Source: an uncultured Gammaproteobacteria bacterium (lineage in GTDB: Bacteria; Patescibacteriota; Patescibacteriia; JAHIZJ01). Taken from it: a DNA stretch of 64,000 nucleotides. The stretch covers positions 37,360 to 101,359 of the forward strand of contig CAZQLY010000003.1 in assembly GCA_964594455.1 (NCBI GenBank). The letters run 5' to 3'. Shown piece by piece: positions 1 to 64,000 of this stretch; the first letter of the stretch is position 1, and every line of letters begins with the position of its first letter. The translations under genes and the position numbers were made by a program. A model generated the notes under the pieces. It had not been told where the DNA came from, made no database searches, and saw nothing but the letters and a program-made list of their open reading frames with translations.

Positions 1-1
1 C

Positions 2-634
2 CAAGAATTCAGCTTTTTGAGAACTTGGAGGTCGGATAATATTTATCGTTCAGGTTATTTATTAAAGGACTTATTTTGTGAAGTGGCCAGACGAGCTGGT
101 TTTTCTGAAGACTATTTAGCCTATCTTACCTATGATGAGCTTTTAATAATGGCGCGGAGCGGGCGGCCTTCAATTTCCATGAATGAGGTATTGAAAAGGT
201 TGGAATTCTTTGCTTTATGGCATCATCGTGGATATTACCATGTTTTGTCCGGCCGGAACTGGAAAAAACTGTTAGAACCAATTTTTCTTGAAAAGCAAAA
301 AAGGGTTAATCAAATCACAGGCACTCCGGCTCATAAAGGAATCGCCACAGGTAAAGCCAGGCTGATTATGACACCAAACGATTTGGTCAAAATGCGTCGG
401 GGGGAAATTCTAATAACAGTAATGACTTTCCCTCATTTCATTTCAGCTATGGAAAAGGCTAAGGCTTTTGTTACTGATGAGGGGGGAATTCTTTGCCACG
501 CAGCCATTGTCTCACGGGAAATGAAAAAGCCTTGTGTTATTGGCACTAAGAACGCCACTCAGATATTTAAAGATGGTGATTATTTGGAGGTTGACGCTAA
601 TCGGGGTATAGTGAAAAAAATTGAAAAAAAATAA
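2..634 (+). CDS. PEP-utilising-enzyme mobile (phosphohistidine swivel) domain protein, 5'-truncated by the window edge
   Basis: The frame is open from position 2 with no stop before the TTG at 17. The C-terminal ~90 aa follow the swivel-domain pattern (GTPAHKGIATGKARLI...GGILCHAAIVSREMKKPCVIGT...GDYLEVDANRGIV) shared with the downstream paralogs. Confidence 0.6.
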   Translation, partial: QEFSFLRTWRSDNIYRSGYLLKDLFCEVARRAGFSEDYLAYLTYDELLIMARSGRPSISMNEVLKRLEFFALWHHRGYYHVLSGRNWKKLLEPIFLEKQKRVNQITGTPAHKGIATGKARLIMTPNDLVKMRRGEILITVMTFPHFISAMEKAKAFVTDEGGILCHAAIVSREMKKPCVIGTKNATQIFKDGDYLEVDANRGIVKKIEKK

Positions 635-637
635 TTT

Positions 638-2005
638 ATGCCGGATCTTCTAAAGAATAAAAAAGCAACCACCCTTCATTCATCTGCGAAGAAAAAATTC
701 ATTACTTTTGGTAGCCGAGAAACATGCTTGATCCGAGATGAACCCTGGTTTACCTGGTTGGCTAGAAACGGCGTTGAGTTCATTGATCTTCCGAATGGCC
801 GTATTTATGATTATTACGTTAGTGAAAAAGATTATCACCAGGCTTTAGAAAAACTAAGGATCAAGATGGCCCGTAATTGGAGCCAGCATTTAATAAAATA
901 TCATAAAAAGAAACGGGCGGTTATTAAAACCGCTTGTGATTTAAGGTTATCTGTAAAGTCTGGTAACAGGTCCGGAATATTAGACAGGCACAATAAATAC
1001 TTCCAGGCGGCTTATGATTTTAATGAATACATGTGGGGTGCTTGGGCGGTTATTTATCGAGTTGAGCCTGATGTGATGCAAGAAATACCCGAGGAAATTG
1101 GATTAATTGCCAAGCTAGATCAGCCAATCAATTTTATGAAAATGCAGCGTGATGTATTTTGTTTGCCGGCTAATAAATGGCTCCAGGAATATCAGTGGTT
1201 GAAGATGTATAATCCGTACGATCCGGTTTATACGAAAAAAGATTATTTAAAATTTAGAAAAACCTTAAAACGATCTGAGCTGAAAAAGCAATTTAAGGAA
1301 TTGGCAAAAACCAAGACGGATTTTGATAAGCTGATAAGACAAATCAAAAACCGCAGCTTGAAGCAGAAGATGCTGATGATTCACGTTTACGCCTGGCTAA
1401 AAACAGATCGGATTGATGTTTGGCGTAAGTCAATATTTGAATTAAGAGACTTTTATCAATATTTGGCGCAAGAGCTGCCTGGAGCCTCTTTGCGTGATGC
1501 CTGTAATTTGAGCTGCCAGGAAATTCGTGAGTTACTAAACAAAAAAAGGGCTGTATCAGCCAAAGAATTGAAAAAAAGGAGTAAAAATAGTGCGCTGTAT
1601 TATGCTCAAGGCAATAGGTTGAGTATTTTGTATAGTAATGAGAAAATTAGAAAGATAACTAAACAGCTGACTACTCAGGCGTATTCGGAAAACATTACCG
1701 GGGTTTGTGCCAGCCCGGGTTGGGCGGTTGGAAAAGTAAGCATTATTTCTCATTCATCTGATTTACGTAAAGTAAAAAATGGAGATGTGTTTGTCGCCAA
1801 ATATACTTTCCCGACCTATCTGCCAGCTATGGCCAAATGTTCAGCTATTGTTACGGATGACGGTGGGATGACTTCGCACGCTGCCATAGTTGCGCGCGAG
1901 TTAAAAATACCCTGTGTTGTTGGAACCAAGAATGCCACACGGCTGTTAAAGGATAAGGATAGAGTTGAGGTTAAGGCGACAAAAGGTCTAGTGAAAAAGA
2001 GATAA
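638..2005 (+). CDS. PEP-utiliser swivel-domain protein paralog with a divergent N-terminal region
   Basis: 455-aa ORF. The C-terminus reads GGMTSHAAIVARELKIPCVVGTKNATRLLKDKDRVEVKATKGLV, a phosphohistidine-domain signature with the catalytic His retained. The N-terminal ~330 aa are not recognisable by eye. Confidence 0.6.
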   Translation: MPDLLKNKKATTLHSSAKKKFITFGSRETCLIRDEPWFTWLARNGVEFIDLPNGRIYDYYVSEKDYHQALEKLRIKMARNWSQHLIKYHKKKRAVIKTACDLRLSVKSGNRSGILDRHNKYFQAAYDFNEYMWGAWAVIYRVEPDVMQEIPEEIGLIAKLDQPINFMKMQRDVFCLPANKWLQEYQWLKMYNPYDPVYTKKDYLKFRKTLKRSELKKQFKELAKTKTDFDKLIRQIKNRSLKQKMLMIHVYAWLKTDRIDVWRKSIFELRDFYQYLAQELPGASLRDACNLSCQEIRELLNKKRAVSAKELKKRSKNSALYYAQGNRLSILYSNEKIRKITKQLTTQAYSENITGVCASPGWAVGKVSIISHSSDLRKVKNGDVFVAKYTFPTYLPAMAKCSAIVTDDGGMTSHAAIVARELKIPCVVGTKNATRLLKDKDRVEVKATKGLVKKR

Positions 2006-2073
2006 GAACAGTCAGCGGGCCTTCCAGGCTCGCTTTTAGGTAGTTTTTGCATAATTTATGCTATAATTAGCCT

Positions 2074-3606
2074 ATGTCTGGATTAAAGATAATACCAAAA
2101 AGCGACCGACTGCAATGGGGTTCGATGCCGGCTGTGCCATACTTTATTATGCTGGTGGCTTGGGCAGTCATCGGTCGGGCACAAAAGAGATTTAAAAGCA
2201 GCTGGCCGCACGGGCAGGAGCTTTTTTACGATAAGGAATTTGGCGTTTGGTTTAGCTATATGTCCGAAGTTGAGAAGAGCGGTATGAAAGCGGCTAAAAA
2301 GTTTTATCATCATCCTAAACGATTGCGATTGCTAAAAAAAGAATATGCAGCCTGCTTAAAGGTTATCCAGGAAGCGCGTAAATTTGTTCATCAATATTCT
2401 TTACGCAAATTTTCCTATGACGAATTGTTGGATTTGTACCGAACTTTTGTGGATGTGTATGAAAGACTTTGGACAGTAACGATTCAGTCAGAGATTACCG
2501 GTTATGGATTGAATGGATTTTTTACTAGAGAAATCCCAAAACATTTCCCACCCGACCAAGTAGCTGAGGTTTTGTCAATTCTATCAACCAGCGATGACCT
2601 TTCTTTTTATCAAAAAGAGGAGATAGATTTTTATTCTATATTAAAATCACTTAAGCCTAGTAGTTCTGTTTTAAAGAACGATAAAAATTTCCGCAATTGG
2701 CTCAAGAAAAAACATCCTCAGGTTAATTACAAGTTGCAGCAACACGCCAAAGAATACAGCTGGTTGATGAACAACTATAAACGCGGCCAGCCTTTGCCAG
2801 AATCATATTTTTACTCCAGAGCCAGACATGTGTTATCTGAAAACAAGCATTTGGACGAAGAGATTCGTGCTATAAAGAAACAATTTAGGCTGTCATTGAA
2901 CAAAAAGCGTGCCTTGATAAAAAAAGTCCAAGCCGGACTTTTGAAATTTTATGCCCAAAAGGTGATAGGCGATGCTATCGCCTGGCAGGATGACCGCAAG
3001 GGCTGGCAGATGCGAGCTCAAGAAGTGATTTATCGTTTTCTTCAGGAGTTTTCTCGCCGCAAAAAGGTCAGTTTAGATAAATGGTATTATCTTACGCCAA
3101 AAGAAACCTGGGCAGTGCTGGTGGGAGCGCTTCGATTTCCGCATCGAGACGTCAAAGCCAGGCAAAAAAGAATGTTAGTCGTTGTAGATTATAATGATTA
3201 CAGAATTTTTACCGGCCGGGTGGCAGAAAAGTTTTATCGCATTTATCGAACTAACTATAAGAGCGACAAGGACCGTGAAGTAAAAGGAATAGTGGGCTCA
3301 CGCGGCCAGCCGGGCATTTTACGGGCCAAGGTTCAAATATTGCACAGCCCGTCTCAAGTAAAAACTTTCAAAAAAGGTAGGGTGTTGGTGGCCGAATTAA
3401 CCAGCCCGGATTATATTGGTGCGATTCGAAAAGCCAGTGCCATTGTTACAGACCACGGCGGCCTAACTTCACACGCTGCCGTGGTAGCGCGGGAGTTCAA
3501 TATCCCCTGCATAGTTGGTACGAAAAATGCCACTCAGGCTTTTTCCAGCGGCGATTTAATAGAAATTGATTCAAATACTGGTGTTGTTAGAAGGGTTAAA
3601 AAATGA
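2074..3606 (+). CDS. PEP-utiliser swivel-domain protein paralog
   Basis: 510-aa ORF. The C-terminus reads GGLTSHAAVVAREFNIPCIVGTKNATQAFSSGDLIEIDSNTGVV. The stop overlaps the next start (ATGA at 3603). Confidence 0.6.
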   Translation: MSGLKIIPKSDRLQWGSMPAVPYFIMLVAWAVIGRAQKRFKSSWPHGQELFYDKEFGVWFSYMSEVEKSGMKAAKKFYHHPKRLRLLKKEYAACLKVIQEARKFVHQYSLRKFSYDELLDLYRTFVDVYERLWTVTIQSEITGYGLNGFFTREIPKHFPPDQVAEVLSILSTSDDLSFYQKEEIDFYSILKSLKPSSSVLKNDKNFRNWLKKKHPQVNYKLQQHAKEYSWLMNNYKRGQPLPESYFYSRARHVLSENKHLDEEIRAIKKQFRLSLNKKRALIKKVQAGLLKFYAQKVIGDAIAWQDDRKGWQMRAQEVIYRFLQEFSRRKKVSLDKWYYLTPKETWAVLVGALRFPHRDVKARQKRMLVVVDYNDYRIFTGRVAEKFYRIYRTNYKSDKDREVKGIVGSRGQPGILRAKVQILHSPSQVKTFKKGRVLVAELTSPDYIGAIRKASAIVTDHGGLTSHAAVVAREFNIPCIVGTKNATQAFSSGDLIEIDSNTGVVRRVKK

Positions 3607-4682
3607 AAAAAGCAAAGCAACGCCATCCTTATCATATGTTCACCAGAGATTTTTCTCTTTTTACTTCCGAGCTTTGGTATTGGCTGGTGACAGAATCAAT
3701 GCGGGCTGATATCGGCTTTAGTTTAAGTGATCAGATAGTAAATTATGACGGCCGGTCAGCTCAATGCTTTAGATTAAAGGAAGATATGGATGATTTTAAA
3801 AAGCTGGTTATTAATCTCCCAGACTATCATCGGCTTTTCAGCGAAGAAAGTCACCTCGAGTTCCGCTCGATCCTAAAAGAAATAAAAAGGCTGATTGCAA
3901 TCAAGCCCAGAGAGCCTTTTACTTTTAACCCAATTCAAAAGGTAATTCAGCATTGGGAAAAAATATGGGCTATGTTTGTTATTGCTTTTAATTTACCGTC
4001 TGGCTGGGCTGAAGATATCAAGAAGAAAAAAGGTGCCCGAGCGAAAAGAATAATCAATGATTATTATCAGGATCGTGTTTCATCTGAAGGCGCATTTGAA
4101 TTAATGGATGCAACAATTCGAGAATATATCGAACAGTTGTTTAAAAAACACCACATTCCAACCAGGTATTCGCATCTGATAGGTTTTACTGAATTCATGG
4201 ATTTAATGGAATTAGGCATTAAGCCTCCATTAAGCGTTTTGCAGGCCAGGAGTAAGGGTTATGTAACTATTAAAGGCAAGATATATACTGGGAAAGACTT
4301 TGCTGAGCTTTTGAAAAAACATGGCTATATTTATTCCAGAAAAGATGTAAATAAAAACATCAAAGCGTTTGAGGGATTAGCAGCTTACTCATCGGGTATT
4401 GTCAGAGGCAGGGTTAGCCTAGTTTTCAATATTCAGGACATGAAGAAGTTTATAAAAGGAAAAATCATGGTCTCACCGGAAACTTCACCGGTTTTTCTAC
4501 CCGCCATGAAAAAAGCCAAAGCAATAATTACAGATGAAGGTGGTATCACATCCCATGCTTCAATAGCCTCGAGAGAATTCAAAATACCCTGTATTGTCGG
4601 CACTAAGATTGCCACAAAAGCACTAAAGAACGACCAGCAAATAGAAATAGACACTAAAAACGGAATAATCAAAATTATATGA
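3603..4682 (+). CDS. PEP-utiliser swivel-domain protein paralog
   Basis: 359-aa ORF. The C-terminus reads GGITSHASIASREFKIPCIVGTKIATKALKNDQQIEIDTKNGII. It is translationally coupled to both neighbours (overlapping stop and start). Confidence 0.6.
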   Translation: MKKAKQRHPYHMFTRDFSLFTSELWYWLVTESMRADIGFSLSDQIVNYDGRSAQCFRLKEDMDDFKKLVINLPDYHRLFSEESHLEFRSILKEIKRLIAIKPREPFTFNPIQKVIQHWEKIWAMFVIAFNLPSGWAEDIKKKKGARAKRIINDYYQDRVSSEGAFELMDATIREYIEQLFKKHHIPTRYSHLIGFTEFMDLMELGIKPPLSVLQARSKGYVTIKGKIYTGKDFAELLKKHGYIYSRKDVNKNIKAFEGLAAYSSGIVRGRVSLVFNIQDMKKFIKGKIMVSPETSPVFLPAMKKAKAIITDEGGITSHASIASREFKIPCIVGTKIATKALKNDQQIEIDTKNGIIKII

Positions 4683-6109
4683 AATGGACATTTATTGGAA
4701 CCAGAAGAGTAGCAGTACAAGTGGCCGAAGCCTGGTGTTATGGCTGGGGGCAGGCTATGAAAAAAGTTTACGGTGTTTATATTAATTCAACTTTGATATA
4801 CCGTGATGAGAAAAAAACTGATATTTTTGCTGATGCCAAAGATTATAAAAGGTTTTATTCCGGATTGCTAACATTGTTGCAAGATGAAAGATTTGTAAAA
4901 GACTTCCATCCCCAAGCCCAAAAGAGGTTAGAAGAACTTTATTCAGAAATGAAGAAAATTTTAGCAGTTGATTTAAAGAAATTAACCGACAAGCAGTTAC
5001 TAAAGTTGTTTGAGAAAGAAATATTGCCCAGACAAACTCAGTTCTACGTTCGGATGTGGACAGTGTATCAAATCGGTGAACCAATGACTGAAACGATGTC
5101 TAATATTTTGAGAAAAAAATTGAATGACGGAGCACGCGTCACAGAGTTATTGGTTAAATTAGCTGAACCTTTAAGTTTTAACGACGCTATCAGTAATCGT
5201 TATGAGCTTTTGAAGTTAGCAGTTGATGCCAATAAACTTAAACCAGCCGAGTTGGATATGAAATTAAAGCTTCATGCTAAGAAGTTCCAGCATATCCCAG
5301 TATATGATATTGATCATGATCCTTATACTTACGATCATTTCAAACAAGAGTTGAAGGAAATAAAAGACGCGGCCAAGGAACTGAAAAAACTGGAATCAGA
5401 AATAGATCGCAGAAAAAAAGAACACAAAAAGATAATCAGTGAATTAAAGCCCGATCGAAAGTTCTTGGCTCTCATTAACTTTATCAAAGAGAACTCTTTT
5501 CTTCGTGATTACCGTGATTCAATTAGGCAGAAGCTTAACCTGGAATTAAAAAAGTACTATGAGGAATTGGCTGATCGGATGAAGATTACATTAGAAGAAG
5601 TAATAACGTTAGTAAACAGTGAAATAATTGAGTATTTTGGTCAAAACAAAAGATTCCCCCAGGAAGAATTAAATCGCCGCAAGAAATCGTTTTTTCTGAT
5701 AGTGCGAGGAGAAAAAATAAAAATATTGTCTGGAAACGAAGCCTTAAAAAAAGCCGAGCTGGAATTGGGATTAAACAAAGCTTCCAGCAACCAATTGCTC
5801 AGAGGAGTGATAGGCTCAAAAGGTAAGGCAAAAGGTGTAGTCAAAATAGTATACACCAACCGTGATTTAGATAAGGTAAAAGAGGGAGAAATTTTAGTGT
5901 CTAGTATGACTCGACAAGATTTTGTTCCAGCAATGCGCCGAGCTGGGGCTATAGTAACTGACGAGGGCGGAGTAACGTGCCATGCAGCCATTGTTGCCCG
6001 GGAATTAGAAACCCCTTGCGTTATCGGTACCAAAATCGCAACCAAAGTCTTAAAAGATGGCGATCAAGTGGAAGTAGATGCGAATAAAGGAATTGTTAAA
6101 AAGATCTAA
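4679..6109 (+). CDS. PEP-utiliser swivel-domain protein paralog
   Basis: 476-aa ORF. The C-terminus reads GGVTCHAAIVARELETPCVIGTKIATKVLKDGDQVEVDANKGIV. Confidence 0.6.
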   Translation: MKWTFIGTRRVAVQVAEAWCYGWGQAMKKVYGVYINSTLIYRDEKKTDIFADAKDYKRFYSGLLTLLQDERFVKDFHPQAQKRLEELYSEMKKILAVDLKKLTDKQLLKLFEKEILPRQTQFYVRMWTVYQIGEPMTETMSNILRKKLNDGARVTELLVKLAEPLSFNDAISNRYELLKLAVDANKLKPAELDMKLKLHAKKFQHIPVYDIDHDPYTYDHFKQELKEIKDAAKELKKLESEIDRRKKEHKKIISELKPDRKFLALINFIKENSFLRDYRDSIRQKLNLELKKYYEELADRMKITLEEVITLVNSEIIEYFGQNKRFPQEELNRRKKSFFLIVRGEKIKILSGNEALKKAELELGLNKASSNQLLRGVIGSKGKAKGVVKIVYTNRDLDKVKEGEILVSSMTRQDFVPAMRRAGAIVTDEGGVTCHAAIVARELETPCVIGTKIATKVLKDGDQVEVDANKGIVKKI

Positions 6110-6245
6110 ATAATAAATAAATGTTAAAAACCCCAAAACAATTAAACGACAGAACAAAACCTTATACGTTTGGGATTTAGCTGGTACACTTTTTAATGAA
6201 AAATGGAATAATAAGCTCACGGGTTTTGATAGTTTTGATGAATGG

Positions 6246-6791
6246 GTGGAAAACAAACTTGGGAAGAAAATATCTGAAATGTCAGATTATGAATACGAAC
6301 GTGGTTACGAAACACCTTATAAGAAAGGCGCAATGTTTAATTTAAAAACTGTAGATGGATTTAGAGAAGTGCTTGATAAGACGCATAATAACGAGGCTTT
6401 TTCTAGCGGTAATCCAGAACAGCTTCTATGTCGGGCTAAGTACTTAAATCCGAAAATTGGCTTCAATCTGCTTAAATATTTCCTAGCCATAAACTCACCT
6501 TTTGACTATGGAACAAGCAATAAGAAAACAGCAGAAGTATATAAAAAATATCTGTTAAAAAAATACAAACAGGGATATCGGACTATTATTTATACAGAAG
6601 ATAAAGCTAAATACATTAGCTCGTTTAAAAAAGCCGCTGCCAATGTTAAAATCAAACACCCAAATTTTAATTATCACATTTATCATATATTAAGAAACAA
6701 AAAAGGCATTAAAAGAAAAAATGGCTATTTTGAAATTGGTAATTTGTGGGATTTACTAAAAAACGAAAAGAAGTTGAATAATATCATATGA
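6246..6791 (+). CDS. hypothetical protein; the annotated GTG start is doubtful and there may be an upstream extension through a frameshift (HAD-like DLAGTL motif upstream)
   Basis: 181-aa ORF. The same frame stays open and coding-like back to about 6117 (..KTLYVWDLAGTLFNEKWNN..) but has no start codon there. An ATG at 6121 lies in the +1 frame (MLKTPKQLNDRTKPYTFGI*), and the two frames meet at a GGG run at 6170-6172. Confidence 0.4.
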   Translation: MENKLGKKISEMSDYEYERGYETPYKKGAMFNLKTVDGFREVLDKTHNNEAFSSGNPEQLLCRAKYLNPKIGFNLLKYFLAINSPFDYGTSNKKTAEVYKKYLLKKYKQGYRTIIYTEDKAKYISSFKKAAANVKIKHPNFNYHIYHILRNKKGIKRKNGYFEIGNLWDLLKNEKKLNNII

Positions 6792-7543
6792 ATAATTTAG
6801 CAATTAAAAAACAAAAAACTGTTAAATTTGGATTAGCCGAGTGGTTTCTGACAGGTGGTATGCTTTTTGCCGTTTTGGTATCTTATTTAATATTCAGCGT
6901 ACCAACAATTTCCGATTTTATCGAAATAGTATGGGATAAGGTTGTGGAATATAGTTATGATTTAGGGTATCTGGGGGCATTCTTTATGTCTTGGTTAGGC
7001 AATTCCACGATTGTAATCCCTTTTCCTTATACGGCGTTGGTATTTTTATTCGGAGCTAGCGGCTTAAACCCAATGGCTCTAGGAATACTGGCAGGTGTAG
7101 GCGCAACGTTGGGCGAGTCGATTTCCTATATTGTTGGGTTCTTGGGTTATAAAGTTACTAAGGACAAATATAGGAAAAACATGAGCGCCTTGAGGAAATT
7201 AATAGACACCAGACCAAAGTTTGCCATATTTTTCTTTTTTCTAATCGGCGCCACCCCAATTCCCGATGATGTATTCATAATTCCGTTGGGATTGATTCGC
7301 TATAATGTTTTCAGGGCGATTATTCCATTTGCTATAGGTAAAATAGTTTTGACTTCAATAATCGCCTACATGGGATATTTTGCTGGTGATGCCACTACTA
7401 TCGGATTTCTAGAGGACCAAAGGGAATGGGTCAACGTCATGTCGCTGGTTGGAGTTATTATAGTAATTTACGCAATATTGAAGATTAATTGGGAAAAGTT
7501 AAGCGAGCGATTAATAAAAGATACGGGTTCACAACAATCATGA
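6788..7543 (+). CDS. DedA/SNARE-associated (TVP38/TMEM64) family membrane protein
   Basis: 251-aa multi-TM protein with the characteristic ..GATPIPDDVFIIPLGLIRY.. region. Its start overlaps the upstream stop. Confidence 0.5.
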   Translation: MNNLAIKKQKTVKFGLAEWFLTGGMLFAVLVSYLIFSVPTISDFIEIVWDKVVEYSYDLGYLGAFFMSWLGNSTIVIPFPYTALVFLFGASGLNPMALGILAGVGATLGESISYIVGFLGYKVTKDKYRKNMSALRKLIDTRPKFAIFFFFLIGATPIPDDVFIIPLGLIRYNVFRAIIPFAIGKIVLTSIIAYMGYFAGDATTIGFLEDQREWVNVMSLVGVIIVIYAILKINWEKLSERLIKDTGSQQS

Positions 7544-8127
7544 CGATCTACCAGGGGTTAAAAATAATTGACCAAGCAAAATTACCCCATCCCGAATGGC
7601 AGTTCGTTAGGACTTCAAAAGATATTAAAAATTTAAATAAGGTCAAAGACTATTGCGGTTGGACGATCAGAACAGCCAAGGTGGATGGAGCGCCTTGGCA
7701 GAACCTATACGTGAATTGGTTGCCCAAGAAAAAGGTTTCAGTCAAAGTAGATGAGCTTCAGGCTCAACATCCGGGCCGGGCCATGTTTGTAATTTACCCT
7801 TCCTGGGAATGGAAGAAAGGTGGCACTATTTTGGTAGAAAAGGAGCGAGTTGTCATAAAGGCCACCCGAGGTGAAATCGTGAATTTAATGCGCTACGGCA
7901 AAATAAGTGCCAGCTACGTTTTTCAAAAAGGGAAATTGGTTGAGGTAAACGGTGATAAGAATTTTTTATCTGTTTCAGAGATAAAAAAAGTTATTCAAGC
8001 CCAAGAACGTATTAAGAAAAAAAACGTGATTTTGGAATGGGGCATTACGACTCAGAATAAATTCATATTTTACCGCATAGAAGACTTAAAAGAAGCAGCT
8101 AAGTTATTAATTGAGAAATATTCATGA
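7540..8127 (+). CDS. hypothetical protein, possibly a minimal ATP-grasp-like partner of the downstream swivel-domain gene
   Basis: The probable start is the ATG at 7540, which overlaps the upstream stop (ATGA). Its own stop overlaps the next start at 8124. A weak resemblance of GGTILVEKERVVIKATRGEIVNLMRYGKISASYVF to an ATP-grasp lid is by eye only. Confidence 0.35.
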   Translation: MTIYQGLKIIDQAKLPHPEWQFVRTSKDIKNLNKVKDYCGWTIRTAKVDGAPWQNLYVNWLPKKKVSVKVDELQAQHPGRAMFVIYPSWEWKKGGTILVEKERVVIKATRGEIVNLMRYGKISASYVFQKGKLVEVNGDKNFLSVSEIKKVIQAQERIKKKNVILEWGITTQNKFIFYRIEDLKEAAKLLIEKYS

Positions 8128-9596
8128 TAGTAAAATTTCGAAGCATTAACTGGGTCTACGAATGGGAGAGGTCGATTAATTTTTACCACGGTCATTTGAT
8201 AGCCCGTTTGTGGAACCAGCATAGTCTAGAGCGCTGGCCGACAAATTTTTATTGGCCCAAGAGAAGACAATACTTGTTGTTAAATAAAAGGGATACTGGT
8301 TTTGCCTACGTTGATATAAAAGAGGTGAATCGACTTTCGGATAATTATTTGGACAAAATTACAAAGAAAGATATTGCCGGACGATATGTGAAACAGGCAG
8401 ACACTCTAGTTCGAAGCGTCATCCGATTTGTCTCCCAGCACAAAAAAGCTGATCTGAAAAAGATGGATCGAAAAGATTTTCTTAAGTTATTTGGTGATTA
8501 TTTCTATTACTATTTTTCATTGACTGGCCTGGTAGGGGAAATCCGAACTGTCAACTGGACCGGCATTGAAGTCCTTAAGAGTAAAATTAAAAGAAGTTTT
8601 AATAATGACAGACAGCTTCAGAAAGCAGTGAATATTCTGACGGCTACACCGCGCGAAAGCTTTTTAAACAAATCGGAAAAAGATTTTGTAAAAACACTAG
8701 AAAAAATAAAGAACAATCCTAACCAAAGCCAGAAACTGACAACCGACTATTGGATGAAATATCGGTGGTTTCCTTGTGGCTTTAAAGATGAAGCTCCATT
8801 AACATATCTAGAAACCAAGAAGAAAATAACTAAAGGTTTAAGAGAATATAAGCAGTTGTGCAAAAAAATTAAGCAGGATGAAAAGTTCAGGGCTAATTTG
8901 AAAAAGCAAAGAACCGCGTTATTAAAAAAGATCAAGCCGGATCTGGGAACTAAAAGAATAATTGATTTTTTATCCCAGTCCACTTACTATAAGGATTTTA
9001 CCCGCTTTATGATTAATCGTTGGGGTCACTATGAAATGATCCCAGTTATGAAAGAAGCTGCTAAGCGTCTCGGCATATCATATAAACAGTTGGGTTATTT
9101 AAGTTTTGAAGAAATAGCCGATGGCCTTAGGGGCGAAGCTGTTCCCAGAACTGAAATAAGAAAAAGGCAGCTAGCTTGGGCTTGCGTGGTCATAAACGAT
9201 AGATTTAGGGTGTTGTCTGGTAGTCAGGCCGTTAAGTTAATCGGGACTTTTGATAAAGCAACGACAAGGATAAAAGAATTAAGCGGCGCTACAGCAAATC
9301 CAGGTAAAGCATCAGGCGAAGTGGTAATTGTCAGGAATCTGAGGGATGCCCGTAAAGCAAAAACGCAGGGCAAGATTTTTGTTACCACTATGACTACGCC
9401 CGAGCTAATGCCCTATCTGAGGAATGTCAAAGCTATAATTACAGACGAGGGTGGAATTACTTGCCACGCTGCTATTGTTTCAAGAGAGTTGGGTATTCCA
9501 TGCGTGATTGGGACTGCGCAAGGAACTAGAGTTCTAAAGAATGGTGATCGAGTAGAGGTTAATGCAACGGATGGTGTTGTGAAAAAAATTAAATAA
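8124..9596 (+). CDS. PEP-utiliser swivel-domain protein paralog
   Basis: 490-aa ORF. The C-terminus reads GGITCHAAIVSRELGIPCVIGTAQGTRVLKNGDRVEVNATDGVV. Confidence 0.6.
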   Translation: MIVKFRSINWVYEWERSINFYHGHLIARLWNQHSLERWPTNFYWPKRRQYLLLNKRDTGFAYVDIKEVNRLSDNYLDKITKKDIAGRYVKQADTLVRSVIRFVSQHKKADLKKMDRKDFLKLFGDYFYYYFSLTGLVGEIRTVNWTGIEVLKSKIKRSFNNDRQLQKAVNILTATPRESFLNKSEKDFVKTLEKIKNNPNQSQKLTTDYWMKYRWFPCGFKDEAPLTYLETKKKITKGLREYKQLCKKIKQDEKFRANLKKQRTALLKKIKPDLGTKRIIDFLSQSTYYKDFTRFMINRWGHYEMIPVMKEAAKRLGISYKQLGYLSFEEIADGLRGEAVPRTEIRKRQLAWACVVINDRFRVLSGSQAVKLIGTFDKATTRIKELSGATANPGKASGEVVIVRNLRDARKAKTQGKIFVTTMTTPELMPYLRNVKAIITDEGGITCHAAIVSRELGIPCVIGTAQGTRVLKNGDRVEVNATDGVVKKIK

Positions 9597-9696
9597 AGCA
9601 CCTCGTTTGTGGCATCCCGAACTTGTTTAAGGATCTCGCAGAGAACTAGATTTTTCATTGAGATACTGAAATAAATTAACCATGACAGTTTGTTGT

Positions 9697-9737
9697 AAAA
9701 AAAGAGCCGGCGGTTCCACTAATGGAACACGCCGGCT
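9697..9737 (-). terminator. rho-independent terminator for the minus-strand gene ending at 9769
   Basis: A 13-bp GC-rich hairpin (AGCCGGCGGTTCC-ACTAAT-GGAACaCGCCGGCT) is followed on the minus strand by a T-run (complement of AAAAAAAG at 9697-9704). Confidence 0.6.
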
Positions 9738-9768
9738 TTGGGGTGGCGGGAGCGACCGCTTGGACAGG

Positions 9769-10383
9769 CTAGCCTTCGGGGTAGCCCTGGAAGACGACCT
9801 GCGACTCGAGCAGCCGAGTCTCAAACGTCTCAGTGTCAACTTCGACGACGTACTCGACAATCCCGGCCAAGCCGAGACGGTGAGTGATGCTGGGATCCAG
9901 CACAGCCGTCTCGCTGCAGGGCGAATGGCTACTGACCAGGACATCGAGTCCGGTCTCGTCGTACTGGGAAGCCAGGATGCAGACCCACTTGAAAAGGCAC
10001 TCGCGGAAGCGAGCGGACATCTGCCGCGTCGGCGGATGGACAGCGAACCAGAGACCCATGGTCTCAGGAGTGCCGGCGGCCACGATAGCCTGGATGCGCT
10101 TGAGAGCTTCAATCATCGGAGCGTCCGGATTCTCAGCGTAGAGATAGCCGAACCCCGGATCCTTCCTGGTCGTGAGGCTCTTGAGGCCCAGGGCCTGCAG
10201 AGCAGTGCGGTTGGTCTGGAATGCCCGGTACATGTCCGAACAAAGACCGAGTACGAACTCAATACCAGCGAAATAGCGGCGTGAGGATTCAGCGACTTGC
10301 TTCTCGCCCCTGGGCGTCAACTCGTCACCATCCTTCTCGCCATGCCGCTGCACCTTGAAACGAACAACCATTTTCTTCCCCAT
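9769..10383 (-). CDS. histidine phosphatase superfamily (phosphoglycerate mutase-like) protein
   Basis: The N-terminus VVRFKVQRHGEKDGDELTPRGEKQ carries the RHG catalytic motif. The gene sits in a GC-rich island. Confidence 0.5.
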   Translation of the reverse strand: MGKKMVVRFKVQRHGEKDGDELTPRGEKQVAESSRRYFAGIEFVLGLCSDMYRAFQTNRTALQALGLKSLTTRKDPGFGYLYAENPDAPMIEALKRIQAIVAAGTPETMGLWFAVHPPTRQMSARFRECLFKWVCILASQYDETGLDVLVSSHSPCSETAVLDPSITHRLGLAGIVEYVVEVDTETFETRLLESQVVFQGYPEG

Positions 10384-10464
10384 CAGAAATCCCCTCCTGT
10401 TTCGGTCCTAGGTTATAGCCCAAGGGCGGTTAACTTCTCCCTTGTTTTCTCAAAAGAACCGTGT

Positions 10465-10493
10465 ATATTAGCACAGTTTTGGGGCGTTGTCAA
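10465..10493 (-). promoter_or_regulatory. sigma70-type promoter (TTGACA-N17-TAATAT) on the minus strand
   Basis: The minus strand reads TTGACAacgccccaaaactgtgcTAATAT, which is a perfect -35, a 17-nt spacer and a near-consensus -10. It lies upstream of the histidine-phosphatase gene. Confidence 0.55.
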
Positions 10494-10504
10494 GGGGTAA
10501 ATAA

Positions 10505-10535
10505 AAAGACGAGATTGGCTTATCTCGTCAAAAAT
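10505..10535 (-). terminator. rho-independent terminator for the gene 10540..11052
   Basis: A perfect 8-bp stem GACGAGAT-TGGCTT-ATCTCGTC is followed on the minus strand by TTTTTATTT. Confidence 0.55.
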
Positions 10536-10539
10536 GGGC

Positions 10540-11052
10540 TTATGAATCCGGTTTTTCTTCGCCCCAACTGCGCGACCCGGAGCCACCGATTAGGCCGATA
10601 TACCAGGTATCGCTGTTGAAACCCAACTGGAGATCAGCTTCGGGTAGCGGGATTCGGGGCAGGAAACTGGGTAGGGTGTTGTTTAGCACCCGGAAAAGGC
10701 TGTACTGTATCCCGAAATCCAGTTCCGTACCAGACTCGTTCATGAATCTGAGACCCAGCCCTCCAAATACACTGAGCGACTTCATGACTGGTACGTAGCC
10801 GTAGCCACCGATCAGACCCTCGGTTTCGTCTGCCCAGGATCCAACCGAGACAAAAGGCCCGATCTGAGCCCGTGAAACGTTGAGTAAGTAGTGCAGCTGA
10901 CCCATAAGCAGCATGGCATCACTACCCTCTTCGTTCTCGGTAATTCCGACGTAGGCCCTGGCACCAAAGTTCTCCGGCGCCTTGGACCAAACCGAAGACG
11001 GAACAGCCAGCCAGATTGCTAGCACCACACCAATAACAAGCATCCTTTTCAT
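10540..11052 (-). CDS. secreted beta-rich protein resembling an outer-membrane beta-barrel (OMP_b-brl/OmpW-like) domain
   Basis: A signal peptide (MKRMLVIGVVLAIWLAVPSSVWS) is followed by alternating hydrophobic and Gly/Tyr-rich beta-strand-like segments. The gene is GC-rich relative to its flanks. Confidence 0.35.
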   Translation of the reverse strand: MKRMLVIGVVLAIWLAVPSSVWSKAPENFGARAYVGITENEEGSDAMLLMGQLHYLLNVSRAQIGPFVSVGSWADETEGLIGGYGYVPVMKSLSVFGGLGLRFMNESGTELDFGIQYSLFRVLNNTLPSFLPRIPLPEADLQLGFNSDTWYIGLIGGSGSRSWGEEKPDS

Positions 11053-11144
11053 AGCCTGGAAACCTCCCTGCGGATGTGAATGGTTAAAGAACAGCTGATA
11101 ATCGTATCATATGATATCTTAAAGCGCAAAAGACTATTAGATTG

Positions 11145-11174
11145 TTGTAAAACCAGGCCTCAATATGATATAAT
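11145..11174 (+). promoter_or_regulatory. promoter with an extended -10 (TGaTATAAT) upstream of secD
   Basis: TTGTAA at 11145-11150, an 18-nt spacer and TG-n-TATAAT at 11166-11174. The start codon lies only ~9 nt downstream and there is no Shine-Dalgarno sequence, so the mRNA may be leaderless or nearly so. Confidence 0.4.
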
Positions 11175-11182
11175 GCCTTGGT

Positions 11183-12850
11183 ATGACCCCACGTAAAAAG
11201 GTTTGGATAACGTTTATTTTTATAGTGATTCTGGCTGGATTAGCCGGGATTGTTGACTATCCCAAAGGACCGGACATAAAGATTAATGATTATTCCAAAG
11301 AATTAAAGGTTCATTTGGGGCTTGATTTGCAGGGTGGGTCCCATTTGGTTTATGAGGCTGATGTCTCAAATATTCCTGAAGCTGACCGTTCTTCATCGTT
11401 GGATGGAGTACGTGATGTAATCGAAAGGCGGGTCAATGCTTTTGGAGTATCGGAACCAGTGGTTCAAACAAACAAAGTAGGAGATAGCTGGCGGGTAATA
11501 GTGGAGTTGGCCGGCGTTTTTGATATAAACGAAGCAATCAAGCAAATTGGTGAGACGCCGCTTTTGGAATTCCGAGAGCAGGCCGAACCTGAGCCTTATA
11601 CCGAAGAGCAATTAGCTGCCATTCGTGCTTTGAACGAAGAAGCCAAGAATAAAGCTCAAGGAATACTTGAGCAAGCATTGCAGCCTGATGCTGATTTTGC
11701 CGCCTTAGCCCAGGAGAATTCAGAAGATACCGGTAGCGCCGAAAACGGCGGTGACTTAGACTTCTTTCCCCGAGGAGTAATGATAACAGAATTTGAAAAT
11801 GTCGTGTTTGATGAGATGCAAGTGGGCGAAGTATATCCGGAATTAGTCCAGACAGATTTTGGATATCATATTATTAAAAAAACAGACGAACGTGAAACAG
11901 GCGAAGGTGATGGCAAGTTGTTGGAAGCCCGGGCGAGCCACATATTAATCCGAACTCAGTCTGAAGAACCTACGGCCTCCACGCAGTTTGTGAATACTGA
12001 TTTGTCAGGCAAGCAGTTAACGCGAGCCGATGTCCAATTTGATCCCAATACTGGAGCTCCAGAAGTAACCCTGAAATTTGATGATGAGGGCAAGAATTTG
12101 TTTGCTGAAATTACCAAGAAAAATGTTGGAAAAATAGTAGCCATTTATCTTGACGGTACGCCTATCAGTCAGCCGGTGGTTCAGGATGAAATAACGTCTG
12201 GTGAAGCAGTTATTTCAGGATCCTTTACCTTGGAAGAGGCTAAAACCCTTGCCCAGCGTTTGAACTCCGGTGCCCTACCAGTACCCATTACCTTAATAAA
12301 CCAGCAGAATGTCGGTGCATCATTGGGTAAAGTTTCCGTAGAGAAGAGTTTATTTGCGGGCTTAATCGGGTTATTCTTTGTGGCTATATTTATGATCGTT
12401 TATTATCGTTTGCCTGGTATTTTGTCGGTTGTTGCCTTGGCAATGTATGCCTTGGTAGTATTAGCAATTTTCAAAATTTGGCCGATTACTTTAACCCTGG
12501 CGGGCGTGGCAGGATTTATCTTGTCAGTGGGAATGGCAGTTGATGCTAACGTCCTTATTTTTGAAAGGATCAAAGAGGAATTAGCCCTGGGCAAGCCTCT
12601 GGGCAGCGCTATTGAAGAAGGGTTTAAACGGGCTTGGCTTTCGATTCGCGATTCCAATGTTTCCAGTTTGATAACTTGCTTTATTCTGATGTGGTTCGGT
12701 AGCAGCTTGATCAAGGGCTTTGCTGTTACTTTAGGCCTCGGTATTATCGTCAGTATGTTTTCAGCAATTACTATAACCCGAACTTTCCTGAGGCTGATAG
12801 CCAGTGAATGGCTAGCTAAGCATTTAGGCTGGATGGGAGTAAAAAGATAA
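11183..12850 (+). CDS. secD: protein translocase subunit SecD with an embedded PpiC-type (parvulin) peptidyl-prolyl isomerase domain
   Basis: The N-terminal TM helix plus LDLQGGSHLVYEAD, and the C-terminal 6-TM region, are SecD-like. Residues ~150-240 (..ALAQENSEDTGSAENGGDLDFFPRGVMITEFENVVFDEMQVGEVYPELVQTDFGYHIIKK..) match the parvulin rotamase signature. Confidence 0.75.
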   Translation: MTPRKKVWITFIFIVILAGLAGIVDYPKGPDIKINDYSKELKVHLGLDLQGGSHLVYEADVSNIPEADRSSSLDGVRDVIERRVNAFGVSEPVVQTNKVGDSWRVIVELAGVFDINEAIKQIGETPLLEFREQAEPEPYTEEQLAAIRALNEEAKNKAQGILEQALQPDADFAALAQENSEDTGSAENGGDLDFFPRGVMITEFENVVFDEMQVGEVYPELVQTDFGYHIIKKTDERETGEGDGKLLEARASHILIRTQSEEPTASTQFVNTDLSGKQLTRADVQFDPNTGAPEVTLKFDDEGKNLFAEITKKNVGKIVAIYLDGTPISQPVVQDEITSGEAVISGSFTLEEAKTLAQRLNSGALPVPITLINQQNVGASLGKVSVEKSLFAGLIGLFFVAIFMIVYYRLPGILSVVALAMYALVVLAIFKIWPITLTLAGVAGFILSVGMAVDANVLIFERIKEELALGKPLGSAIEEGFKRAWLSIRDSNVSSLITCFILMWFGSSLIKGFAVTLGLGIIVSMFSAITITRTFLRLIASEWLAKHLGWMGVKR

Positions 12851-13743
12851 TGTATAGAATAATCCAAAGAAGAAATATCTGGTTTATCCTGTCGGCCCTG
12901 GTCGTCATCCCGAGCATTGTGTTTATTATTATGGGTGGATTGAAGTTAAATATTGATTTTACTGGTGGCACTCTTTGGAAAATTAAATTTACCGAGGAAC
13001 GTCCTGTCATCCAAGATTTAGAAGGGGAATTAGAACAATACGATCTGGGAGATTTGACGGTTCAGACAACAAACGACATGGGTATGGTGATTAGGTTGAA
13101 ACCTATTGATAACGAATTAAGGCAAAATATTCTCAGCGGTCTGGATGAAACTTATTCAGGCGTTGAAGAGGAAAGCTTTGAGTCAATCGGGCCAACTATT
13201 GGCGAAGAGCTTAAACGTAAGGCCCTGGTGGCGATTATCCTAGTTTTAATTTTCATCATCTTATATATCACTTGGGCATTTAGAAAGATATCAAAATCTT
13301 CAGCTATTCCCAGCTGGATGATGGGGCTCTCAGCTATTATTGCTTTAGCCCATGATATAATCATCGTTGTAGGAGTTTTCGCTTTCCTGGGTTTTACCCA
13401 GGATGTTGAAATCGGCGCGCTGTTTGTAACCGCCTTACTGACAATTTTAGGGTTTTCCGTACATGACACAATCGTTGTGTTTGATAGAGTAAGAGAAAAT
13501 ATTATCCAAGGCTCAGATAACGATTTTGAACAAACCATAAATCGTAGTGTCAATCAGACAATTATTCGATCGCTCAATACTTCGCTTACTACGCTGTTCG
13601 TATTGTTGGCGTTGTATCTGTTTGGTGGCGAGTCAATCAAGATGTTTGTTTTGGCGATGATATTTGGTATTATCACAGGAACATATTCATCGATATTTGT
13701 AGCCAGTCCGTTATTAGTCGTTTGGCGTAAATTGAAACAATAG
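12850..13743 (+). CDS. secF: protein translocase subunit SecF
   Basis: The start overlaps the secD stop. A 297-aa protein with the SecF TM pattern (..FTGGTLWKIKF.. then a 6-TM domain). Confidence 0.75.
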   Translation: MYRIIQRRNIWFILSALVVIPSIVFIIMGGLKLNIDFTGGTLWKIKFTEERPVIQDLEGELEQYDLGDLTVQTTNDMGMVIRLKPIDNELRQNILSGLDETYSGVEEESFESIGPTIGEELKRKALVAIILVLIFIILYITWAFRKISKSSAIPSWMMGLSAIIALAHDIIIVVGVFAFLGFTQDVEIGALFVTALLTILGFSVHDTIVVFDRVRENIIQGSDNDFEQTINRSVNQTIIRSLNTSLTTLFVLLALYLFGGESIKMFVLAMIFGIITGTYSSIFVASPLLVVWRKLKQ

Positions 13744-13795
13744 TAGGCGATTGAAAATTTGCCAAATGGGCTGTTTTTTTATTTAATAAAAAGGC

Positions 13796-13824
13796 TTGAC
13801 ACAAGCAGTTAGATATGCTATACT
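13796..13824 (+). promoter_or_regulatory. sigma70-type promoter (TTGACA-N17-TATACT)
   Basis: TTGACAcaagcagttagatatgcTATACT, upstream of the gene at 13872. Confidence 0.5.
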
Positions 13825-13871
13825 AAAGGCATACAATGGATTAGAATTGACGAGAGCTCGAATATATAGTA

Positions 13872-15071
13872 ATGTATTCGGTTCGGACGATTTCGGACGT
13901 TTTTATTAATTTAATGGATGAATCGATGGAGGAATCAATCCTCGACAAGGTAATTTCCAGTAAACAAAGCCAAGAACTTCGGGATTTTAATCCCCCCGAG
14001 GTTGTTGGATCTTTGCTAAAACAGCTGACAGATAAAGAGGAAGACATTTTGCGCCGACGCTACGGCCTAGATGGTAAATCTAAGCAAACCTTAGAGGAAA
14101 TAGGTAAGCATTATAATTTGACTCGTGAGCGAATCAGGCAGATAGAGAGCGGAGCTATCAAGCGAATCAAGAAACTCAAGAATTTCACTGAGTTAATTGA
14201 GCCGATTGAATATACGATAAAATCAGTGCTGGATCAAAACGGAGGGGCTTTGTCAAAAGAAAAGTTAATGGAATTACTATTTGAGTTTTCTAATGATACT
14301 CCGGCTAGTCGCCAATCAGTTGCTTTCATTATATCCAAGCTTTTGAATGATCAATTTACTAGCCAGTCGGGCACAGACCAATATCGGTCTGCCTGGATAC
14401 TGCCCTCAACATCGATGGAAAGCATTCAGACTATACTTCAGCACATTATTGATATTATACAAGAAAAGGGTCAGCCGACAACAGAAAAAGAATTAACCCA
14501 GCTCTATAAATCAAAGTATCAATCAGATACTGAGTCGATAGATGAGAGTGCGCTGATGGGCTATATAACTCTTTGCCAGAAGATCAGTCAAAATCCTTTT
14601 GGTGATTATGGTTTGACTGAGTGGGGTACAATAGTGCCGCGGCGAATGAATGACAAGATATATCTAGTGTTGAAAAAAGAAGGTAAGCCCATGCACTTTA
14701 CTAAAATTGCCGAACGGATAAATAAAATTCATTTTGATAACCGCAAAGCCTATCCGCCCACGGTTCACAATGAGCTAATACTTAACGACCGATATGTTTT
14801 AGTCGGCCGAGGAATCTATGCTCTGAAAGAGTGGGGATATAAATCAGGTGTGGTGGCGGATGTGATCATAGAGTTATTGAAAAAAAACGGGCGACCCCTG
14901 AGCCGAGATGAGATTGTAAAGGGCGTTCTGGATCAGAGGATAGTAAAGAAGAACACAATACATTTGGCCTTGACTGATCAAAATATATTTAAGAAGCAAT
15001 CAAACGGTAAATACGCTCTGGTAAATGATGGGCAATCAGATCAGCCCGAGACGGCAAAAACAAACATCTAA
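13872..15071 (+). CDS. sigma-70 region 4 (HTH) domain-containing protein with a ~300-aa C-terminal extension of unknown function
   Basis: Residues ~55-105 (KEEDILRRRYGLDGKSKQTLEEIGKHYNLTRERIRQIESGAIKRIKKL) match sigma70 region 4. No region 2 is present. The start could instead be the ATG at 13914. Confidence 0.5.
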   Translation: MYSVRTISDVFINLMDESMEESILDKVISSKQSQELRDFNPPEVVGSLLKQLTDKEEDILRRRYGLDGKSKQTLEEIGKHYNLTRERIRQIESGAIKRIKKLKNFTELIEPIEYTIKSVLDQNGGALSKEKLMELLFEFSNDTPASRQSVAFIISKLLNDQFTSQSGTDQYRSAWILPSTSMESIQTILQHIIDIIQEKGQPTTEKELTQLYKSKYQSDTESIDESALMGYITLCQKISQNPFGDYGLTEWGTIVPRRMNDKIYLVLKKEGKPMHFTKIAERINKIHFDNRKAYPPTVHNELILNDRYVLVGRGIYALKEWGYKSGVVADVIIELLKKNGRPLSRDEIVKGVLDQRIVKKNTIHLALTDQNIFKKQSNGKYALVNDGQSDQPETAKTNI

Positions 15072-15092
15072 ACAACAAATAAAAATTAGAAC

Positions 15093-16556
15093 ATGCCAAT
15101 TGTTATTGATATAACTGGACTTTCTGTCTCAGGGCCGTTTATGCCATTTATTCAACTTTGGCGTTTTTTTGTAGATGGAGGCTGGATAGTTGTTGTAGCT
15201 TCGTTTTTGCTTATACTTTGGGAGTACCGAATGCTGCGTTTGAAGAAAAGGTATATAGATTCTACTAAATTTATTTTGTTGGCTATTGATGTACCGCGTG
15301 AAGTAGAGCCAAACTTAAAAGCTATTGAGCATATTTATTCTCAGTTTGCGGGAATTTACAGTACCCCCAACTTTATTGAAAAGTATGTTAAAGGACAGGT
15401 ACAGTTATACATTAGCTTAGAGCTTGTTAGTATTGGTGGCTATATTCAATTTATTATACGTACCCCGGAAAAATATCGAGATTTAGTGGAGTCGGCTTTT
15501 TATGCTCAATATCCGGAAGCTGAAATAACAGAGGTCGAAGACTATACTAAAGATATACCGAATAAATTTCCAAATGATAAATACGAACTCCTAGGTTCTG
15601 GAATCTCGTTTAATAAACCAAACCCTTATCCAATAAAAACTTACGTGGCGTTTGAACACAGCCTGTCTCAGCAGTTAGCTGATCCGATGGCTGGACTTTT
15701 GGAGATATTAAGTAAGCTGAAACAGGGTGAGCAAATGTGGATTCAAATGGTTATCAGGCCAAAAGGCAAAGAAGAATGGGTGAACGAAGCCAAACAGATT
15801 GTAAATAAGATTATTGGAGAAAAGAAAGATGCCAAACCGATGTTTGGTGCTGTTGGGGCCATTACTAAAGGCACCTATGAGACAGTCACTGCTTCATTGT
15901 TTGAACCTGCGGCTGAAGAAAAAGCCCAGCCTAACCAGCCAAAAAATTGGATGATGCAGTTAACTCCGGGCGAAAAGGCAACTGTGGAAGCTATCCAGAT
16001 GAAGGTGGCAAAAAAAGCCTACGAAACAAAATTTCGCTATGTTTACGTGGCTGAGAAAGAACTAGTCAACAAAGGATTAGGTATCAATGCTTTTTTTGGG
16101 GCACTCAATCAATTTACAGCCATTGATTTAAACAGCTTCAGGCCTGACAGTCGAACGTTTACTAAAACTAACTATATCTTATTCAAGAAAATGCGCTTTA
16201 GTTTAAAACAGAGACAGTTGATCAAAAACTATAAAGATAGACAACCTGGCAAAGGGATAGTCCTAAACACTGAAGAGTTAGCGAGTGTATTTCATTTCCC
16301 AACCCTGACAGTTAAAGCTCCTCTGGTTAGGAAAATAGATAGTAAGAGAGGAGAACCGCCTACCAGCTTACCTATTGAAGGCGTCGATAATCCAATTAAG
16401 CCCGTAAATAGAGTACCCCAGATTGTTCCCGAGGCTCCGGCTAAACCATCTGTTCCGCCAGCTGGGACCAAACCTGCTTCACGTTCCGCTCAGCCTGAAA
16501 CAAAAGAACCTCCTACTATAAAAAAACAAGCCCCACCCAACTTACCTTTTGAATAA
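15093..16556 (+). CDS. membrane protein (N-terminal TM helices, Pro-rich C-terminal tail), possible partner of the downstream ATPase
   Basis: 487-aa protein with N-terminal hydrophobic helices and a C-terminal ..PEAPAKPSVPPAGTKPASRSAQPETKEPPTIKKQAPP.. tail. Its stop overlaps the next start by 8 nt. Confidence 0.45.
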   Translation: MPIVIDITGLSVSGPFMPFIQLWRFFVDGGWIVVVASFLLILWEYRMLRLKKRYIDSTKFILLAIDVPREVEPNLKAIEHIYSQFAGIYSTPNFIEKYVKGQVQLYISLELVSIGGYIQFIIRTPEKYRDLVESAFYAQYPEAEITEVEDYTKDIPNKFPNDKYELLGSGISFNKPNPYPIKTYVAFEHSLSQQLADPMAGLLEILSKLKQGEQMWIQMVIRPKGKEEWVNEAKQIVNKIIGEKKDAKPMFGAVGAITKGTYETVTASLFEPAAEEKAQPNQPKNWMMQLTPGEKATVEAIQMKVAKKAYETKFRYVYVAEKELVNKGLGINAFFGALNQFTAIDLNSFRPDSRTFTKTNYILFKKMRFSLKQRQLIKNYKDRQPGKGIVLNTEELASVFHFPTLTVKAPLVRKIDSKRGEPPTSLPIEGVDNPIKPVNRVPQIVPEAPAKPSVPPAGTKPASRSAQPETKEPPTIKKQAPPNLPFE

Positions 16557-18201
16557 TATGCCAGACAAAGACAAAAAAGACGACATAACTATATTTGCTG
16601 AAACAAATTTCCGCAATCAGCAAAGACGTTTTGGTATCAAGCTGGATGATCGTCGGAGACACATGTATGTAATTGGTAAAACCGGTATGGGTAAGACAAC
16701 TTTGCTGGAAAATATGATCATTGATGATATCCGCGCCGGACACGGTTTGGCCGTGGTTGATCCTCACGGTGATCTAGTTGAGGAAATAGTTGATTATATT
16801 CCGTCATGGCGTATTAATGACGTAGTGTATTTTAATCCGTCTGACATTGATCACCCGATTGCATTTAACGTGCTAGAAGCGGTAAATCCGATGCACCGCC
16901 ATTTGGTAGCCTCTGGCTTAGTTGGGGTGTTTAAAAAGATATGGGCTGATTCCTGGGGCCCTAGATTGGAATATGTTTTGCGCAATACCGTACTCTCTTT
17001 GCTAGAATATCCAGGTTCTACCCTATTAGGCATTACCCGTCTTTTAGTAGATAATTCTTATAGAAAAAAGGTTGTAGATAAATTAAATGATCCGATTCTA
17101 AAAGCATTTTGGTTGGGTGAATACGCGGCCTATAGCAACCAGTTTAGAACTGAAGCTATTTCACCTATTCAGAATAAAGTAGGGCAGTTTTTGTCCAGTT
17201 CTGTTATTAGAAATATAGTGGGTCAGACAAAGAGCTCAATCGACATGAGAGAGGTCATGGATTCGGGTAAAATATTGTTACTAAATCTATCAAAAGGTCG
17301 AATCGGTGAGGATAATTCAGCGCTCCTAGGGGCCATGATGATCACTAAACTGCAGCTAGCCGCTATGAGTCGGGTGGATATTCCAGAAAATCAGAGAAAA
17401 GACTTCTTTCTTTACGTAGACGAGTTTCAAAATTTTGCGACAGAAAGTTTTGCCAACATTTTATCTGAAGCCAGAAAATATCGCCTTAGCCTGATCGTTG
17501 CTCATCAATATATTGAACAGCTGGATGAGACAGTTCGAGCGGCGGTATTTGGAAACGTTGGCACTATAGCTAGTTTCAGGGTAGGCGCAGCTGACGCTGA
17601 GTTCCTGGAAAAAGAATTTGAGCCAGTCTTTATGCAAAACGATATAGTAAACCTGACAAAGTTTGAAATGTATATGAAGCTTATGATAGATGGGGTGGCT
17701 TCTGAACCGTTTTCCGCTAAAGGTTTGATGCCTCTTACTTCAGGGAAAGCTGAGGGTAACAGAGAGAAAATTATTGACGTATCTCGGGAGAGATATGCTA
17801 CTCCCAGAGAGGTTGTTGAAGACAAAATATCCCGATGGAGCAGCGTAGAGGAGGCAGCCAAAAAAGAAGCTCAGGGCGGCGGCAACAATTTTAATGGTTT
17901 TCAAAGGCGAGATAATAACAATAGAGGAAGATCAAACAATAAAAGAAGAAACGATCGGCGGGGGCCCAAGGTTAATTTACAGTCGGTTCTAACGGATGAA
18001 AAGTCCCAGGTTGTTAAGGAAACGCCTGAAGCACCGGCCGAGATTAGTTTAAAAGAAGCTTTATCACGTGAGCCGGAAGAATTTAGCAGAAAACATCGCA
18101 AACAAAAAAATTTCAATTCACGCAGAGATAATCATAATAATAGATCTGGTAATAACTCATCACGCCACCATATTGATCCGAGCCAAGTGGTTAAGCTATA
18201 A
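16549..18201 (+). CDS. TraD/VirD4-like (type IV coupling protein / DUF87-type) P-loop ATPase with an Arg/Asn-rich basic C-terminal tail
   Basis: Walker A reads GKTGMGKTT, a DPHGD motif follows, Walker B reads FFLYVDEFQNF, and a conserved IVAHQYIEQL follows. No N-terminal TM domain is present. The tail reads GGGNNFNGFQRRDNNNRGRSNNKRRNDRRG... Confidence 0.5.
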   Translation: MNNMPDKDKKDDITIFAETNFRNQQRRFGIKLDDRRRHMYVIGKTGMGKTTLLENMIIDDIRAGHGLAVVDPHGDLVEEIVDYIPSWRINDVVYFNPSDIDHPIAFNVLEAVNPMHRHLVASGLVGVFKKIWADSWGPRLEYVLRNTVLSLLEYPGSTLLGITRLLVDNSYRKKVVDKLNDPILKAFWLGEYAAYSNQFRTEAISPIQNKVGQFLSSSVIRNIVGQTKSSIDMREVMDSGKILLLNLSKGRIGEDNSALLGAMMITKLQLAAMSRVDIPENQRKDFFLYVDEFQNFATESFANILSEARKYRLSLIVAHQYIEQLDETVRAAVFGNVGTIASFRVGAADAEFLEKEFEPVFMQNDIVNLTKFEMYMKLMIDGVASEPFSAKGLMPLTSGKAEGNREKIIDVSRERYATPREVVEDKISRWSSVEEAAKKEAQGGGNNFNGFQRRDNNNRGRSNNKRRNDRRGPKVNLQSVLTDEKSQVVKETPEAPAEISLKEALSREPEEFSRKHRKQKNFNSRRDNHNNRSGNNSSRHHIDPSQVVKL

Positions 18202-18209
18202 ATAGACCC

Positions 18210-18749
18210 ATGCTAAAAAAGTTTATCTGGTGCAGCTGTATTTTTATAAGTGTCGTTTTACCTCGAGCCGTGCAATCAGAAAACGCGGTTGAGGTTTATT
18301 ATTTTTTTGATGATGCTTGTTATGCCTGTCAGAGCATGACTGACGCTATCACCTCTCTGGATTCCAAATATGAAACCTTGTCTGTTCAATCAATAAACGC
18401 TGGGGCCGATGAGAGAAGACAAGTTATCTTTAGTGACTTCATGGAGTTGTATCAAGTATATAATTATTCTGTTCCCACTATTATTGTAGGCAATGATGTT
18501 TATTCTGGGTATAGCACCTCAATTGTTAGCGGCATAGAACAGTCAATACTATATTGTCTTAATAATTCTTGTCCATCGCCTCGTTTATTGCTCAAAGACT
18601 ACTATAATTCCCTGGATCAAGCAGAACAATCAGGCAGTCCTAATTCAATTTTGTTTTGGTCGATATTCTTATTTCTCTGGCCGTTACTGGGGATCGCAGG
18701 AATTGTATATGTATTAAAGAAATATAAGCCCAAGAAAAGGATATTATAA
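18210..18749 (+). CDS. thioredoxin-fold-like CxxC protein with a signal peptide and a C-terminal membrane anchor
   Basis: N-terminal signal sequence, the motif VEVYYFFDDACYACQ (CYAC) and a C-terminal TM helix (ILFWSIFLFLWPLLGIAGIVYVL). Confidence 0.35.
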   Translation: MLKKFIWCSCIFISVVLPRAVQSENAVEVYYFFDDACYACQSMTDAITSLDSKYETLSVQSINAGADERRQVIFSDFMELYQVYNYSVPTIIVGNDVYSGYSTSIVSGIEQSILYCLNNSCPSPRLLLKDYYNSLDQAEQSGSPNSILFWSIFLFLWPLLGIAGIVYVLKKYKPKKRIL

Positions 18750-18909
18750 TTATTACAGATTGGGCAGGATGATATGATATGTTAACAGTCGGATAGGCTG
18801 TTTTTGTTTTGTTAAGTTTTTTAGCGCAACAGATGTTTGGATGTGGCTTACAGTATAAAGAAGCTGGCTAACCGAGTCAGATAGAATTCAGCAAATTATT
18901 TATACTTGT

Positions 18910-18938
18910 TTGACAAATTAGTAACAATCTATTATTAT
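18910..18938 (+). promoter_or_regulatory. sigma70-type promoter (TTGACA-N17-TATTAT) followed by an AAAGGAGA ribosome-binding site
   Basis: TTGACAaattagtaacaatctatTATTAT, with an AAGGAGA Shine-Dalgarno 7 nt before the ATG at 18989. Confidence 0.5.
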
Positions 18939-18988
18939 AAAGGACATTGTGTATTAGATAATTAATCCTTAAAAAGGAGACATCATAA

Positions 18989-19777
18989 ATGTCAGAAAAC
19001 GAACGCGAGACAGAAACGTCTCAGGGGGAAAAGGGATTTTTTGCCAGTCTTTCACCAAAATCAAGCTTTATGGTCGGATTGGTAGGTGGAATAATGTTTT
19101 TATGTACAGTTGGTTTTTTTGTACTGCTAACTGTCTATATCCAAGGGGGAATGGATAATAAAGATAGCGACTCAAAGGTGGCTGGTGTTGACACTACAGC
19201 CAATGCCAATGCAAATACTAATGTTAATAGCGCCGATGCCTATGTTCCGGCCTATGTCGATTTTGATATAACAGACGATGATTATATCCGAGGTAATCCG
19301 GATGCTGAAATAACATTATTGGAATATTCAGATATTGAATGCCCTTACTGCTCTCGTTTCCATGAATCAGCCATGCAGTTACTAGAAGCATACCCAGATG
19401 ATGTCCGCTGGGTCTATCGTCATTTTCCGCTTGATTCACTTCACCCAGAGGCCAGACCAGCTGGGCTGGCTGCTGAATGCGCTGCCGAGCAAAGCGGCAA
19501 TGACGGATTTTGGACATATCTGGATGCCTTGTTTGAAAATCAAGATGATTTAGGCGATGAGCTATTCGAGCAGTTGGCTAGCGAACAAGGCCTAGATGTT
19601 GCAACTTTTACCAGTTGTTATGAAAGCGAGAAATATGCCAGTGCTGTAGAATCGGATTATCAGACCGGGCTACAAGAAGGTATCACCGGAACACCCGGTA
19701 GCTATCTCAATGGCACTGAATTAGGTGGGGCAGTTCCTTACGCCCAACTTGAAGCAGCTGTTGAATCAATACTCTAA
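18989..19777 (+). CDS. DsbA-like thiol:disulfide oxidoreductase (CPYC active site), membrane-anchored
   Basis: N-terminal TM helix. The motif YSDIECPYCSRFHE is followed by ..VRWVYRHFPLDSLHPEA.., typical of the DsbA/thioredoxin fold. Confidence 0.65.
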   Translation: MSENERETETSQGEKGFFASLSPKSSFMVGLVGGIMFLCTVGFFVLLTVYIQGGMDNKDSDSKVAGVDTTANANANTNVNSADAYVPAYVDFDITDDDYIRGNPDAEITLLEYSDIECPYCSRFHESAMQLLEAYPDDVRWVYRHFPLDSLHPEARPAGLAAECAAEQSGNDGFWTYLDALFENQDDLGDELFEQLASEQGLDVATFTSCYESEKYASAVESDYQTGLQEGITGTPGSYLNGTELGGAVPYAQLEAAVESIL

Positions 19778-19841
19778 AGTTAGATAGATAATAAGTTATT
19801 TAAATTACTGGTTTGAGTTGCTTTTGGTTTTGTAATAGCTT

Positions 19842-20639
19842 ATGAGGTCAAAAAATAATCCAGACAGCAAAAGAGAAAAATCATCCTGGTATTTCCATTG
19901 GTGGGGGGTGGCCAGTTTGATTTTGGCTTCGGTAGTGGCCTTATCATTATTATTGTATGGAGCGCAGGTAATATTATTTGGCGGAAAGACTACTTCTGAA
20001 GTCGATGCCTTAGTTAAATCAGGAGCAACCGCAGAAGATATTTTTTTGAGACAACCAAAAGCAGTATCGGCACCAGATAATCCCTGGATGGGCACAGAAG
20101 ATTATACGGTTCAGATTGTAGAATTCGTGGATTATCAGAGTCAGTATAGTCAACAGGTTACTGCAACGGTGCGTGATATAATCTCAGAATTTAGCAACGT
20201 AGTGAAATATACTCATAGGGACTTTCCTGATCAAATTAATCAGGACGGCATCAAATTAGCCGAGCTGGCTCGTTGTGCTGAGGAACAGAATCGTTTCTGG
20301 GTTACTCGAGACCGTTTGTTATTATTGCAAGGTAAAAAAAGCGCTGACGATCTGATAGATGAAATAACCAGCAGCGTTGGACTTGATCGTGATGTCCTGC
20401 AAGAATGTTTGGACTCTGATAGATATATAGATGATATTGAGGAAGATTATTTATCCGGCGTAGCCGCTGGTGTGAAAGGCACTCCCACTTTTTTCTTTAA
20501 TGGCTACAAAGCCGAAGGCCTGTTGGAGGCTGAAGACTTCTACAAGATCCTAGATGTATTAATTCCTGGTTATAGAGAATATTATGAGGAACCTGACTCC
20601 TTTGATTCTATACCAGATTTAATTCCAGCCGACGAATAA
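19842..20639 (+). CDS. DsbA-like paralog lacking the CxxC active site (probably a redox-inactive thioredoxin-fold protein)
   Basis: Alignable to the upstream gene (..EFVDYQSQYSQQV...KYTHRDFP.. versus ..EYSDIECPYCSRFH...WVYRHFP..), with CPYC replaced by YQSQ. Confidence 0.5.
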   Translation: MRSKNNPDSKREKSSWYFHWWGVASLILASVVALSLLLYGAQVILFGGKTTSEVDALVKSGATAEDIFLRQPKAVSAPDNPWMGTEDYTVQIVEFVDYQSQYSQQVTATVRDIISEFSNVVKYTHRDFPDQINQDGIKLAELARCAEEQNRFWVTRDRLLLLQGKKSADDLIDEITSSVGLDRDVLQECLDSDRYIDDIEEDYLSGVAAGVKGTPTFFFNGYKAEGLLEAEDFYKILDVLIPGYREYYEEPDSFDSIPDLIPADE

Positions 20640-20753
20640 CACTAAGATTAGCAAAATAGACATATTTTTCAACAGGTTTATACACTGCGATAAGCGGCTT
20701 TTTAACATCTCATCAACTTGTAAGAAAGTATTAACAAGGTAGAGTTAAGTGGT

Positions 20754-20924
20754 ATGAGAGTTAAAGTAAATCATAAAAAAGAGCCGATTAAGGCTCATAT
20801 TTCCTCAGATGCCCGGTACGTTTGCCCGTGGTGTTGGTCGGTTTCCTCAGAGCCTGGAACGTGTAAGTGTGGTTCCGAGCTTCAGAAGGAAAAAGCCCAT
20901 ATCTTGTTTGAATACGAGAATTAA
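20754..20924 (+). CDS. small putative zinc-ribbon protein (56 aa, CxxC...CxC)
   Basis: The ORF MRVKVNHKKEPIKAHISSDARYVCPWCWSVSSEPGTCKCGSELQKEKAHILFEYEN is below the ORF-track size cut-off. It has four Cys residues in a ribbon-like spacing. Confidence 0.25.
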   Translation: MRVKVNHKKEPIKAHISSDARYVCPWCWSVSSEPGTCKCGSELQKEKAHILFEYEN

Positions 20925-21008
20925 CAATTGATATAGTATGATAAAAACGCTACACTGGCGTTTTTTATTTTTGTCTAAACATCTTAAATAAATTATAATA
21001 CATAGGCT

Positions 21009-21785
21009 ATGATTCCTTATTTCGAATTAACTACAATAGAAGTAGGAAGTTGGTCCCTTAATATTTGGGGCTTGCTAGTTTCATCAGGCTTTTTGACAGC
21101 TATAATCATTTCATATCGTGAGGCCAGGCATAACGAGCTCAAGTCGGAGCTTATATTGGATTTAGCAATAGTAATTATTATTTCAGCAATAATAGGTTCT
21201 AGGCTTTTTTATGTTTTTAATGAGTGGGATCAATTCAAAGATCAGCCAATCAATATTTTAAAGATTTGGGAAGGCGGCCTAGCTATCTATGGTGGTATAG
21301 TTGCTTCTGTGTTGGCCGGCTGGGTTTATTTACGCAGGCGTCGGGTGTCTTTTTGGAAATACGCTGACGTGGTGGCATACGCGATGCCTTTAGGATTAGC
21401 TATCGGTCGCATCGGCTGCTTCATGATTCACGACCATCTGGGTAAAACAACCAATTTGCCCTGGGGATTTCAGACCGCTATTGGTAAAGTGAGGCACGAG
21501 ACAGCTATGTATGAAATTTTAGCCATGGTTATTGTTTTTATTATTTTTTCTTTTATTAGAAAAAAAGAATATTTTCGTAATCAGCCAGGAAGGCTAGTGA
21601 TAATGTTTTTTTTAATCTACGGACTATTCCGTTTCTTTTCTGATATGCTACGAGCTACCGACCTACCCGGTTCAGACCCGGTTCTTTGGCTTGGATTCAG
21701 ACCAAGTCAAATATTTTCGTTATTTATAATAGTTGTCTCGATCAGCCTAATCTATTTTTGGAAAAGAAAAAAAGATATAGATTAA
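21009..21785 (+). CDS. lgt: prolipoprotein diacylglyceryl transferase
   Basis: 7-TM protein with the Lgt signature region ..YAMPLGLAIGRIGCFMIHDHLG.. Confidence 0.7.
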   Translation: MIPYFELTTIEVGSWSLNIWGLLVSSGFLTAIIISYREARHNELKSELILDLAIVIIISAIIGSRLFYVFNEWDQFKDQPINILKIWEGGLAIYGGIVASVLAGWVYLRRRRVSFWKYADVVAYAMPLGLAIGRIGCFMIHDHLGKTTNLPWGFQTAIGKVRHETAMYEILAMVIVFIIFSFIRKKEYFRNQPGRLVIMFFLIYGLFRFFSDMLRATDLPGSDPVLWLGFRPSQIFSLFIIVVSISLIYFWKRKKDID

Positions 21786-21839
21786 TGTTACAAAAAAACA
21801 GAAGCCTGAAACCTCTGTTTTTTTGTATACAGGTTTGTA

Positions 21840-22595
21840 TTATTTCTGATTTGGTTTTTTCTTGGCCAGGCCTTCCAGTGCTCGTAATACTTCCAGTGGC
21901 ACAGCGAAGACTACAGTGTTTGATTGATCAGAGGACAAATCATTTATTGATTGTAGAGTGCGGAGATGAAGTGCACCATCTGATTCACCCAACATCTTGG
22001 CAGCTAGGCTCATATTCTTAGCGGCTATTACCTCACCCTCTGCTTTAATAATGACGGCTCGTTTTTCTCTTTCGGCTTCTGCTTGTTTGGCAATAGTGCG
22101 TTTCATTTCCTCAGGCAGTTCTATGTGTTTTAATTCTACCGCTACGACTTTTATTCCCCAGGGATCAGTAGCAATGTCAACGAGCTTACGAATTTTTTTG
22201 GAAACTTCATCGCGCTGGGTTAGAAGTAGGTCAAGCTCGGTTTCACCCACTACATCACGCATAGTAGTCTGGGCTAATTGAGATACAGCATAAACATAAT
22301 TTTCAACTTCAATGATTGCGGTATTAGCTTCTACCACTTTAAAATAAAGCACCGCATTAACCTTGACAGATACGTTGTCTCGGGTAATTGCATCTTGATC
22401 TGGAACATCAATAGCTATAACCCGCATATCCACCTTAGTCATTGTTTGAAATACGGGTATAACTAATCGCCAACCCGGTTTGGCAGTGGAGGTGTATCTC
22501 CCCATAGTAAATTTAACCCCTCGCTGGTATTGGTTTATCTGCCTGATGGAAATTAGTAAAATAACTACAACGATAATAATTGGTGTCCAATACAT
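21840..22595 (-). CDS. SPFH/band-7 (stomatin/HflK/C-like) domain protein
   Basis: N-terminal TM helix followed by an SPFH core (..YQRGVKFTMGRY...VLYFKVVEANTAIIEVENYVYAVSQLAQTTMRDVVGE...) and an EA-rich coiled coil. Confidence 0.65.
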   Translation of the reverse strand: MYWTPIIIVVVILLISIRQINQYQRGVKFTMGRYTSTAKPGWRLVIPVFQTMTKVDMRVIAIDVPDQDAITRDNVSVKVNAVLYFKVVEANTAIIEVENYVYAVSQLAQTTMRDVVGETELDLLLTQRDEVSKKIRKLVDIATDPWGIKVVAVELKHIELPEEMKRTIAKQAEAEREKRAVIIKAEGEVIAAKNMSLAAKMLGESDGALHLRTLQSINDLSSDQSNTVVFAVPLEVLRALEGLAKKKPNQK

Positions 22596-22664
22596 GTTTT
22601 TTGGTGTTATTTATTAACTGGCTTAATTATAGCATTTCTTAAATAGATGAAACAAGAAACATCC

Positions 22665-22693
22665 TTGACAAAACCGTTGAAACATGATATTGT
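22665..22693 (+). promoter_or_regulatory. sigma70-type promoter (TTGACA-N17-TATTGT) with a ~135-nt structured leader
   Basis: TTGACAaaaccgttgaaacatgaTATTGT. The leader contains the palindrome GGGGAATATTTCCCC (22765-22779) and a duplicated TCAGGAGG ahead of the ATG at 22831. Confidence 0.45.
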
Positions 22694-22830
22694 CTCAGGT
22701 CACTCTGGCCAGTTTCTGGTTCAGTGACAGATCTTTGACATTCTTAGATAGATTCGAAACCCAATAGGGGAATATTTCCCCTGAGGCTAGTACAGTTATC
22801 AGGAGGCGAATTGCCTTCAGGAGGTGAAAA

Positions 22831-25044
22831 ATGAAGTTCATGGACAGCGTTTCGTCGATCGCCAATATGCGCGTGTCGGGTTTTGTGATTTTGACGGTGG
22901 TTTTTGGTTTGGCGCTTTCGCTTGCGTTCAAGACCATGAACTGGTTGCTGGTGCTTGTTGTTATGGCAGCGGTGACCTATGTCTTCTATCGGTACCGAGA
23001 GAGATTGCTCTTCCAGGTGACCGATCGGATGTTCAAGTACTACTACCTGGTGGGATTTTTGATCATGACAACCCTGTACATGCTACTTGTGTTCAGGATG
23101 ATCAGAGATCCAATTTCCAGCTGGCTGGCAGTGATCATCTACTTTCTTTCGTGGACGATCCTGCTGGTCTATGCTGGAAAAGCTCAGATTGGTGCTACCT
23201 TCATCAAAGAGCCTGGTGCGATGTTGATTCAACGAGGGGGCATGTTCCTCCGCATCGCCTGGGTGAAGAAGGGGCATCGGATGTTGACTAACCAAGCAGC
23301 TCAACGCTTAAACGCACTGGCGTTCCTTTTCAATCCCACGGTTGAGGATCATAAGAAACGGATCTTCGTGAAGTGGCTGTTGTTTCAACTCGAGGATGCC
23401 CTGGACGAAAAAGCCCACCTTATTCGGGGATGGGATGTGGTGACTACCTTTGGAGGTGATCCATTCGTTTCTGAGTCAGCGCGTGAGCGGACGGCGGAAG
23501 GTTGTATTACTCTGTCAACACCTGAAGATGTGTACAATATGATTCGAAGATCACCTCAAGAAGGTGAGAAAACGATTTCTCACCAACCACCGTACTCACG
23601 TCCTCGGTTCAGCCATATGGCCAAAAGGCCTAGCAGTGAAATAGATGAAATTCTGAGGGCTCTATCGGTCGTTTCGGGCAGTAGCCGGGCAGAGTTTCAA
23701 GTTCACAGCCAGCTGCTGACAAGGGACGAGAAGAGGGAGGGTCGTAAAATACCCAACCAGAATAAGTATGTGTTCAATCCTGAGTTCACAGTTGGCTACC
23801 GTGACCGCTTTGCCCAATATGACATCATGACTGAAACTGAAATCGCCCATGAGTCTGGATTGACGCCCGGAATCATCAAATGGTGCATGGCGGATGTGGC
23901 AGAACAGCAGAAGCCGCGCAAGGGCGTCTTCGGCGGTTTGCGCGTGATCGGATTCCCTTGGGATTCAGTTATGACACATCAGCTGGTAGTTGAAACCTGG
24001 TCTGAGGTAACGGATGTAACCGAGGGGGGCGCCGCTTACAAGGTGGAGAAGGTCCCTCGGGAATTCCAGAGGATTGGCCTGGGCCGTGAACAGATGAAGC
24101 TTTTCGTCAAACGAGCAGAAACTGCTGACGGCTATGCTGTTGATTTCTACGTAGTCATCTTCTTGCATTTGCGCAACGTGTATAAGGCGATGATTGATGT
24201 GGACGACTGGCATCAGTGGCTAGCCAATGTCATTGTTGCCAAGATCCGAGAGCTGACTCGTCGTCTGCCTATCCACGCCGCGATTGATGCCAAGGAGCAC
24301 GTTTCCGAGTGCATCAGACGCGGTGTTCACGGTGAAGAGTACACTCTGGTCCCGGAGCTCATCAGCCCGGTACCTGACGGATCCAGTGAGGACATCCAGA
24401 AAGAAGGGCGTCCGAAGTACCGCATACACGTCGTGCCCATCCGCGATCTCAGGAAACTGGAGCGTATGCTATATGCTGCGGTTGGAGATAACGATGGAGC
24501 TGAGAAGAAGGCCAATACCAAGGACCAAGACAGTATCAAGGATGTTGCTGTCGACGAGACTCTCCTGGAGAGCATTCTGTTCAAGGCCGGAATCGTGGTT
24601 GATGGGATGGGCGTCAAGGACGTTATTCCCTCAGACACCGAGGCTAAGCAGTTCATCGAGGCCTTGCCCAGCGCGATTCAGGAAGCGCAGATTCGCATCA
24701 GGCAGGGAATCGGTGAAGCTGGCAGAATCGAACGGGAAATCGCTGCGCTGGCTAGCAAGGGCGAGAATGTCGCTCAGATCTTCCAGCTGATTGAGACAAC
24801 CAAGAGTGTTCCATCTGGGAGCACGGTTGTTCTTGGTGGCGGAGGCGGATCGATCGACCAAGCCCTGTTGGCCCAGCTGTTGCGAGATCGGAGCAAGCCA
24901 ACCGGCAAAACCGGAGGATCGGGTGAAACCGATGCTCCGGAATCAGTAAGCGCAGATGCAAAAGGCTCCGGCGATATAGCCGGATCAGACCGTGAGAGCG
25001 GGAAACGTCCTGAACGTTCCCGTTCTACACGGAAACGATCTTAG
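22831..25044 (+). CDS. large membrane-anchored hypothetical protein (N-terminal TM helices, ~600-aa soluble region, Gly-rich and basic disordered C-terminus); possibly flotillin/SPFH-like
   Basis: 737-aa ORF in a GC-rich island with strong AGGAGG ribosome-binding sites. The C-terminal ..IRIRQGIGEAGRIEREIAALASKGENVAQIFQLIETTKSVPSGSTVVLGGGGGS.. resembles the end of bacterial flotillins; this is a weak impression only. Confidence 0.4.
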   Translation: MKFMDSVSSIANMRVSGFVILTVVFGLALSLAFKTMNWLLVLVVMAAVTYVFYRYRERLLFQVTDRMFKYYYLVGFLIMTTLYMLLVFRMIRDPISSWLAVIIYFLSWTILLVYAGKAQIGATFIKEPGAMLIQRGGMFLRIAWVKKGHRMLTNQAAQRLNALAFLFNPTVEDHKKRIFVKWLLFQLEDALDEKAHLIRGWDVVTTFGGDPFVSESARERTAEGCITLSTPEDVYNMIRRSPQEGEKTISHQPPYSRPRFSHMAKRPSSEIDEILRALSVVSGSSRAEFQVHSQLLTRDEKREGRKIPNQNKYVFNPEFTVGYRDRFAQYDIMTETEIAHESGLTPGIIKWCMADVAEQQKPRKGVFGGLRVIGFPWDSVMTHQLVVETWSEVTDVTEGGAAYKVEKVPREFQRIGLGREQMKLFVKRAETADGYAVDFYVVIFLHLRNVYKAMIDVDDWHQWLANVIVAKIRELTRRLPIHAAIDAKEHVSECIRRGVHGEEYTLVPELISPVPDGSSEDIQKEGRPKYRIHVVPIRDLRKLERMLYAAVGDNDGAEKKANTKDQDSIKDVAVDETLLESILFKAGIVVDGMGVKDVIPSDTEAKQFIEALPSAIQEAQIRIRQGIGEAGRIEREIAALASKGENVAQIFQLIETTKSVPSGSTVVLGGGGGSIDQALLAQLLRDRSKPTGKTGGSGETDAPESVSADAKGSGDIAGSDRESGKRPERSRSTRKRS

Positions 25045-25068
25045 GACGATCTCGCTCCTGAAGTTTGA

Positions 25069-25107
25069 GGCGGGACCCACGCGGCATTTGTCGTAACGGG
25101 TCCCGCC
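25069..25107 (+). promoter_or_regulatory. intergenic GC-rich hairpin (10-12 bp stem) with no T-run
   Basis: GGCGGGACCC-(19 nt)-GGGTCCCGCC lies between the two island genes and immediately before AAAGGAG-ATG. It may be a processing or attenuation structure. Confidence 0.35.
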
Positions 25108-25130
25108 CTCATCAACCAAAGGAGTGAATC

Positions 25131-26558
25131 ATGTTTGCGATAATCCCGGTTACTATTTTCTTCGCCCTTCTTCTGAATGGTGCGAAGGAGCTCGTCGCCA
25201 TGCGTACGGCCCAGCGGAAAAAGGAGGCTTATCAGTTCTCCTATGCGCGGGTATTCTGGTCGAAATTCTCAGCTTGGGCGCTAATCATCATTGGACTAGT
25301 GCTGTTAGCCAGACTATATCCTGTAGTTTGGCAAAACATCCAGGTACGGCAGCAGCCTTACTGGACTGAGTATGAGCAGATCTACCACAACCCCCCTGAT
25401 CTCACGAACATCTGTCCTTCCGGGCAACTGCCCAGCGATTGGGATGAAGCTCTCAAGGTAATCGAATCCCAGGGCACTTCAGAACAAGTCGCTTGGGGCC
25501 AGGCACTGGATACCAAGAAGGAGATGCTCAAAGCTCTCTATCCACACTTCCACACTGGATGGGCCAGATTCGTCGGCATGGCGATTAAGTTCCTGCCTTT
25601 GATATCATGGTTTGCCACCATCCTCTTGACTTCCTACCTATTCCGAGTGATTGGTAGAGGTAAGAAAGAGGCTATGGGAGGCATTCAGATCATCCTGCTG
25701 GTGTTTGTCTTCTTTGTCCTCTGCGGCAGTCGACTGGCAGATGCTTTGCCGGCCTGGCTGTCGATGTCGTACGGATTCTTGGCTAAGATGTATGGCTTCG
25801 AAACGCCGAAGATGCAGGCTTTCTTCGCCCTCATTGTCGCTATGGTGGCAATGGCGGTGCGGATCGGCTCTGGGTCTAGAGGATTGGCCGTGCTGACGTA
25901 TCTTGCGTTGGTTCTGGCCGGTGTAAACCTTGTAGGTTTCGTAGCTCCTTCCTTCATGGCCAAGAAACGTGGAGATGAGTGGGGTTCAACCTACAACAAT
26001 CCACTGACACTAGCAACTGTACAGGAAGAGAATGTGGTATACCAACCCCTGCGCGTCCAGGGCGCTACTCCGGGAACGCAGGTAAAGTCCTACCTCATCT
26101 CTTTTGACACCAGACAACCTGGGCCGCATCCAACTGGCATCAAGGTCCACCATCTCCAACGAGGCCAGTTCGAACGAGCGACAGAATTGGAGAAGTCATA
26201 CCAGTATCTCCGAACCAGAACGGGGAAGAAGTACTGGGCATCGGCTGCTGGCGACTCGTTAAACGGTCAGTCGCTGATGCCGCACCATTTCCGTCATATG
26301 GAATGGTTCCATACGTTGAGCGCTCCAGCCGGAGCAATCATAGTGCAGATCGGTTCTGGGAACTGGTTTGCTCCGTTTCAGAATGGTGACATGTTTACTG
26401 GCACTGGTGTTGATGGGGAAGTTTGGGTGGACATCAATGACACTCAGCGTCGTCCAGAGAAAGATGGCCTCCAGTACTACGTGGACAACGAAGGCATTGC
26501 CTATCTAAGACTCCGGGTATACGAACCACCCGGAAAAGCTCTTTTGGCCGGGTCATAG
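25131..26558 (+). CDS. polytopic membrane protein with a beta-rich C-terminal soluble domain (hypothetical)
   Basis: 475-aa ORF with about 6-8 TM helices and a ~190-aa C-terminal domain. GC-rich. Probably co-transcribed with the gene at 22831..25044. Confidence 0.4.
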   Translation: MFAIIPVTIFFALLLNGAKELVAMRTAQRKKEAYQFSYARVFWSKFSAWALIIIGLVLLARLYPVVWQNIQVRQQPYWTEYEQIYHNPPDLTNICPSGQLPSDWDEALKVIESQGTSEQVAWGQALDTKKEMLKALYPHFHTGWARFVGMAIKFLPLISWFATILLTSYLFRVIGRGKKEAMGGIQIILLVFVFFVLCGSRLADALPAWLSMSYGFLAKMYGFETPKMQAFFALIVAMVAMAVRIGSGSRGLAVLTYLALVLAGVNLVGFVAPSFMAKKRGDEWGSTYNNPLTLATVQEENVVYQPLRVQGATPGTQVKSYLISFDTRQPGPHPTGIKVHHLQRGQFERATELEKSYQYLRTRTGKKYWASAAGDSLNGQSLMPHHFRHMEWFHTLSAPAGAIIVQIGSGNWFAPFQNGDMFTGTGVDGEVWVDINDTQRRPEKDGLQYYVDNEGIAYLRLRVYEPPGKALLAGS

Positions 26559-26568
26559 TATCCGGTCC

Positions 26569-26606
26569 GGGGGCAGTTTGTGAAAACAGACCGCCCCCTT
26601 TTTTTA
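26569..26606 (+). terminator. rho-independent terminator (GGGGGC...GCCCCC stem followed by T7)
   Basis: cGGGGGCagtttgtgaaaacagaccGCCCCCtttttttattt, placed between convergent genes. Confidence 0.5.
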
Positions 26607-27119
26607 TTTAGATATAGTTGCCAAATAGAATAAAATAGGAATCAAACAAGCTTGAAGCGTCAAACCAATTCTCCAAGGTAGGTTTTTTTGTATTAGCCAA
26701 TGAATTTTGTGATGAAATTGATCGTGTTTTTTAAGCAAGTCGGCTAGTGGTTTTGCCTTGTTTAAGAATTTTAACCAATTATGAAGTACGGCGGCCATAT
26801 TACTAAGCTGATGATGTAGTTCAGAAAGAAAGTCTGGTAAAATAGCCCCAGTGGCGCCCGATATTACAACAATCATTTCTGATGAGGGTGCTATTTTTAG
26901 AAAAAGCAGTGTATAGCAAATAGCTAGAAACAGGTCAACGAATCCAATCACTATTAAGCGCTTGGGTTTATCCCGGAACCAATACCCAATTCCTTCATCT
27001 CCATGCGGGATGTAATCAAGAATGTAGTGAGAAACAAAAGATATCAAAAAAGCCGAGATTGGTTCTCGGGTGACTTGACTTATCAATATTCCGGTTGCGG
27101 CGTGGGCTGTCAGGAACAT
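26604..27119 (-). CDS. membrane-bound metal-dependent hydrolase-like protein (YdjM/DUF457-like)
   Basis: 171 aa. An N-terminal His (MFLTAHAATG..) and the ..HYILDYIPHGDEG.. motif sit within a multi-TM protein. Tandem paralog of the next gene. Confidence 0.35.
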   Translation of the reverse strand: MFLTAHAATGILISQVTREPISAFLISFVSHYILDYIPHGDEGIGYWFRDKPKRLIVIGFVDLFLAICYTLLFLKIAPSSEMIVVISGATGAILPDFLSELHHQLSNMAAVLHNWLKFLNKAKPLADLLKKHDQFHHKIHWLIQKNLPWRIGLTLQACLIPILFYLATISK

Positions 27120-27122
27120 TTA

Positions 27123-27659
27123 TCAAAGAGTAAATTCTGATATTAGAAATACCATAATAATTACAATTTGAATTGAAAACCCAGCTATGGGCGATATCCT
27201 ATAATCAAAAAAATTATCAACGAAGTTATGAAACTTGTCATGCAGGTAGTTATTACCTTTGATAAACGGGTGCAGCAGAATGGTTTTTCTCTGCAGCCAA
27301 TAAAGCGCTCTAAAGATAAGTTTCTGTTGATACTTTTGGTGAACGAATGGAAAAAAATTAGAAATTAGGTCGGGCAAGAGAGAACCAGCTAGTCCTGCTG
27401 AAACCAATGCTATTCTAGGCAAATCAGTCGTGGTATAAAGTACACTAATTAGAATAATAACGCACAAGAAGTCAATCGAGGCTAAAATGCTAGCGCGTTT
27501 TTTCTTTTCCGGATCCCATTCTTGGTAAAGGTTTTCATCACCATGGGGTATGAAGTCCATGATGAAATGGACAAAAATCGAAATAACAAAAACCCACAGA
27601 GGTGATTCTAGTCTCTGGCTAATTAGGACCCCCGCTGCAGCATGGGTGGTAAGAAACAT
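27123..27659 (-). CDS. membrane-bound metal-dependent hydrolase-like protein (YdjM/DUF457-like), paralog
   Basis: 178 aa. MFLTTHAAAG... and ..HFIMDFIPHGDEN.., the same architecture as 26604..27119. Confidence 0.35.
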   Translation of the reverse strand: MFLTTHAAAGVLISQRLESPLWVFVISIFVHFIMDFIPHGDENLYQEWDPEKKKRASILASIDFLCVIILISVLYTTTDLPRIALVSAGLAGSLLPDLISNFFPFVHQKYQQKLIFRALYWLQRKTILLHPFIKGNNYLHDKFHNFVDNFFDYRISPIAGFSIQIVIIMVFLISEFTL

Positions 27660-27686
27660 GTTTTATATATGAAGTCGTTAAATGTC

Positions 27687-27763
27687 TGGTGACAGGGGTG
27701 GGAATCGAACCCACGACCTAGGGCTTATGAGTCCCTCGCTCTAACCAACTGAGCTACCCTGCC
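27687..27763 (-). tRNA. tRNA with CAT anticodon (elongator Met or lysidine-modified Ile2); CCA encoded
   Basis: Minus-strand cloverleaf GGCAGGG-TA-GCTC-AGTTGGTTA-GAGC...CTCATAA...GTGGG-TTCGATT-CCCAC-CCCTGTC-A-CCA. Position 1 pairs G1:C72, so it is not an initiator. Confidence 0.8.
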
Positions 27764-28097
27764 TTACATGGTTTCTTTTACTTTTTATTTTCAGAAAAAG
27801 ATCTTCATCAGGTCGTTTTAACAACCTTTTTCTAGTAAAGGCAATACCAGAAGCAGTTTTTAAATATTTTTCAAAACTCAACGCCGTATGTTTATCTTCG
27901 AAGACACAATAGAACTTAAGATGCCAATTCCGTGAGTTTGAAGTGTATCCGGTTGTAGATGTTGCATGCCTATATAATCGTCCTTGAAGATTTGTCGTAT
28001 ATCCTTTATAAAGTCTTTTTGTAACAGAATTCATCAGAACATATACTGTGTGTTTCATAACACTATACCATACTCCCCGCTGCATTTTTGTGGACAT
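27741..28097 (-). CDS. small GIY-YIG nuclease-domain protein (YhbQ/UPF0213-like)
   Basis: ..HTVYVLMNSVTKRLYKGYTTNLQGRLYRHA...WHLKFYCVFEDKHTALSFEKYLKTASG.. matches the GIY-YIG motifs. The true start is probably an internal Met (28085 or 28058). The 3' end overlaps the tRNA at 27687-27763 by ~23 nt. Confidence 0.5.
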   Translation of the reverse strand: MSTKMQRGVWYSVMKHTVYVLMNSVTKRLYKGYTTNLQGRLYRHATSTTGYTSNSRNWHLKFYCVFEDKHTALSFEKYLKTASGIAFTRKRLLKRPDEDLFLKIKSKRNHVRQGSSVG

Positions 28098-28117
28098 CCT
28101 TCGCTAGCGCGAAGGAT
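28096..28117 (-). promoter_or_regulatory. perfect 9-bp hairpin (ATCCTTCGC-TAGC-GCGAAGGAT) directly abutting the tRNA 3' end
   Basis: It has no T-run. The hairpin includes the GAAGGAT Shine-Dalgarno-like element and the first ATG of the GIY-YIG ORF, and may be a processing or translational-control structure. Confidence 0.4.
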
Positions 28118-28192
28118 GGTTGCGGGGCCCGGACTCGAACCGGGAACCTCAAGGTTATGAGCCTTGCGAGCTACCAATTGCTCCACCCCGCG
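28117..28192 (-). tRNA. initiator tRNA-fMet (CAT), CCA encoded
   Basis: Minus-strand cloverleaf CGCGGGG-TG-GAGC-AATTGGTA-GCTC-G-CAAGG-CTCATAA-CCTTG-AGGTT-CCCGG-TTCGAGT-CCGGG-CCCCGCA-A-CCA. The C1:A72 mismatch is typical of bacterial initiators. Confidence 0.8.
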
Positions 28193-28426
28193 ATGAGAAA
28201 ATACATTTTCACCGTAGTTTTGATAATAACCCATATTTGTATTTTAATCAAGTGTTTGACAGAAAAAGAATAATTGCTAAAATAAGCACGTTGATTTAAC
28301 TATCAGCGGCTCATTTTATTGTCTTGGTTTGAGGACAGCGGAAGTACCGTTGTGGACTAATCAGGCGCTTTCAGCCAATAAGTAATTCCTCAATAGGAAG
28401 AGGCTTATGGGTTGGAGGAGGAAATA

Positions 28427-29293
28427 ATGCCAAAACAGACAGAGGACAAGTGCAAGGACTGTTGGGAAAAAGAATGCTTTCCCAACATCTCATCGTCACG
28501 TAGGCGGTCAATTCTCGGTTTTATCTTAATCTTGTTTTTTGCAGCTGACTTTGCCGGGATTGCGTTCTTCTTACAACCAACACCCATTGCAGCCACGTGC
28601 CTGTATCTGGGCAGTGTTGCTCTGACGGGAGGGGCAATCTGTTGGTTTATCAAGGAAGGAATCGGACGAAGCAAATACTACTTTGTCCAAGGCGATCGTG
28701 AACACCTGCATCGCAAGAAACCGCAGATTATTGATCGTAACGGAAGCATAATAGGAGACGGTGTAATCCATCCCCGGTTATTCAAGGGGTATGTCCTGCA
28801 GTTGTATCATGGCGGCTGGTTTCGGCAGCGTCGTGTGTTGGTAGCGAGTGAAAGCGATAGAGAGTTTTCACTGCTGGCAAGCTGGAGGATCAACTGTTGG
28901 AAGGGTAACCACGATCTTTATCTCACCGACCAGCGTGGAGAAGTGCGGGGACCGTTCTCTCCTAAACATGCTCTAGAGATCGTAGCTAACCACTATTCGT
29001 TTAAATGTCTGGACAGGATTTCTGATCAGCGTTTAGCAGCTCTGCAGATCGCCCTCAGCTTCCTTTGGAAGATGCATGAATTTCTGGGAGAGGGTCGCAA
29101 GGGAACCGGTTGGGGAGATTCCAAGTACGCCCGGTTGATGAGGGATGCAATCGGGATGGTGCGAGAGTCTATCCGTAACCAGCTGCTCAAAACGGAAGGC
29201 GGTAGTGCCGTAGAAGATCTCCAAGCTACTTGGAGCCGTATGACAGCTGAGGAAATCATTCGGCACCTGACTCAGTCCACTCACGCAGCCTAG
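28427..29293 (+). CDS. hypothetical membrane protein (two N-terminal TM helices plus a soluble domain; possibly bPH/DUF304-like)
   Basis: The probable start is the ATG at 28427, preceded by GGAGGAGG. GC-rich. Inserted between the tRNA-fMet and tRNA-Leu genes. Confidence 0.4.
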   Translation: MPKQTEDKCKDCWEKECFPNISSSRRRSILGFILILFFAADFAGIAFFLQPTPIAATCLYLGSVALTGGAICWFIKEGIGRSKYYFVQGDREHLHRKKPQIIDRNGSIIGDGVIHPRLFKGYVLQLYHGGWFRQRRVLVASESDREFSLLASWRINCWKGNHDLYLTDQRGEVRGPFSPKHALEIVANHYSFKCLDRISDQRLAALQIALSFLWKMHEFLGEGRKGTGWGDSKYARLMRDAIGMVRESIRNQLLKTEGGSAVEDLQATWSRMTAEEIIRHLTQSTHAA

Positions 29294-29300
29294 TTCATGC

Positions 29301-29329
29301 GCGGTCGTTAGACAACGACCGCTTTTTTT
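29301..29329 (+). terminator. rho-independent terminator
   Basis: GCGGTCGTT-AGAC-AACGACCGC followed by TTTTTTT. Confidence 0.7.
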
Positions 29330-29330
29330 A

Positions 29331-29360
29331 ATTCAAAAAAGTCATGTTTAAATGACTTTT
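29331..29360 (-). terminator. rho-independent terminator for the tRNA-Leu transcript
   Basis: AAAAGTCAT-GTTTAA-ATGACTTTT, with a T-run on the minus strand. Confidence 0.6.
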
Positions 29361-29365
29361 GAATA

Positions 29366-29454
<89 letters not shown>

Positions 29455-29513
29455 AATTTAGCTATTTCGTATCTATGGTAATTGAAAATAGGGTATTTGT
29501 CAACGAAAAACAT

Positions 29514-29542
29514 TTGTAGTAAATAGTATTTTTTAGTATAAT
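29514..29542 (+). promoter_or_regulatory. sigma70-type promoter (TTGTAG-N17-TATAAT) upstream of parA
   Basis: TTGTAGtaaatagtattttttagTATAAT. Confidence 0.5.
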
Positions 29543-29573
29543 AATGTAAGTATTCTGTTGATATATATATTAG

Positions 29574-30362
29574 ATGTCTCGAATCATTTCAGTTGTAAAT
29601 CAAAAGGGAGGAGTCGGAAAAACGACAACCGCAATAAACCTAGCTGCTTCTTTAGCGGCACTAGGCAAGTTTGTGTTATTGGTGGATATTGATCCCCAGG
29701 CTAATGCCACTAGTGGCATTGGCATCAATCATCGCGAATTAGATAAAGGTATTTACGAAACTCTAGTCTCGCCAGTTTCGCTAAATGAGGTAATCAGGGA
29801 GACTCCACGATACGGATTAAGAATTGCTCCGGCCACCATTTCTTTGGCAGGCGCTACGGTTGAACTGGTCAATATCCCTAAGCGGGAATTTCTACTGTCC
29901 GAAAACCTAAGAGAGGTAATGGAAGACTACGATTATATTATTATTGACAACCCCCCTTCACTAGGTTTGCTAACAATTAACGGATTAGTGGCTGCCCAGG
30001 AAGTATTGATACCTGTTCAATGCGAATACTACTCACTAGAAGGTTTGAGTCAATTATTAAATACTATCAATCTAGTAAAAAAGAATTTAAGGAAAGATCT
30101 AGATGTCTTGGGTGCAGTATTAACAATGTACGACCAGCGTTATAAATTAAGTCAGGCTGTGATGGAGGAATTATACAAATATTTTCCCAATCGTATCTTT
30201 CGCTCAGTTATACCTCGAAACATTAAATTAGCTGAGGCCCCTAGCCATGGTAAGCCGGTCCGGGATTATTCTAAACGTTCCAAGGCTACCAAAGCTTATG
30301 AAAGATTAGGCCGTGAAGTAATAGACACTGAAATACATCCTATTAATACAATAAAACTATGA
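29574..30362 (+). CDS. parA: chromosome partitioning ATPase ParA/Soj
   Basis: MSRIISVVNQKGGVGKTTTAINLAASLA.. carries the deviant Walker A motif. 262 aa. Confidence 0.8.
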   Translation: MSRIISVVNQKGGVGKTTTAINLAASLAALGKFVLLVDIDPQANATSGIGINHRELDKGIYETLVSPVSLNEVIRETPRYGLRIAPATISLAGATVELVNIPKREFLLSENLREVMEDYDYIIIDNPPSLGLLTINGLVAAQEVLIPVQCEYYSLEGLSQLLNTINLVKKNLRKDLDVLGAVLTMYDQRYKLSQAVMEELYKYFPNRIFRSVIPRNIKLAEAPSHGKPVRDYSKRSKATKAYERLGREVIDTEIHPINTIKL

Positions 30363-31216
30363 CCAAATATCAAGGATTGGGTAGAGGGCTTGGATCCCTT
30401 ATACCTAGCCAGGACGAAAATGCCTCAACGGGTATTAAAAGCGGAAACAAGGAAATTATGGAGGTGGCTATTAATTCAATTGAGGCTAATCCGCATCAAC
30501 CGCGTACCAGTATTGAGGAAACAAATTTAGATGATTTAGTGAACTCGATAAGGGTTCACGGAATTATTCAGCCATTATTGGTTAGTCCGACTAAAGATGG
30601 TTATCAATTAATTGCTGGAGAACGGCGCTTCCGTGCAGCAAAAATTTTGGGTTTAAAAACAATACCAGCGATTGTGCGTCGTTCGGATGAGGTTGAGAAG
30701 CTTGAGCTGGCCATTATTGAGAACATGCAGCGTGAGGACCTCAATCCTTTAGAAAGAGCTAACGCCTATCATCGACTGATTGAGGAGTTTAGCTATACTC
30801 AAGATGAAGTAGCCAGAAAATTAGGCCAGAGCCGAAGTCAGGTAGCCAATGGTTTGCGACTTCTCCAATTGCCGGAAGAGGTAAAAAAAGCTATAATAAA
30901 CAACAAGATAACGGAAGGTCACGCTAAGGCTTTGCTAAGCTTATCGACGGGAAAAGAGCAGCTTCAATTTCTAGAAAAGATCATTTCGAATGAGTTAACG
31001 GTTCGTGATGTCGAATCCCAAGTGCGTAAAGTTAAGGTCAAATCACATCAAAGAAAAAAAGGCCAAAATTACGATGTGATAAAAAAGGAGGATCTTCTGA
31101 CCGAAGCTCTACGGACCAAGGTGAAAATAACCAAACGCGGAGGAAAAGGAAAAATAACAATAGAATTTTATTCTGATGAAGAGTTAAATTCATTAATAAA
31201 TAAATTAACAATATAA
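30359..31216 (+). CDS. parB: chromosome partitioning protein ParB/Spo0J
   Basis: ..IIQPLLV...GERRFRAAKILGL.. ParB box plus an HTH region. The start overlaps the parA stop. Confidence 0.8.
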   Translation: MTKYQGLGRGLGSLIPSQDENASTGIKSGNKEIMEVAINSIEANPHQPRTSIEETNLDDLVNSIRVHGIIQPLLVSPTKDGYQLIAGERRFRAAKILGLKTIPAIVRRSDEVEKLELAIIENMQREDLNPLERANAYHRLIEEFSYTQDEVARKLGQSRSQVANGLRLLQLPEEVKKAIINNKITEGHAKALLSLSTGKEQLQFLEKIISNELTVRDVESQVRKVKVKSHQRKKGQNYDVIKKEDLLTEALRTKVKITKRGGKGKITIEFYSDEELNSLINKLTI

Positions 31217-31229
31217 TCAATAAATTCTT

Positions 31230-33584
31230 ATGGAAGTTCTTCAACCACGAAAAAGATTTTCACTCAAATCAATTTTCCGGCCCGATTCTCAATCAGTTCT
31301 TGATATTATAATTCGCTGGTCAATGTTTTTGGCCGTGTTTTTGATACCAATATTTTTCTTGACCTCTACTCAGGACATGTTTGATCTCAATAAGAGTCTC
31401 TTGTTTTGCTTGTTAACCTTGATCGGTGTCTTGGCCTGGCTGGGCAAGATTGTCTTTAAAAAGGGCTTTAATTTTCGTCGAACGGCTCTGGATGTCCCCT
31501 TAGTAATTTTTGGGTTTTTGTATATTATAGTTTCTCTTTTTTCACAGAATTGGCATACTAGCATAGCTGGACAAGCGAGCTACTACCATCACACGTTGGT
31601 AGTAACAATATTTTTTATCCTGTTTTACTTTTTATTGGTAAATAATTTCCGAACCAAAAAAGATGTTCAGGCTCTACTAGGCACTCTTATAATATCTACT
31701 GGTTTTGTTGCCATAGTAAGCTTATTGCAGCTTTTTGGAGCGTATATCTTTTTATCAGAGGCCACTAAGTCTATCGGATTCAACTTGATATTTAATTCAG
31801 TAGTCATATTGGGGTTGTTCCTGGCAATAATGTTGCCCGTGATCTTGAGCTTCTTAGTATTTACAAAAAATCAGATCAGTCGAGCCTTACTTATCATACT
31901 GGGAATAATCGATTTCACAGTATTGTTTATCTTAGACATCAACCTAGTCTGGTATACGGCCATTGGCGGATTATTTGTATTCCTAGTCCTGTTAACAATG
32001 AGATCAAAAGACTTAGAATCCCGTTGGGCGATATTGCCGACTGTTTTACTGGTTCTATCCGCAATATTTATCTTTGTTAATGTTTCTGATCTTACCAACG
32101 TTGTGGTGTCAGAAGATATAGTCCTGGATCACCAAACCACCTGGTCAATAGCTAAATCCACTCTGTCGGATTCACCTCTTTTTGGAACAGGACCAGAGGT
32201 TTTTAGCCAGGCTTTTGCTGAACACCGACCTCTCAGCTTCAACGACACAATCCTCTGGAGTTTGAGTTTCATAAAAGGTTCAAGTGAATTCATGCAAATA
32301 TTGATTACCACAGGGCTGTTAGTGACTGTGGTCTATCTCTATCTGTTTATCCGGTTCTTAATAACATTTATTGCCCAGGCCACCAAAAAAGATGATGATA
32401 AAACTGACTGGCTGCTAAAAGCCGCAATATTCCTGCCCTGGCTAGCCCTGTTTGTGATCAGTTTCTTCTATCCGTTTAGTTTTGTTCTGAGCTTTATGTT
32501 GTGGCTGCTTTTGGCTCTTGGCACAAGCTTAGTTACCAAGGATAAGGGTGAGGTATTAGAAACAAAACCCTCTCCTGCTATAGGATTCAGCAGTTCGATA
32601 GCCTTCTCTCTGTTAGTGGTATTGGGAATTGTATTCCTTTATGGCGCAGGATCAATCTGGTTAGGTGAGTACAACTATGTTAAGGGCAATAAGGCTATGA
32701 TCGATGAGGATGTTGTTACTGCACAGCAAAAATATGATCGAGCAATAGAACTGGATGGCGAAAGACCTCTGTATTATTTTGCATTAGCTCAAAGCTTTAT
32801 CGAGCAAGCTGACTCAATATTACCGCAAAGCAACGACGAGGTTAATCAAATCAGTGATTTGGTTACTTTAGCCCAAGTTGCGGCTTCACAGGGTTTAGCC
32901 GTTGATATAGAAGATCCAATATTATATAGCAGCTTCATAAATGTATACGCGGACGTTCTACAATTTGACCCAAACGTCTACACTGATATATCGGCTGCTT
33001 ATGATAAACTGATCGAATTAGACCCCAACAACCCGTTGAATTATGTGGAAGCGGGGGACAACAATATCTCTATGGGTCAACTGGTATTAAGTAATTTACC
33101 TGAAGATGATGAAGAACAGGCTCAACAGATGACTGATGAGGTCAATAAGCTATTCCAGAGCGCTCAGGACTATTACCAGAAAGGTGCTGAATTAAAAACA
33201 GATTATGTCATAGCAGAGTTAAAACATGATTTGGCCTATGAATTGTTAGGCGACATTGATACCACTATTGATGAATTAAAGAAACTGGCTGAAGCCTATC
33301 CAACCAGCGTTGACGCTCATTACGAACTAGGACGGATATATTACGCTACTGAACAAACCGACTTAGCCAAACAACAGTTTGTGGCAGTACTAAACCTGAA
33401 CCCGGATCATGCTAATGCTGGCTATCAGTTGGGTGAAATTGTCCAGGCCGAGGGTGACAAAGATACGGCAATCACACTATTTACTCGAGTACTAGCCAAC
33501 AACCCAGATGACGAGAATGTACGTCAAAAGTTAGAAGAACTAGGAGTAACTATTGAAGACCAAAGAGAGAAAACTTCTGAATAA
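31230..33584 (+). CDS. large polytopic membrane protein with an O-antigen ligase (Wzy_C)-like core and a C-terminal TPR-repeat domain
   Basis: 784 aa with more than 10 TM helices. The C-terminal ~250 aa contain TPR-like repeats (..AHYELGRIYYATEQTDLAKQQFVAVLNLNPDHANAGYQLGEI..). Confidence 0.45.
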   Translation: MEVLQPRKRFSLKSIFRPDSQSVLDIIIRWSMFLAVFLIPIFFLTSTQDMFDLNKSLLFCLLTLIGVLAWLGKIVFKKGFNFRRTALDVPLVIFGFLYIIVSLFSQNWHTSIAGQASYYHHTLVVTIFFILFYFLLVNNFRTKKDVQALLGTLIISTGFVAIVSLLQLFGAYIFLSEATKSIGFNLIFNSVVILGLFLAIMLPVILSFLVFTKNQISRALLIILGIIDFTVLFILDINLVWYTAIGGLFVFLVLLTMRSKDLESRWAILPTVLLVLSAIFIFVNVSDLTNVVVSEDIVLDHQTTWSIAKSTLSDSPLFGTGPEVFSQAFAEHRPLSFNDTILWSLSFIKGSSEFMQILITTGLLVTVVYLYLFIRFLITFIAQATKKDDDKTDWLLKAAIFLPWLALFVISFFYPFSFVLSFMLWLLLALGTSLVTKDKGEVLETKPSPAIGFSSSIAFSLLVVLGIVFLYGAGSIWLGEYNYVKGNKAMIDEDVVTAQQKYDRAIELDGERPLYYFALAQSFIEQADSILPQSNDEVNQISDLVTLAQVAASQGLAVDIEDPILYSSFINVYADVLQFDPNVYTDISAAYDKLIELDPNNPLNYVEAGDNNISMGQLVLSNLPEDDEEQAQQMTDEVNKLFQSAQDYYQKGAELKTDYVIAELKHDLAYELLGDIDTTIDELKKLAEAYPTSVDAHYELGRIYYATEQTDLAKQQFVAVLNLNPDHANAGYQLGEIVQAEGDKDTAITLFTRVLANNPDDENVRQKLEELGVTIEDQREKTSE

Positions 33585-33649
33585 TCCAACAGAGAATAAA
33601 AAAGAAAAATATCAAAAGGCCGTTCTATCGAGAATGGCTTTTTGAATAT

Positions 33650-35086
33650 TCAGCTTTTAATTGAGGTTCTGATCCGGTAACGGGCGTGATTTGTTTTAAC
33701 AAATTTCAACCAATCACGATTAGGCTTGGTTCTTTTTTTGTCGATAATAATCTCGCACATATCACCACTCTTCAGTGGTGTTTTTAGATTAGCGATTTGA
33801 TTATTGATTCTAGCACTGCCACATCGATCACCCAAGTCAGAATGAATAGAATAGGCGAAATCGACCGGAGTTGAGTCTTCTGGTAGGTCTATGACATCAC
33901 CTCTGGGTGTAAATACAAATATGCGATTTTGAAAAGCATCTATCTTTAATGAATCTAAGTATTTTTTGTTATCCCGTAGGCCTTTCTGCCATTCCAATAA
34001 TTGGTTGATCCATTCTAGTTTTTTAGGAGGAATCTCAGAAAGTTTCCCTTGCTCGGTATAATGCCAGTGGGCAGCGATACCATGTTCGGCTAAGTCATGC
34101 ATCTTAGGGTCTCGTATTTGAAATTCCACGACTTGGCCGTTATCACAGAATACAGTGGTGTGCAGAGATTGATAGCCATTAGGCTTGGGAGTGGCTATGT
34201 AATCTTTTATCCTACCCTTTAAGGGTTTCCAAAGCGTATGAATTGCACCCAGAACGGCATAGCATTCCTGGATATTTTTCACTATGATGCGCAGTGCCAC
34301 AATATCGTGAATCCGATCTATATCATTATCATGTTGGAGCAGTTTTTTGTATAAGCTGTACAAATGTTTAGTCCGTCCATGAATGTCAATTGGAGTGATA
34401 CTCTCACTTTTTAGTTCTTCTTGTACTCTTTTTTTAATATAATTGATGTCGCTCTGTTTCTTGTGATACTGTTCATCAAACAATTGCTTTGTTTTCTGGT
34501 ATTCTTTGGGATAAACGTATTTAAACGACATGTCTTCCAAGCATCCTTTTATCTCGCCAATACCTAAGCGATTAGCGATTGGCGCATATATTTCCAGGGT
34601 TTCCAGGGCAATTCGTTGTTGCTTGTCTTTAGGCAGGGCGTCCAAGGTGTTTAGATTATGCATCCGGTCGGCAAATTTGATCAAAATAACGCGGATATCA
34701 GATGCCATGGCGACAAACATCTTACGCAAGTTTTCAATGTAGCGTTCTAAGCCTCGATATTTCAGGGTCCCCAACTTAGTAACGCCTTCGACCAAAAAAG
34801 CTACCTCTTCGCCAAACTCACGTTTAATTTCGTGTATTGATTCAGCAGTCTCTTCTGGAACATCGTGAAGTAAGCCAGCGATAATAGTGGGCTGGTCTAA
34901 TTTAAGATTAATCAGCGTCAAAGCAGTGGCAGCCGGATGAGTAATGTATGGAGCACCTGATTTGCGTTTTTGTTGGCTGTGGGCTTGATCAGCGTACTCA
35001 TAGGCGCGACGCAATAAGTTCAAGTCTAAATCCAGACCATTTTTCTTGGCGGCGTGTTTTAAATTTTCGTAGGTTACTTTACTCAT
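33650..35086 (-). CDS. RelA/SpoT-family (p)ppGpp synthetase/hydrolase, short form (HD + synthetase + TGS; no ACT domain)
   Basis: An HD motif (..HDVPEET..) is followed by the synthetase region ..ALRIIV...GRIKDYIATPKPNGYQSLHTTV.. and a TGS-like C-terminus ..IFVFTPRGDVIDLPEDSTPVDFAYSIHSDLG... Confidence 0.7.
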   Translation of the reverse strand: MSKVTYENLKHAAKKNGLDLDLNLLRRAYEYADQAHSQQKRKSGAPYITHPAATALTLINLKLDQPTIIAGLLHDVPEETAESIHEIKREFGEEVAFLVEGVTKLGTLKYRGLERYIENLRKMFVAMASDIRVILIKFADRMHNLNTLDALPKDKQQRIALETLEIYAPIANRLGIGEIKGCLEDMSFKYVYPKEYQKTKQLFDEQYHKKQSDINYIKKRVQEELKSESITPIDIHGRTKHLYSLYKKLLQHDNDIDRIHDIVALRIIVKNIQECYAVLGAIHTLWKPLKGRIKDYIATPKPNGYQSLHTTVFCDNGQVVEFQIRDPKMHDLAEHGIAAHWHYTEQGKLSEIPPKKLEWINQLLEWQKGLRDNKKYLDSLKIDAFQNRIFVFTPRGDVIDLPEDSTPVDFAYSIHSDLGDRCGSARINNQIANLKTPLKSGDMCEIIIDKKRTKPNRDWLKFVKTNHARYRIRTSIKS

Positions 35087-35104
35087 ATGTTTTTTTGCAT
35101 ATGT

Positions 35105-35133
35105 AGTATAGCGATTAGGCAGCGTTAAAGCAA
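35105..35133 (-). promoter_or_regulatory. sigma70-type promoter (TTGCTT-N17-TATACT) for the RelA/SpoT-family gene
   Basis: The minus strand reads TTGCTTtaacgctgcctaatcgcTATACT. Confidence 0.4.
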
Positions 35134-35134
35134 A

Positions 35135-35160
35135 TAAAAAAACACCTCACAGGTGTTCTT
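35135..35160 (-). terminator. rho-independent terminator for topA
   Basis: ACACCT-CAC-AGGTGT hairpin, with a T-run on the minus strand. Confidence 0.55.
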
Positions 35161-35169
35161 TTGTACAGG

Positions 35170-37395
35170 CTATTTGATCTGATCGGCTGGTTTGCTGTAT
35201 TTACACTCTTTATTGCTGCAGTTGATAACTTTTTTTCCATACACCAACAGACTATCACACTCTGGGCATTTTTCACCGGTTGGTTTTGACCAGATAGCAT
35301 GTTGACATTTAGGGTATTGATTGCAGGCGTAAAAGGTCCGGCCTTTGCGACTGCGTTTTTCAATAATTTCTCCTTTGCCACACTGAGGGCATTTAACACC
35401 GGTGCTTTTTTCTATTTTTTTTATAAACTTGCAATCAGGATACCCACTACAGCCAAAAAACGGTCCAAAACGGCCCACCTTTCTCTGAAGTGGTTTGCCA
35501 CACTCAGGACATTTTTCATCTATTACCTCAGATTCTTCTGGTTCTCCGTCTCCATTGATCTGTTTGGTATTTTTGCAATCAGGATACCCACTACAGGCCA
35601 GGAATTTCCCAAACCGGCCCATCTTGATTACCATGGGTTTGTTGCATTTTTCACAAACTTCATCAGTTTTTTGTTCAGTCAACTCTTTCTTGGAAACCTC
35701 CTCTTCTTTCTTGCTCAGGTTTTCTTTAAACGGTGTGTAAAAGTCTTTTATTATCGGTACCCATTCTTTTTTACCTTCAGCTATTCGGTCCAGATTCTCC
35801 TCCATGTCCGCCGTGAATTTGTAATCAACTATTCTAGAAAAATGTTTTACCAGCACATCATTAACCAAGAAGCCCATCTCTGTTGGTTTTAAGCGGCGGT
35901 CTTCTTTTTCAATATATTTTCTGTACAAAAGAGTTGAAATGGTCGGAGCGTAAGTAGAAGGTCGCCCAATACCAAATTCTTCTAGAGCTTTAACCAGGCC
36001 GGCTTCTGAGAAACGGGCGGGTGGTTCAGTAAACTTCTGCTGAGGTTTGATTTCAATCAAATTCAGATCTTCATCTTTGGCCACTTCAGGCAGGATGCTA
36101 TCTTTTTGCTTGACTGGATAAACTTTGTAAAAACCGTCAAATTTTAAAACACTGCCTGTGGCTCTGAAAATATAATTATTATCACTGGTGATATCGATGG
36201 TTGTCTGTCCTAAAACTGCTTCGGGCATTTGACTGGATACAGCCCGGCGCCAGATCAGATCGTATATTTTGAAAATCCTGGCATCCAAATATTGTTTGAT
36301 TTCATTGGGCGCGCGCATCACATTGGTCGGGCGAATAGCCTCATGAGCTTCTTGAGCCAATCTTTGTTTCTTTTTGAAACGTCGAGGTGAGCTCAGCGTG
36401 TATTGATCTCCGAAAGTTTCTGCAATGTATTGCTTGGCTTCACCTAGAAACTTATCGGACAAATTAACAGAATCAGTTCTCATGTAAGTAATCAGACCGA
36501 CTGACCCCTCTTTTCCTATAGAGATACCTTCATATAGTTGTTGAGCCAGGTACATGGTCTGACGTGAAGAAAAACCGTATTTTCTATTTGCATCCTGCTG
36601 TAGAGTAGAGGTGGTGAATGGAGCAAAAGGGGAACGCTTTAATTCTTTGCTGCTCAAATCACCAACTTTATATTTAGCGTCCTCTAACTCTTTCAATATT
36701 TTTTTAGCTTCAGCCTCTTTAGTAATGGAAAACTTATCCATTCTTTTATCAGCTTTTTTGTAGAGACGAGCAGTTAAAACCGGCTTTGATTTATCTGTTT
36801 TTTCAAAATCAGCTTCGATCAGCCAATACTCTTTCGGCTTAAAAGCTTCAATCTCTCTTTCTCTTTCTACGATTACCCTCAGAGCGGCTGATTGAACCCT
36901 CCCAGCCGATAAGCCTTTAACTACCTTTTTCCATAAGAATGGAGACAGCTCATAACCAACTAAGCGATCCAAAACCCGGCGAGCCTGCTGGGCGTTAACT
37001 AGGTTGATATCGATTTTTCTGGGTTCAGCTACGGCCTTTTTGATGGCTGTTTCAGTTATTTCGTCAAACGTTATCCGGTTTACCTTATCTTCTGACGCAT
37101 CCAAAATATGCGCTAAATGCCAAGAAATAGCTTCACCTTCCCGATCTTCATCTGTAGCGAAATATATTGTATCAACGCCTTTAGCGTCTTTTTTGAGCTG
37201 GTTAACCGTCTTGCGGCTCTTAGTGGGAATAACGTATTGCGGTTCAAAGTTCTTCTCTATATCAATACCCATCTTGCTTTTAGGAAGATCGCGAATATGG
37301 CCGTTGGACGACTTAATGACAAAATCCTTCCCGAGGAATCGAGAAATGGTTTTTGCTTTGGTTGGTGACTCGACAATTACCAGTTTTTTCGCCAT
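35170..37395 (-). CDS. topA: DNA topoisomerase I with multiple C-terminal zinc-ribbon repeats
   Basis: MAKKLVIVESPTKAKTISRFLGKDFVIKSSNGHIRDLP.. Toprim N-terminus, and several C4 zinc ribbons (CxxC...CxxC) at the C-terminus. Confidence 0.85.
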   Translation of the reverse strand: MAKKLVIVESPTKAKTISRFLGKDFVIKSSNGHIRDLPKSKMGIDIEKNFEPQYVIPTKSRKTVNQLKKDAKGVDTIYFATDEDREGEAISWHLAHILDASEDKVNRITFDEITETAIKKAVAEPRKIDINLVNAQQARRVLDRLVGYELSPFLWKKVVKGLSAGRVQSAALRVIVEREREIEAFKPKEYWLIEADFEKTDKSKPVLTARLYKKADKRMDKFSITKEAEAKKILKELEDAKYKVGDLSSKELKRSPFAPFTTSTLQQDANRKYGFSSRQTMYLAQQLYEGISIGKEGSVGLITYMRTDSVNLSDKFLGEAKQYIAETFGDQYTLSSPRRFKKKQRLAQEAHEAIRPTNVMRAPNEIKQYLDARIFKIYDLIWRRAVSSQMPEAVLGQTTIDITSDNNYIFRATGSVLKFDGFYKVYPVKQKDSILPEVAKDEDLNLIEIKPQQKFTEPPARFSEAGLVKALEEFGIGRPSTYAPTISTLLYRKYIEKEDRRLKPTEMGFLVNDVLVKHFSRIVDYKFTADMEENLDRIAEGKKEWVPIIKDFYTPFKENLSKKEEEVSKKELTEQKTDEVCEKCNKPMVIKMGRFGKFLACSGYPDCKNTKQINGDGEPEESEVIDEKCPECGKPLQRKVGRFGPFFGCSGYPDCKFIKKIEKSTGVKCPQCGKGEIIEKRSRKGRTFYACNQYPKCQHAIWSKPTGEKCPECDSLLVYGKKVINCSNKECKYSKPADQIK

Positions 37396-37400
37396 GTTTT

Positions 37401-38264
37401 TTAAAAATTCAGGGTGTAGGTTAGTGATTCTATCTGTTGAATTTTTCCTGACAGTTCCATGACTGACAGGGTAGAATTAATTACACTAATATCCAGTTTA
37501 CACTTCTGAATAATTTGGTCAACAGTATGCGGTCCAGAGTGCAGAATATCAATGATTATTCTTTCTTCTTTTGTGTCGGGAACAATCTTCTTCTGACTAT
37601 AATCCGTTTTGGATTCTAGGTCAAATAATTCTAGCACATCATCAACGTTGGTTACTATTTTTGCCCCTTGTTTGATCAGGCTGTTTGTACCTATTGAGTT
37701 GACTCGGTTAACATCTCCTGGGATGGCCAGAACTTCGCGATTTTGCTCCAGGGCAAAATAGGCAGTGATCAGAGCTCCGGATTTGCTGGGCGCCTCAATC
37801 ACTAAAGTACCCAAGCTCAAGCCAGATATTATCCTATTTCTAGCTGGGAAATGTTGGCGTAAAGGTGGTGTTCCGGGTTTGTATTCTGAGATTAATGCCC
37901 CACCCGAGTCAATAATATTTTCCGCCAATTTACGATGTCTGGCTGGATAAATCAGGTCTAATCCTGCACCCAAGACAGCCCAGGTACATCCTCCGACATC
38001 CAGAGCGGCCTGATGGGCAATACTATCAATCCCATAAGCTAATCCTGAAACAATAACTACATTTCTACTGGCAACTGATTTAGCCAGGTCAGTAGTTATT
38101 TTGATGCCGTAGGGAGTCGGTTTCCTGGTTCCAACTATTGCTAATAAGTAACGTCCGCGCTTATTTAAGCTTCCCTTGTAGTATAGATTTTTTGGAGGAT
38201 GGTAAATTTCTTTAAGCAAAGAAGGGTAACCTGGTTGATCGAGTGCAATAGATTTTATTGACAT
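37401..38264 (-). CDS. dprA: DNA processing protein DprA (Smf)
   Basis: ..LAIVGTRKPTPYG...VIVSGLAYGIDSIAHQAAL...RNRIISGLS.. 6 nt upstream of topA on the same strand. Confidence 0.8.
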   Translation of the reverse strand: MSIKSIALDQPGYPSLLKEIYHPPKNLYYKGSLNKRGRYLLAIVGTRKPTPYGIKITTDLAKSVASRNVVIVSGLAYGIDSIAHQAALDVGGCTWAVLGAGLDLIYPARHRKLAENIIDSGGALISEYKPGTPPLRQHFPARNRIISGLSLGTLVIEAPSKSGALITAYFALEQNREVLAIPGDVNRVNSIGTNSLIKQGAKIVTNVDDVLELFDLESKTDYSQKKIVPDTKEERIIIDILHSGPHTVDQIIQKCKLDISVINSTLSVMELSGKIQQIESLTYTLNF

Positions 38265-38328
38265 AAAAGCTTAATTGGTTATTAATATAAGAAGAAGTCT
38301 TCGGCAAGTCGTAATTAAGGAGGGGCGC

Positions 38329-38493
38329 ATGTCGGTTCGCGAAAAGGTTCTGATACCCGCGTTTGCGCTGCTGTTGGTTTTTGCCCTTTTTGGCTCAATT
38401 GCTATGCAATTGTTGGTAGCAATACCAGCCAATATTTACATCGGTCTTTGGAGGCTTAGCCTCCGGCTGTCACCCAGCCAGGTTGCCAAATAA
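38329..38493 (+). CDS. small hydrophobic peptide (54 aa) with a strong ribosome-binding site
   Basis: TAAGGAGGGGCGC-ATG. MSVREKVLIPAFALLLVFALFGSIAMQLLVAIPANIYIGLWRL.. Followed by a terminator. Confidence 0.4.
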   Translation: MSVREKVLIPAFALLLVFALFGSIAMQLLVAIPANIYIGLWRLSLRLSPSQVAK

Positions 38494-38505
38494 GGCAACA
38501 CAAAA

Positions 38506-38530
38506 ACGCAGGACTCCCTGCGTTCTTTTT
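38506..38530 (+). terminator. rho-independent terminator
   Basis: ACGCAGG-ACTC-CCTGCG followed by TTCTTTTT. Confidence 0.6.
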
Positions 38531-38569
38531 ATTATAGAATAGATTAATAAATATGACAAATTGAAGATA

Positions 38570-38598
38570 TTGACACAGAGTTTAAATATGTGTAATAT
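38570..38598 (+). promoter_or_regulatory. sigma70 consensus promoter (TTGACA-N17-TAATAT)
   Basis: TTGACAcagagtttaaatatgtgTAATAT, the same hexamers as the promoter at 10465-10493. Confidence 0.6.
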
Positions 38599-38603
38599 CA
38601 CTT

Positions 38604-38622
38604 GAACCAGAGTGGCTGGTTC
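38604..38622 (+). promoter_or_regulatory. perfect 7-bp hairpin (GAACCAG-AGTGG-CTGGTTC) at about +1 to +20 of the transcript
   Basis: It lies immediately downstream of the -10 element and could be an operator or a 5' leader structure. Confidence 0.35.
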
Positions 38623-38695
38623 TGGGCACACGGTAGTACCCAGCCTTGATTGGCAAGAAGCGATTGCATCTAATTCACAGCAGGAGGATAGCCAA

Positions 38696-38992
38696 ATGAG
38701 GCTCCGCAGATCGGAGAGACAGCAGCCCTATGACCGCTACGGGATGGCGGTCGAAGCAGTACGCAGGCTTGTCGCCGCTATTGTGGACGATCCAAAACAG
38801 TTTCCCGTGACTGATCGTCGGGAGGGCGACGACGTCTTCATCCAAATACGTAAAGGACCCGAGGCTCGCGGAGGTCAAATCATTGGCAAGCACGGTCGCA
38901 ACATCGACGCTATTCGTACGTTGGCCAAGGCTATGTTCACCAGCTTGCAGTTGCGCGTCTTCATCGAGCTAGTCGATTTTGACACGCCGTAA
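38696..38992 (+). CDS. KH-domain RNA-binding protein (KhpA/YlqC-like)
   Basis: The ATG at 38696 is preceded by CAGGAGGAtagccaa. ..VRRLVAAIVDDPKQFPVTDRREGDDVFIQIRKGPEARGGQIIGKHGRNIDAIRTLAKAM.. carries the GxxG KH motif. Confidence 0.6.
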   Translation: MRLRRSERQQPYDRYGMAVEAVRRLVAAIVDDPKQFPVTDRREGDDVFIQIRKGPEARGGQIIGKHGRNIDAIRTLAKAMFTSLQLRVFIELVDFDTP

Positions 38993-39141
38993 CATCTCCC
39001 AGCTCATTTCCACCTCTTTTGCTCTTTTGGCTTCTGTCGCAACATCCTGATCTACTCAGGATGTTTTTTCTTGCAAATATTTATAATATGGAATAGGATG
39101 TAAGGCTGAGCAGTTCTTTGGCAAGGGAAGGAGGAGGGGAT

Positions 39142-39636
39142 ATGCAGCGGATCGTAATGACGGTGTGTTATCTGATTTGCTATGGGCGTATCCTCTTGGG
39201 TCTCAAGAAGGTGCGCTTAGGTGAGGGCCTCTACAACGGATTCGGCGGTCGTCAGGAGCCTGGTGAGCCTATCGATGTTACGGCCGAACGGGAGTACTTT
39301 GACGAATCAGGACTCCGGCTCATCGGTTTGAGACGTCTGGGGGTGATGCTGATCACCAGACAGTGGTCTTTCAGTGAGGAAGTCGAACTCCACATCTACC
39401 GGGCTGATGGGTATGAAGGGACGTTGAGGGAGTCAGACGAAATGCGTCCCAAATGGTTCTCTCTGGAAAAGATACCCTATTCGCAGATGTGGGCGAGCGA
39501 CTGGCATTTTCTGCCGATTGTTCTGGAAGACAGGCATTTCATGGGCAAGGTCCATTTGCACGACTTCCATACTATCATTAGCATCGAGCTGGCGGTTGAT
39601 GAGCCAGCATCAGATCAGACAAGCCCTGAGGAGTAA
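39142..39636 (+). CDS. NUDIX hydrolase
   Basis: The Nudix box reads GGRQEPGEPIDVTAEREYFDESGL. The start at 39142 is preceded by GGAAGGAGGAGGGG. Confidence 0.6.
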   Translation: MQRIVMTVCYLICYGRILLGLKKVRLGEGLYNGFGGRQEPGEPIDVTAEREYFDESGLRLIGLRRLGVMLITRQWSFSEEVELHIYRADGYEGTLRESDEMRPKWFSLEKIPYSQMWASDWHFLPIVLEDRHFMGKVHLHDFHTIISIELAVDEPASDQTSPEE

Positions 39637-39741
39637 TCCGAGGGCTTTTTTAATAAAAAATTTACAGACTAGTGCTGATATGCTAATCTGTGTTTTGTTG
39701 GCGCATAAACTTGTTCGTTTCTAAAATAAGGGAGGTGAACC

Positions 39742-40227
39742 ATGATGACAGAAGTAATCGAGCTGACCAGACAAGAGATGGACGTTCTTGGGAGAATGAA
39801 TAGACTGCTTATTAGGCGGCGAATCGCTGGGGCAGTTGTAGGAGGAGTGGTATTCATTGCGCTGATTCTGGCTTGTCTTTCGGCAAATCTTTTTGATGGT
39901 GCTTGTAAGTACAGTGACTTGATCATGTTTACCTTGATCGTCCTTTGTATCCTCCTGTCTATGACTATTTACTTCACTGTCAAAAAGATTAGAGGAAGAG
40001 GACGGCTGAACCAGAAAATCAAAACCCTGTCTGAGGACCCAGATTTTGTCGAAGCTCTACGAAGAGCTGACAGGATAATCCAGGCAAACAACCAGCTCTT
40101 GGCTTTCAGTGGCTTATTCACATTTGACCACGCGGGTGCAAGACTGACTGACCAACCCAGGGGGTGGTTAATTGATGTTGTAATCAAGCGGGTTCAGTTG
40201 ATCCAAAAACAAGTCCGTGGGGTGTAG
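39742..40227 (+). CDS. hypothetical membrane protein (2 TM helices)
   Basis: 161 aa. AAGGGAGGTG ribosome-binding site. TM helices ..IAGAVVGGVVFIALILACL.. and ..LIMFTLIVLCILLSMTIYF.. Confidence 0.4.
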   Translation: MMTEVIELTRQEMDVLGRMNRLLIRRRIAGAVVGGVVFIALILACLSANLFDGACKYSDLIMFTLIVLCILLSMTIYFTVKKIRGRGRLNQKIKTLSEDPDFVEALRRADRIIQANNQLLAFSGLFTFDHAGARLTDQPRGWLIDVVIKRVQLIQKQVRGV

Positions 40228-40246
40228 TAAAATACTACGGGCTTTT

Positions 40247-43200
40247 TTATTTCTGAAAAAGCTTAACTACTTTTTCGATTTCAATCATCCACTTTTTGGA
40301 TAAGTTTTCGAAATCAATCTTTATCTGATTTTCACCCAGCACCCAATTAGCATTTAGATCCAGCAATTTTTTAATTTGATCAGGCGTATATTGTTCTAAG
40401 AATTTTATCACCAGGCGGGGCTTTACTATACCGCCCTCAGTAACATGAATCGTGTCAATACTTTCGATCGAAGTTTTTTGAGCTGATAGCCGGAGCTGGA
40501 GTAAGCGATAGAGGTTTTTTATGTTAGTGGGACAGGCGCCATACTGTTTTTCTATAGCTTGATAACGATCACGCAACTCTTCGTTATCAGTGGCGTCTGA
40601 CAGATCACGATACACTTTTAGCCGTTGATTTTCTAATCCAATGTAATCGTGCGGTATGGTTATTGGCAGAGGCAGATCGATCGAAATATCCCTGATTTGG
40701 ACCGCTGCTTTTCCAGTCTTTATTTCTTCAACTGCCTGGCTGAGTAGCTTGGAGTAAAGGCTTAATCCGATAGCATTGACCCGGCCGTGCTGTTCCCGGC
40801 CCAGGATATTGCCCACACCGCGAATTTCCAAATCCCGTAAAGCCAGTTGGAATCCGGACCCAAGTTCTCTGGCTTCGAGTATGGCCTGTAATCTTTTCTT
40901 GGCTTCGCCGGTTAGTTTTTTCTGAGGATATAGGAAATAGGCATAAGCCTGTCTGTCGCCTCGACCGATTCGGCCTCGGAGCTGATAAAGCTGTGCTAGC
41001 CCGAAACGAGTAGCATCTTCGACAATTAGCGTATTAACATTTGGGAGATCAAGGCCGTTTTCAATAATAGTAGTTGAAACCAACACATTGATTTTCTGAT
41101 TGTCAAAATTTGACATAGTCTTAGCCAGTTGGTCCTCGGGCAACTGCCCATGAATGATTCCTATTTTACCTTTGGGTATAAGTTTTTTGAGCTGGTTAGC
41201 CTTGGTGTTTATTGTTTCAACTCGGTTGTAAAGAAAATATACTTGTCCGCCCCGTGATAATTCCAATTCAATCGCCTGCTTCATCAAAGTATCGCTGTGC
41301 GGCTTAATGATTGTTTCTATTGGCTGACGACCCTCGGGGGCAGTTCTAATTACAGTCATGTCGCGTAGTGAAGACAGGGAAAAGTTTAATGTTCGGGGGA
41401 TTGGTGTAGCAGTCAGAGTAAGCACGTGGGCATTTACCCTTAGCGATTTCAATTTTTCTTTATGTTGGACACCGAAGCGCTGCTCCTCGTCGATTATTAT
41501 CAAGCCCAATTTTTTAAACTTAACGTCAGGCGAGAGTAAGCGATGAGTGCCGATAATAATGTCTGTTTCACCGGTTTTTAATTTTGCCACGCTTTCGCTC
41601 TGCTGGCTGCGAGTTTTAAACCGGCTCAGCGAATCTATTGTGACTGGGAATTTTTTCAAACGGTTGGCAAAGGTATCATAATGCTGCTGGGCCAATATGG
41701 TGGTGGGCGCCAAAATCGCCACTTGTTTTTTGTTGGCCACTGTTTTTAATGCCGCCCTAATTGCTACTTCGGTTTTGCCAAACCCGACATCGCCGCAGAT
41801 CAATCGATCCATCGGTTCATCCCCCTCCAAGTCGTTTTCAACTTCACGAATGGCCTTGACCTGATCAGGTGTCTCCTCATAAGCAAAACTTTTGGCTAGC
41901 TCACGCTCCATTGGTGTGATCGATTTAAAGGGTTCGATTTTGGCAGTTTCACGTTTAGCGTATAACTTTACTAGCCCTTCTGCCATCTTTCTGGCTTCGG
42001 CTTTTATTTTTTTGGTAATCCGGCGCCAGGTGGTGTTTGATAAACGATGAACTTTGGGAGCGACTGAGCCAATGTATTTATCTATCTTATAGGCTACTTC
42101 CACTGGAACGGATAGTTTATCACCTTCAGCATATTCTAACTTTAAATACTCTTTTTCAATTCCGTCGACGGTGTTGTGGGCTAAGCCGCGGAAGCGTCCG
42201 ATCCCATGATCGACATGAACGACCAGATCGCCCGGCTTCAATTCTGCGATGAAGCTGAGGTCGAGACGCTTCTTTTTCTGAGGGGGTAATTTTTCTCGAC
42301 GGCCGAATATTTCAAGTTCTGTTAGAAAGACAGTTTTATGTTTTGGCCAATGAAAGCCCTCTGGTTTACTGAGCTGACTCCCGTTAGCCAGAAATTTTAT
42401 TGGTAATGGTGAACCGGGGGAGTTATTTGACCAGAGATCCGTTATTTCTTGTTTGAGATAATCGGGGCTATAAAGCGAGTAGCCTTTTGTGTGCCAACTC
42501 TTCAAATCTTTGATTAACTTGCCGAAGTTTTTATGGTACAGCGGAGCGCTGGTTATTTCAAAGACGTTATTGGCGTCGGGATGGGGCAGGGGGTGAAATA
42601 CGATTTGGGGGCGTTTCTTAATTATCTGAGCGATATTTTCCCAATGATGAGAGACGTTTGGTATTTCATCAGGATCAGAATAGATGAATGCTCCGCCATT
42701 GCTTTTTAATTCTCTTAGATATTCCAACCAGCGGCCAGAGGACTCTAAGTGGCTGAGCTGGTTAGGAATAATTGTAAATTCTGACAACTTTTGTGTTTTT
42801 TTGCCGGACGATTGGCGGTAACTCGATATGCTTTCCAGCTGAGATTGTCCAAACTCAAATCTGATCGGATCTGGTGTATTAGCTGGAAACACATCTACAA
42901 TATTTCCTCGGCGAGAAAAAACACCCACTGCGTCAGCTGAAGTGTTAAAATCATATCCTAGTGAAACCAATTGTTGTGACAACTCGGCTGGAGTTAATTT
43001 TAGGTCAGGTTTGGTATAAAAGCTATGTTCTCGATATTGGTCCGGTGCTACAAATGAAAGATCCAGTTGATCAAAAGGTAATAATATCAAACAAGGCTTA
43101 TTTTCCAGGATGCTCCATAATATTACAGCTAGTTGATCTTCGTTTGGTACATATATGGGATAATCATGGTTTTTACTGTTCCAAAGTGAGAACAATGAAG

Positions 43201-43369
43201 CAATTCTCTCAGCCTCTCCTTGGTTTTCGACAAACCAAAAAGTGACCTCATTTCTAATATTCGGGGAGGAAATGTTTGATAACAAATAAGTTTTGGCAAC
43301 ATCTGAAGGCGCGCCGGAGATGCCATAGGCACCCAGCGTGTTGGGCTTCAGCTCAATAGGTGATTTCAT
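40247..43369 (-). CDS. mfd: transcription-repair coupling factor Mfd
   Basis: 1040 aa. CarD/TRCF-RID region ..LKPGDLVVHVDHGIGRF.., superfamily-2 helicase motifs (GDVGFGKTEVA, DEEQRFGV) and a C-terminal TRCF domain. Confidence 0.85.
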   Translation of the reverse strand: MKSPIELKPNTLGAYGISGAPSDVAKTYLLSNISSPNIRNEVTFWFVENQGEAERIASLFSLWNSKNHDYPIYVPNEDQLAVILWSILENKPCLILLPFDQLDLSFVAPDQYREHSFYTKPDLKLTPAELSQQLVSLGYDFNTSADAVGVFSRRGNIVDVFPANTPDPIRFEFGQSQLESISSYRQSSGKKTQKLSEFTIIPNQLSHLESSGRWLEYLRELKSNGGAFIYSDPDEIPNVSHHWENIAQIIKKRPQIVFHPLPHPDANNVFEITSAPLYHKNFGKLIKDLKSWHTKGYSLYSPDYLKQEITDLWSNNSPGSPLPIKFLANGSQLSKPEGFHWPKHKTVFLTELEIFGRREKLPPQKKKRLDLSFIAELKPGDLVVHVDHGIGRFRGLAHNTVDGIEKEYLKLEYAEGDKLSVPVEVAYKIDKYIGSVAPKVHRLSNTTWRRITKKIKAEARKMAEGLVKLYAKRETAKIEPFKSITPMERELAKSFAYEETPDQVKAIREVENDLEGDEPMDRLICGDVGFGKTEVAIRAALKTVANKKQVAILAPTTILAQQHYDTFANRLKKFPVTIDSLSRFKTRSQQSESVAKLKTGETDIIIGTHRLLSPDVKFKKLGLIIIDEEQRFGVQHKEKLKSLRVNAHVLTLTATPIPRTLNFSLSSLRDMTVIRTAPEGRQPIETIIKPHSDTLMKQAIELELSRGGQVYFLYNRVETINTKANQLKKLIPKGKIGIIHGQLPEDQLAKTMSNFDNQKINVLVSTTIIENGLDLPNVNTLIVEDATRFGLAQLYQLRGRIGRGDRQAYAYFLYPQKKLTGEAKKRLQAILEARELGSGFQLALRDLEIRGVGNILGREQHGRVNAIGLSLYSKLLSQAVEEIKTGKAAVQIRDISIDLPLPITIPHDYIGLENQRLKVYRDLSDATDNEELRDRYQAIEKQYGACPTNIKNLYRLLQLRLSAQKTSIESIDTIHVTEGGIVKPRLVIKFLEQYTPDQIKKLLDLNANWVLGENQIKIDFENLSKKWMIEIEKVVKLFQK

Positions 43370-43456
43370 TGTTCTGTATTAAGTATATCATTGATGCGAA
43401 AAGATATCAAGATTTTGCTAAAAATAGCCATATTCTGAAGTAAAATTGGCTAACCA

Positions 43457-43484
43457 TTGACAAATTAATCCTTTGTGCTAAGAT
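43457..43484 (+). promoter_or_regulatory. sigma70-type promoter (TTGACA-N16-TAAGAT)
   Basis: TTGACAaattaatcctttgtgcTAAGAT. It faces the small-ORF and tRNA region downstream. Confidence 0.35.
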
Positions 43485-43605
43485 GCAACATCGATTATTT
43501 GGGGATACCCTGGTATTCGAGATATCATGGCCTTTGGATTACTACCAACGAGCGGTGAACGATGTAGCAACCCCTCCTAGCTACAACAAGTAGCCTCAAG
43601 ATAAG

Positions 43606-43887
43606 GTGAATTCGTTTATCGAGTACATCCTTGCGCTTGTTGGTAGTGACCTGGGGGTCATTTTTGTTTTGTGGATAAGGCTCTTTACAGAACTAATTAT
43701 TTTCGATATAGTCTCGTTTGTGACTTTGGCAGAGGCAATACCCATTTTCATTAATGGGGCCTGTGAGCTTCCGATGAATTTGGGTCTCTGCCTCAAAGTT
43801 GGTTGCGTTCTTTTTTCATATAGATGTTCGCTTGGATACTTCTCCCCACAACGCCGAACTAAGGAGAAGATAAATGGGACAGTATGA
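43606..43887 (+). CDS. possible small hydrophobic protein (93 aa); coding status uncertain
   Basis: The GTG-initiated ORF is hydrophobic (..ILALVGSDLGVIFVLWIRLFTELIIFDIVSFVTLAEAIPIF..) and no clear Shine-Dalgarno sequence was seen. A 119-aa antisense ORF overlaps it. Confidence 0.2.
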   Translation: MNSFIEYILALVGSDLGVIFVLWIRLFTELIIFDIVSFVTLAEAIPIFINGACELPMNLGLCLKVGCVLFSYRCSLGYFSPQRRTKEKINGTV

Positions 43888-44001
43888 TGAAGACGATGCT
43901 GAGTTCCTGAATTGGGATCCCAGCGCTGTCTCAGAGGAAGCGAAACCCCTGGCACGTTCTACGTTGCCGAAGCCCCCGAATCTAAACCATTTGTCAAAAT
44001 A

Positions 44002-44166
44002 GGAGACCGGGTCGTTTTTGGTTAGCAGGTTGGCGTGATCGATTGTATGAAGTCTATGAACGCGGTCGAGTCAAACTGCTCGGGCGTGGTGACCGAACAG
44101 CTGGTCGAGGACAGTGATGTTGTGGAACAGGGCCAAGTGCTTTTCCGTCTGCAACCCGATGTTTGA
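44002..44166 (+). pseudogene. remnant of a biotinyl/lipoyl-attachment (BCCP-like) domain interrupted by an in-frame stop
   Basis: GDRVVFG*QVGVIDCMKSMNAVESNCSGVVTEQLVEDSDVVEQGQVLFRLQPDV matches the ..EAMKMMN..G.V..I.V..G..V..GQ.L..I pattern. It is only ~55 codons with a TAG after codon 7 and has no upstream carboxylase. GC-rich. Confidence 0.3.
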
Positions 44167-44167
44167 T

Positions 44168-44352
44168 GCGGCTGTAGCTCAGTCAGGTTAGAGCCCTTGG
44201 TACAAGTCCAGCCAGAAACAGTGGCCTGTTTGTCCTTGCAAGAGAGTGGGCTGCTACCTAACCCGGATTATGGATTAGGGCAGGTAAGGCATTAACTTGC
44301 CTGTTGGCTGGGTACGACAAGGAGATCGAGGGTTCAAATCCCTTCGGCCGCA
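44168..44352 (+). tRNA. tRNA-like gene interrupted by a ~104-nt structured insertion (candidate intron-containing tRNA or disrupted tRNA); anticodon unresolved
   Basis: The 5' part reads GCGGCTG-TA-GCTC-AGTCAGGTTA-GAGC-C-CTTGG.. and the 3' part reads ..GAGGG-TTCAAAT-CCCTT-CGGCCGC-A. The acceptor stems pair 7/7 (one G-U). The insertion at 44208-44311 begins CCAGCC and ends GGCTGG. Confidence 0.4.
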
Positions 44353-44361
44353 CATGGTTTA

Positions 44362-44434
44362 GGCTGGATAGAACAGGTGGTAGCTCGCTGGGCTCATAAC
44401 CCAGAGGTCATGGGTTCGAATCCCGTTCCCGCCA
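44362..44434 (+). tRNA. tRNA with CAT anticodon (third CAT tRNA); CCA not encoded; one acceptor and one D-stem mismatch
   Basis: GGCTGGA-TA-GAAC-AGGTGGTA-GCTC-G-CTGGG-CTCATAA-CCCAG-AGGTC-ATGGG-TTCGAAT-CCCGT-TCCCGCC-A. Mismatches at 4:69 (T:C) and 12:23 (A:C) mean it could be a functional Met/Ile2 tRNA or a decaying copy. Confidence 0.5.
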
Positions 44435-44598
44435 CAACCTTTCCTGCGCGGTTACCCCCACGCAGGGCCAAGGGCGGTGAACAGTTTCATTGGAAACTAG
44501 TTCTCCGCCCTCTTTTTATGCCTTGACAAAAAAATGTTTTTTTGTATAAAGTTACTTGTTGTATAAACGGTTGTTGTCCTAGCAAAAGGAGGTGTGGC

Positions 44599-45252
44599 GT
44601 GTCAGCTAGAAGATTGGTAAAAGGCAGGCTTCTCTTTGTTCCTCCTCGGGAGCAGGTCAGATTGCTCCGCCAGTGGAACAGCGAGTATGATCTGAGTATT
44701 CCGGAAGAATGGTTTGCTAGCCTGGGTAAACCTCCCCGGCACCCCGACCGCCCACTCTGTACGGTAGTTCTGGATGTGGGCTTGAGGACCATGTGGGAGA
44801 CCTTGATTAGGGCTTGGCAGATCGCTGCGGCTCAGCAAGACTATGCCTGGCGGGACTCGGACCTGATTCGGATGTGTACGGTGCGCATGGGTCCCAAGAT
44901 AAATCACCTGCCGGGTTTGCGCTGGCGAATCGTCAACTTAGGTGCCAATTGGTTTCCTGACGATTCCGGAAACTATTATGCTCCGAACAGTCTCCAATGC
45001 CCGCAAGATGGTCCAGACGCTGCGTTACTATGGGCAGCAGCCTATTTCCCGAAGTGGATCCAGCGCATGGACGGAAGGGAAGTTCCCTTTGTCTGGATAC
45101 CTGGATATCGCGTACAGGAAACCGGTGATGATTCGTCATGGTGTTACATCCCACGACTCTATTTCTATCAGGCCGATGACGGTATCTGCTTGGATGCTGA
45201 TCATCAAGAGAATAGTGGTCCCAAGTGGGCGGTGCCGGAGCTCATTGACTAA
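44599..45252 (+). CDS. hypothetical protein (GC-rich, Trp-rich)
   Basis: The probable start is the GTG at 44599, preceded by AAAGGAGGTG. A weak hairpin plus T-run at ~45278-45310 follows. Confidence 0.4.
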   Translation: MSARRLVKGRLLFVPPREQVRLLRQWNSEYDLSIPEEWFASLGKPPRHPDRPLCTVVLDVGLRTMWETLIRAWQIAAAQQDYAWRDSDLIRMCTVRMGPKINHLPGLRWRIVNLGANWFPDDSGNYYAPNSLQCPQDGPDAALLWAAAYFPKWIQRMDGREVPFVWIPGYRVQETGDDSSWCYIPRLYFYQADDGICLDADHQENSGPKWAVPELID

Positions 45253-45317
45253 GCGGTTTTTTCGCTCAGTACCAAAAGGACCGACTCTGAATGTTCGGCC
45301 CTTTTTTATTTGTAGTG

Positions 45318-45902
45318 TTAGTTGTATTGATTCATTGATTCAGCCAGGCTTTTTTTGATAGCCAGCAGTATTGCTTCTACTGTTTCGTCGACGATTCCTT
45401 TTAATATCTTTTTTTGATCAGGTGAGAAACCCCGGAGTACAAACCTGGCAGTGGTTTGTTTGTGATAACGAGCTTTGGCTGATTCTTCCTCTGATGGCTT
45501 TATTCCGACGCGAAAACGTGGGAACTTCTGAGTTCCTAAGCATTTGATCACTGAAGTAGCGCCTTTGTGCCCGGCTGCAGATCCGTAAGGTTTGATTTTT
45601 ATGTAGCCAAATTCTATATCAACATCGTCGTATACCAACCAAATATTCTCAGGCTTTATTTGGTAAAATTGAGCTATATTATTTATAGGAAAACCCGACA
45701 GGTTCATATAGGTGGTTGGCTTGGCCAGAATTATATCGGTGCGACCGACTCTAGTTTTAACAATCTCGGCTTTGAGTTTAGTTTTATTGCCAAATTTTAC
45801 TTTTAACTCTTTAGCCAAAGCATCAAGTACCATAAAACCAATGTTATGACGAGTGGTAGCGTATTTTTTCCCTGGATTACCTAGTCCGGCGATCAATATC
45901 AT
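45318..45902 (-). CDS. pth: peptidyl-tRNA hydrolase
   Basis: MILIAGLGNPGKKYATTRHNIGFMVLDAL.. canonical Pth N-terminus. Confidence 0.8.
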   Translation of the reverse strand: MILIAGLGNPGKKYATTRHNIGFMVLDALAKELKVKFGNKTKLKAEIVKTRVGRTDIILAKPTTYMNLSGFPINNIAQFYQIKPENIWLVYDDVDIEFGYIKIKPYGSAAGHKGATSVIKCLGTQKFPRFRVGIKPSEEESAKARYHKQTTARFVLRGFSPDQKKILKGIVDETVEAILLAIKKSLAESMNQYN

Positions 45903-47260
45903 ATTTTACCGCGATACTTTTTAAAATAAATATATATGGGTGTTCCGGTGAAGCCGTAAACTGACCGGAGCTTCTTCTCAACAAAGCGCAAATAGGCAGT
46001 GGGTAAGTCTCCTGGAACGTTAGCGCTGATCTGAAATGAAGGAGGCTCGACACCGAATTGTTTGATTGACAATGATATTTTTTTGTTTTTTTGGGCCGTG
46101 GTTAGAGGCGGTTTTTTCTGATTGACTAGAGATTTAATGATTTCAGTTAATTCCTCAGGGGCTATATCTTTTTTCCTCTGCTTTTGGACTTCTATGGCTT
46201 TTGGAAAAATATATTTTGTACCCATTCCTGTCAGGGCTGAGACTGCCAATACAGGAGCCCAATCAAGGAAGGGTAATGAGCGTAGAATATTTTTCTTGAT
46301 TAGTTTAGTTTTTTCTTGCGTCTCTTGGCTTAACAGGTCTGACTTATTTGCCAGAATAATTAGACCCTTGTTATTTCGAATGATTAGCTGTGCCAAGCGT
46401 TTGTCCTGAGCGGTAATGGGCTGACTGATATCAAGAACTAGTAGGGAAACATCGCATTTTTTTATAGTCTCGATGGTTTTGGATTCGCTTTCTTTTTCCA
46501 GAGTTTTAGTTTTGCGAAAGGCCTTCCTTATTTTACCACGTTTACGCAGACCAGCTGTATCAATCAGGCAAACCTTTTCACCGTTTATTGTAATTGCAAC
46601 GTCATGAGATTCTCGGGTGGTGTAGGGAATAGGGGTGACAATTGAACGCTCTTCGCCTACTAAGGCGTTCATGAGGGATGATTTTCCAACGTTAGGTTTA
46701 CCAATTAAAGAGATTGAAAGCGAGGGTTTATCTATTTCATTATCAGTGGTGCTTTTCTGAAAGATATGTTCAAACACTTCATCCAATAAATCGCCTGTAC
46801 CTCGGCCGTTTTTTGCCGACACTATTTGAAGTTTATCAAAACCGAATTTATGATAATCGGTGCTGATAAATTCTTCATGCTTTTGATTGTCGATTTTGTT
46901 TACTACAAGTAAAGTTGGTAATCCAGTCTGGCGGACAAACTTCAGCGCCTCTCGATCCGGAGCAGTTGGCTCGACCTGGCCATCAACTACTAAAAGAAGT
47001 AGATCAGCTATTTGACTGGCTCGTTTGATGTGATCGACTATGCGTTGCTCTATTTCACTTTGCTGATCGATATCTAATCCTCCGGTATCTATGAGTTTGA
47101 TTTCTGATCCGCGCCAATCAATAAAAGCCTCATTCCTATCACGGGTAGTACCGGGCAAGCTTGAGGTGATGGCTTTTGATTCTTCTACTAAGCGGTTAAA
47201 CAACGTCGATTTGCCGACATTAGTCCGTCCGATGATGGCCACCGTTTTCATGCCTGACAT
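45899..47260 (-). CDS. der: ribosome-associated GTPase Der (EngA), double GTP-binding domains
   Basis: Two G domains (GRTNVGKSTLFNRL ... DTGG ... NKID and GKPNVGKSSLMNAL ... DTAG ... NKSD) plus a C-terminal KH-like domain. Confidence 0.85.
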   Translation of the reverse strand: MSGMKTVAIIGRTNVGKSTLFNRLVEESKAITSSLPGTTRDRNEAFIDWRGSEIKLIDTGGLDIDQQSEIEQRIVDHIKRASQIADLLLLVVDGQVEPTAPDREALKFVRQTGLPTLLVVNKIDNQKHEEFISTDYHKFGFDKLQIVSAKNGRGTGDLLDEVFEHIFQKSTTDNEIDKPSLSISLIGKPNVGKSSLMNALVGEERSIVTPIPYTTRESHDVAITINGEKVCLIDTAGLRKRGKIRKAFRKTKTLEKESESKTIETIKKCDVSLLVLDISQPITAQDKRLAQLIIRNNKGLIILANKSDLLSQETQEKTKLIKKNILRSLPFLDWAPVLAVSALTGMGTKYIFPKAIEVQKQRKKDIAPEELTEIIKSLVNQKKPPLTTAQKNKKISLSIKQFGVEPPSFQISANVPGDLPTAYLRFVEKKLRSVYGFTGTPIYIYFKKYRGKI

Positions 47261-47276
47261 GGAATTGAGGTGCGGT

Positions 47277-48842
47277 TTAATAATTTAAATTAGTATTGGC
47301 TGAGTACCCGAAAACCTGGGATTCTAGGATATCAGAGCCCAAGACAATTAAGATATCAATATCTTCTGTTTCAGTTGTTGGAACGTTTGTGAGATTGCCG
47401 ATTGAGTTTTCTATGGGAATTTCTGGATTAGTTTGCCCGATTACGTCGGCAGTTGAGTCAGACAAGAATATCGGAGCATTGGCTGAAACCTCCGCAGCCA
47501 ATTCTTTTTTTAGCAGCTGAAGCGTTTCTGGATTATTACCCAATGACAGGTCATAAATTATGGTGGTTGTTTCCGTGTTACTGGCAGCGTTACCGACTTC
47601 CACAACATTATATCCTATATCTTTCAGTAAGTTGGCTGTCGTGTCGGCTAAGCCATTAGTGGCGGTGCCGTTTTGTATTTCTATTTTGGCTGATTCTTTG
47701 GAAATTGCGGTGTAATTAAAAATATTTTTGGCTAAAGCCTGTATTTCTGAATAATCACCAGCAACTGGTTGGAGGACATAAGCGCCATCGGCTGTATAAT
47801 CTGAGTAAAGCAATCCGTTGGGGCTGGTATCCAGTACTCGGCTAACAATTTTTGAAGTATCTATATCTTGGAGCAAGTCGGCCAATCGAACAACTTCCCA
47901 GATTTCCATATCAGTCTTTAAATGACTTCCTAAAGCCTCAGAAATATCAACCACTTTTTTGGGATTTATCAAAGTACCAAAAGAAAGAATCTCCTTTTTT
48001 GCTTGAGAGAGTACTTGTTGCTGTCGCCGGGAACGAGCAAAGTCTGATCCTTCACCATTGGTGCCATGGCGTGAGCGTACATATTTGAGAGCTGTTTCAC
48101 CATCCATTGTTTGGATACCAGCCTTAAATGAAACGGTTTGGTATCCATAATTGTTATCAGGATATTGATAGTCTGTAAATGATCGCTCTACGTCGATTTC
48201 GACACCGTTTACCAAGTCAATTACCTCAGTAAAACCGGAGAAATCAATTGAAGCATAATAATGAATATCTTGATCTATTACGTCTTCGATAATACTAGCT
48301 AGAAATCTTTCCCCGCCTTTATCTGGGTTTTCGAAATAACCAAAGGCATTTGCGTTATTGATCTTTCTCCAGCCGTAGCCCGGTATTTCAACTAAAAAGT
48401 CGCGAGGAATAGACAACATGGCCACTTCGTGAGATGAGGGCTTAAGACTGGCTATGATAATAGTATCAGCCAAATATGATCCTTCGTGGCCTGGACCGCC
48501 CATACCGACCAGTAGTATATTTACCCGATCCATATCTTCACCGTCGATGGTTTTATCACTGCTAGTAACCAAGTGTTTTAATTGGTCAAAAAAACCAGTT
48601 TCTTGGCGGCTAAAAACACCATCACTGGAAAAGATAACTTTGTAAGAGAAAGAGAAGCCCAATATTAAAAGAAAAACCAAAACATACATACTGACCTTGA
48701 GTAGGGTCATTGGCCAGCGTTTTTTAGCCGGAGCTGATTTAACAGGGTCCTGAGGATCCTGTTTATCGGCTTGGATAGTTTGTAGATCTATTTTTTTTCG
48801 ACTCATCGTGTGAATTATAAAATATTTATCCGAAACCGTCAA
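47277..48842 (-). CDS. LytR-CpsA-Psr (LCP) family cell-envelope phosphotransferase with a C-terminal extension
   Basis: N-terminal TM helix, then ..VNILLVGMGGPGHEGSYLADTIIIASLKPSSHEVAMLSIPRDFLVEIPG...GETALKYVRSRH.. LCP core. Confidence 0.7.
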   Translation of the reverse strand: MTVSDKYFIIHTMSRKKIDLQTIQADKQDPQDPVKSAPAKKRWPMTLLKVSMYVLVFLLILGFSFSYKVIFSSDGVFSRQETGFFDQLKHLVTSSDKTIDGEDMDRVNILLVGMGGPGHEGSYLADTIIIASLKPSSHEVAMLSIPRDFLVEIPGYGWRKINNANAFGYFENPDKGGERFLASIIEDVIDQDIHYYASIDFSGFTEVIDLVNGVEIDVERSFTDYQYPDNNYGYQTVSFKAGIQTMDGETALKYVRSRHGTNGEGSDFARSRRQQQVLSQAKKEILSFGTLINPKKVVDISEALGSHLKTDMEIWEVVRLADLLQDIDTSKIVSRVLDTSPNGLLYSDYTADGAYVLQPVAGDYSEIQALAKNIFNYTAISKESAKIEIQNGTATNGLADTTANLLKDIGYNVVEVGNAASNTETTTIIYDLSLGNNPETLQLLKKELAAEVSANAPIFLSDSTADVIGQTNPEIPIENSIGNLTNVPTTETEDIDILIVLGSDILESQVFGYSANTNLNY

Positions 48843-48860
48843 AAGTTTCTAATTTATCAT

Positions 48861-48889
48861 TGACAAAAGGCAAAAAGTGCGATATACTG
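48861..48889 (+). promoter_or_regulatory. perfect sigma70 consensus promoter (TTGACA-N17-TATACT) on the plus strand in a divergent intergenic region
   Basis: TTGACAaaaggcaaaaagtgcgaTATACT. Only ~40 nt separate its predicted transcription start (~48896) from the hairpin and T-run at 48929-48954. Confidence 0.4.
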
Positions 48890-48928
48890 AAAGTAGAAAA
48901 TAAAACTACAACTGAATAAGAACAAAAA

Positions 48929-48954
48929 AACCCTGTCCATTTAGCAGGGTTTTT
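48929..48954. terminator. bidirectional rho-independent terminator (ACCCTG-tccatttag-CAGGGT with A-run and T-run flanks)
   Basis: AAAAAAACCCTGTCCATTTAGCAGGGTTTTTG. It serves the minus-strand gene 48969..49916 and/or a short plus-strand transcript. Confidence 0.5.
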
Positions 48955-48968
48955 GTAATATGGTGTTT

Positions 48969-49916
48969 TTATAGTTTTGGAGTTCGGCTCATACCAGAAC
49001 GTATTTCTTTGAAAGAAGTTTGGTTTACATTTGTCATAATTAATCCGATTATCAATGGCACCAAGAAACCAGCCGTACGGGACACCAAAACGACAATAGC
49101 AGCTACCTCGTTGGAAATTCCCAGCAGGGAATAAAGGAATAGCATTGATAAATCTTGGGCGCCGATTCCTAAGGGTAAGAACGAAACTATTGCTGCTAGA
49201 GTGCCGATCGCTTCGACTCCCAATACAGCCAGAGGCGAGACGGAAAATCCTAATGAGTGTAACACGGACCAAGAGAGAAGTGACTGAGCGAACCAGGTTA
49301 GTGCCGAGTAAATAATTATAGAAATTATGTGTCGGCGGTTACCGCTAAATTTAAGATTAGCTATTTTTTCATAAAGTTTCTCAAACCTCTTGGGAATAAA
49401 CCTTCTTAGCCAGTGCAGATTTCTGAGTACAAATAGTAAGACCAGCATTACAACCAAGAGCGCTAAGAAAGCCCAGATCAAGTTGGAACCTTCCATGAAT
49501 TGAATAACGAAGAATATCGAGGCCAAACTTAAAAACAAAAAATCAAATACCCGCTCAAAGATTGTCAGGGTGGTCCCAGTCAGACCAGGCACTTTTTTTT
49601 GCCAGAGTAAATAAATTTTGCTGGCTTCACCCAATCTCCCTGGCGTCATCATAGCAATGGCAATGCCCACCATCTGGATGAAGGTAACATCTTTAAAAGA
49701 CAACCTGTAGCCGTAGTATTTTAGAACAGCGCCGAACCGAATGATCTTGAAATAAATACTGAACATAAAAAAGATAAATCCCAGCGTCAACCAGAGTTTG
49801 TTTGACTGGACAAAAAGATCGCCGATCTGGGCGTAATCCAGTCCAGATAAAAAGTAAATTAAAAACGCCACTATAGCGACGTTGATGATGATAAATATTA
49901 TCTTTGCTTTTTTCAT
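48969..49916 (-). CDS. flippase-like / lysylphosphatidylglycerol-synthase TM-region family membrane protein (UPF0104-like)
   Basis: 315-aa 8-TM protein. ..MVGIAIAMMTPGRLGEASKIYLL.. is typical of this family. Confidence 0.45.
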   Translation of the reverse strand: MKKAKIIFIIINVAIVAFLIYFLSGLDYAQIGDLFVQSNKLWLTLGFIFFMFSIYFKIIRFGAVLKYYGYRLSFKDVTFIQMVGIAIAMMTPGRLGEASKIYLLWQKKVPGLTGTTLTIFERVFDFLFLSLASIFFVIQFMEGSNLIWAFLALLVVMLVLLFVLRNLHWLRRFIPKRFEKLYEKIANLKFSGNRRHIISIIIYSALTWFAQSLLSWSVLHSLGFSVSPLAVLGVEAIGTLAAIVSFLPLGIGAQDLSMLFLYSLLGISNEVAAIVVLVSRTAGFLVPLIIGLIMTNVNQTSFKEIRSGMSRTPKL

Positions 49917-50034
49917 TTGTATTTTATTAATAAGGTAAATACGGCCTAAATATAGCAGATTTTTGAAAAAGTATCCAGTTTGCCGCTGGCTGGTTATTAA
50001 GATACAATGAAAGAGTGTTACTTAAGAAATATTA

Positions 50035-51837
50035 GTGCATCTACTTTCTAAAAAAAGTTTATTCGTATTCAGCCTGAGCTTCTTGGTGGTTTTTATTATC
50101 GTGTTGCCTCTTTTACATAGCGGCTTCCCCTGGAATCATGACAAAGAGCTTTATATGGTCTGGTTATCTGAGTTTGATGTTGGTATTAAAGATGGACAAT
50201 TCTTGCCACGCTGGGTTCCGGATGTCTGGGTAGGATACGGCAGCCCACTTTTTAATTTTAACCAGCCTCTGTTTTATTATATTGCTGAACTATTCCATTT
50301 AATAGGAATTTCATTGCTGGCGTCGGTTAAACTAACACTGATCATTATCACTGCTCTGGGTTTCTGGTTTATGTATTTATTGGCCAGACAGTTTTTTGAA
50401 AGCCGAGGCGCGCTGATTTCTGCAGTAATATATTCGCTTTCGTCATACCATTTGGGACTGATATACAGTCGGGGAGCTCTGTCAGAATATTTAGCTATGT
50501 GTCTTCTGCCGCTTTTGTTTTTTCTCTTCTACCGCCTCAGACGAATTAGTTCCTTAAAATATTTCTTTTGGTGTGCTCTGGTGGTGGCTCTATTATTATT
50601 ATCACACAACATATCTACTATATTGTATTTACCACTGTTGACTGTTTTTATATTGATTTTTGGGAAACGAAAGTTTTCTTCCTACCTTTTATCTCTTGGT
50701 TCAATAGTAGTTGGGTTTTTATTATCGGCTTGGTTTTGGCTGCCGGCTTTTGCCGAGAGGCAGTATTTAAAGATAGACAACCTTTATTCCGGTCCCTACG
50801 ATTACCACAACAATTTTACCAGCTTAGGCAACCTCTTTTACAGCAACTTCATGGACAATACCGCGGTTTTCTACCAAGTAAGTTTTGTAGCTAGCTTGAT
50901 AATAGTTATCACAGTGGTTGCTTTATTCGTGCATTGGCAAAAAGATGTTCAGAAAAGCCGGATGGTCTTGTTCTTCTTAGTTATATCTTTGCTCAGCGTG
51001 TTCATGACCAACGCGGCATCGCTAATAATCTGGGAAAACGTACCCCTGATGGAATATTTGCAGTTTCCTTGGCGTTGGCTGAGTGTTGTTAACTTTGGCC
51101 TAGCTATTTGTGCCGGGGTGGTAGCCTGGCCGTTTATGCAAAGAGCTTTTGCCTGGATTTATAAAAAAATTAATTCTAAAGCCGAATATCGCTATCCCGT
51201 AGTTACTCCCGTGATTATCATTTTACTTTTGTTTTTCTTCTCACCCAGTCTGGGTCCATCAGGCGGATATTTGCCACAAAAGACAGACGAGCAATACACC
51301 CCACATCAACAAATTGTGGACCAACTGCATGAATCTACTACCTTAAATACGTTTGTATACAAAACCGCGATTTTTCCCCGAGATAACGATTTGGATAAAC
51401 TTGAAGAACGAGCCAACAACACGGTCCGGGATTTGTATGATCATATGCTAAACAACCAAGAATTTTTCTATCAGTCAGTCGAATTATTATCCGGACAGGC
51501 GATGATTACAGAAACGAATTCAACATCAGTCAGAGAAGAATACGAAATAGATTCCGTGGGAGAGTCAAAAATTATGATCAATACTTTTTGGTTTCCAGGT
51601 TGGCAAGCTGAGCTCGATGGTCAAGCAACGTCTATTAGCGTCAATGAAGATTATGGTCTGATGGAGTTCACCATACCGGCTGGTGTTCATAGTTTAGTCA
51701 TTGAATTTAAAAACACTACAATTAGAACTATAGCCAATATAGTTTCGTCCGTTGCCCTGGTTATATATGTTTTATTCGGTCTGTATCTGATTATTAAAAG
51801 GAAAACTCATAGTCCTGATGAAAAAATACTGGCCTAA
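50035..51837 (+). CDS. large polytopic membrane protein, putative GT-C-fold glycosyltransferase (YfhO/PMT-like)
   Basis: 600 aa. The conserved N-terminal region LPLLHSGFPWNHDKELYMVWLSEFDVGIKDGQFLPRWVPDVWVGYGSPLFNF is followed by more than 10 TM helices and a C-terminal soluble domain. Confidence 0.45.
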   Translation: MHLLSKKSLFVFSLSFLVVFIIVLPLLHSGFPWNHDKELYMVWLSEFDVGIKDGQFLPRWVPDVWVGYGSPLFNFNQPLFYYIAELFHLIGISLLASVKLTLIIITALGFWFMYLLARQFFESRGALISAVIYSLSSYHLGLIYSRGALSEYLAMCLLPLLFFLFYRLRRISSLKYFFWCALVVALLLLSHNISTILYLPLLTVFILIFGKRKFSSYLLSLGSIVVGFLLSAWFWLPAFAERQYLKIDNLYSGPYDYHNNFTSLGNLFYSNFMDNTAVFYQVSFVASLIIVITVVALFVHWQKDVQKSRMVLFFLVISLLSVFMTNAASLIIWENVPLMEYLQFPWRWLSVVNFGLAICAGVVAWPFMQRAFAWIYKKINSKAEYRYPVVTPVIIILLLFFFSPSLGPSGGYLPQKTDEQYTPHQQIVDQLHESTTLNTFVYKTAIFPRDNDLDKLEERANNTVRDLYDHMLNNQEFFYQSVELLSGQAMITETNSTSVREEYEIDSVGESKIMINTFWFPGWQAELDGQATSISVNEDYGLMEFTIPAGVHSLVIEFKNTTIRTIANIVSSVALVIYVLFGLYLIIKRKTHSPDEKILA

Positions 51838-53578
51838 AATAATAATTCTGTTGGTGGGAGCGGCAATTTTATTAATTGCTGTATTCCCTTTGTTCAATAA
51901 AGGCTTTCCGTCAAACCATGACCGCAACCTTTATATGAACTGGCTGTATGAGTTTGACCAGAATATACGCTCAGGTAATTTAATACCCCACTGGGCACCC
52001 AATGTCTGGAATGGTTATGGTTCGCCGATTTTTAACTTTGTGCAGCCTGGATTCTATTATGTTGCCGAAATATTCCATTTATTAGGCGCTAGTTTAATTA
52101 TCTCGGTCAAAATTGCGATTATTATTGCAGTTGTACTGGCTTTTGTCTTTATGTATCTCTGGAGCAGGGAAGTGTGGCAGAATTCCTGGCTAGCTCTGGG
52201 TTGTGCCACTTTATACGTTTGGTCTCCCTATCATCTAGGCAATATGTATCTTCGCGGGTCTTTTGCTGAGCTTCTAGCTATGGCTTGGTGGCCTCTTATC
52301 CTTTTTGGCATTGTTCGTTTTGTCAGAAAGAATCAACTTAAATATTTTTATATCATAGCGCTAGGAACAGCAGCGTTGTTCTTATCTCATAACTTGTTGA
52401 CGGCGATATTTCTACCAGTAGCCTTCGTTTATCTTTTAATTCTTAGTTGGAAGAAATGGCATCAGTTATTATCAGCCGTCGGGGCATTTGTATTGGGTGC
52501 TGGATTGTCAGCCTGGTTTTGGTTGCCGGCTTTGGTCGAAAAGAAATATTTAAATACTGAGCTACTGTTTTCTGGCAACAAAAATTATGCCAACAACTTT
52601 TTAAATCTAAAACAATTAATTTACACCGAGTGGAAAGATCACATTTATCTGATCGGCTTCACCGGATTGTTGGTTTGTATTATTACGATATATTTTTTAG
52701 TTGAAAAAAGAAAAGCTCTGCGCATATCAAACAAGCAGCTTTGGTTTTGGTTATCAGTTACTATAGCTTCCATCTTTATGACCAGCTGGTCGTCCAAGTT
52801 TATCTGGGATGCAATAGAGCCCTTACAGTTTTTTCAATTTCCCTGGAGGTGGTTGTCATTAGTAAGTTTGTCTTTTGGCATCATGGGTGGGATTGTGATC
52901 ATGTACAAAAGAGATGTTCAGGCTTGGACTAAGCCTTACGTGTTATCTTTCTTATTGATCATAGTAACTCTATTCGTAAATTATACCTACGCTACGCCTT
53001 CAGGTTATTTGGAAGAACGCAGTGATGAAGATTATCGTTCTTTTAGAGAGAGGGAAATAGAAATCAAGAATGCTATCGAATCCGGCGAAACAAATATTAA
53101 AGTTTATTTCTTTTCTGAGATGCCGGAATTCTTTTCCAAAAAAACATCGCTGGCTAGTCTGGAAAAAATGTTGGAAGACCAAATCAACGATTACACCACG
53201 AGACTCAAAGATGACATAAACAGTAAAATTTCTTTTCCTGATAAGCTAGTGATCACCGAAGGGGAAACAGAAATTATCAATCAGTCTATTGAGATAGATG
53301 ATTATCAATTTGAATTACTGGTTTTACGAGATTCAAAAGTGCAGATTAATACTTTGTGGTTTCCAGGCTGGAAAGTGTATTTAGATAGTAAACCAATTGA
53401 ACCAGATATCAGCAGTGATCTTGGTTTGATGGCTTTTGATATAGCAGAGGGGGAGCACAATTTGCAAATTAGCTATAAAAGTAGTCCAGTAAGAAAAGTC
53501 GGGTATGCAATAAGCTGGATTTCCATTTTACTATTACCTGGCGTGGCATTGTTAGCCAAAAAAAAGAAAGCTAAGTAA
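51818..53578 (+). CDS. paralog of 50035..51837 (putative GT-C-fold glycosyltransferase)
   Basis: 586 aa. FPLFNKGFPSNHDRNLYMNWLYEFDQNIRSGNLIPHWAPNVWNGYGSPIFNF.. Its start overlaps the upstream gene's 3' end. Confidence 0.45.
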   Translation: MKKYWPKIIILLVGAAILLIAVFPLFNKGFPSNHDRNLYMNWLYEFDQNIRSGNLIPHWAPNVWNGYGSPIFNFVQPGFYYVAEIFHLLGASLIISVKIAIIIAVVLAFVFMYLWSREVWQNSWLALGCATLYVWSPYHLGNMYLRGSFAELLAMAWWPLILFGIVRFVRKNQLKYFYIIALGTAALFLSHNLLTAIFLPVAFVYLLILSWKKWHQLLSAVGAFVLGAGLSAWFWLPALVEKKYLNTELLFSGNKNYANNFLNLKQLIYTEWKDHIYLIGFTGLLVCIITIYFLVEKRKALRISNKQLWFWLSVTIASIFMTSWSSKFIWDAIEPLQFFQFPWRWLSLVSLSFGIMGGIVIMYKRDVQAWTKPYVLSFLLIIVTLFVNYTYATPSGYLEERSDEDYRSFREREIEIKNAIESGETNIKVYFFSEMPEFFSKKTSLASLEKMLEDQINDYTTRLKDDINSKISFPDKLVITEGETEIINQSIEIDDYQFELLVLRDSKVQINTLWFPGWKVYLDSKPIEPDISSDLGLMAFDIAEGEHNLQISYKSSPVRKVGYAISWISILLLPGVALLAKKKKAK

Positions 53579-53602
53579 ATATTTTACTACTATGAATAAA
53601 TA

Positions 53603-53631
53603 TTGACAATTAGTAAAAAATGCGCTATACT
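53603..53631 (+). promoter_or_regulatory. sigma70 consensus promoter (TTGACA-N17-TATACT) with a ~160-nt A-rich leader
   Basis: TTGACAattagtaaaaaatgcgcTATACT. The leader is CA/A-rich (caacaaaaaaacaccaaaaaaacaaaaag...). Confidence 0.5.
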
Positions 53632-53721
53632 TAAGGATGTAAGGCTCATTTTCCAACAAAAAAACACCAAAAAAACAAAAAGTAAAGAAAAACCAAAAAA
53701 ACCACTGGATCAGATTATAGT

Positions 53722-53753
53722 AAAACACTTTACTTTTTGAAAAGTGTTTTTTT
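53722..53753 (+). promoter_or_regulatory. terminator-like hairpin plus T-run inside the leader (possible attenuator)
   Basis: AAAACACTTT-acttttt-GAAAAGTGTTTT followed by TTTTTAT, ~40 nt before the ATG at 53795. Confidence 0.4.
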
Positions 53754-53794
53754 ATGAGAAATTGACCCTGAAAAACAAAAATCAAAATTTAAAA

Positions 53795-54373
53795 ATGAAA
53801 AGTAATATCCGGTTTTTAAAAGAGGAAATATTTGCGGTTATTGTACTATTTTTTGCCCTATTCATGGTTTACAGTTCAATGGAAGTTTCTCGAGCCGCAA
53901 ATACGGATAACTCAGAACTATATCAAAATATAGTTACTGGATCATTGGACATCGCAGCTGAGAATACGAATATTTCATTTAACAATGCTAACTCAGGTCA
54001 AGCCGCCAACTCTCTGATGAACATGAATAACGTTCAAGTTACAGACTATCGGGGAACTGGTGCTGGCTGGTCAGCCACTGGTGCCGATATTGAAAACCTC
54101 GTTGACGTTGATGATTCCAACGTGCAGATTACTTTGAACAACAGTTTGAGGTGGTCGCCCGGTGACGTGACCAATTTAAATGGAGCTGATATCACCGGAG
54201 TAACGGCGGGAACGGATGATGTATATTTAAACGCCACCCGAAATTTGATGACAGCTACGGCTTCAAACGGCTTAGGAGCCTATCAGATCGACAACACAGT
54301 TTTGAACTTTCAAGTCGAAGTCACTGATCAGGCTGGCAACTACGCCGCTACCTTAGAACTCACTGTCAGTTAA
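53795..54373 (+). CDS. small secreted protein (signal peptide; beta-rich, Asn/Thr-rich), member of a tandem paralog pair
   Basis: The start is chosen by alignment to the paralog (MKSNIRFLKEE..). ..YRGTGAGWSATGADIEN...NATRNLMTATASNGLGAYQIDNTVLNFQVEVTDQAGNYAATLELTVS. Confidence 0.5.
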   Translation: MKSNIRFLKEEIFAVIVLFFALFMVYSSMEVSRAANTDNSELYQNIVTGSLDIAAENTNISFNNANSGQAANSLMNMNNVQVTDYRGTGAGWSATGADIENLVDVDDSNVQITLNNSLRWSPGDVTNLNGADITGVTAGTDDVYLNATRNLMTATASNGLGAYQIDNTVLNFQVEVTDQAGNYAATLELTVS

Positions 54374-54384
54374 TAAATATAAAA

Positions 54385-54963
54385 ATGAAATCAAACATCA
54401 AAACAATCAAGCAGAAAATATTCAGCACGGTGATTTTATTTTTTGCGCTGGCCATGGTATTCGGACAGATGGAAGTATCACAGGCAGCTAACACTGACAA
54501 CTCTGAGCTTTATCAGAACTTAGTAGCTGGCAGTTTGGACATCTCTGCCGAAAACGCTACAATCGCTTTTAACAATGCTAACGCCGGTCAAGCTTCAGAC
54601 TCTCTGATGAACGTGAATAATGTTCAGGTTACTGACTATCGTGGTTCCGGTGCCGGTTGGTCAGCCACCGGGGCCGACATTGAAAATTTCGTTGACGTTG
54701 ATGATGCCAATGTTCAGATTACTTTAAACAGTAGTTTACTTTGGTCACCCGGCGACATAACAAACTTAAACGGTTCTGATGTCACTGGCGTTTCTGCGGG
54801 CACTGATGATCAGTATCTAAATGCAACTCGGAATTTAATGACTGCCACGGCTGATAATGGAATGGGCGCTTATCAGATTGATAACACAGTACTGAACTTC
54901 GAAGTTGAAGTCACAGACGCAGCTGGCAACTACGCTGCTACTCTGGAATTGACAGTAAGTTAA
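54385..54963 (+). CDS. small secreted protein, paralog of 53795..54373
   Basis: 192 aa. The signal peptide is cleaved near SQA-ANT. The C-terminus ..NATRNLMTATADNGMGAYQIDNTVLNFEVEVTDAAGNYAATLELTVS is nearly identical to the paralog at the protein level but diverged at the DNA level. Confidence 0.5.
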   Translation: MKSNIKTIKQKIFSTVILFFALAMVFGQMEVSQAANTDNSELYQNLVAGSLDISAENATIAFNNANAGQASDSLMNVNNVQVTDYRGSGAGWSATGADIENFVDVDDANVQITLNSSLLWSPGDITNLNGSDVTGVSAGTDDQYLNATRNLMTATADNGMGAYQIDNTVLNFEVEVTDAAGNYAATLELTVS

Positions 54964-54988
54964 AAAAACCAAAAGCTATATAAAACTG

Positions 54989-55016
54989 TCCCGGTCGCCC
55001 CGGGATGGTTTTTTTA
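54989..55016 (+). terminator. rho-independent terminator
   Basis: TCCCGG-TCGCC-CCGGGA followed by TGGTTTTTTT. Confidence 0.6.
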
Positions 55017-55043
55017 TCGTTTAAAATCTGTTATAATGTAGTT

Positions 55044-56573
55044 ATGAACACAGAAAAAATAAAAACGTTTTTTAGTAGAAAAAACATTTTACTTATTACA
55101 CTGGTATTGATCATATTCTTTTTGGGAATGCGTTTACCGCTGGATCCTGATTTAGGCTGGCATCTGCGCTCCGGTCAGTATATTTGGGAACATAAGGGCT
55201 TAGCTGAAACCGATCCCTTTTCACACACTTTCCCTGAGTATCCCTGGATTGCGCACGAGTGGTTGGCTGATTTAATTATGTACGGTCTAAATAGTATTGG
55301 ACCGGATTGGGGTATTGTTGCCCTGTCTGTATTTTATGCAGGCATTGCTGCCGCTGGCTTTCTTTTGGCTGGCAAAAGCTTCTCAGCAAGAAAAGAGTAT
55401 CAATACTTAGCTGCTATGTTGGCTTTATTAGTGAGTGTGCCGATTGTCGGCATTCGCCCCCAGGTTATCAGTATGCTGGGTTTGGGTATCACCTTCTTTA
55501 TATTATATAGATTTAGAAATAACGGGCAGTCAAAAGCAATATATTTTTTGCCTCTGGTTTTTGCCCTCTGGGTAAATCTCCACGGTGGTTTTTCTTTTGG
55601 TCTGTTTGCCATCGGCCTATTCTTTTTAGTCGAGCTTTTACGCCTGGCAGTAAAATGGCTCTATCTTAAGATTAGAAAGAAGGAGCTGGCATCTCGAGTA
55701 CTTAAAAAAGCCAGCTTTATTAAGTTGATGATTGTGGGATTAGCCAGTGGTGCGGCTACTCTGATTAATCCTTATGGCTTCAGGCTATACGAAGAAATAT
55801 ACGGCACTTTTGTTAATACTACTGGTTCAGCTTTCATCAAACAAAATATTGCCGAGTGGAATCCAGTCCAGTTCGGGCATCAGATGAGCATCCAATTGAT
55901 GGTATACCTTTCCTTGATAGTACTGTTGCTGCTTTTTTCTTTCAAAAAGATAGATTTCACTCATTTAACAATTTCGGTTGTATTCTTCATCATCGGTATA
56001 TCTAGTTGGCGTCATATGCCTTTATTAATGTTAGCCATTACCCCATTTTGGGTTTCGATTGCCCAGAATTTAACTGGTGATACTTTGGCTAGAATATTAA
56101 GGAAAAAATTCGTACTGCTCCTCTTTGTTATAGCTTTGGTTTTAATAGTCCGCCAGCAAATATCTGGGTTAGTTATTTATGGCTTAGATCCGGCAAAGGC
56201 AGCTGAAAAATCCCAGGCTCCATATCAGGCCATCCAATGGCTGAAGGAGCATCCGCCCAAGGGCAATGTTTTGAATGAATATAATTATGGCGGGTACCAA
56301 ATATGGCATTATCCTGAAAAAAAGGTGTTTATCGATGGCCGCATGGCAATCTGGGAGTATCAGGGTAAAAATGTATATCAGGATTGGATTAAAATCGGCA
56401 AGGTGGAAGAAGGGTATCTGGATTTGATCGATAAATACGACGTGGATTGGGTTTTAGTCAGAAAACGCTTAGCAATTGCGGTTTATCTAGCCAATAATGA
56501 AAATTGGGACCAGATCTATGAAGATGATCTATTTACGGTGATAGTCAGGAAAGGGTCACAGGATGAGAGTTGA
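55044..56573 (+). CDS. polytopic membrane protein, putative GT-C-fold glycosyltransferase (distinct family from the 50-53.6 kb pair)
   Basis: Start taken at MNTEKIKTFF. ..DPDLGWHLRSGQYIWEHKGLAETDPFSHTFPEYPWIAHEWLADLIMYG.. is followed by more than 10 TM helices. Confidence 0.45.
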   Translation: MNTEKIKTFFSRKNILLITLVLIIFFLGMRLPLDPDLGWHLRSGQYIWEHKGLAETDPFSHTFPEYPWIAHEWLADLIMYGLNSIGPDWGIVALSVFYAGIAAAGFLLAGKSFSARKEYQYLAAMLALLVSVPIVGIRPQVISMLGLGITFFILYRFRNNGQSKAIYFLPLVFALWVNLHGGFSFGLFAIGLFFLVELLRLAVKWLYLKIRKKELASRVLKKASFIKLMIVGLASGAATLINPYGFRLYEEIYGTFVNTTGSAFIKQNIAEWNPVQFGHQMSIQLMVYLSLIVLLLLFSFKKIDFTHLTISVVFFIIGISSWRHMPLLMLAITPFWVSIAQNLTGDTLARILRKKFVLLLFVIALVLIVRQQISGLVIYGLDPAKAAEKSQAPYQAIQWLKEHPPKGNVLNEYNYGGYQIWHYPEKKVFIDGRMAIWEYQGKNVYQDWIKIGKVEEGYLDLIDKYDVDWVLVRKRLAIAVYLANNENWDQIYEDDLFTVIVRKGSQDES

Positions 56574-57297
56574 TGAATACCAAACAATGTATGATATGGA
56601 ATCAAAGTACTGGTGGCACAAGGGTCGACAGTATATAATCGGTTATTTGTTGAAAAAACACTTGCCGAAAAGTGATAAAAGTGTTGAGATATTAGACTTA
56701 GGGTGTGGTACAGGCATTAATTTTGATATTCTGCAGAATTTTGGTAAAGTAAAGGGAGTTGATATATCCTCTGAGGCGTTGAATTTCTGTAAAAAGAGAG
56801 GAATAACAGATGTATATAAGGGCGATATCCTTAATCTCAAATTACCCAAAAGTTCTTTTGATGCCGTGACGGCCTTCGATATATTAGAGCATATTAATGA
56901 TGATGAGCGGGCTTTGAAGAATATATATAATGTATTGAAGCCCGGCGGAATAGCTTTTGTACTTTCTCCGGCCTATCAATTCCTCTGGTCAGAGCATGAT
57001 GAGGCCCTGCACCACAAAAGGCGGTACATGCTTTCAGAAATGCATCGTAAGATGACCCGAGCCGGATTTAAAATGAGAAAAAGGAGTTACTGCATCACCT
57101 TCCTCTCGGCACCAATATTTGTTTATCGGCTTTTGGCCAGCTTTCGTTCTAGTAAAAAACCTTCGACTTCTTATGTCATGCTTCCTGGTTGGTTAAATAG
57201 CATCTTTGCGCAACTGTTAAGATTAGAGGGCAAGCTACTTCAGGGCATGAATTTTCCATTTGGTATTTCAATTTTATGTATAGCCGAAAAAAAATGA
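56563..57297 (+). CDS. class I SAM-dependent methyltransferase
   Basis: ..VEILDLGCGTGINFDIL.. (motif I) and ..VLKPGGIAFVLSP.. (motif post-II). Overlaps the upstream gene by 11 nt. Confidence 0.6.
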   Translation: MRVDEYQTMYDMESKYWWHKGRQYIIGYLLKKHLPKSDKSVEILDLGCGTGINFDILQNFGKVKGVDISSEALNFCKKRGITDVYKGDILNLKLPKSSFDAVTAFDILEHINDDERALKNIYNVLKPGGIAFVLSPAYQFLWSEHDEALHHKRRYMLSEMHRKMTRAGFKMRKRSYCITFLSAPIFVYRLLASFRSSKKPSTSYVMLPGWLNSIFAQLLRLEGKLLQGMNFPFGISILCIAEKK

Positions 57298-59012
57298 AGC
57301 AAAAAATATTATTCACTACAGTTTTCTTTACTATCGCTTTGGCTAGTCTGTTTTTTATAAACCACGTGGAAGCGATCGCAGTTGGTTTGCGTGGAATCAG
57401 CCCAGCCAACCCTACTGCTAGCACGGGGCCGGGAGCTTCTTGGTTTATTTATGAATTAGAACCAGGTGAAACTATTGAAGACGCTGCATTGATAACAAAT
57501 CAGTCAGACGAGGATTATAACGTTGAAATTTATGCTGTTGATGCTGAGACGACTACTGATGGCGCCTTTGCTCCACTTAAGAAAAATTATGAACATACCG
57601 ACGTTGGCTCTTGGGTAACTCTTAGCACAGACAAAGTTGTTATTCCGGCCAAGAGCGAAGTCGAGGTACCGTTTACAGTTACAGTTCCGGAAACTGATGT
57701 TGACGTGGGTGAGCATTTTGGCGCTATAGTGATTCAGGAAATCAAGGAAAATGAAACCCAGGGAACGGGCACGGGCGTAGAAATTGTTACTCGAGTCGGT
57801 GTGCGCATGTATGTGACGATACCAGGTGAAATCAGGCGAGGTCTCGATATTGAAGAATTTCGCTATGGACTGATTAGCCGTTTGGTATATCAAAAAGAAA
57901 TCATCCCCTTGGACAGATTCCTTGATTTTTTAGGCTTAAAGCCTTCGGTCAGATTTTTCATGAAATTCCATAATACCGGAAATGTTAGGGTTGAACCATA
58001 TATTACTTTAAAGATAAAGAACCTTTTCGGACGGACCATATATGAGTCAGAGGAGCAGTATGGAGGCATAGTAATGCCGGGTCGGACAAATGAAGTGCCG
58101 CTTAATTGGACGGACCCGCCCTTTATTGGAAAATTCAATGTTGAAGCTACTGTGCGATTTGAAGGCGGAGAGACTCAAACCGTCACAACCACTGTTTGGA
58201 TTATTCCATATCCGTTGATAATATTACTGGCCTTAATCATTGTCTTGATAATAATCGGTCGGCTGTTATTTCACCTGATTGTAGCCAAAGAAAAAGATAA
58301 GATGAAAGTCCATATTGTTCAAGAGGGCGAAACAGTAGAAAAAATTGCTGAAATATACAGTGTTAATTGGAAGTATTTGGTCAGGATCAATAAGCTGAAA
58401 CCGCCCTATCAATTGAAGGTCGGGCAAGAATTATTGATTCCGAAGCAAAATATCTGGATCTCGTTTATCAAGTCATTCTTTAGCAACAAGAAGAACATTA
58501 TAATTCTGGCTATAGTGCTATTAGTGATTGGTGGAGCAATCGGATATTACTATTGGGACAAACACAGAGAGGAAATAAGATTGATGGAAGAAGCGGCTGA
58601 AGCAGACAAGCAAAGACAACAGGATTTAGAAGTTGTTTTAGGCGAAAGGACAGCCACTGATCAGCAGCGCAAGGATGATTTAAAAACAATTCAAGAAGCC
58701 TTAGCCAGGTACTATGAGGCTGAAGAAAGATATCCAATAGCTAATGAGGAAAGAAGTAAAACCACAGATGAAACTAGTATTTTCACTGAATTAGTAGAAA
58801 AAGGACATTTGTCTAAAGTCCCGCTGGACCCCAAACACCCTAACTACTATTATGGATACTTTTCTGATGCCGAGGGTACTGAATACGAACTGACCTGTGT
58901 TTTGGAAAACAAAACGGACGATGAAGGAATCAGAATAGATGATTTCGTATTTTATCGTTTGAGATCGTTAGGTCACTCGGCTGAGGATGAAGATCAGCAA
59001 GAAGCACAATAA
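57276..59012 (+). CDS. cell-surface protein with an N-terminal secreted domain, a TM helix, a LysM domain, a second TM helix and a C-terminal domain
   Basis: Signal peptide. The LysM domain reads KVHIVQEGETVEKIAEIYSVNWKYLVRINKLKPPYQLKVGQELLIPK. Two hydrophobic segments flank it. The true start may be the ATG at 57294. Confidence 0.5.
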   Translation: MYSRKKMKQKILFTTVFFTIALASLFFINHVEAIAVGLRGISPANPTASTGPGASWFIYELEPGETIEDAALITNQSDEDYNVEIYAVDAETTTDGAFAPLKKNYEHTDVGSWVTLSTDKVVIPAKSEVEVPFTVTVPETDVDVGEHFGAIVIQEIKENETQGTGTGVEIVTRVGVRMYVTIPGEIRRGLDIEEFRYGLISRLVYQKEIIPLDRFLDFLGLKPSVRFFMKFHNTGNVRVEPYITLKIKNLFGRTIYESEEQYGGIVMPGRTNEVPLNWTDPPFIGKFNVEATVRFEGGETQTVTTTVWIIPYPLIILLALIIVLIIIGRLLFHLIVAKEKDKMKVHIVQEGETVEKIAEIYSVNWKYLVRINKLKPPYQLKVGQELLIPKQNIWISFIKSFFSNKKNIIILAIVLLVIGGAIGYYYWDKHREEIRLMEEAAEADKQRQQDLEVVLGERTATDQQRKDDLKTIQEALARYYEAEERYPIANEERSKTTDETSIFTELVEKGHLSKVPLDPKHPNYYYGYFSDAEGTEYELTCVLENKTDDEGIRIDDFVFYRLRSLGHSAEDEDQQEAQ

Positions 59013-62000
59013 TAGCAAAAGAATGACCAGGAGGATAAAAACAAAATTCGGAAAATTCTTAGTTTTCCTGTTATTGCTTTTGGTAGTGCCCATGAATAGT
59101 TCAGCGGCATTTTTTGATCTGCTGAAAAAGAATTCAGATATGCTGGCTCGGTCGGATGAAATAAATATTGATTCTGTTTTTCAGTCGGAAGACCAAGCGC
59201 AAGCAGCGGATTATAAACAGCCTGTGACAGGAATTGATGACCAATCAGATGAAATTATTTCAGATGACCCGGGAGAGGAATTTAAAAATCCATTAGACAC
59301 CGAGCTTGATGAGATCGTTAGTGAAACATGCGAGATAGATCGAGCTGAAGGCGGTAAGAAGATAATGCGGTGTTCAAGAAGCAAGAGATTTGCCTGGCTT
59401 GACGGTAGGTGGCAGGACTTTGATCAGCTGATGTCTGAAAATTACGTAGATGGCCAGATGAATTTTTCTTTTCGAGACAAAAGTTTTTCTTTAGCCCCTT
59501 TTATAGTAAAAGACAGACAAAAAATAAATATTAAAAGCATGGGCTCCGCTACCGCAGATCAGATTGATTACCAGACAGAGTTTGACGTCCAGCGAAGGTA
59601 CACCAAGTGGACCAATACTTTCCAGGGCGACAGCTCTATCGGCAGAGCTGGTTATACTATAGAGACGAACTTGCCAGTCAGATTCATTGAAGAAAAGAAC
59701 GAAGGCGCGATAACCCACTTAAGCGCCGTGGTTGATGAATATATTGAAATCAGTTTTGATGATTTGTTAGCCAGCGGATATTCACTTGAACGGACAGACA
59801 ATACAATTTATATCAATGGTATAAGCGGTGGCAAGGTTGAGCTTGATCCGGAACTTTTCTTTTATTCCACGTCCGCCGTTGATGGTGATATATCATATTG
59901 TGACGGCACCCCACTGGTATATAATGTTGGTACTGATGGCACTAGTTCAACTATAGGTCAGACGAAAGCAGTCGTATGCCAGGGAGGCTCTTCAGTAGAT
60001 TATCAATCTTATCTTAGCTTTGATACATCAGGATTGGACGATGATGTTACGATCAGTACGGCCAATCTTTATGTCTATGCCAGCGGATATTCAAAGCACA
60101 AGGACGAAAGCAGCGTTTATGGGGTGGATTATTATATCGGTACTGATCAAATAGGATCAGCACTTACTTCTGCTGATTGGACGTTCGGGTCAATGAATGG
60201 TTCGACCTATGACTGGGCCGAAACTACAGGCTGGAAGAACAAGTCGATTTCATCTCCTGACAGCCATATTTCCAAAACCGGTGATACTGATTTTAACCTG
60301 CGGCCGAACTGGACAGTTGGATCAAATCATTACAAATACGCTTATATGAGGCAGACTGAGTATTCCGGAGTAACCTCTGATCCGTATTTAGAGGTGGTCT
60401 GGGGCGAATATTGGGGGAATGAATTCTTAGTAGAGTCTACAAGTGCTATAGGAAACATGGATGCATCTAATGAAAAAACTGGAATTAAATTCACCGCCCA
60501 ATCTGGAGGTACAGTAAACGATTTTGTGCTTAATGTCTATCAAGCCTCAAGCTCGCCCACCTATCGCTGGGGCATACAATCAGACAATTCAGGAAGTCCT
60601 TCGGGTACTTGGCTGCAGGGGTCTTCAACCAGTTCATATGTCGATTCAACCGGCTCTGCTGGTTGGAATACTATTACCTTTGCCTCTACCGGACGGCCGA
60701 CATTAACCGCTGGCACTGTTTACCACATAGTTGTTCAATATGCTTCCGGTACTATAGGAGCCAGTAATTACATCTCTATAAGGAGGAGTGATCCCAGAAA
60801 TCAAATGTTGCCTTATCGCGGAGCTATTGATACTGCCAGTAATACAGAATTTTATGGCGGGATGGGCTGGACAGCCCAAAACTACCAGCCGATATATATG
60901 ATTGATTACTTTGACGCAGCTTATGCTGATGAGGGTAACCCGTATTACGGGAGTACTAATGCTACCGTATACAAGAGCGGATCAAACTATTATTCCCGGG
61001 GTGAGAAGTTTACCGTATATGAAAACAGCAAAGAAGTTGATTCTGTGGGAATGTATGTGATGAAATCGGGCTCATGTACTCCTTCTGGTGATTTACTTTA
61101 TAAAATAAAAAACAGCAGTGACACTACTCTTGACAGTGGAACGTTGGTGACCGCTGGAAGCGCCAGTACCAGTTGGACCTGGGAAGATGCCAGCTTAGGC
61201 AGTAATGTGGACTTGGACGCTGGTGAAGTATATAAGATATACGTATATACTGAAGCCAGTACAGCATGCTATTACCGTTTGAGCAATTATTATTCCAATA
61301 CCTCATCTCAGTGGTACGCCATCGGATATAACAGCACTGATTCAAGATATGGATATTGTTATAATACTACCTCCAACTGTGATTCTGATTCTAACTGGGC
61401 TTATTATAATTACTATGACACTCCATTTAGATTTAATGTTGTTAAAATATTTTCTGCTCGATCACAAAACTGGCGCATGTACGGGGATGAAGATGATGCT
61501 ACCCCGGGAGATGATTACGCGGCAGAAAATACCAGCCCGCCGGACAATATAGGCAAAAAAGAACCGGTTAAGTTACGTCTTACTATTGCGGACGTAGGCG
61601 ATTTAGATGAAGATAATATCAAATTCGGTTTAAAATATTCTACTAGTTCAACTTTTTCCGATGGAGGTTATGCTTTGGGAACCACCGCTTGTTTAGCTGA
61701 TGCTTGGTGTTATTTTGACGGTGATAATGTGTCTGATGATGATTCGATCGCTTCGCGCGTTTTGAGCGATTCCAGCACTTCCGGCCGTCATAATGAATCA
61801 TTTATCGCTTCATCCACTTTTGATTTTACGGCCAGCGATGAAGTGGAGTTTGAATTTACTTTTTGGGGCAATAATCCGTCCGCCAACACTGCATATTATT
61901 TCGCTGCTTATGACAATGTTAGTGATCAGCTAGTGCCAATTAATCCCTCCGGGGATTATAGTTATCCCTCTTTAACCACTTCGTCGTCTTTTGTTTTGAG

Positions 62001-63477
62001 CGTAGGCGCGCCTAACAGCAAGGAATGTGATGATTATACGATAGGTGGCACCGGATCAAACACCTGTCAGCTCCAGGAGTCAAGCGATGAAGAAATCCAG
62101 ATGTGGGACGATCGGGGCACCGGAGTGGGCTGGTCGGTGACCGCTGTTCTGGAACATTTAAAAGCCGTAACCAACGGCACGCCCTATTCAGATGAAGGAG
62201 CTATAACCATGCCTAAAATACAAAATCAAAAAGTGGCGCGAACAACAGATAATATATTATTTATGACATATAATGATGGTACGAAAGTGCAATTTCAAAA
62301 AAGTTCTGATGGAGGCGCTACCTGGACTGAGGCTATAACCGGTTCTCCCGATACTGTGGGTGATGGTACCAGCGATGTGGGATTATTCATGGATTCCAGT
62401 GAGAATATTCACATTTGTTACGAAGATGATGATGATATTGATTATCGTTTACTGACAAAATCAGGTACCCAATGGACTATAGGTTCAGCCACTGAAGTAG
62501 TCGGTAGTTCAGGCACTAGGAATTATTTTGATTGCTCAATCGCGGTAGAATCAGATGGTGATATTAACGTAGCGGTGGCGGGTGAAATTTTTCTAACTAA
62601 TACACCTGTTATAGATGTTTATAGAGATACCGGTGGAGGCTTCTCTTCTTCCTATGGAGAGCAGACCTCCGTGGATTCACCTACTGTTACTGTTTGGAAC
62701 AGTGATCAAGTAATGCATCTCTGGGTGACGACCACATTTGCCTATAGCATCTATAACGGGTCTAGTTGGTCTGCTCCGGCTAGTATTGATACAGCGACAC
62801 CCTCGAATGAATATTCGGTTATCACTGACGAGGATGATGTTTTGCATCTTGTTTATGAGGATTCAGGTATTCATTATCGCTATAATGATGGTAGCTGGAG
62901 CGGAGAGACTACATTAACCAGCGATAGCAGTGATGGTTATCCCACTATTTCGTCAGATGGAACTAGTTTGTACGTATTCTTTCATGATGATGTTAGCTCG
63001 GATGCTTACCTGTCTTATCTTGAATATGATGGCTCAAGTTGGGATTCGACTCCGGTTCAATTAGATGATGTATTAAATTCTCCTAAGCCGTATACTCCGC
63101 CTCAGATTGCTCGAAATCAATTCTGGGTTGTATATGAATATTTCAATGGTGAAGGTTATGATTCTGAGAGTTGGTATACGCACGATATGATCAGGGCGGA
63201 AGATGTTAATTGGAGTACTGGTACAATCAACGCGCTCTACGGAGCAGAAATAGGAAGTTGTCCTTCGGCTGGTGTTTGTGCCGGAACTTCAGGAGCTATG
63301 GATCCTGAAGTTAGTGTTACAGTAGCAGACGCCGATGCCTGTACAGGCAGTGGATGTCCGGCTGATCCCACATTTGGGATGGGAAAGTACTATGTTGAGC
63401 CGACAATGACTTTAAGTGATTTAAACTTTCGCCGAGTCGGTGAATATCAGGGGACGTTAGAGATAACAATTTCTTGA
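58987..63477 (+). CDS. giant secreted/surface protein (1496 aa) containing BNR/Asp-box repeats (sialidase-like beta-propeller region)
   Basis: Signal peptide (..FLVFLLLLLVVPMNSSAAF). A canonical Asp-box SSDGGATW sits near residue 1090 and the C-terminal region is Ser/Thr/Asp/Tyr-rich. Overlaps the upstream gene by 26 nt. Confidence 0.5.
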   Translation: MKISKKHNNSKRMTRRIKTKFGKFLVFLLLLLVVPMNSSAAFFDLLKKNSDMLARSDEINIDSVFQSEDQAQAADYKQPVTGIDDQSDEIISDDPGEEFKNPLDTELDEIVSETCEIDRAEGGKKIMRCSRSKRFAWLDGRWQDFDQLMSENYVDGQMNFSFRDKSFSLAPFIVKDRQKINIKSMGSATADQIDYQTEFDVQRRYTKWTNTFQGDSSIGRAGYTIETNLPVRFIEEKNEGAITHLSAVVDEYIEISFDDLLASGYSLERTDNTIYINGISGGKVELDPELFFYSTSAVDGDISYCDGTPLVYNVGTDGTSSTIGQTKAVVCQGGSSVDYQSYLSFDTSGLDDDVTISTANLYVYASGYSKHKDESSVYGVDYYIGTDQIGSALTSADWTFGSMNGSTYDWAETTGWKNKSISSPDSHISKTGDTDFNLRPNWTVGSNHYKYAYMRQTEYSGVTSDPYLEVVWGEYWGNEFLVESTSAIGNMDASNEKTGIKFTAQSGGTVNDFVLNVYQASSSPTYRWGIQSDNSGSPSGTWLQGSSTSSYVDSTGSAGWNTITFASTGRPTLTAGTVYHIVVQYASGTIGASNYISIRRSDPRNQMLPYRGAIDTASNTEFYGGMGWTAQNYQPIYMIDYFDAAYADEGNPYYGSTNATVYKSGSNYYSRGEKFTVYENSKEVDSVGMYVMKSGSCTPSGDLLYKIKNSSDTTLDSGTLVTAGSASTSWTWEDASLGSNVDLDAGEVYKIYVYTEASTACYYRLSNYYSNTSSQWYAIGYNSTDSRYGYCYNTTSNCDSDSNWAYYNYYDTPFRFNVVKIFSARSQNWRMYGDEDDATPGDDYAAENTSPPDNIGKKEPVKLRLTIADVGDLDEDNIKFGLKYSTSSTFSDGGYALGTTACLADAWCYFDGDNVSDDDSIASRVLSDSSTSGRHNESFIASSTFDFTASDEVEFEFTFWGNNPSANTAYYFAAYDNVSDQLVPINPSGDYSYPSLTTSSSFVLSVGAPNSKECDDYTIGGTGSNTCQLQESSDEEIQMWDDRGTGVGWSVTAVLEHLKAVTNGTPYSDEGAITMPKIQNQKVARTTDNILFMTYNDGTKVQFQKSSDGGATWTEAITGSPDTVGDGTSDVGLFMDSSENIHICYEDDDDIDYRLLTKSGTQWTIGSATEVVGSSGTRNYFDCSIAVESDGDINVAVAGEIFLTNTPVIDVYRDTGGGFSSSYGEQTSVDSPTVTVWNSDQVMHLWVTTTFAYSIYNGSSWSAPASIDTATPSNEYSVITDEDDVLHLVYEDSGIHYRYNDGSWSGETTLTSDSSDGYPTISSDGTSLYVFFHDDVSSDAYLSYLEYDGSSWDSTPVQLDDVLNSPKPYTPPQIARNQFWVVYEYFNGEGYDSESWYTHDMIRAEDVNWSTGTINALYGAEIGSCPSAGVCAGTSGAMDPEVSVTVADADACTGSGCPADPTFGMGKYYVEPTMTLSDLNFRRVGEYQGTLEITIS

Positions 63478-63625
63478 TTTCTAAATAAAAACGGCCAGAA
63501 CAGGTTTGCTTTTTTATTTTTATTCTGGTATAATTGAGCTACTTTTTGCGTTTTTTGTTTTAATATTAGCTTTTTTCTTCATCAATACGAGTATTTGTAT
63601 ATAGCAACCCACTTCCGCCGCCAGC

Positions 63626-63890
63626 GGGCGGCTAGCTCAGCTGGTTACCTGCCTGCCGGTAGGCGGGGAGCGCTATCCTCATACCTGCCTGCGCGGAGCC
63701 TCACATTAATTATATTATATGGAGCAAAGATGCTTCGGCAAAGGCAGGCCTATCCGCCGCGCTCGTGTAGCTCAGCTGGTTAGAGCGCTATCCTCACACG
63801 ATAGAGGTCCCTGGTTCGAGTCCAGGCACGAGCACCATCGCTCCGACGGGCGGGCGATAGAGGTCACAAGTTCGAATCTTGTGTCGCCCA
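63626..63890 (+). tRNA. split tRNA-like gene (CAT anticodon) carrying a 20-nt hairpin insertion in the D-loop and a ~171-nt insertion at the canonical 37/38 position that contains a complete tRNA-Val gene
   Basis: With the insertions removed the sequence folds as GGGCGGC-TA-GCTC-AGCTGGTTA-GAGC-G-CTATC-CTCATAC-GATAG-AGGTC-ACAAG-TTCGAAT-CTTGT-GTCGCCC-A with perfect stems (one G-U). The inserts are 63648-63667 and 63684-63854, and both start CCTGCC and end GGCGGG. Confidence 0.5.
63761..63837 (+). tRNA. tRNA-Val (CAC), CCA encoded; nested inside the insertion of the split tRNA
   Basis: GCTCGTG-TA-GCTC-AGCTGGTTA-GAGC-G-CTATC-CTCACAC-GATAG-AGGTC-CCTGG-TTCGAGT-CCAGG-CACGAGC-A-CCA. Confidence 0.85.
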
Positions 63891-64000
63891 CTGGCTGCAG
63901 AAGTGGATAGTAATTAACCTTAGATTAATATCTTAAGTAATAAAAAATAATCATGACATTCTTAGACAAAATAAATAAACCCAGACCGGGTTTAAACGTC

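Follow-up and report, generated by a model that had tools for sequence, protein, structure and literature searches.

A divergent SPFH protein and a co-transcribed membrane protein in a GC-rich, Shine-Dalgarno-led segment of a Patescibacteria genome

SPFH scaffolds are universal, and their clients are mostly unknown. The CPR bacteria (Patescibacteria) live as obligate episymbionts, and little of their envelope biology has been charted. In a 64,000-nt stretch of DNA from a Patescibacteria genome (hereafter the window), a first-pass annotation had pointed to a GC-rich island that lies next to an SPFH gene and encodes two large membrane proteins, and had speculated that these form a flotillin/NfeD-like pair or, alternatively, an unrelated acquired membrane system. 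Do the two proteins form such a pair, and does their composition mark a recent acquisition? We conclude that they are a variant of the SPFH-plus-partner theme, with a very divergent scaffold (ORF-A) and a partner that is not NfeD-like (ORF-B). The ORF coordinates given earlier were exact, and the locus is organised as follows.

21840-22595, minus strand: canonical stomatin-type SPFH gene, 251 aa (Pfam Band_7 E 5e-36), divergent
22663-22693, plus strand: sigma-70-type promoter with an extended -35 CCTTGACAAAA, a 17-nt spacer and a TG-extended -10
22699-22830, plus strand: 5′ leader of ~130 nt with three hairpins (inferred TSS)
22831-25044, plus strand: ORF-A, 737 aa, divergent SPFH protein
25048-25130, plus strand: intercistronic stem-loop
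25131-26558, plus strand: ORF-B, 475 aa, no family assignment
26569-26605, plus strand: intrinsic terminator (GGGGGC...GCCCCC stem and T7 run), which ends the bicistronic unit
26604-27659, minus strand: tandem pair of paralogous genes for small membrane proteins (171 and 178 aa) with weak similarity to YdjM

The plus-strand elements make up a bicistronic unit of promoter, structured leader, ORF-A, ORF-B and terminator. One promoter and one terminator are common to the two genes, with no internal terminator between them. The terminator (dG -21.8, z -3.5) has comparable counterparts 3′ of ORF-B in L001 and L083, two of the related loci described below.

The unit is clearly distinct in composition from its flanks, as had been claimed for 22.7-26.6 kb. 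Bases 22.75-26.58 kb are 50-58% GC compared to ~40% in the flanks; in 1-kb windows, GC is 0.50-0.55 across 23-26 kb and ~0.39-0.42 on either side, and the segment as a whole stands at 0.52 compared to 0.42 for the window. In 200-nt windows the edges are sharp and coincide with the two ends of the transcription unit, at ~22750 and ~26580. GC3 is 0.593 in ORF-A and 0.590 in ORF-B compared to 0.34-0.42 in core genes, and the elevation is not confined to GC3 since GC1 and GC2 are likewise raised. Counts also bear out the remark that AGGAGG-type ribosome-binding sites set these genes apart: a Shine-Dalgarno (SD) core precedes 6/6 GC3-rich genes of the window compared to 1/38 AT-type genes (Fisher p 1e-6). 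In all five Patescibacteria lineages that carry the pair, it lies 4-13 GC points above its flanks and keeps its SD sites, which core genes lack. This persistent GC excess is an unexplained composition anomaly; it is not accounted for by vertical inheritance and counts against the model that we favour below.

The consensus promoter proposed earlier was recovered, with TTGACA (22665-22670, within CCTTGACAAAA at 22663-22673) and TATTGT (22688-22693, preceded by TG) at a spacing of 17 nt. Upstream of the ORF-A homologs, the 11-nt CCTTGACAAAA does not vary among L001, L083, L084, L085 and L088, and a GGTCA box 3′ of the -10 is kept in 4 of these five loci (AGTCA in L001). The leader folds with a dG of -41 (z -2.05, single sequence) into a 5′-terminal GUCACU...AGUGAC stem (22699-22728), a second hairpin formed by GGGGAAUAUUUCCCC (22767-22781) and a pre-SD hairpin GGAGGC/GCCUUC (22802-22818), right after which comes the ORF-A SD AGGAGGTG (22819-22826). 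The same layout is found in the leaders of L001, L083 and L085, with single-sequence z-scores of about -2. Because a consensus structure of five leaders (MAFFT and RNAalifold) is essentially nil at -0.4 kcal/mol, we describe it as a shared three-hairpin layout rather than a proven RNA element. An Rfam search of the leader and intergenic region returned tRNAs only and no known RNA family; the window contains no rRNA.

Two sequence features of the leader had been singled out before. The palindrome GGGGAATATTTCCCC (22767-22781) is present but not perfect: its two 6-nt arms are inverted repeats separated by a 3-nt spacer, and as RNA it extends to 8 pairs. The duplication of TCAGGAGG (22799-22806 and 22817-22824) is real, and its first copy is one hairpin arm just 5′ of the true SD AGGAGGTG. 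A role of the palindrome as a protein-binding operator was rejected: the repeat is transcribed as part of the leader, and L083 and L085 do not keep its sequence, so an RNA hairpin is the simpler reading.

The N-terminal TM helices of ORF-A, noted at first pass, number four by prediction (aa 15-115). They are followed by the first SPFH strand or strands (aa ~124-149), a first insertion (aa ~150-364), the SPFH core (aa 365-505), a second insertion (aa 506-577) and a region with the last strand, a coiled-coil helix and an 'STVVLGGGG' strand (aa 578-672), beyond which lies a basic low-complexity tail. ORF-A matches Pfam Band_7 (PF01145) at 25.3 bits (E 1.8e-5), merely 1.7 bits over the cut-off of 23.6, and its homologs score 29.3, 24.8, 21.4 and 17.3 bits, two of them below threshold. 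An exhaustive HMMER profile search with ORF-A retrieved nothing but members of the family and, after them, genuine Band_7 proteins, and hhalign of the family profile against Band_7 proteins (A4 versus A9) gave a probability of 99.75% (E 2e-27, 233 columns), in an alignment that reaches the C-terminal STVVLGGGG strand. ORF-A has the SPFH alpha/beta fold together with an N-terminal membrane anchor and a C-terminal coiled-coil/oligomerisation helix; the AF2 model, which is of low confidence like that of ORF-B (mean pLDDT 47 and 51, respectively), places helices 603-641 and 645-658 C-terminal to the last strand. A crude positive-inside count, for which a spurious fifth TM call was discarded in two of five homologs, puts the SPFH domain on the cytoplasmic side in 5/5 homologs.

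ORF-A is thus an SPFH-fold protein with a four-TM anchor. The earlier reading as SPFH/flotillin stands, in sequence and fold, for the SPFH superfamily and fails for flotillin: compared to the flotillins (FloT/YuaG and FloA; SPFH2/SPFH5), ORF-A has no match to the Flot domain or EA repeats and no hairpin anchor, and its closer structural neighbours are HflK/C and stomatin. Even from proteins of the stomatin/HflK-HflC type (such as E. coli HflK/C 7VHQ, P. horikoshii PH1511 8GN9 and E. coli QmcA 8Z5G) it differs considerably. Identity is ~10-17%, the anchor has four TM helices where theirs has a single TM or a hairpin, the protein is more than twice the usual length with a Pfam score barely over threshold, and the domain is split by an insertion of ~215 aa that follows the first strand and another of ~70 aa that precedes the last.

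The nearest sequence relatives beyond the family are short-form CPR SPFH proteins (P0008-P0013, 342-504 aa; hhalign 99.75%). These are of the same sub-type as ORF-A, with motifs EGTAK..., GGL+xxGxP and AET, but are without its two insertions and carry one or two TM helices at the N-terminus. At short-form loci L090, L091 and L093 the SPFH gene also has a downstream partner gene, here 0-12 nt away; both genes have SDs, the partners combine TM helices with a small C-terminal soluble domain, and the composition of the pairs is often unlike that of their flanks. Homology of ORF-B to these partners was considered and dropped, as no similarity was detectable.

ORF-B is, as described earlier, a polytopic protein co-transcribed with ORF-A. 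Six TM helices are predicted, of which TM2 and TM3 are joined by an acidic loop of 75 aa; next comes a conserved C-terminal domain of ~185 aa with motifs FDTxxPGPHP, PAGAxIxRIGDGNWFAPF, VDINDT and DG..DNxG. This domain had been described as beta-rich; its pLDDT in the AF2 model is 20-30. A LecA/PA-IL-like lectin fold, suggested by eye for this domain, was discarded (hhalign 3.6% over 16 columns). The C-terminus is predicted outside in 4/5 homologs by the crude positive-inside count, with small margins.

Could ORF-B be an NfeD protein, as had been suggested? Its context is of that type. SPFH-NfeD operons include qmcA-ybbJ in E. coli (Tan et al. 2024 Structure 32:1603, PDB 8Z5G), yuaF-floT and yqeZ-floA in B. 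subtilis, and PH1510-PH1511 (overview in Hinderhofer et al. 2009, PMC2636767). As in these operons, ORF-B shares an operon with an SPFH gene, has TM helices N-terminal to a soluble domain, and evolves together with its neighbour; the order of SPFH gene then partner is that of qmcA-ybbJ. NfeD2 partners such as YuaF, moreover, are barely recognisable by sequence and share the fold despite 21% identity (PMC2636767), so that ORF-B might be a true, extremely diverged and enlarged NfeD whose C-terminal OB fold binds the SPFH partner. However, Pfam NfeD (PF01957) matched none of five ORF-B homologs at E up to 1, while the positive control, E. coli YbbJ, was matched at 3.5e-12; hhalign put the probability for the ORF-B profile and YbbJ at 0.2%, and PDB sequence matches at E up to 10 include no NfeD chain. 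At 475 aa and six TM helices, ORF-B is unlike the NfeD partners, and its ~185-aa domain is ~3 times the size of the NfeD OB fold (57 positions in the Pfam model). The predicted topology, although weak, has this domain and the SPFH domain face different sides of the membrane, an arrangement in which NfeD-style contact could not apply. NfeD homology of ORF-B is therefore rejected at the sequence and profile level, and a hidden NfeD fold appears very improbable. ORF-B may be a functional analogue of the NfeD partner but is not a detectable homolog.

The family is very rare, with 4 clusters among 1.84 billion proteins, and its evolution is fast; a contig scan with two narrow ORF-A peptide patterns gave no match. 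The comparison across genomes that the first-pass annotation called for places the pair at one syntenic site and in one orientation in five Patescibacteria lineages, at 28-36% ORF-A identity. In L001, L083/84, L085/88 and L086, an ORF-B homolog comes after ORF-A without exception, within a shared order of SecDF, sigma, DUF8128, TrwB, two DsbA, Lgt, the pair, YdjM-like genes and ParAB. Identity ranks of the pair parallel those of core genes. The dN/dS estimates, 0.24 for ORF-A as for ORF-B compared to 0.07-0.13 for the neighbours, show purifying selection on the pair that is weaker than on the neighbours. Change is fastest in the insertion of ORF-A and in the C-terminal domain of ORF-B. Divergence there comes in blocks that affect synonymous and non-synonymous sites together, and between L085 and L088 the pS pattern is a mosaic; the blocks suggest that alleles are exchanged at a surface of interaction, such as one with a host cell or phage.

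The stomatin gene upstream, 79% identical to its L001 counterpart, had been taken as a possible functional link to the pair. This link did not hold up: the gene is missing between Lgt and ORF-A in L083, L084 and L088, so we regard its adjacency as incidental. About 560 CPR relatives of the stomatin occupy unrelated contexts, and 20 neighbouring ORFs tested beside CPR stomatins include no NfeD gene. As to the empty site, L003 ends 464 nt from the stomatin, and in L005, suggestively, a tRNA-Leu lies directly beside the stomatin with the contig ending 247 nt beyond. On the other side, the YdjM-like genes adjoin ORF-B in every related locus and are of native composition (GC 0.38, GC3 0.34-0.37). 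Genes for tRNA-Met and tRNA-Leu lie 1-3 kb from the pair, other GC-rich, SD-led orphan genes directly adjoin tRNAs, and the GC-rich orphan p293/p281 is found near the pair and is absent in L083 and L088.

Between the two genes, a stem-loop pairs the ORF-B SD AAGGAG (25119-25124) with CUCGCUCCU, which begins 4 nt 3′ of the ORF-A stop codon. Its stability is pronounced both in the window (dG -47.1, z -6.5) and in L001 (dG -49.1, z -5.9). The intercistronic region is 77% identical between the two compared to 36-38% for the ORF-B protein, and inner-stem bases differ with pairing kept. Such an SD-sequestering hairpin was found in the window and L001 only, and not in L083, L086 or L088. Its pairing pattern points to a probable coupling of ORF-B translation to that of ORF-A.

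This hairpin bears on the question of whether ORF-A and ORF-B are mere neighbours with unrelated functions, their GC content being raised by local GC-biased gene conversion or expression-linked selection. Since all five loci belong to one syntenic clade, the conserved adjacency could reflect inherited gene order rather than functional coupling and is not independent evidence; the YdjM-like genes are just as conserved beside the pair. The orphan p293/p281 is GC-rich and close by too, yet is not constant at the site. Nonetheless, the shared promoter and terminator, an intercistronic hairpin that in two lineages would couple ORF-B initiation to ORF-A termination, equal dN/dS and equal composition of the two genes all speak against it, as do the distant short-form SPFH relatives, which carry an abutting membrane-protein gene in other contexts. 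We consider mere neighbourhood very doubtful.

A different explanation takes the pair as a mobile, moron-like two-gene cassette from a GC-richer, SD-using pool that was acquired once, or repeatedly re-imported, into these CPR genomes at a tRNA-proximal hot spot. The shift at all three codon positions with sharp edges at the unit ends, the unit's own promoter and terminator, SDs of a kind that core genes lack, the nearby tRNAs with further GC-rich orphans beside them and the L085-L088 mosaic are as such a cassette would predict. The short-form pairs deviate in either direction (L090 has 0.375 compared to 0.51-0.54 in its flanks), and the relative L005 carries the stomatin without the pair beside it. 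Against this, site and orientation are constant across the five diverged lineages, and the window and L001 are nearest to each other for ORF-A just as for core genes. We found no integrase or transposase ORFs and no meaningful flanking direct repeats around the pair, no relatives among 2.9 M viral contigs and 50,697 phage records, and no donor-like homolog outside the clade among 1.84 billion representatives. Neither ORF matched PHROG or PADLOC, and a phage, plasmid-like or defence origin was accordingly rejected. Of the acquired island proposed earlier, the distinct composition thus remains and a recent insertion does not, and we judge the cassette unlikely. In our view, the pair is probably, though by no means certainly, a vertically inherited bicistronic operon of a single lineage of Patescibacteria.

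By analogy with HflK/C, stomatin, prohibitin and QmcA-YbbJ, ORF-A of this operon would assemble on the cytoplasmic face as an oligomeric ring or cage that is attached to the membrane and delimits a microdomain. ORF-B, a six-TM protein with a conserved C-terminal domain that probably faces outward, may be the dedicated client or partner within it. Ribosomes ending ORF-A would open the intercistronic hairpin, such that ORF-B is made at a fixed ratio to the scaffold. As the AF2 models are of low confidence, ORF-A oligomerisation and its contact with ORF-B are what we purely infer.

The architecture of ORF-A, with its polytopic anchor and split SPFH domain, falls outside the 12 prokaryotic subfamilies of the Hinderhofer scheme (PMC2636767), and ORF-B adds a dedicated partner bearing a new conserved domain. 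By itself, the rare and oddly composed locus extends the known SPFH theme and opens no new one. A broader reading, which taken as a whole we regard as a rather long shot, is that this CPR clade may keep two translation and composition regimes together: an SD-less, AT-rich core genome, and a few GC-rich, SD-dependent, fast-evolving envelope genes with consensus promoters, whose GC richness may be sustained over long periods by GC-biased gene conversion or by repeated recombination with another gene pool. ORF-A/ORF-B, as an unrecognised SPFH cage with a non-NfeD partner, may be the prototype of the latter, and the partner's outward domain may mediate the contact of the episymbiont with its host or phages. 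The pair is a clean case of GC-rich, SD-led genes inside an SD-poor, AT-rich genome in five lineages, and as such it is relevant to how individual genes keep their own composition and translation-initiation signals.

The first-pass annotation described an SPFH gene and two ORFs of 737 and 475 aa, and we found that these ORFs and their features are real:

Genes of the locus
21840-22595, minus strand, stomatin gene, 251 aa
22831-25044, plus strand, ORF-A, 737 aa
25131-26558, plus strand, ORF-B, 475 aa

The stomatin gene has around 560 close relatives among GTDB species genomes, and nearly all of the 80 that were kept carry a Patescibacteria/CPR label. CPR-typical neighbours in the window include a TrwB-like ATPase, DUF8128, two DsbA-like genes, Lgt and ParAB.

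ORF-A proved to be an SPFH protein, as had been guessed. Its residues 384-626 score 25.3 bits with Pfam Band_7, above the 23.6 cut-off, and profile-profile comparison of the ORF-A family alignment (A4) with its short Band_7 relatives (A9) gives a probability of 99.75% (E 2e-27) across residues 365-672, from GGLRVIGFPW through STVVLGGGG. Using an AF2 model built from five input sequences with low overall confidence (pLDDT 47; core 55-76), Foldseek returned only SPFH-type structures (stomatin, prohibitin, HflK/C, flotillin, QmcA and vault). The family is very small: one homolog, P0002, came out of a word-indexed search across 5.8 billion proteins, and exhaustive HMMER profile searching of 1.84 billion cluster representatives yielded four members only (P0002, P0005, P0006 and P0007), of which P0005 is labelled 'SPFH domain-containing protein' by NCBI. 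The weak matches below these four are shorter, clear Band_7 proteins in their own right. The build of ORF-A is unusual, with four predicted N-terminal TM helices, a variable insertion of ~215 aa separating the first SPFH strand (~124-149, assigned by eye against short relatives) from the remaining domain, and a second insertion of ~70 aa. Alignment with the window's own stomatin covers 426-632 and exposes an insertion at 506-577. No flotillin-specific domain was detected in ORF-A, which leaves its proposed flotillin identity without support.

Six TM helices are predicted for ORF-B, with an acidic loop separating TM2 from TM3. They are followed by a C-terminal domain of ~185 aa, across which the AF2 model of ORF-B is unusable. 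None of the domain and family libraries searched recognised it. Its sole BLASTP relative besides itself is in the related locus L001 (36%, E 1e-89), and more diverged homologs follow ORF-A in L083, L085, L086 and L088 (alignments A5 and A6), with the common motifs FDTxxPGPHP, RIGDGNWFAPF, VDINDT and DG..DNxG. The NfeD assignment also lacks support: five ORF-B homologs have no PF01957 match at E up to 1, while E. coli YbbJ scores 3.5e-12 with the same tool; hhalign of ORF-B against YbbJ gives 0.2%; and no NfeD chain is among its PDB sequence matches.

Within the reach of each contig, the window, L001 (GCA_016294925.1), L083/L084 (GCA_028714495.1), L085/L088 and L086 (GCA_030699685.1) have a single gene order in common: SecDF, sigma, DUF8128, TrwB, a small ORF, two DsbA genes, Lgt, ORF-A, ORF-B, one or two YdjM-like genes on the other strand, (GIY-YIG, tRNAs) and ParAB. 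Only the window and L001 have the stomatin gene between Lgt and ORF-A; its adjacency to ORF-A is therefore incidental, and the suggested link to the pair is unsupported. A perfect 14-nt inverted repeat, TACAAAAAAACAGA/TCTGTTTTTTTGTA (21786-21827), separates the convergently oriented Lgt and stomatin genes and is probably a bidirectional terminator. The contigs with the most similar stomatins, L003 (84%) and L005 (77%), end within 250-470 nt on the ORF-A side (L003 1-464, L005 1-386); a variable region may have broken the assembly there, or the site may be empty. In L005, tRNA-Leu(caa) directly adjoins the stomatin.

On the other side, ORF-B adjoins in all related loci tandem paralogous membrane proteins of ~175 aa (26604-27659, minus strand) with native GC, an HxxxDxxPHGDE motif and weak YdjM/DUF457-like matches (E 0.007-0.02). 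Beyond them, between two tRNA-Met genes, is a GIY-YIG domain ORF (27741-28097, E 7e-14; region 27687-28192, minus strand). As called, the ORF shares ~20 nt with the first tRNA, and its true end or start may therefore lie elsewhere.

Parts of the regulatory layout of the pair are also kept. The consensus promoter that had been claimed is present (TTGACA, 17 nt, TATTGT, the latter preceded by TG). Its 11-nt extended -35, CCTTGACAAAA, is invariant across five loci, and the probable transcript start keeps a GGTCA box in four of the five (AGTCA in L001), although ORF-A protein identity between most lineages is just 28-36%. In the leader, the reported perfect palindrome GGGGAATATTTCCCC exists (22767-22781) but is not strictly palindromic, as its two 6-nt inverted arms flank three bases. 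The reported duplication of TCAGGAGG holds, and its first copy is one arm of a small hairpin directly upstream of the true SD, AGGAGGTG. Leaders across loci are ~130 nt each, with hairpins at the 5′ end, in the centre and just ahead of the SD; their stability z-scores are modest (-0.4 to -2.5) and no consensus structure was computable across them. By analogy with known 5′ stabilisers, we infer that the leader may stabilise the mRNA. Between ORF-A and ORF-B, an 83-nt stem-loop (dG -47, z -6.5) pairs the ORF-B SD with sequence beginning 4 nt past the ORF-A stop. L001 has an equal structure (dG -49, z -5.9), the two regions being 77% identical with inner-stem bases altered yet still paired. Such a layout is classical for translational coupling, which is probable here. 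Downstream of ORF-B, the window, L001 and L083 each have an intrinsic terminator.

The claimed GC-rich segment was borne out: GC is 0.50-0.55 at 23-26 kb versus ~0.39-0.42 around it, with transitions at ~22750 and ~26580 (200-nt windows). GC3 is 0.59 in ORF-A and ORF-B versus 0.34-0.42 in core genes, and GC1, GC2 and Gly/Ala/Arg/Pro content are likewise raised. The pair is richer in GC than its flanks in every lineage examined.

GC of the pair versus flanks
Window: 0.52 versus ~0.40
L001: 0.53 versus 0.40
L083: 0.52-0.54 versus 0.45-0.50
L085/L088: 0.58-0.61 versus 0.46-0.53
L086: 0.56-0.58 versus 0.47-0.54

Ribosome-binding sites do differ from those of core genes, as had been noted: an SD core precedes 6/6 GC3-rich genes in the window versus 1/38 AT-type core genes (Fisher p 1e-6), a contrast repeated in L001, L083 and L088. 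The anti-SD motif is missing in about half of Parcubacteria (Tsurumaki et al. 2022, PMC9297842); the 64-kb window contains no rRNA. The contrast suggests that two regimes of initiation, or two gene pools, coexist in one CPR genome.

Several other GC-rich genes lie in the window. A 217-aa orphan without a Pfam match (region 44362-45252, GTG start at 44599, GC3 0.57) has the SD AAGGAGGTG and, at 44521-44531, an extended -35 identical to that of ORF-A; it is directly 3′ of tRNA-Met (44362-44435) and a terminator hairpin. The 2-TM orphan p293 (28412/28427-29293; region 28117-29452; GC3 0.53, SD GGAGGAGG, promoter TTGACA-16-TAAAAT at 28256) lies between tRNA-Met and tRNA-Leu(caa); its L001 homolog is 47% identical, and the matching position has no called gene in either L083 or L088. 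Two further SD-led genes occupy 9769-11052 on the minus strand: 9769-10383 (GC3 0.74, weak His_Phos_1 match, promoter CCCTTGACAA..TAATAT) and 10540-11052 (GC3 0.61, signal-peptide-like N-terminus).

The proposed acquired island is thus compositionally anomalous, but recent transfer does not fit the gene order common to the related loci. Simple vertical descent does not explain the persistent GC offset either, for which recombination-linked GC-biased conversion and recurrent allelic import are both candidates. Across all locus pairs, core-protein identity is 72-84%, compared to 58% for ORF-A between window and L001, 28-36% for ORF-A otherwise and 29-38% for ORF-B between lineages. When the closely related L085 and L088 are compared, ORF-A and ORF-B each have a dN/dS of 0.24 versus 0.07-0.13 for neighbours, and divergence is mosaic, with pS of 0.6-0.8 in the ORF-A insertion versus 0.1-0.2 elsewhere, and of 0.3-0.6 in the ORF-B C-domain versus 0.07-0.2 in its TM part. 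This mosaic suggests imported segments. What was called an island is an old operon with a shared gene order and an anomalous composition.

Short-form SPFH relatives are found on CPR-like contigs with T4SS-pilin arrays. Each gene is followed within 0-12 nt by one for a TM-helix protein with a small C-terminal soluble domain, both genes having an SD.

Short-form SPFH genes with partners
L090, 5001-7500
L091, 561-2113
L093, 2000-3990

The L090 pair is poorer in GC than its flanks by 14 points, the direction opposite to that of the window's pair. Because these short-form genes also each carry an abutting TM partner, matching neither NfeD nor ORF-B, the combination of an SPFH gene with a directly adjoining, fast-diverging membrane partner seems to be a theme that recurs in CPR bacteria. 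The ORF-A/ORF-B pair is a variant of this theme, and the most unusual aspect of its locus is the persistent GC/SD anomaly.

Follow-up and report, generated by a model that had tools for sequence, protein, structure and literature searches.

A tRNA-Val(UAC) gene split just 5′ of its anticodon by a short structured insert was found at positions 44168-44352 of the 64,000-nt stretch of DNA analysed here (the window), both by reading the sequence and by ARAGORN in its intron mode. On the comparative sequence evidence given below, it is firmly established that this interrupted tRNA-Val gene is under selection. Beyond this, the gene may be a functional and vertically inherited Patescibacteria tRNA-Val(UAC), whose anticodon loop would be split by a non-ribozyme intron that is probably excised by protein, a reading to which we give an even chance. 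Bacterial tRNA introns are, by the textbook, group I ribozymes with a handful of group II introns, and the splicing of tRNA introns by proteins is regarded as a hallmark of archaea and eukaryotes.

The interrupted gene and its neighbourhood

To begin with, the window has a G+C content of 41.9% and carries housekeeping genes (SecDF, ParAB, RelA/SpoT, TopA, DprA, Mfd, Pth, Der, LytR and WxL proteins). Its Pth had 'Patescibacteria group bacterium' MAGs as its nearest named relatives, and the host is, as judged from sequence, a MAG of the ultra-small Patescibacteria. The interrupted gene lies between mfd and pth, starting one nt past the stop codon of a Biotin_lipoyl gene that is a pseudogene in the window's genome, and a homologue search with this neighbour returned the query itself only. 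It is followed after 9 nt by a tRNA-Met(CAT) gene, detected by both ARAGORN and Rfam, which probably belongs to the same transcription unit, and then by a GC-rich hairpin and a T run read from the sequence. The flanking features were as follows:

40247-43369, minus strand: mfd, one flank of the interrupted gene
44168-44352, plus strand: interrupted tRNA-Val(UAC) gene
44362-44435, plus strand: tRNA-Met(CAT), 9 nt downstream of tRNA-Val
44472-44510: GC-rich hairpin GGGCGG...CCGCCC after tRNA-Met, then a T run
45318-45902, minus strand: pth, the other flank of the interrupted gene

The GC-rich region at 43.6-45.3 kb was considered as a foreign island, and this was rejected for the tRNA and the Biotin_lipoyl gene, both being syntenic in relatives. 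An ORF at 44542-45252 was an orphan with one distant homologue, which did not adjoin any tRNA. The look-up of a 1496-aa protein, made to extend past the window end, found nothing on record.

The tRNA-Val gene was missed by default ARAGORN and by the Rfam tRNA model, which found five ordinary tRNAs in the window. With introns allowed, ARAGORN reported a tRNA-Val(tac) at 44168-44353 with a 111-nt intron at 44202-44312 (33/34 convention), the sole intron-containing tRNA called across the 64 kb at the default threshold. The first-pass annotation had described here a tRNA gene interrupted by a 104-nt segment running from CCAGCC (44208-44213) to GGCTGG (44306-44311), with an acceptor stem paired at 7/7 positions; all of these coordinates were correct on reading the sequence, and the structured element with its terminal helix proved real, being retained in homologues and showing covariation. 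The parts of the gene were assigned as follows, the boundaries of exon 1 following ARAGORN in intron mode and those of exon 2 following both ARAGORN and covariation:

44168-44352, plus strand, full layout: GCGGCTG-TA-GCTC-AGTCAGGTTA-GAGC-CCTTG-GTAC-AAGT-CCAGCCA...TGGCTGG-GTAC-GA-CAAGG-AGATC-GAGGG-TTCAAAT-CCCTT-CGGCCGC-A
44168-44199, plus strand: 5′ part, with acceptor GCGGCTG, TA, D arm GCTC/GAGC and anticodon-stem strand CCTTG
44318-44352, plus strand: 3′ part, with CAAGG, variable loop AGATC, T arm GAGGG-TTCAAAT-CCCTT, acceptor CGGCCGC and discriminator A
44168-44201, plus strand: exon 1, with acceptor 5′ strand, D arm, CCTTG (44195-44199), G44200 and T44201, its 3′ end being ambiguous (anywhere from 44199 to 44202)
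44202-44312, plus strand: intervening sequence of 111 nt, with no ORF and no match to group I, group II or ribozyme models
44313-44352, plus strand: exon 2, with anticodon, CAAGG, AGATC, T arm, acceptor 3′ strand and discriminator A

After removal of the insert, a cloverleaf with a 7-bp acceptor (7/7 pairs with one G-U, GCGGCTG/CGGCCGC) and D, anticodon and T arms was obtained. The joined exons passed ARAGORN at 112-118% of its default threshold in all four species described below, the intact tRNAs of the window scoring 116-122%. Moreover, the predicted fold of the precursor is a cloverleaf whose anticodon arm is prolonged (−75 kcal/mol, z = −3.0), none of 200 shuffles being as stable. A35, C36 and A73 are ValRS identity elements in Escherichia coli; all three were present, the right-hand strand of the junction reading N′AC in every species (TAC, TAC, GAC and TAC) and A73 being kept in 4/4. 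On the other hand, a conserved U33 and a nucleotide 26, both near-universal in decoding tRNAs, were lacking; the D stem directly abuts the anticodon stem without nucleotide 26, and this arrangement (GAGC/CC(T/C)TG) was kept in 4/4 homologues. The D-arm 18-mer of the gene matched 43 unrelated phage tRNAs in IMG/VR, in which the anticodon normally lies at position 36, not 35.

Conservation and covariation in relatives

Pth homologues were used as anchors, and the contigs carrying them were fetched. The gene order LytR-Der-Pth-[gap]-Mfd was conserved, and the gap held the same interrupted gene in three other assemblies:

L047 (GCA_016294925.1), Pth 65% identical: gene at c[9144-9341], insert of 124 nt
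L048/L052 (GCA_028714495.1), Pth 60% identical: gene at c[5882-6070], insert of 115 nt, mis-spliced by ARAGORN as 'Stop(tta)'
L057 (JGI 3300022556), Pth 62% identical: gene at c[1067-1230], insert of 50 nt plus a second insert of 40 nt at the junction of variable loop and T stem

Thus, the site was occupied in all four species with the gene, whose Pth proteins were 60-66% identical. The exons were ~85% identical, and the introns were 51-59% identical with lengths of 50-124 nt. No tRNA was found at the pth-mfd site of the relatives L054-L056, L058 and L059 (Pth 56-59% identical). Furthermore, the exact pattern of the 5′ exon had no match in GTDB genomes (species representatives), that of the 3′ exon retrieved from GTDB genomes and JGI metagenomes just two contigs, both already known by synteny, and intron and exon patterns had no match in IMG/VR. 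As far as the collections show, the family is confined by its sequences to a narrow clade, with four homologues in total.

The helices of the four genes changed on both sides, as listed here in the order window, L047, L048 and L057:

Acceptor: GCGGCTG/CGGCCGC, TCGGGTG/CACCCGA, GCGGGCG/CGCTCGC, GCGGATG/CGTCCGC
Anticodon stem: CCTTG/CAAGG in the first three, CCCTG/CAGGG in L057
Terminal helix (P1): CCAGCCA/TGGCTGG, CCGGTTG/CAACCGG, CCGGC/GCCGG, GGCC/GGCC

Compensatory changes were found in the acceptor, anticodon and T stems and in the terminal helix of the intron. They were quantified in alignment A2, comprising the exons, the junction and the first five P1 pairs; here a linker stood in for each intron interior, and L057 was stripped of its extra GT and of its second insert. 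Under the proposed structure, 95.8% of the cells were paired and 9 pairs had changed on both sides, including 5/5 counted pairs of P1; none of 500 column shuffles scored as high, and slid controls were 37-51% paired. For the three long introns, RNAalifold independently recovered the anticodon stem, a 7x5 internal loop and a 9-bp P1. The strongest evidence against chance is the same interrupted gene in three other assemblies with compensatory helix changes. As exon helices and terminal helix covary together, the RNA is under selection and would be neither a fresh insertion nor a decaying pseudogene; on sequence grounds, the divergence of introns relative to exons together with the covariation is what selection on an exon/intron pair would produce.

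These comparisons also bear on the proposal that a recent, MITE-like mobile DNA element had entered the anticodon loop, duplicating its target site and leaving a disrupted pseudogene. The terminal inverted repeat CCAGCCA/TGGCTGG, the flanking GTAC...GTAC of the window and the neighbouring Biotin_lipoyl pseudogene in the same genome would suit such an event, but the site is occupied in four diverged species whose helices were maintained by compensatory changes, and the terminal helix covaries as an RNA helix instead of being conserved like a transposase binding site. Moreover, self-BLAST found no second copy of the insert in the 64-kb window or in the ~0.6 Mb of fetched loci, and the supposed duplication is exact in just two of the four species. 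We regard this explanation as scarcely credible. The 'imperfect direct repeat' that had been taken for a duplication is better described as a GNAC element on the 5′ strand facing the near-palindromic G-UAC, whose complement resembles a repeat owing to this near-palindromy; the outer G-C and C-G pairs of the element are invariant. RNA pairing with the near-palindromic anticodon region explains the GTAC/GTAC-type repeat pattern equally well. Similarly, the proposed signature CCWGCC/GGCKGG did not extend to the homologues, whose helix ends read CCGGTTG/CAACCGG, CCGGC/GCCGG and GGCC/GGCC, so that the structure is conserved and the sequence is not.

Structure and class of the insert

The elements of the insert and its junction were located as follows, P1 resting on fold prediction, covariation and RNAalifold:

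44200-44203, plus strand: left copy GTAC of the central (H) element, opposite GTAC at 44312-44315, the two copies being paired by RNAfold
44204-44207, plus strand: 5′-strand bulge AAGT (AGGT, ACGG and CAAT in homologues)
44208-44214, plus strand: 5′ strand of the terminal helix P1, CCAGCCA
44220-44255, plus strand: intron arm 1, with motif CCTTGCAAGAG, also found in L048 (CTCTTGCAAGGG) and partly in L047 (GCTTGCCAGAG)
44257-44279, plus strand: intron arm 2, a hairpin
44280-44304, plus strand: intron arm 3, a 9-bp hairpin with a 7-nt loop, stacking directly on the 3′ strand of P1
44305-44311, plus strand: 3′ strand of P1, TGGCTGG
44312-44317, plus strand: G-TAC-GA, comprising the right-hand H copy, TAC at 44313-44315 as presumed anticodon, and G37 and A38 as a 2-nt 3′-strand bulge

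Read outwards from the tRNA body, the conserved junction begins with the anticodon stem (5 bp) and ends with the terminal helix (at least 5 bp). Between them lie, in this order, 2 nt bulged on the 3′ strand, the 4-nt GNAC/GN′AC element and 3-4 nt bulged on the 5′ strand. The counterparts of G-TAC-GA in the homologues were G-TAC-AA, G-GAC-AA and G-TAC-AG, the 3′-strand bulge being GA, AA, AA and AG across the four species. The left and right copies of the GNAC element were GTAC/GTAC (window), GCAC/GTAC (L047), GGAC/GGAC (L048) and GAAC/GTAC (L057), the inner pairs often being mismatched in the homologues. Three hairpins were present in the introns of three species, in which P1 and three arms give a common four-way-junction shape, and one in that of L057; the intron interior is therefore dispensable, a single hairpin filling the L057 insert. 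As far as the four sequences indicate, conservation of the insert is confined to the junction, the interior being poorly kept. Two further structural ideas were discarded: a K-turn at the tandem G-A of L048 (GGAC/GGAC), which has the wrong bulge polarity, and an intron 'decoy' in which CCTTGCAAGAG of arm 1 would re-pair with the exons so as to offer canonical bulges, which builds no 4-bp central helix in the window.

Neither of the ribozyme families known from bacterial tRNA genes matched the insert. Searched at E≤10, Rfam returned tRNAs for 44100-44500 and nothing from group I, group II or any ribozyme family, and the same was true of the whole window at the gathering threshold and of 63550-63950 at E≤10. 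A group I intron was discarded for the lack of an RF00028 match at E≤10 and for inserts of just 111, 124, 115 and 50 nt; the rule of U at −1 and terminal G holds in the window (T44201 and G44312), while L047, L048 and L057 have C, G and A, respectively, at −1. A group II intron was discarded on the lack of an RF00029 or other Rfam match, the lack of an ORF and the length of 111 nt. Group I introns do occur in bacterial tRNA anticodon loops, including those of Patescibacteria, at 33/34, 35/36 and other positions (PMC13011429). They occur, like the present inserts, in this phylum, in tRNA genes and in this portion of the anticodon loop, and the insert of the window follows U33 and ends in G; however, those introns are of ~200 nt or more, compared with 50-124 nt here, there is no P3-P9 core, and U(−1) fails in 3/4 homologues. 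The detection pipeline of that 2026 survey of Patescibacteria tRNA introns begins with group I model hits (PMC13011429), so inserts like the one at 44.2 kb would be missed.

A new small self-splicing or self-cleaving ribozyme, much smaller than group I, was considered as well. The four-way-junction shape common to the three long introns might point to one; their arm-1 motif CUUGCAAGRG, which resembles two fused anticodon-stem strands, could serve as an internal guide, and the intron of the window follows U and ends in G. This is highly improbable, however, as the L057 intron of 50 nt is a single hairpin without the motif and its tRNA body is equally well kept; furthermore, position −1 holds C, G and A in the three homologues, no Rfam ribozyme matched at E≤10, and intron identity is just 51-59%.

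Short (<200 bp), ORF-less and unclassified inserts are common in CPR rRNA genes, some of them at known RNase III IVS sites (PMC11270868; also Brown et al. 2015, as cited there). The tRNA insert resembles them in occurring in the same phylum, in being ORF-less, under 200 bp and neither group I nor group II, and in its hairpin-like base. On this reading, a double-strand-specific RNase such as RNase III would remove the hairpin-like insert, closed by a helix of 5-9 bp, without religation, leaving a two-piece tRNA held by its stems. We consider this very unlikely. The rRNA tolerates fragmentation without ligation, whereas an anticodon-loop insert must be resealed for decoding: a tRNA nicked in its anticodon loop is inactive in translation, as is familiar from the anticodon nucleases (PrrC, colicins). 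Moreover, P1 is short for an RNase III substrate, and the cut sites proposed below would leave 5′ overhangs, the opposite of RNase III geometry. Excision of a cloverleaf-shaped intron by RNase P and RNase Z was also rejected, because the stack of P1 and arm 3 measures ~18 bp, not 12, and the 5′ cut leaves eight extra nt.

Removal by proteins, with no ribozyme involved, is the best reading that the sequences offer, at about an even chance. The comparisons suggest a tRNA intron of a type undescribed for bacteria, which we file neither under BHB introns nor in either ribozyme family.

Splice junctions and predicted excision

The first-pass annotation had allowed that the splice boundaries lie a few nt inside the flanks of the 104-nt segment, and this was borne out: each of the four junctions from 31/32 to 34/35 leaves a 7-nt loop with a Val anticodon. 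In terms of sequence, the only self-consistent reading takes the right-hand copy as the anticodon (TAC, TAC, GAC and TAC), with a purine at 37 and A/G at 38. Exon 1 would therefore end at 31-34, and exon 2 would start at or just before the anticodon, right after the terminal helix. The predicted joined sequences were:

33/34 model: GAGCCCTTGGTTACGACAAGGAG
G33 model: GAGCCCTTGGGTACGACAAGGAG
6-nt loop: GAGCCCTTGGTACGACAAGGAG
BHB-type cuts: GAGCCCTTGGTACAACAAGGAG

No choice of junction yields a conserved U33, position 33 being G in 4/4 or, alternatively, T, C, G and A. With nucleotide 26 missing in 4/4 as well, the spliced product would be an atypical tRNA, which keeps alive the possibility that the RNA is never spliced. 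It would then be a tRNA-like RNA with a long anticodon-arm extension and a non-decoding use (e.g. as a ValRS substrate or scaffold), or a relic kept, for example, for tRNA-Met processing. The absence of U33 and nucleotide 26 under every splice model is in line with this, as is the retention of the ValRS identity elements A35, C36 and A73, with A35/C36 in both GNAC copies; selection on the cloverleaf and terminal helix, moreover, does not prove excision. Nevertheless, the right-hand loop context (N′AC, purine 37, A/G 38 and a five-bp stem) matches a decoding tRNA-Val exactly. Both the length of the insert (50-124 nt) and its number of hairpins (one to three) vary, which is typical of an intron and unlike what a functional domain shows. 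In addition, the ribosome cannot accommodate a helix that extends past the anticodon loop, so a Val-UAC decoder would be needed elsewhere. On balance, an RNA that is never spliced appears unlikely; if it were the case, the gene would encode a tRNA-shaped RNA with a large anticodon-arm insertion and a non-decoding role.

Under the preferred reading of a protein-excised intron, the precursor would probably be co-transcribed with the downstream tRNA-Met and would fold into a cloverleaf whose anticodon stem continues into a helix-bulge-helix-bulge-helix. A structure-specific protein endonuclease might then cut both strands beside GNAC, on the left between positions 31 and 34 and on the right directly after the terminal helix. 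Finally, an RNA ligase would join the halves into a 74-nt tRNA with anticodon N′AC, R37 and A38. A Pfam scan of the ORFs in the 64-kb window revealed no splicing endonuclease (EndA), RtcB or RNA ligase domain, and searches on splicing endonuclease or RtcB in CPR returned nothing relevant.

Comparison with the bulge-helix-bulge

The canonical bulge-helix-bulge (BHB) has two 3-nt bulges with a 4-bp helix between them and is cut two nt into each bulge. Like the archaeal and eukaryal BHB introns, which are processed by EndA and RtcB, the present inserts have no catalytic core, are variable in length and interior, and conserve just the junction. The parts of the junction also correspond: the anticodon stem, a 4-nt central element pairing the anticodon region, a bulge 3′ of this element on each strand, and an intron helix; the anticodon stem (CCTTG/CAAGG to CCCTG/CAGGG) and P1 (5/5 pairs) covary. 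On the modelled fold, the topology of the junction is BHB-like, both bulges lying 3′ of the central element as in the archaeal BHB polarity.

In contrast, several features depart from the BHB. The host is bacterial; the bulges are of 2 nt and 3-4 nt instead of 3 and 3; the central element has 2-4 Watson-Crick pairs, the homologues keeping the outer two; the anticodon lies in exon 2, with the intron upstream of it; and no EndA or RtcB gene was seen within the 64-kb window. A strict 3-4-3 scan found no BHB motif at the junction, and a relaxed scan was too permissive to inform. The best BHB-like motif of the window had bulges of 4 and 2 nt around GTAC/GTAC, which differs from the 3-4-3 pattern. 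Canonical BHB cuts were also rejected, as they would join ...GTACAA to CAAGG in a 6-nt loop or, if shifted by one, give anticodons ACA/ACC that disagree among species. Given the 6-nt loop, the cleavage sites must differ from the canonical ones.

A second interrupted tRNA and the lineage

The two interrupted tRNA genes of the window, among eight in total, include a second one at 63.6 kb. When 63648-63667 (20 nt, in the D loop) and 63684-63854 (171 nt, at 37/38) were removed from 63626-63890, a tRNA(CAT) resulted at 120% of the ARAGORN threshold. Both inserts begin with the same 11-mer TACCTGCCTGC. The 171-nt insert holds a complete tRNA-Val(CAC) (63761-63837), a paralogue of the outer gene whose D and anticodon arms are 83-94% identical to it and whose acceptor and T-stem differences are compensated; we know of no complete tRNA gene nested in a tRNA intron among highly disrupted tRNAs.

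The insert at 44.2 kb had been linked with those at 63.6 kb through a shared terminal signature. The part of this claim concerning a genuinely interrupted tRNA(CAT) stands, but its inserts share no sequence with the one at 44.2 kb; by analogy, a common mechanism for both loci is plausible. Taken with the second insert of L057, the 63.6-kb locus indicates that interrupted tRNA genes are recurrent in the lineage. Extra inserts at non-canonical positions (D loop, 37/38, and variable loop/T stem) in the relatives and at 63.6 kb parallel those of Thermoproteales and Cyanidioschyzon. Highly disrupted tRNA genes have been described with multiple introns in Thermoproteales, as split genes in Nanoarchaeum, and with ectopic introns or permuted in Cyanidioschyzon (PMC3978253, PMC3728597). 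As far as these accounts present them, they are likewise invisible to standard tRNA finders and may carry several inserts per gene, as do L057 and the 63.6-kb tRNA; unlike the genes considered here, those presented there are archaeal or eukaryal and BHB-dependent.

Extended by analogy to the whole lineage, this would amount to Patescibacteria with protein-dependent tRNA splicing and introns 5′ of the anticodon, at 37/38, in the D loop and at the variable loop/T stem, with a BHB-resembling motif that is cut differently and one intron containing a complete tRNA gene. This wider proposal is tentative, and we hold its chances to be somewhat less than even. If true, protein-dependent tRNA splicing, so far known only from Archaea and Eukarya, occurs in bacteria; a conserved, ribozyme-free bacterial tRNA intron would imply an unrecognised endonuclease/ligase route and bear on how tRNA introns and the splicing endonuclease arose. 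Furthermore, tRNAscan-SE, Rfam and default ARAGORN do not see such genes, so that tRNA-based completeness estimates of CPR genomes come out too low and isoacceptors seem to be missing. Finally, the leader and trailer of the outer gene at 63.6 kb form a 22-nt inverted repeat.

Inserts in tRNA genes

A second insert was found in the tRNA-Val orthologue of L057 (JGI 3300022556), lying where the variable loop AGGTC meets the T stem and closed by the helix AGGCC/GGCCT, and the removal of both inserts was required for this gene to be recognized as a tRNA.

L057 1092-1131, minus strand: second insert of 40 nt, AGGCCTTCGCCTGCCAAAGCAGGCTACGGCCTGCGTCGGC

Within the tRNA-Val intron of the window, the first hairpin (arm 1) carried a motif with the counterparts CTCTTGCAAGGG in L048 (GCA_028714495.1) and GCTTGCCAGAG in L047 (GCA_016294925.1), while the short intron of L057 did not contain it. 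This motif resembles a loop-less fusion of CCTTG with CAAGG, the two strands of the anticodon stem.

44229-44243, within the tRNA-Val intron: arm-1 motif CCTTGCAAGAG

Moreover, a second interrupted tRNA gene was present in the window, with one insert in the D loop and another at position 37/38, the latter harbouring a complete, paralogous tRNA gene.

63626-63890: second interrupted gene, the 'outer' tRNA(CAT)
63648-63667: D-loop insert, a 20-nt hairpin
63684-63854: insert at 37/38, 171 nt
63761-63837: complete tRNA-Val(CAC), inside the 171-nt insert
63609-63630 and 63885-63906: 22-nt inverted repeat (leader and trailer) bracketing the outer gene

Both inserts started at TA|CCTGCCTGC, and the outer tRNA(CAT) deprived of them passed ARAGORN at 120% of its threshold. 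Counting this outer tRNA, a total of four tRNA genes with the anticodon CAT appeared in the window. One of the four lies directly 3′ of the interrupted tRNA-Val gene; it had one mismatch each in the acceptor stem (T-C) and the D stem, and at 57.6 bits its Rfam tRNA score was the second-lowest of the window.

44362-44435, plus strand: tRNA-Met(CAT)

Furthermore, a canonical-looking tRNA with the anticodon CTA, of the amber-suppressor type and labelled 'Pyl' by ARAGORN, was observed in L047 (8821-8894, minus strand), where it is flanked by tRNA-Met and tRNA-Gln and adjoins the interrupted tRNA-Val gene of that locus; no counterpart was found in the window.

Neighbouring genes and a candidate small RNA

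43457-43484: sigma70-like promoter of the candidate small RNA
about 43505-43672, plus strand: candidate conserved small RNA, in the gap separating mfd from the Biotin_lipoyl pseudogene
43645-43662: terminator-like hairpin of the candidate small RNA
43874-44166, plus strand: Biotin_lipoyl (BCCP-like) pseudogene
44542-45252, plus strand: GC-rich (about 55%) orphan ORF

The candidate small RNA shared 67-77% identity with the corresponding site of L047, L048, L057 and L056 and with two copies in L054 (L054 and L056 being loci of more distant relatives). It is closed by a helix of about 26 bp that co-varies, and further comprises a three-way junction and a hairpin loop with the invariant, anti-Shine-Dalgarno-like ACCCCUCCUA; no Rfam match was obtained at E<=1. 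The Biotin_lipoyl pseudogene carried a single frameshift, and the Gln of its conserved G-Q motif was replaced by an in-frame TAG; intact orthologues of 119 aa were found in L048 (10398-10757) and L057 (1240-1599), and L047 had no such gene. The Trp- and Cys-rich orphan ORF, of 236 aa by ORF listing versus 217 aa in the public assembly, had no Pfam domain and was missing at the syntenic loci of the relatives; the sole homologue found among 5.8 billion proteins was distant (38% identical), adjoining murB on an unrelated contig.

Finally, six tandem ORFs were identified, each with a C-terminal PEP-utilizers 'mobile' domain and otherwise without a recognisable domain, the fifth and sixth being separated by three ORFs without the 'mobile' domain.

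17-9596, plus strand: six ORFs in tandem, 205-510 aa

Follow-up and report, generated by a model that had tools for sequence, protein, structure and literature searches.

Architecture and identity of the composite locus

Positions 63626-63890 of the window, by which the whole 64-kb stretch of DNA under analysis is meant, hold an outer tRNA-like gene split by two inserts, and the larger insert carries a complete tRNA-Val(CAC) gene. Every sequence feature claimed for this locus by the first-pass annotation was recovered on re-reading, and the parts can be listed as follows.

63526-63534, + strand: candidate extended -10 motif TGgTATAAT, read by eye, about 90 nt upstream of the composite locus
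63626-63647, + strand: outer gene, 5' segment GGGCGGCTAGCTCAGCTGGTTA (acceptor GGGCGGC, T8 A9, D-stem GCTC, D-loop AGCTGGTTA)
63648-63667, + strand: insert 1, a 20-nt GC-rich palindrome CCTGCCTGCCGGTAGGCGGG in the D-loop between A21 and G22
63668-63683, + strand: outer gene, middle segment GAGCGCTATCCTCATA (D-stem GAGC, G26, anticodon stem CTATC, loop CTCATA)
63684-63854, + strand: insert 2, 171 nt, between positions 37 and 38
63684-63748, + strand: closed 65-nt hairpin element CCTGCCTG...AAGGCAGG at the start of insert 2
63749-63760, + strand: leader CCTATCCGCCGC of the inner tRNA, read from the sequence
63761-63837, + strand: inner tRNA-Val(CAC), intact, CCA encoded (ARAGORN; Rfam RF00005, 69.2 bits, E = 5e-13)
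63838-63854, + strand: 3' arm TCGCTCCGACGGGCGGG of insert 2, able to pair with CCTGCC...CGGAGC at 63684-63699
63855-63890, + strand: outer gene, 3' segment CGATAGAGGTCACAAGTTCGAATCTTGTGTCGCCCA (C38, GATAG, AGGTC, ACAAG TTCGAAT CTTGT, GTCGCCC, A73)

Both inserts start with CCTGCC and finish with GGCGGG (63849-63854 in insert 2), and they have the 5' junction TA/CCTGCCTGC in common (the slash marks the point of insertion), the first 9 nt of insert 2 being identical to the start of insert 1. Insert 2 continues with a second helix, formed by CGGAGC (63694-63699) and GCTCCG (63840-63845), and its 65-nt element includes the CGGAGC arm together with a tetraloop hairpin, GCTTCGGC, at 63732-63739. The leader of the inner tRNA contains CTATCC, a repeat of the outer anticodon-stem strand, and TCCGCCGC, which recurs at 63614-63621, just 5' of the outer gene. 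The sole match to CCTGCC-N(0-30)-GGCGGG was insert 1, against 0.09 expected, and CCYGCCYG occurs in the window only at the starts of the two inserts; the end pattern is not due to chance.

Deletion of the two inserts leaves 74 nt that ARAGORN accepts as tRNA-Met(cat), with canonical stems and loops, a 7-bp acceptor stem including one G-T pair and the T-loop TTCGAAT. The deletion restores GGTTA/GAGC and CATA/C with no duplicated bases, and neither a target-site duplication nor a transposase was seen. In the minimum free energy structure of the unspliced 265 nt the outer cloverleaf is absent and the energy is only modestly better than that of shuffled sequences (z = -2.5), so that this fold is uninformative. 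The TGgTATAAT motif is a candidate start of a single transcript spanning the outer and inner genes; it was missed by the promoter consensus scan because no -35 hexamer fits.

Positions 8-49 of the two genes are identical save position 36 (T in the outer and C in the inner gene), which gives an identical central 41 nt within 58/74 identities overall. The outer gene had been suggested to be perhaps a tRNA-Ile2 or tRNA-Met, an assignment that, as far as descent goes, its relatives contradict. It is identical at 69 of 74 positions to a Peregrinibacteria tRNA-Val(CAC) (locus L012), a 28-mer of its 3' segment recurs unchanged in 21 intact CPR and Planctomycete tRNA-Val genes, and every full-length gene of GTDB genomes with the same 3' half (21/21) is a tRNA-Val with a GAC or CAC anticodon; the acceptor and D-arm of its 5' segment also occur in intact CPR tRNA-Val genes. 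Its middle segment carries CAT where CAC would be expected, a single C36-to-T change on a tRNA-Val body, and three other CAT tRNAs lie within the 64-kb window. The outer gene ends in ...GTCGCCCA followed by CTG and not CCA, which is encoded by the inner gene and by three of the four other tRNAs of the window. The outer gene is most likely a disabled copy of a tRNA-Val gene, with the inner tRNA-Val, presumed to be the functional gene of the locus, doing the work.

Some observations count against the favored explanation given below. With both inserts deleted, all stems and a 7-nt anticodon loop are restored, and a shell so unusually clean is unlike a long-dead gene, which would not keep such structure. 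A second interrupted tRNA-like gene, at 44168-44353 and resembling Val-TAC, has no intact partner in the window. Furthermore, position 36 is T in several other loci with a nested tRNA-Val (TTGAT, TCGAT, TTCAT), so the C-to-T change may belong to the junction and may not be random decay.

A palindrome family at tRNA genes and its nucleases

Metagenomes were scanned with GGTTA/CCYGCC, a query that specifies the 5' junction alone, and this search returned 118 unique loci (16 of them with less than 300 nt of sequence past the match). In 97 of the 118, GGCRGG ends the insert and is followed at once by the D-stem GAGC; 92 of these 97 have all 6 terminal base pairs formed. The inserts, 16-177 nt long and spread over 11 anticodon types, have the terminal inverted repeats CCYGCC...GGCRGG around a variable interior; 30 loci hold a 20-mer within 2 mismatches of insert 1, which itself has 2 differences from the most frequent member, CCTGCCTGCCGGCAGGCAGG. 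The D-loop site GGTTA/GAGC predominates, with rarer tRNA sites at 9/10, in the anticodon loop, in the T-loop at 56/57 and at 65/66, and a few members lie at non-tRNA sites. Tandem double hairpins also occur, and in the larger versions a whole tRNA gene lies inside. The searchable literature yielded no account of this family. A phage origin was considered and rejected: the phage database gave generic tRNA matches only, and the junction pattern has a single occurrence among 2.9 million viral contigs, compared with over 120 metagenome stretches.

An uninterrupted tRNA gene lies within 520 nt downstream at 96 of the 118 loci. Once the hairpin is taken out, the interrupted copy aligns with the intact tRNA, starting at position 1 or 8 and running to about 24-65, with most end points at 28-42; such copies are truncated 5' duplicates and cannot be tRNAs. 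Disrupted copies with and without the hairpin are both present at L048, L074 and L095. The hairpin stems contain 30 G·T and 33 A·C mismatches, 22 hairpins fold better as the sense strand and 32 as the antisense strand, and related asymmetric hairpins form 33 pairs in the same and 23 in the opposite orientation. Having no G·U bias and occurring in both orientations, the hairpins therefore behave as DNA palindromes and not as RNA introns. Leader-trailer pairing was also considered as a general trait of CPR tRNAs and set aside; it is limited to one tRNA-Val(GAC) locus type and one tRNA-Pro(CGG) in L075.

The layout with a nested tRNA-Val recurs at no fewer than 13 loci including the window, and matching outer acceptor strands are found at L037, L044, L065, L075, L095, L097, L104, L105, L073, L061, L043, L014 and the window. 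In most nested tRNA-Val loci the outer anticodon loop or T-loop is damaged; many have an anticodon loop short by 3 nt, or further inserts. The window locus has no close relative in 900 kb of fetched loci. In L014 the shell carries two near-identical hairpins, one in the D-loop and one in the T-loop, and at eight syntenic Moranbacteria loci the same tRNA-Val(GAC) has no shell around it. Comparison of the Moranbacteria locus L014 with L021 and others shows that the inner tRNA is native and the shell is the extra part, so that a simple model in which a cargo tRNA enters a native gene does not fit.

A GIY-YIG ORF lies between the fragment and the intact tRNA at 28 loci, encoding small, stand-alone proteins of about 80 aa, and the fragment-ORF-tRNA layout was also found, without having been selected for, at a tRNA-Leu in L036. 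The type of palindrome varies together with the nuclease clade across different tRNA species: clade 4 accompanies CCTGCCTGCCGGCAGGCAGG at 6/6 loci (on Asp, Asn and Val), and clade 2 accompanies CCCGCCCG..CGTTCGGGCGGG at 8/8. The composite locus at 63626-63890 contains no such ORF, and one lies elsewhere in the window with its own hairpin, as follows.

28116-28097, - strand: perfect hairpin TCCTTCGCGCTAGCGAAGGA, directly 3' of the CCA of tRNA-fMet
28058-27741, - strand: GIY-YIG ORF (Pfam PF01541, E = 4e-14)

This ORF runs into a tRNA-Met gene, its stop codon being the TAG of the D-loop, and its closest homologue, P0002, has the same hairpin-ORF layout and adjoins a nested tRNA-Val.

Three simple routes by which the GIY-YIG ORF and the palindrome could pass between tRNA species, with the flanking fragment still matching the local tRNA, were considered (insertion at 21/22, synthesis-dependent strand annealing and a Campbell-type crossover), but no one of them fits every locus. 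The intact copy retains the same D-loop target, and the best explanation does not account for any immunity to the nuclease. Nor does it account for how a stand-alone GIY-YIG domain of about 80 aa would move a palindrome.

The fragments and shells could alternatively be functional RNAs, serving as a tRNA-mimic decoy of, or antitoxin to, the cognate GIY-YIG nuclease, comparable to type III toxin-antitoxin systems with their repeat RNA upstream of the toxin gene, or as a 5' stabilizer or processing scaffold for the nuclease mRNA and the tRNA transcribed with it. We regard this as unlikely. The fixed order of fragment, ORF and tRNA, with the ORF beginning about 10 nt past the fragment, would suit such a role, as would the tracking of nuclease clade by palindrome type, the tandem arrays of the hairpin-bearing fragment at L116 and L048, and the good preservation of the window shell. 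However, loci without an ORF, the window locus among them, outnumber those with one, the fragment ends are heterogeneous (24 to 65), both orientations and the lack of G·U bias speak against selection on the transcript, and tight linkage within one element lineage explains the co-variation equally well.

Ordinary local duplication, together with rearrangement, of tRNA-Val genes, with unrelated GC-rich hairpins arising in place and no mobile element involved, would account for the identical central 41 nt and for the missing transposase and target-site duplication, and tandem tRNA duplicates are common. Nevertheless, 97 independent loci, on 11 anticodon types, have palindromes with the same termini at one and the same nucleotide position, the palindromes occur in both orientations, near-identical copies occupy two sites of the L014 shell, and they are linked to specific GIY-YIG clades, and this reading is already very unlikely.

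Splicing tests and the favored explanation

The first-pass annotation had left a choice between a splicing/ligation pathway and a pseudogenized duplicate, and the evidence favors the duplicate: there is no bulge-helix-bulge (BHB) motif and no group I signal, relatives hold truncated copies, and G·U bias is lacking. Neither insert shows the two 3-nt bulges and 4-bp helix of a BHB intron; the terminal helix begins right at the junction, and at 37/38 the 5' side has 6 unpaired nt and the 3' side 1, with CUCA unable to pair with GGCG. Across the family, the interrupted gene does not stand as a functional gene without an intact duplicate, as a BHB-type gene would. A group I intron (RF00028) was rejected, with no match in 63480-64000 at the gathering threshold or at E<=10; Rfam returned the inner tRNA only at both cut-offs. 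EndA and RtcB were both absent from the 28 ORFs of the 64-kb window scanned against Pfam, which is a weak test. The suggested kinship with archaeal multi-intron tRNAs comes down to a resemblance in layout, and the locus is not evidence for archaeal-type tRNA splicing in bacteria. The description of the arrangement as very unusual in a bacterium also needs qualifying, as it is common in CPR-type metagenome contigs.

Excision at the RNA level would proceed as follows: a hypothetical bacterial endonuclease would cut the inserts at the base of the CCYGCC/GGCRGG helix and an RtcB-type ligase would join the three exons, yielding a CAU tRNA, either switched from Val to Met or acting as Ile2 after lysidine modification, with the nested tRNA-Val released by RNase P and 3' processing. 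In its favor are the accepted cloverleaf produced by exact removal, the terminal helix shared by both inserts and conserved family-wide, and the position of all these insert sites in tRNA loops. In classical E. coli work on anticodon switches between tRNA-Val and tRNA-Met, CAU alone can reportedly turn a tRNA-Val body into a substrate of MetRS, which would suit the proposed product. Furthermore, short non-intron insertions are numerous at the stem-loop tips of CPR rRNA genes, which also have GIY-YIG ORFs inside non-intron insertions (PMC11270868). We nevertheless give this reading a very low probability. Besides the missing BHB and group I signals and the lack of RtcB and EndA among the 28 window ORFs scanned, interrupted family copies are mostly 5' fragments with an intact copy nearly always adjacent, the hairpins lack a G·U strand bias and lie in both orientations, many nested relatives are short of 3 anticodon-loop nt or carry further inserts, and the outer gene lacks CCA while three CAT tRNAs are already present. 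The broader proposition, an undescribed pathway in CPR bacteria of RNA excision and ligation or fragment assembly for CCYGCC...GGCRGG inserts that would make the outer gene a working CAU-switched tRNA with a Val body, is highly improbable, as is, jointly with it, the palindromes being a new class of bacterial non-ribozyme tRNA introns.

On balance, the locus is probably a relic tRNA-Val shell around a working inner tRNA-Val, made by a family of selfish palindrome/GIY-YIG elements. It would have been built at the DNA level by GC-rich palindromes with termini 5'-CCYGCC...GGCRGG-3' that colonize the tRNA genes of CPR/Patescibacteria-type bacteria. An insertion would destroy its tRNA gene and could therefore survive only in a redundant copy, so that each locus would keep an uninterrupted copy, either in tandem downstream or nested. 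In the window, the 20-nt insert would be an empty palindrome of the family and the 171-nt insert, with the same ends, would carry the replacement tRNA-Val(CAC); decay of the shell may have begun with the change of C36 to T and the loss of CCA. The whole unit would probably be transcribed from one upstream promoter, with the inner tRNA freed by ordinary 5' and 3' tRNA processing. The GIY-YIG nucleases could mobilize their cognate palindromes or drive their co-conversion, and gene conversion between adjacent repeats may have produced the central identity of shell and inner gene.

Relation to known systems and significance

The locus resembles archaeal multi-intron tRNAs and the split tRNAs of Nanoarchaeum in having inserts in the D-loop and at 37/38 and a GC-rich helix formed from the insert ends, and after release of the inner tRNA the outer halves could pair via complementary tails, as in split tRNAs. 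In contrast to archaeal BHB introns, the 3-4-3 bulge-helix-bulge is absent, the window belongs to a bacterium (it encodes Mfd, TopA, SecDF, Pth and Der), and the interrupted genes are mostly truncated copies beside an intact one, with orientation-independent DNA palindromes. The taxon was deduced solely from gene content and from the genomes in which the tRNA recurs.

Mobile elements offer closer parallels. Short, GC-rich, imperfect palindromes are also found in REP/REPINs with their RAYT transposases, Rickettsia palindromic elements, the GC clusters and double-hairpin elements of yeast and Allomyces mitochondria, and MITEs. These too are present in many copies and in either orientation and sit within genes, RNA genes among them, and each sequence family having its own enzyme family recalls the REP-RAYT pairing. 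Unlike REP/MITE-type elements, the present family strongly prefers one position of tRNA genes and some copies carry a whole tRNA gene, and unlike REP/RAYT it is paired with GIY-YIG instead of an HUH/Y1 transposase, with no target-site duplication seen.

GIY-YIG ORFs of fungal mitochondria carry a partial copy of the invaded gene. Phage T4 SegB is a free-standing GIY-YIG homing endonuclease in a tRNA gene cluster (PMC2330249). Like these cassettes, the present loci have a small gene wedged between tRNA genes and a partial duplication of the target, in which the functional copy stays and the displaced fragment is left. The differences are that the proteins here consist of a catalytic domain only, without a DNA-binding domain, that a cognate palindrome marks the displaced fragment, and that the window locus is without an ORF.

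Group I introns surveyed in Patescibacteria tRNA genes come from the same phylum and also hide tRNAs from standard annotation tools by anticodon-loop insertion, whereas they are self-splicing ribozymes of 184-894 bp (PMC13011429) and the inserts here, without RF00028, measure 20 nt and 171 nt, 77 nt of the second being a tRNA. The intervening sequences of bacterial 23S rRNA, removed by RNase III, and the insertions of CPR rRNA genes (PMC11270868) are similarly helix-bounded and placed at loop tips. However, rRNA tolerates fragmentation, whereas a tRNA cut in both the D-loop and the anticodon loop is not expected to work, and the 8-bp stem here is too short for RNase III. Finally, integrative elements that duplicate the 3' portion of a tRNA gene at att sites leave a partial tRNA copy beside an intact one, and such copies were found at the Planctomycete loci L004/L006 and L015/L016. 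In those elements a 3' fragment lies kilobases away and an integrase is needed, whereas the present loci have either 5' fragments 10-300 nt upstream or a full shell around the gene, and no integrase.

When ARAGORN was run in intron mode over all loci, it gave dozens of spurious hybrids, mostly fused neighboring tRNAs. If the favored explanation holds, CPR genomes would contain many tRNA look-alikes, in the form of shells and 5' fragments, along with nested genes, which tools that allow introns would mis-call. The tiny GIY-YIG nucleases and their cognate GC-rich palindromes would then form an apparently undescribed partnership that specifically parasitizes the tRNA genes of the smallest bacterial genomes, and one working tRNA copy would always persist, kept by the element or by the survivor. 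The same family may, in that case, explain some of the uncharacterized short insertions and GIY-YIG ORFs in CPR rRNA genes, and it would provide a tractable system for the persistence of selfish DNA in essential single-copy RNA genes.

Identity of the interrupted tRNA gene

The tRNA-like gene at 63626-63890, hereafter the outer gene or shell, is interrupted by two inserts, the larger of which encloses a second tRNA gene. The first-pass annotation described this arrangement accurately, and its segments, insert sites, cloverleaf and nested tRNA-Val(CAC) were all confirmed.

63526-63534, plus strand: TGgTATAAT motif, candidate promoter upstream of the outer gene
63626-63647, 63668-63683 and 63855-63890, plus strand: outer gene segments, 74 nt when joined
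63648-63667, plus strand: insert 1, 20 nt, CCTGCCTGCCGGTAGGCGGG, between A21 and G22
63684-63854, plus strand: insert 2, 171 nt, between positions 37 and 38
63684-63748, plus strand: closed hairpin element CCTGCCTG...AAGGCAGG, the first 65 nt of insert 2
63761-63837, plus strand: inner tRNA-Val(CAC) with encoded CCA, found by ARAGORN and, independently, Rfam (69.2 bits)

The joined 74 nt form a clean cloverleaf with anticodon CAT (ARAGORN). Insert 2 starts with CCTGCC..CGGAGC and ends with GCTCCG..GGCGGG, and TA followed by CCTGCCTGC is the 5' junction common to both inserts. Within the 64-kb window CCYGCCYG is confined to the two inserts, and the expectation for the pattern CCTGCC-N(0-30)-GGCGGG is 0.09. 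The window is of a bacterial chromosome, encoding Mfd, topoisomerase I, SecDF, Pth, Der and RelA/SpoT, as well as a LytR-family protein, pilin-like and WxL/LysM surface proteins, and numerous ORFs without a Pfam match. At 638-9596 on the plus strand lie four ORFs paralogous to one another (455-510 aa; 638-2005, 2074-3606, 4679-6109 and 8124-9596), whose only Pfam match is a C-terminal PEP-utilising-enzyme mobile domain.

The 3' half of the outer tRNA is shared mostly with CPR genomes (Moranbacteria, Uhrbacteria, Peregrinibacteria and Paceibacteria) and a few Planctomycetes, which suggests that the window itself comes from a member of the CPR/Patescibacteria. A genome scan with its 28-nt T-arm and acceptor sequence returned 23 loci, in which all full-length genes (21/21) were tRNA-Val (GAC or CAC), and the joined sequence is identical at 69/74 positions to a tRNA-Val(CAC) of a Peregrinibacteria genome. 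Between positions 8 and 49 a single difference separates the outer from the inner gene, T for C at position 36, so that a valine body with anticodon CAC would acquire CAT by one substitution. The outer gene is thus of valine type with an altered anticodon, and by descent it is not the tRNA-Ile2 or tRNA-Met that had been tentatively proposed. CTG, not CCA, directly follows it; CCA is encoded by the inner gene and by 3/4 other tRNAs of the window. Three other CAT tRNAs occur in the window (27687, 28117 and 44362), the third of which (44362-44435, plus strand; 57.6 bits), either tRNA-Ile2 or tRNA-Met, has an acceptor mismatch and a D-arm of irregular form (TAGAACAGGTGGTAGCTCG), and its CCA is not encoded.

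Two pairs of Planctomycete loci (L004/L006, on one contig, and L015/L016) include a second, incomplete copy of this tRNA-Val that comprises only the 3' part, beginning in the anticodon loop; in Bythopirellula it lies ~1.4 kb from the full gene. Such copies are what integration of an element into a tRNA gene classically leaves behind, and they are unrelated to the CPR palindromes.

A palindrome family linked to GIY-YIG nucleases

Both window inserts are members of a palindrome family that is widespread and independent of orientation. Other tRNAs with the same kind of insert, for which the first-pass annotation had advised a search, were found at no fewer than 118 unique loci (at least 120 stretches) when metagenome contigs were scanned with GCTCAGYYGGTTACCYGCC, a pattern that specifies the 5' junction only. 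Among the matches listed, the insert closes with GGCRGG directly before the D-stem GAGC in 97/118 loci, the terminal 6 bp being fully paired in 92 of these 97; insert length is 16-177 nt (median 36), and the commonest insert is the perfect 20-bp palindrome CCTGCCTGCCGGCAGGCAGG, from which window insert 1 differs at 2 positions.

The family inserts sit in redundant, mostly truncated tRNA copies beside an intact copy. Among the matches listed, an uninterrupted tRNA (Ile, Val, Met, Asp, His, Asn, Thr or Lys) lies within ~500 nt downstream in 96/118 loci. Once the hairpin is removed, the interrupted copy matches this tRNA from position 1 or 8 to 24-65, mostly to the anticodon arm, so that most interrupted copies are 5' duplicates too truncated to yield a tRNA. 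In two metagenome loci (L116, minus strand, ~5380-5590; L048, 1200-1436) the hairpin-bearing 5' fragment is tandemly arrayed in units of ~70-75 nt, and in L048 the palindrome is present in some units and absent from others.

The spacers between fragment and intact tRNA fall, among the matches listed, into a short (~10-110 nt) and a long (~240-300 nt) class, and the long ones encode ~80-aa proteins matching Pfam GIY-YIG (E = 1e-12 to 1e-18; 28 loci among the matches listed). The nuclease clade pairs with the palindrome type irrespective of tRNA species, showing a link that is specific between clade and palindrome:

Clade 4 (…KYWKSGCGKE): CCTGCCTGCCGGCAGGCAGG in 6/6 loci, in tRNA-Asp, Asn and Val
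Clade 2 (…KTAAGRRFLK): CCCGCCCG…CGTTCGGGCGGG in 8/8
Clade 3: CCCGCCCGC.ATCGC… palindromes
Clade 5: mostly CCTGCCTACCTGGCGGTACGGCAGGCAGG

In every case the fragment corresponds to the local tRNA, whereas the palindrome and the ORF follow the lineage of the element. Loci not selected by the DNA pattern have the same organization. At a tRNA-Leu(TAG) locus (L036, 7100-7620, minus strand) a 5' fragment with two GC-rich clade-3 palindromes in its D-loop is followed by a clade-3 GIY-YIG ORF and the intact tRNA. The hairpin-ORF layout is also that of L146-L148, the contigs encoding the GIY-YIG protein most closely homologous to that of the window; here a nested tRNA-Val(TAC) lies a short way upstream of the nuclease gene, and its shell carries CCTGCCTGCCGGCAGGCAG near the T-loop.

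27741-28116, minus strand: GIY-YIG gene between tRNA-fMet and tRNA-Met, preceded by a hairpin

This hairpin, the perfect TCCTTCGCGCTAGCGAAGGA, is directly 3' of the tRNA-fMet CCA, and the ORF, lacking a stop codon of its own, terminates at a TAG in the tRNA-Met D-loop (GGTTAGAGC).

The nested layout of the window recurs in L146 and in a Moranbacteria-like genome (L014), where the shell around a tRNA-Val(GAC) carries one 32-nt hairpin, CCCGCCCGAACGTACCGTTCGGTACG(A/G)GCGGG, in both the D-loop (GGTTA/GAGC) and the T-loop (GGTTC/GAAT). In L037, L044, L065, L075, L095, L097, L104 and L105 the 5' and 3' acceptor strands of a shell enclosing a tRNA-Val are fully complementary (7/7), and in L073, L061 and L043 nearly so. 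As in the window, shell and inner gene typically have about positions 8-38 in common but not the acceptor stem, and T36 recurs at several nested junctions. Most shells are damaged by stem mismatches, a further T-loop hairpin, or exchange of three loop nucleotides for a cassette bounded by TTCACCCCG…CGGGGCAAGT; L024 and L036 have a clean, window-like 37/38 junction (TTGACA/CCCGCC…GGCGGG/T) but decayed stems, and none of the other nested loci examined has a shell as well preserved as that of the window. In the syntenic Moranbacteria locus it is the shell that appears to be the addition, around an apparently native inner tRNA.

Around Moranbacteria-type tRNA-Val(GAC), leader and trailer pair with each other, so that the acceptor stem continues across the discriminator base for another 8-14 bp (L005, L007, L009, L010, L014, L020, L022 and L023). 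These sequences vary between genomes yet remain complementary, and such pairing was found in 9/36 Val(GAC) genes, where chance would give ~1.3; other tRNA types essentially lack it.

RNA-level splicing or DNA-level mobility

The first-pass annotation considered that the outer tRNA might be spliced, comparing it with archaeal multi-intron tRNAs. The layout is indeed like that of archaeal multi-intron and split tRNAs, but their defining feature, the bulge-helix-bulge (BHB) motif, is absent at both window inserts, as is any group I signal; group I introns surveyed in Patescibacteria tRNAs are 184-894 bp (PMC13011429). Strand bias, orientation and insertion site, three tests in all, point to the DNA level. 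Non-Watson-Crick oppositions in 67 unique hairpins comprise 30 G·T and 33 A·C, which points to DNA, as a transcript-selected RNA structure should show a G·U excess, and the better-folding strand is tRNA-sense in 22 and antisense in 32. Related asymmetric hairpins at the same D-loop position share orientation in 33 pairs and are opposed in 23, and CCCGCCCGAACGTACCGTTCGGTACGGGCGGG is found alongside its exact reverse complement. Some hairpins stand in tandem pairs, and further insertion sites are tRNA positions 9/10, 10/11, 56/57 and 65/66, the variable region and a small number of sites outside tRNA genes. Disrupted copies without a hairpin (L048, L074 and L095) indicate that hairpin insertion is separable from duplication. 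A spliced bacterial split tRNA is of low likelihood.

A second interrupted gene in the window bears on the same question:

44168-44353, plus strand: interrupted tRNA-like gene, 8 nt upstream of the tRNA(CAT) at 44362

ARAGORN in intron mode reads it as tRNA-Val(TAC) with a highly structured 111-nt insert in the anticodon loop. Its minimum free energy fold (z = -2.97) keeps three arms and prolongs the anticodon stem into a helix-bulge-helix-bulge-helix. We regard the BHB likeness as accidental, because the two bulges measure 2 and 4 nt where a BHB has 3 and 3, cutting at the canonical BHB positions would leave the anticodon ACA, and the central helix is formed by a GGTAC direct repeat. The gene had no inner tRNA, Rfam hit or relatives among the fetched loci. 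As no intact partner lies within the window, a small probability stays on RNA-level removal.

Relation to known systems and proposed explanation

Closest in logic to the family are free-standing GIY-YIG homing cassettes, among them fungal mitochondrial cases, in which the invaded gene stays functional via partial duplication, and palindromic mini-elements that are paired with an enzyme, for example REP/RAYT, the palindromic elements of Rickettsia and mitochondrial GC clusters. T4 SegB in a tRNA cluster is another such cassette (PMC2330249). The family differs from both kinds in its fixed tRNA D-loop site and stand-alone ~80-aa GIY-YIG domain, found in neither, and in its tRNA-carrying versions and lack of target-site duplication, none being present at the inserts. 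No published description of it was found in the literature searched, the nearest reports dealing with tRNA group I introns of Patescibacteria (PMC13011429) and with CPR rRNA gene insertions, among which non-intron ones contain GIY-YIG ORFs (PMC11270868).

We propose that the palindromes are mobile DNA, which could be mobilised or co-converted by the GIY-YIG nucleases. On this view insertion would proceed without duplicating its target, and the intact tRNA copy would escape attack. Insert 2 of the window would then be a palindrome-bounded unit carrying a replacement tRNA-Val(CAC), and gene conversion between adjacent repeats might have produced the identical central segments of the outer and inner genes. 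Both may lie on a single transcript, possibly from the motif at 63526-63534, with the inner tRNA released by normal processing. The palindrome family, whose insertions would survive only where a second copy provides the tRNA, is in our view of moderate to good interest.
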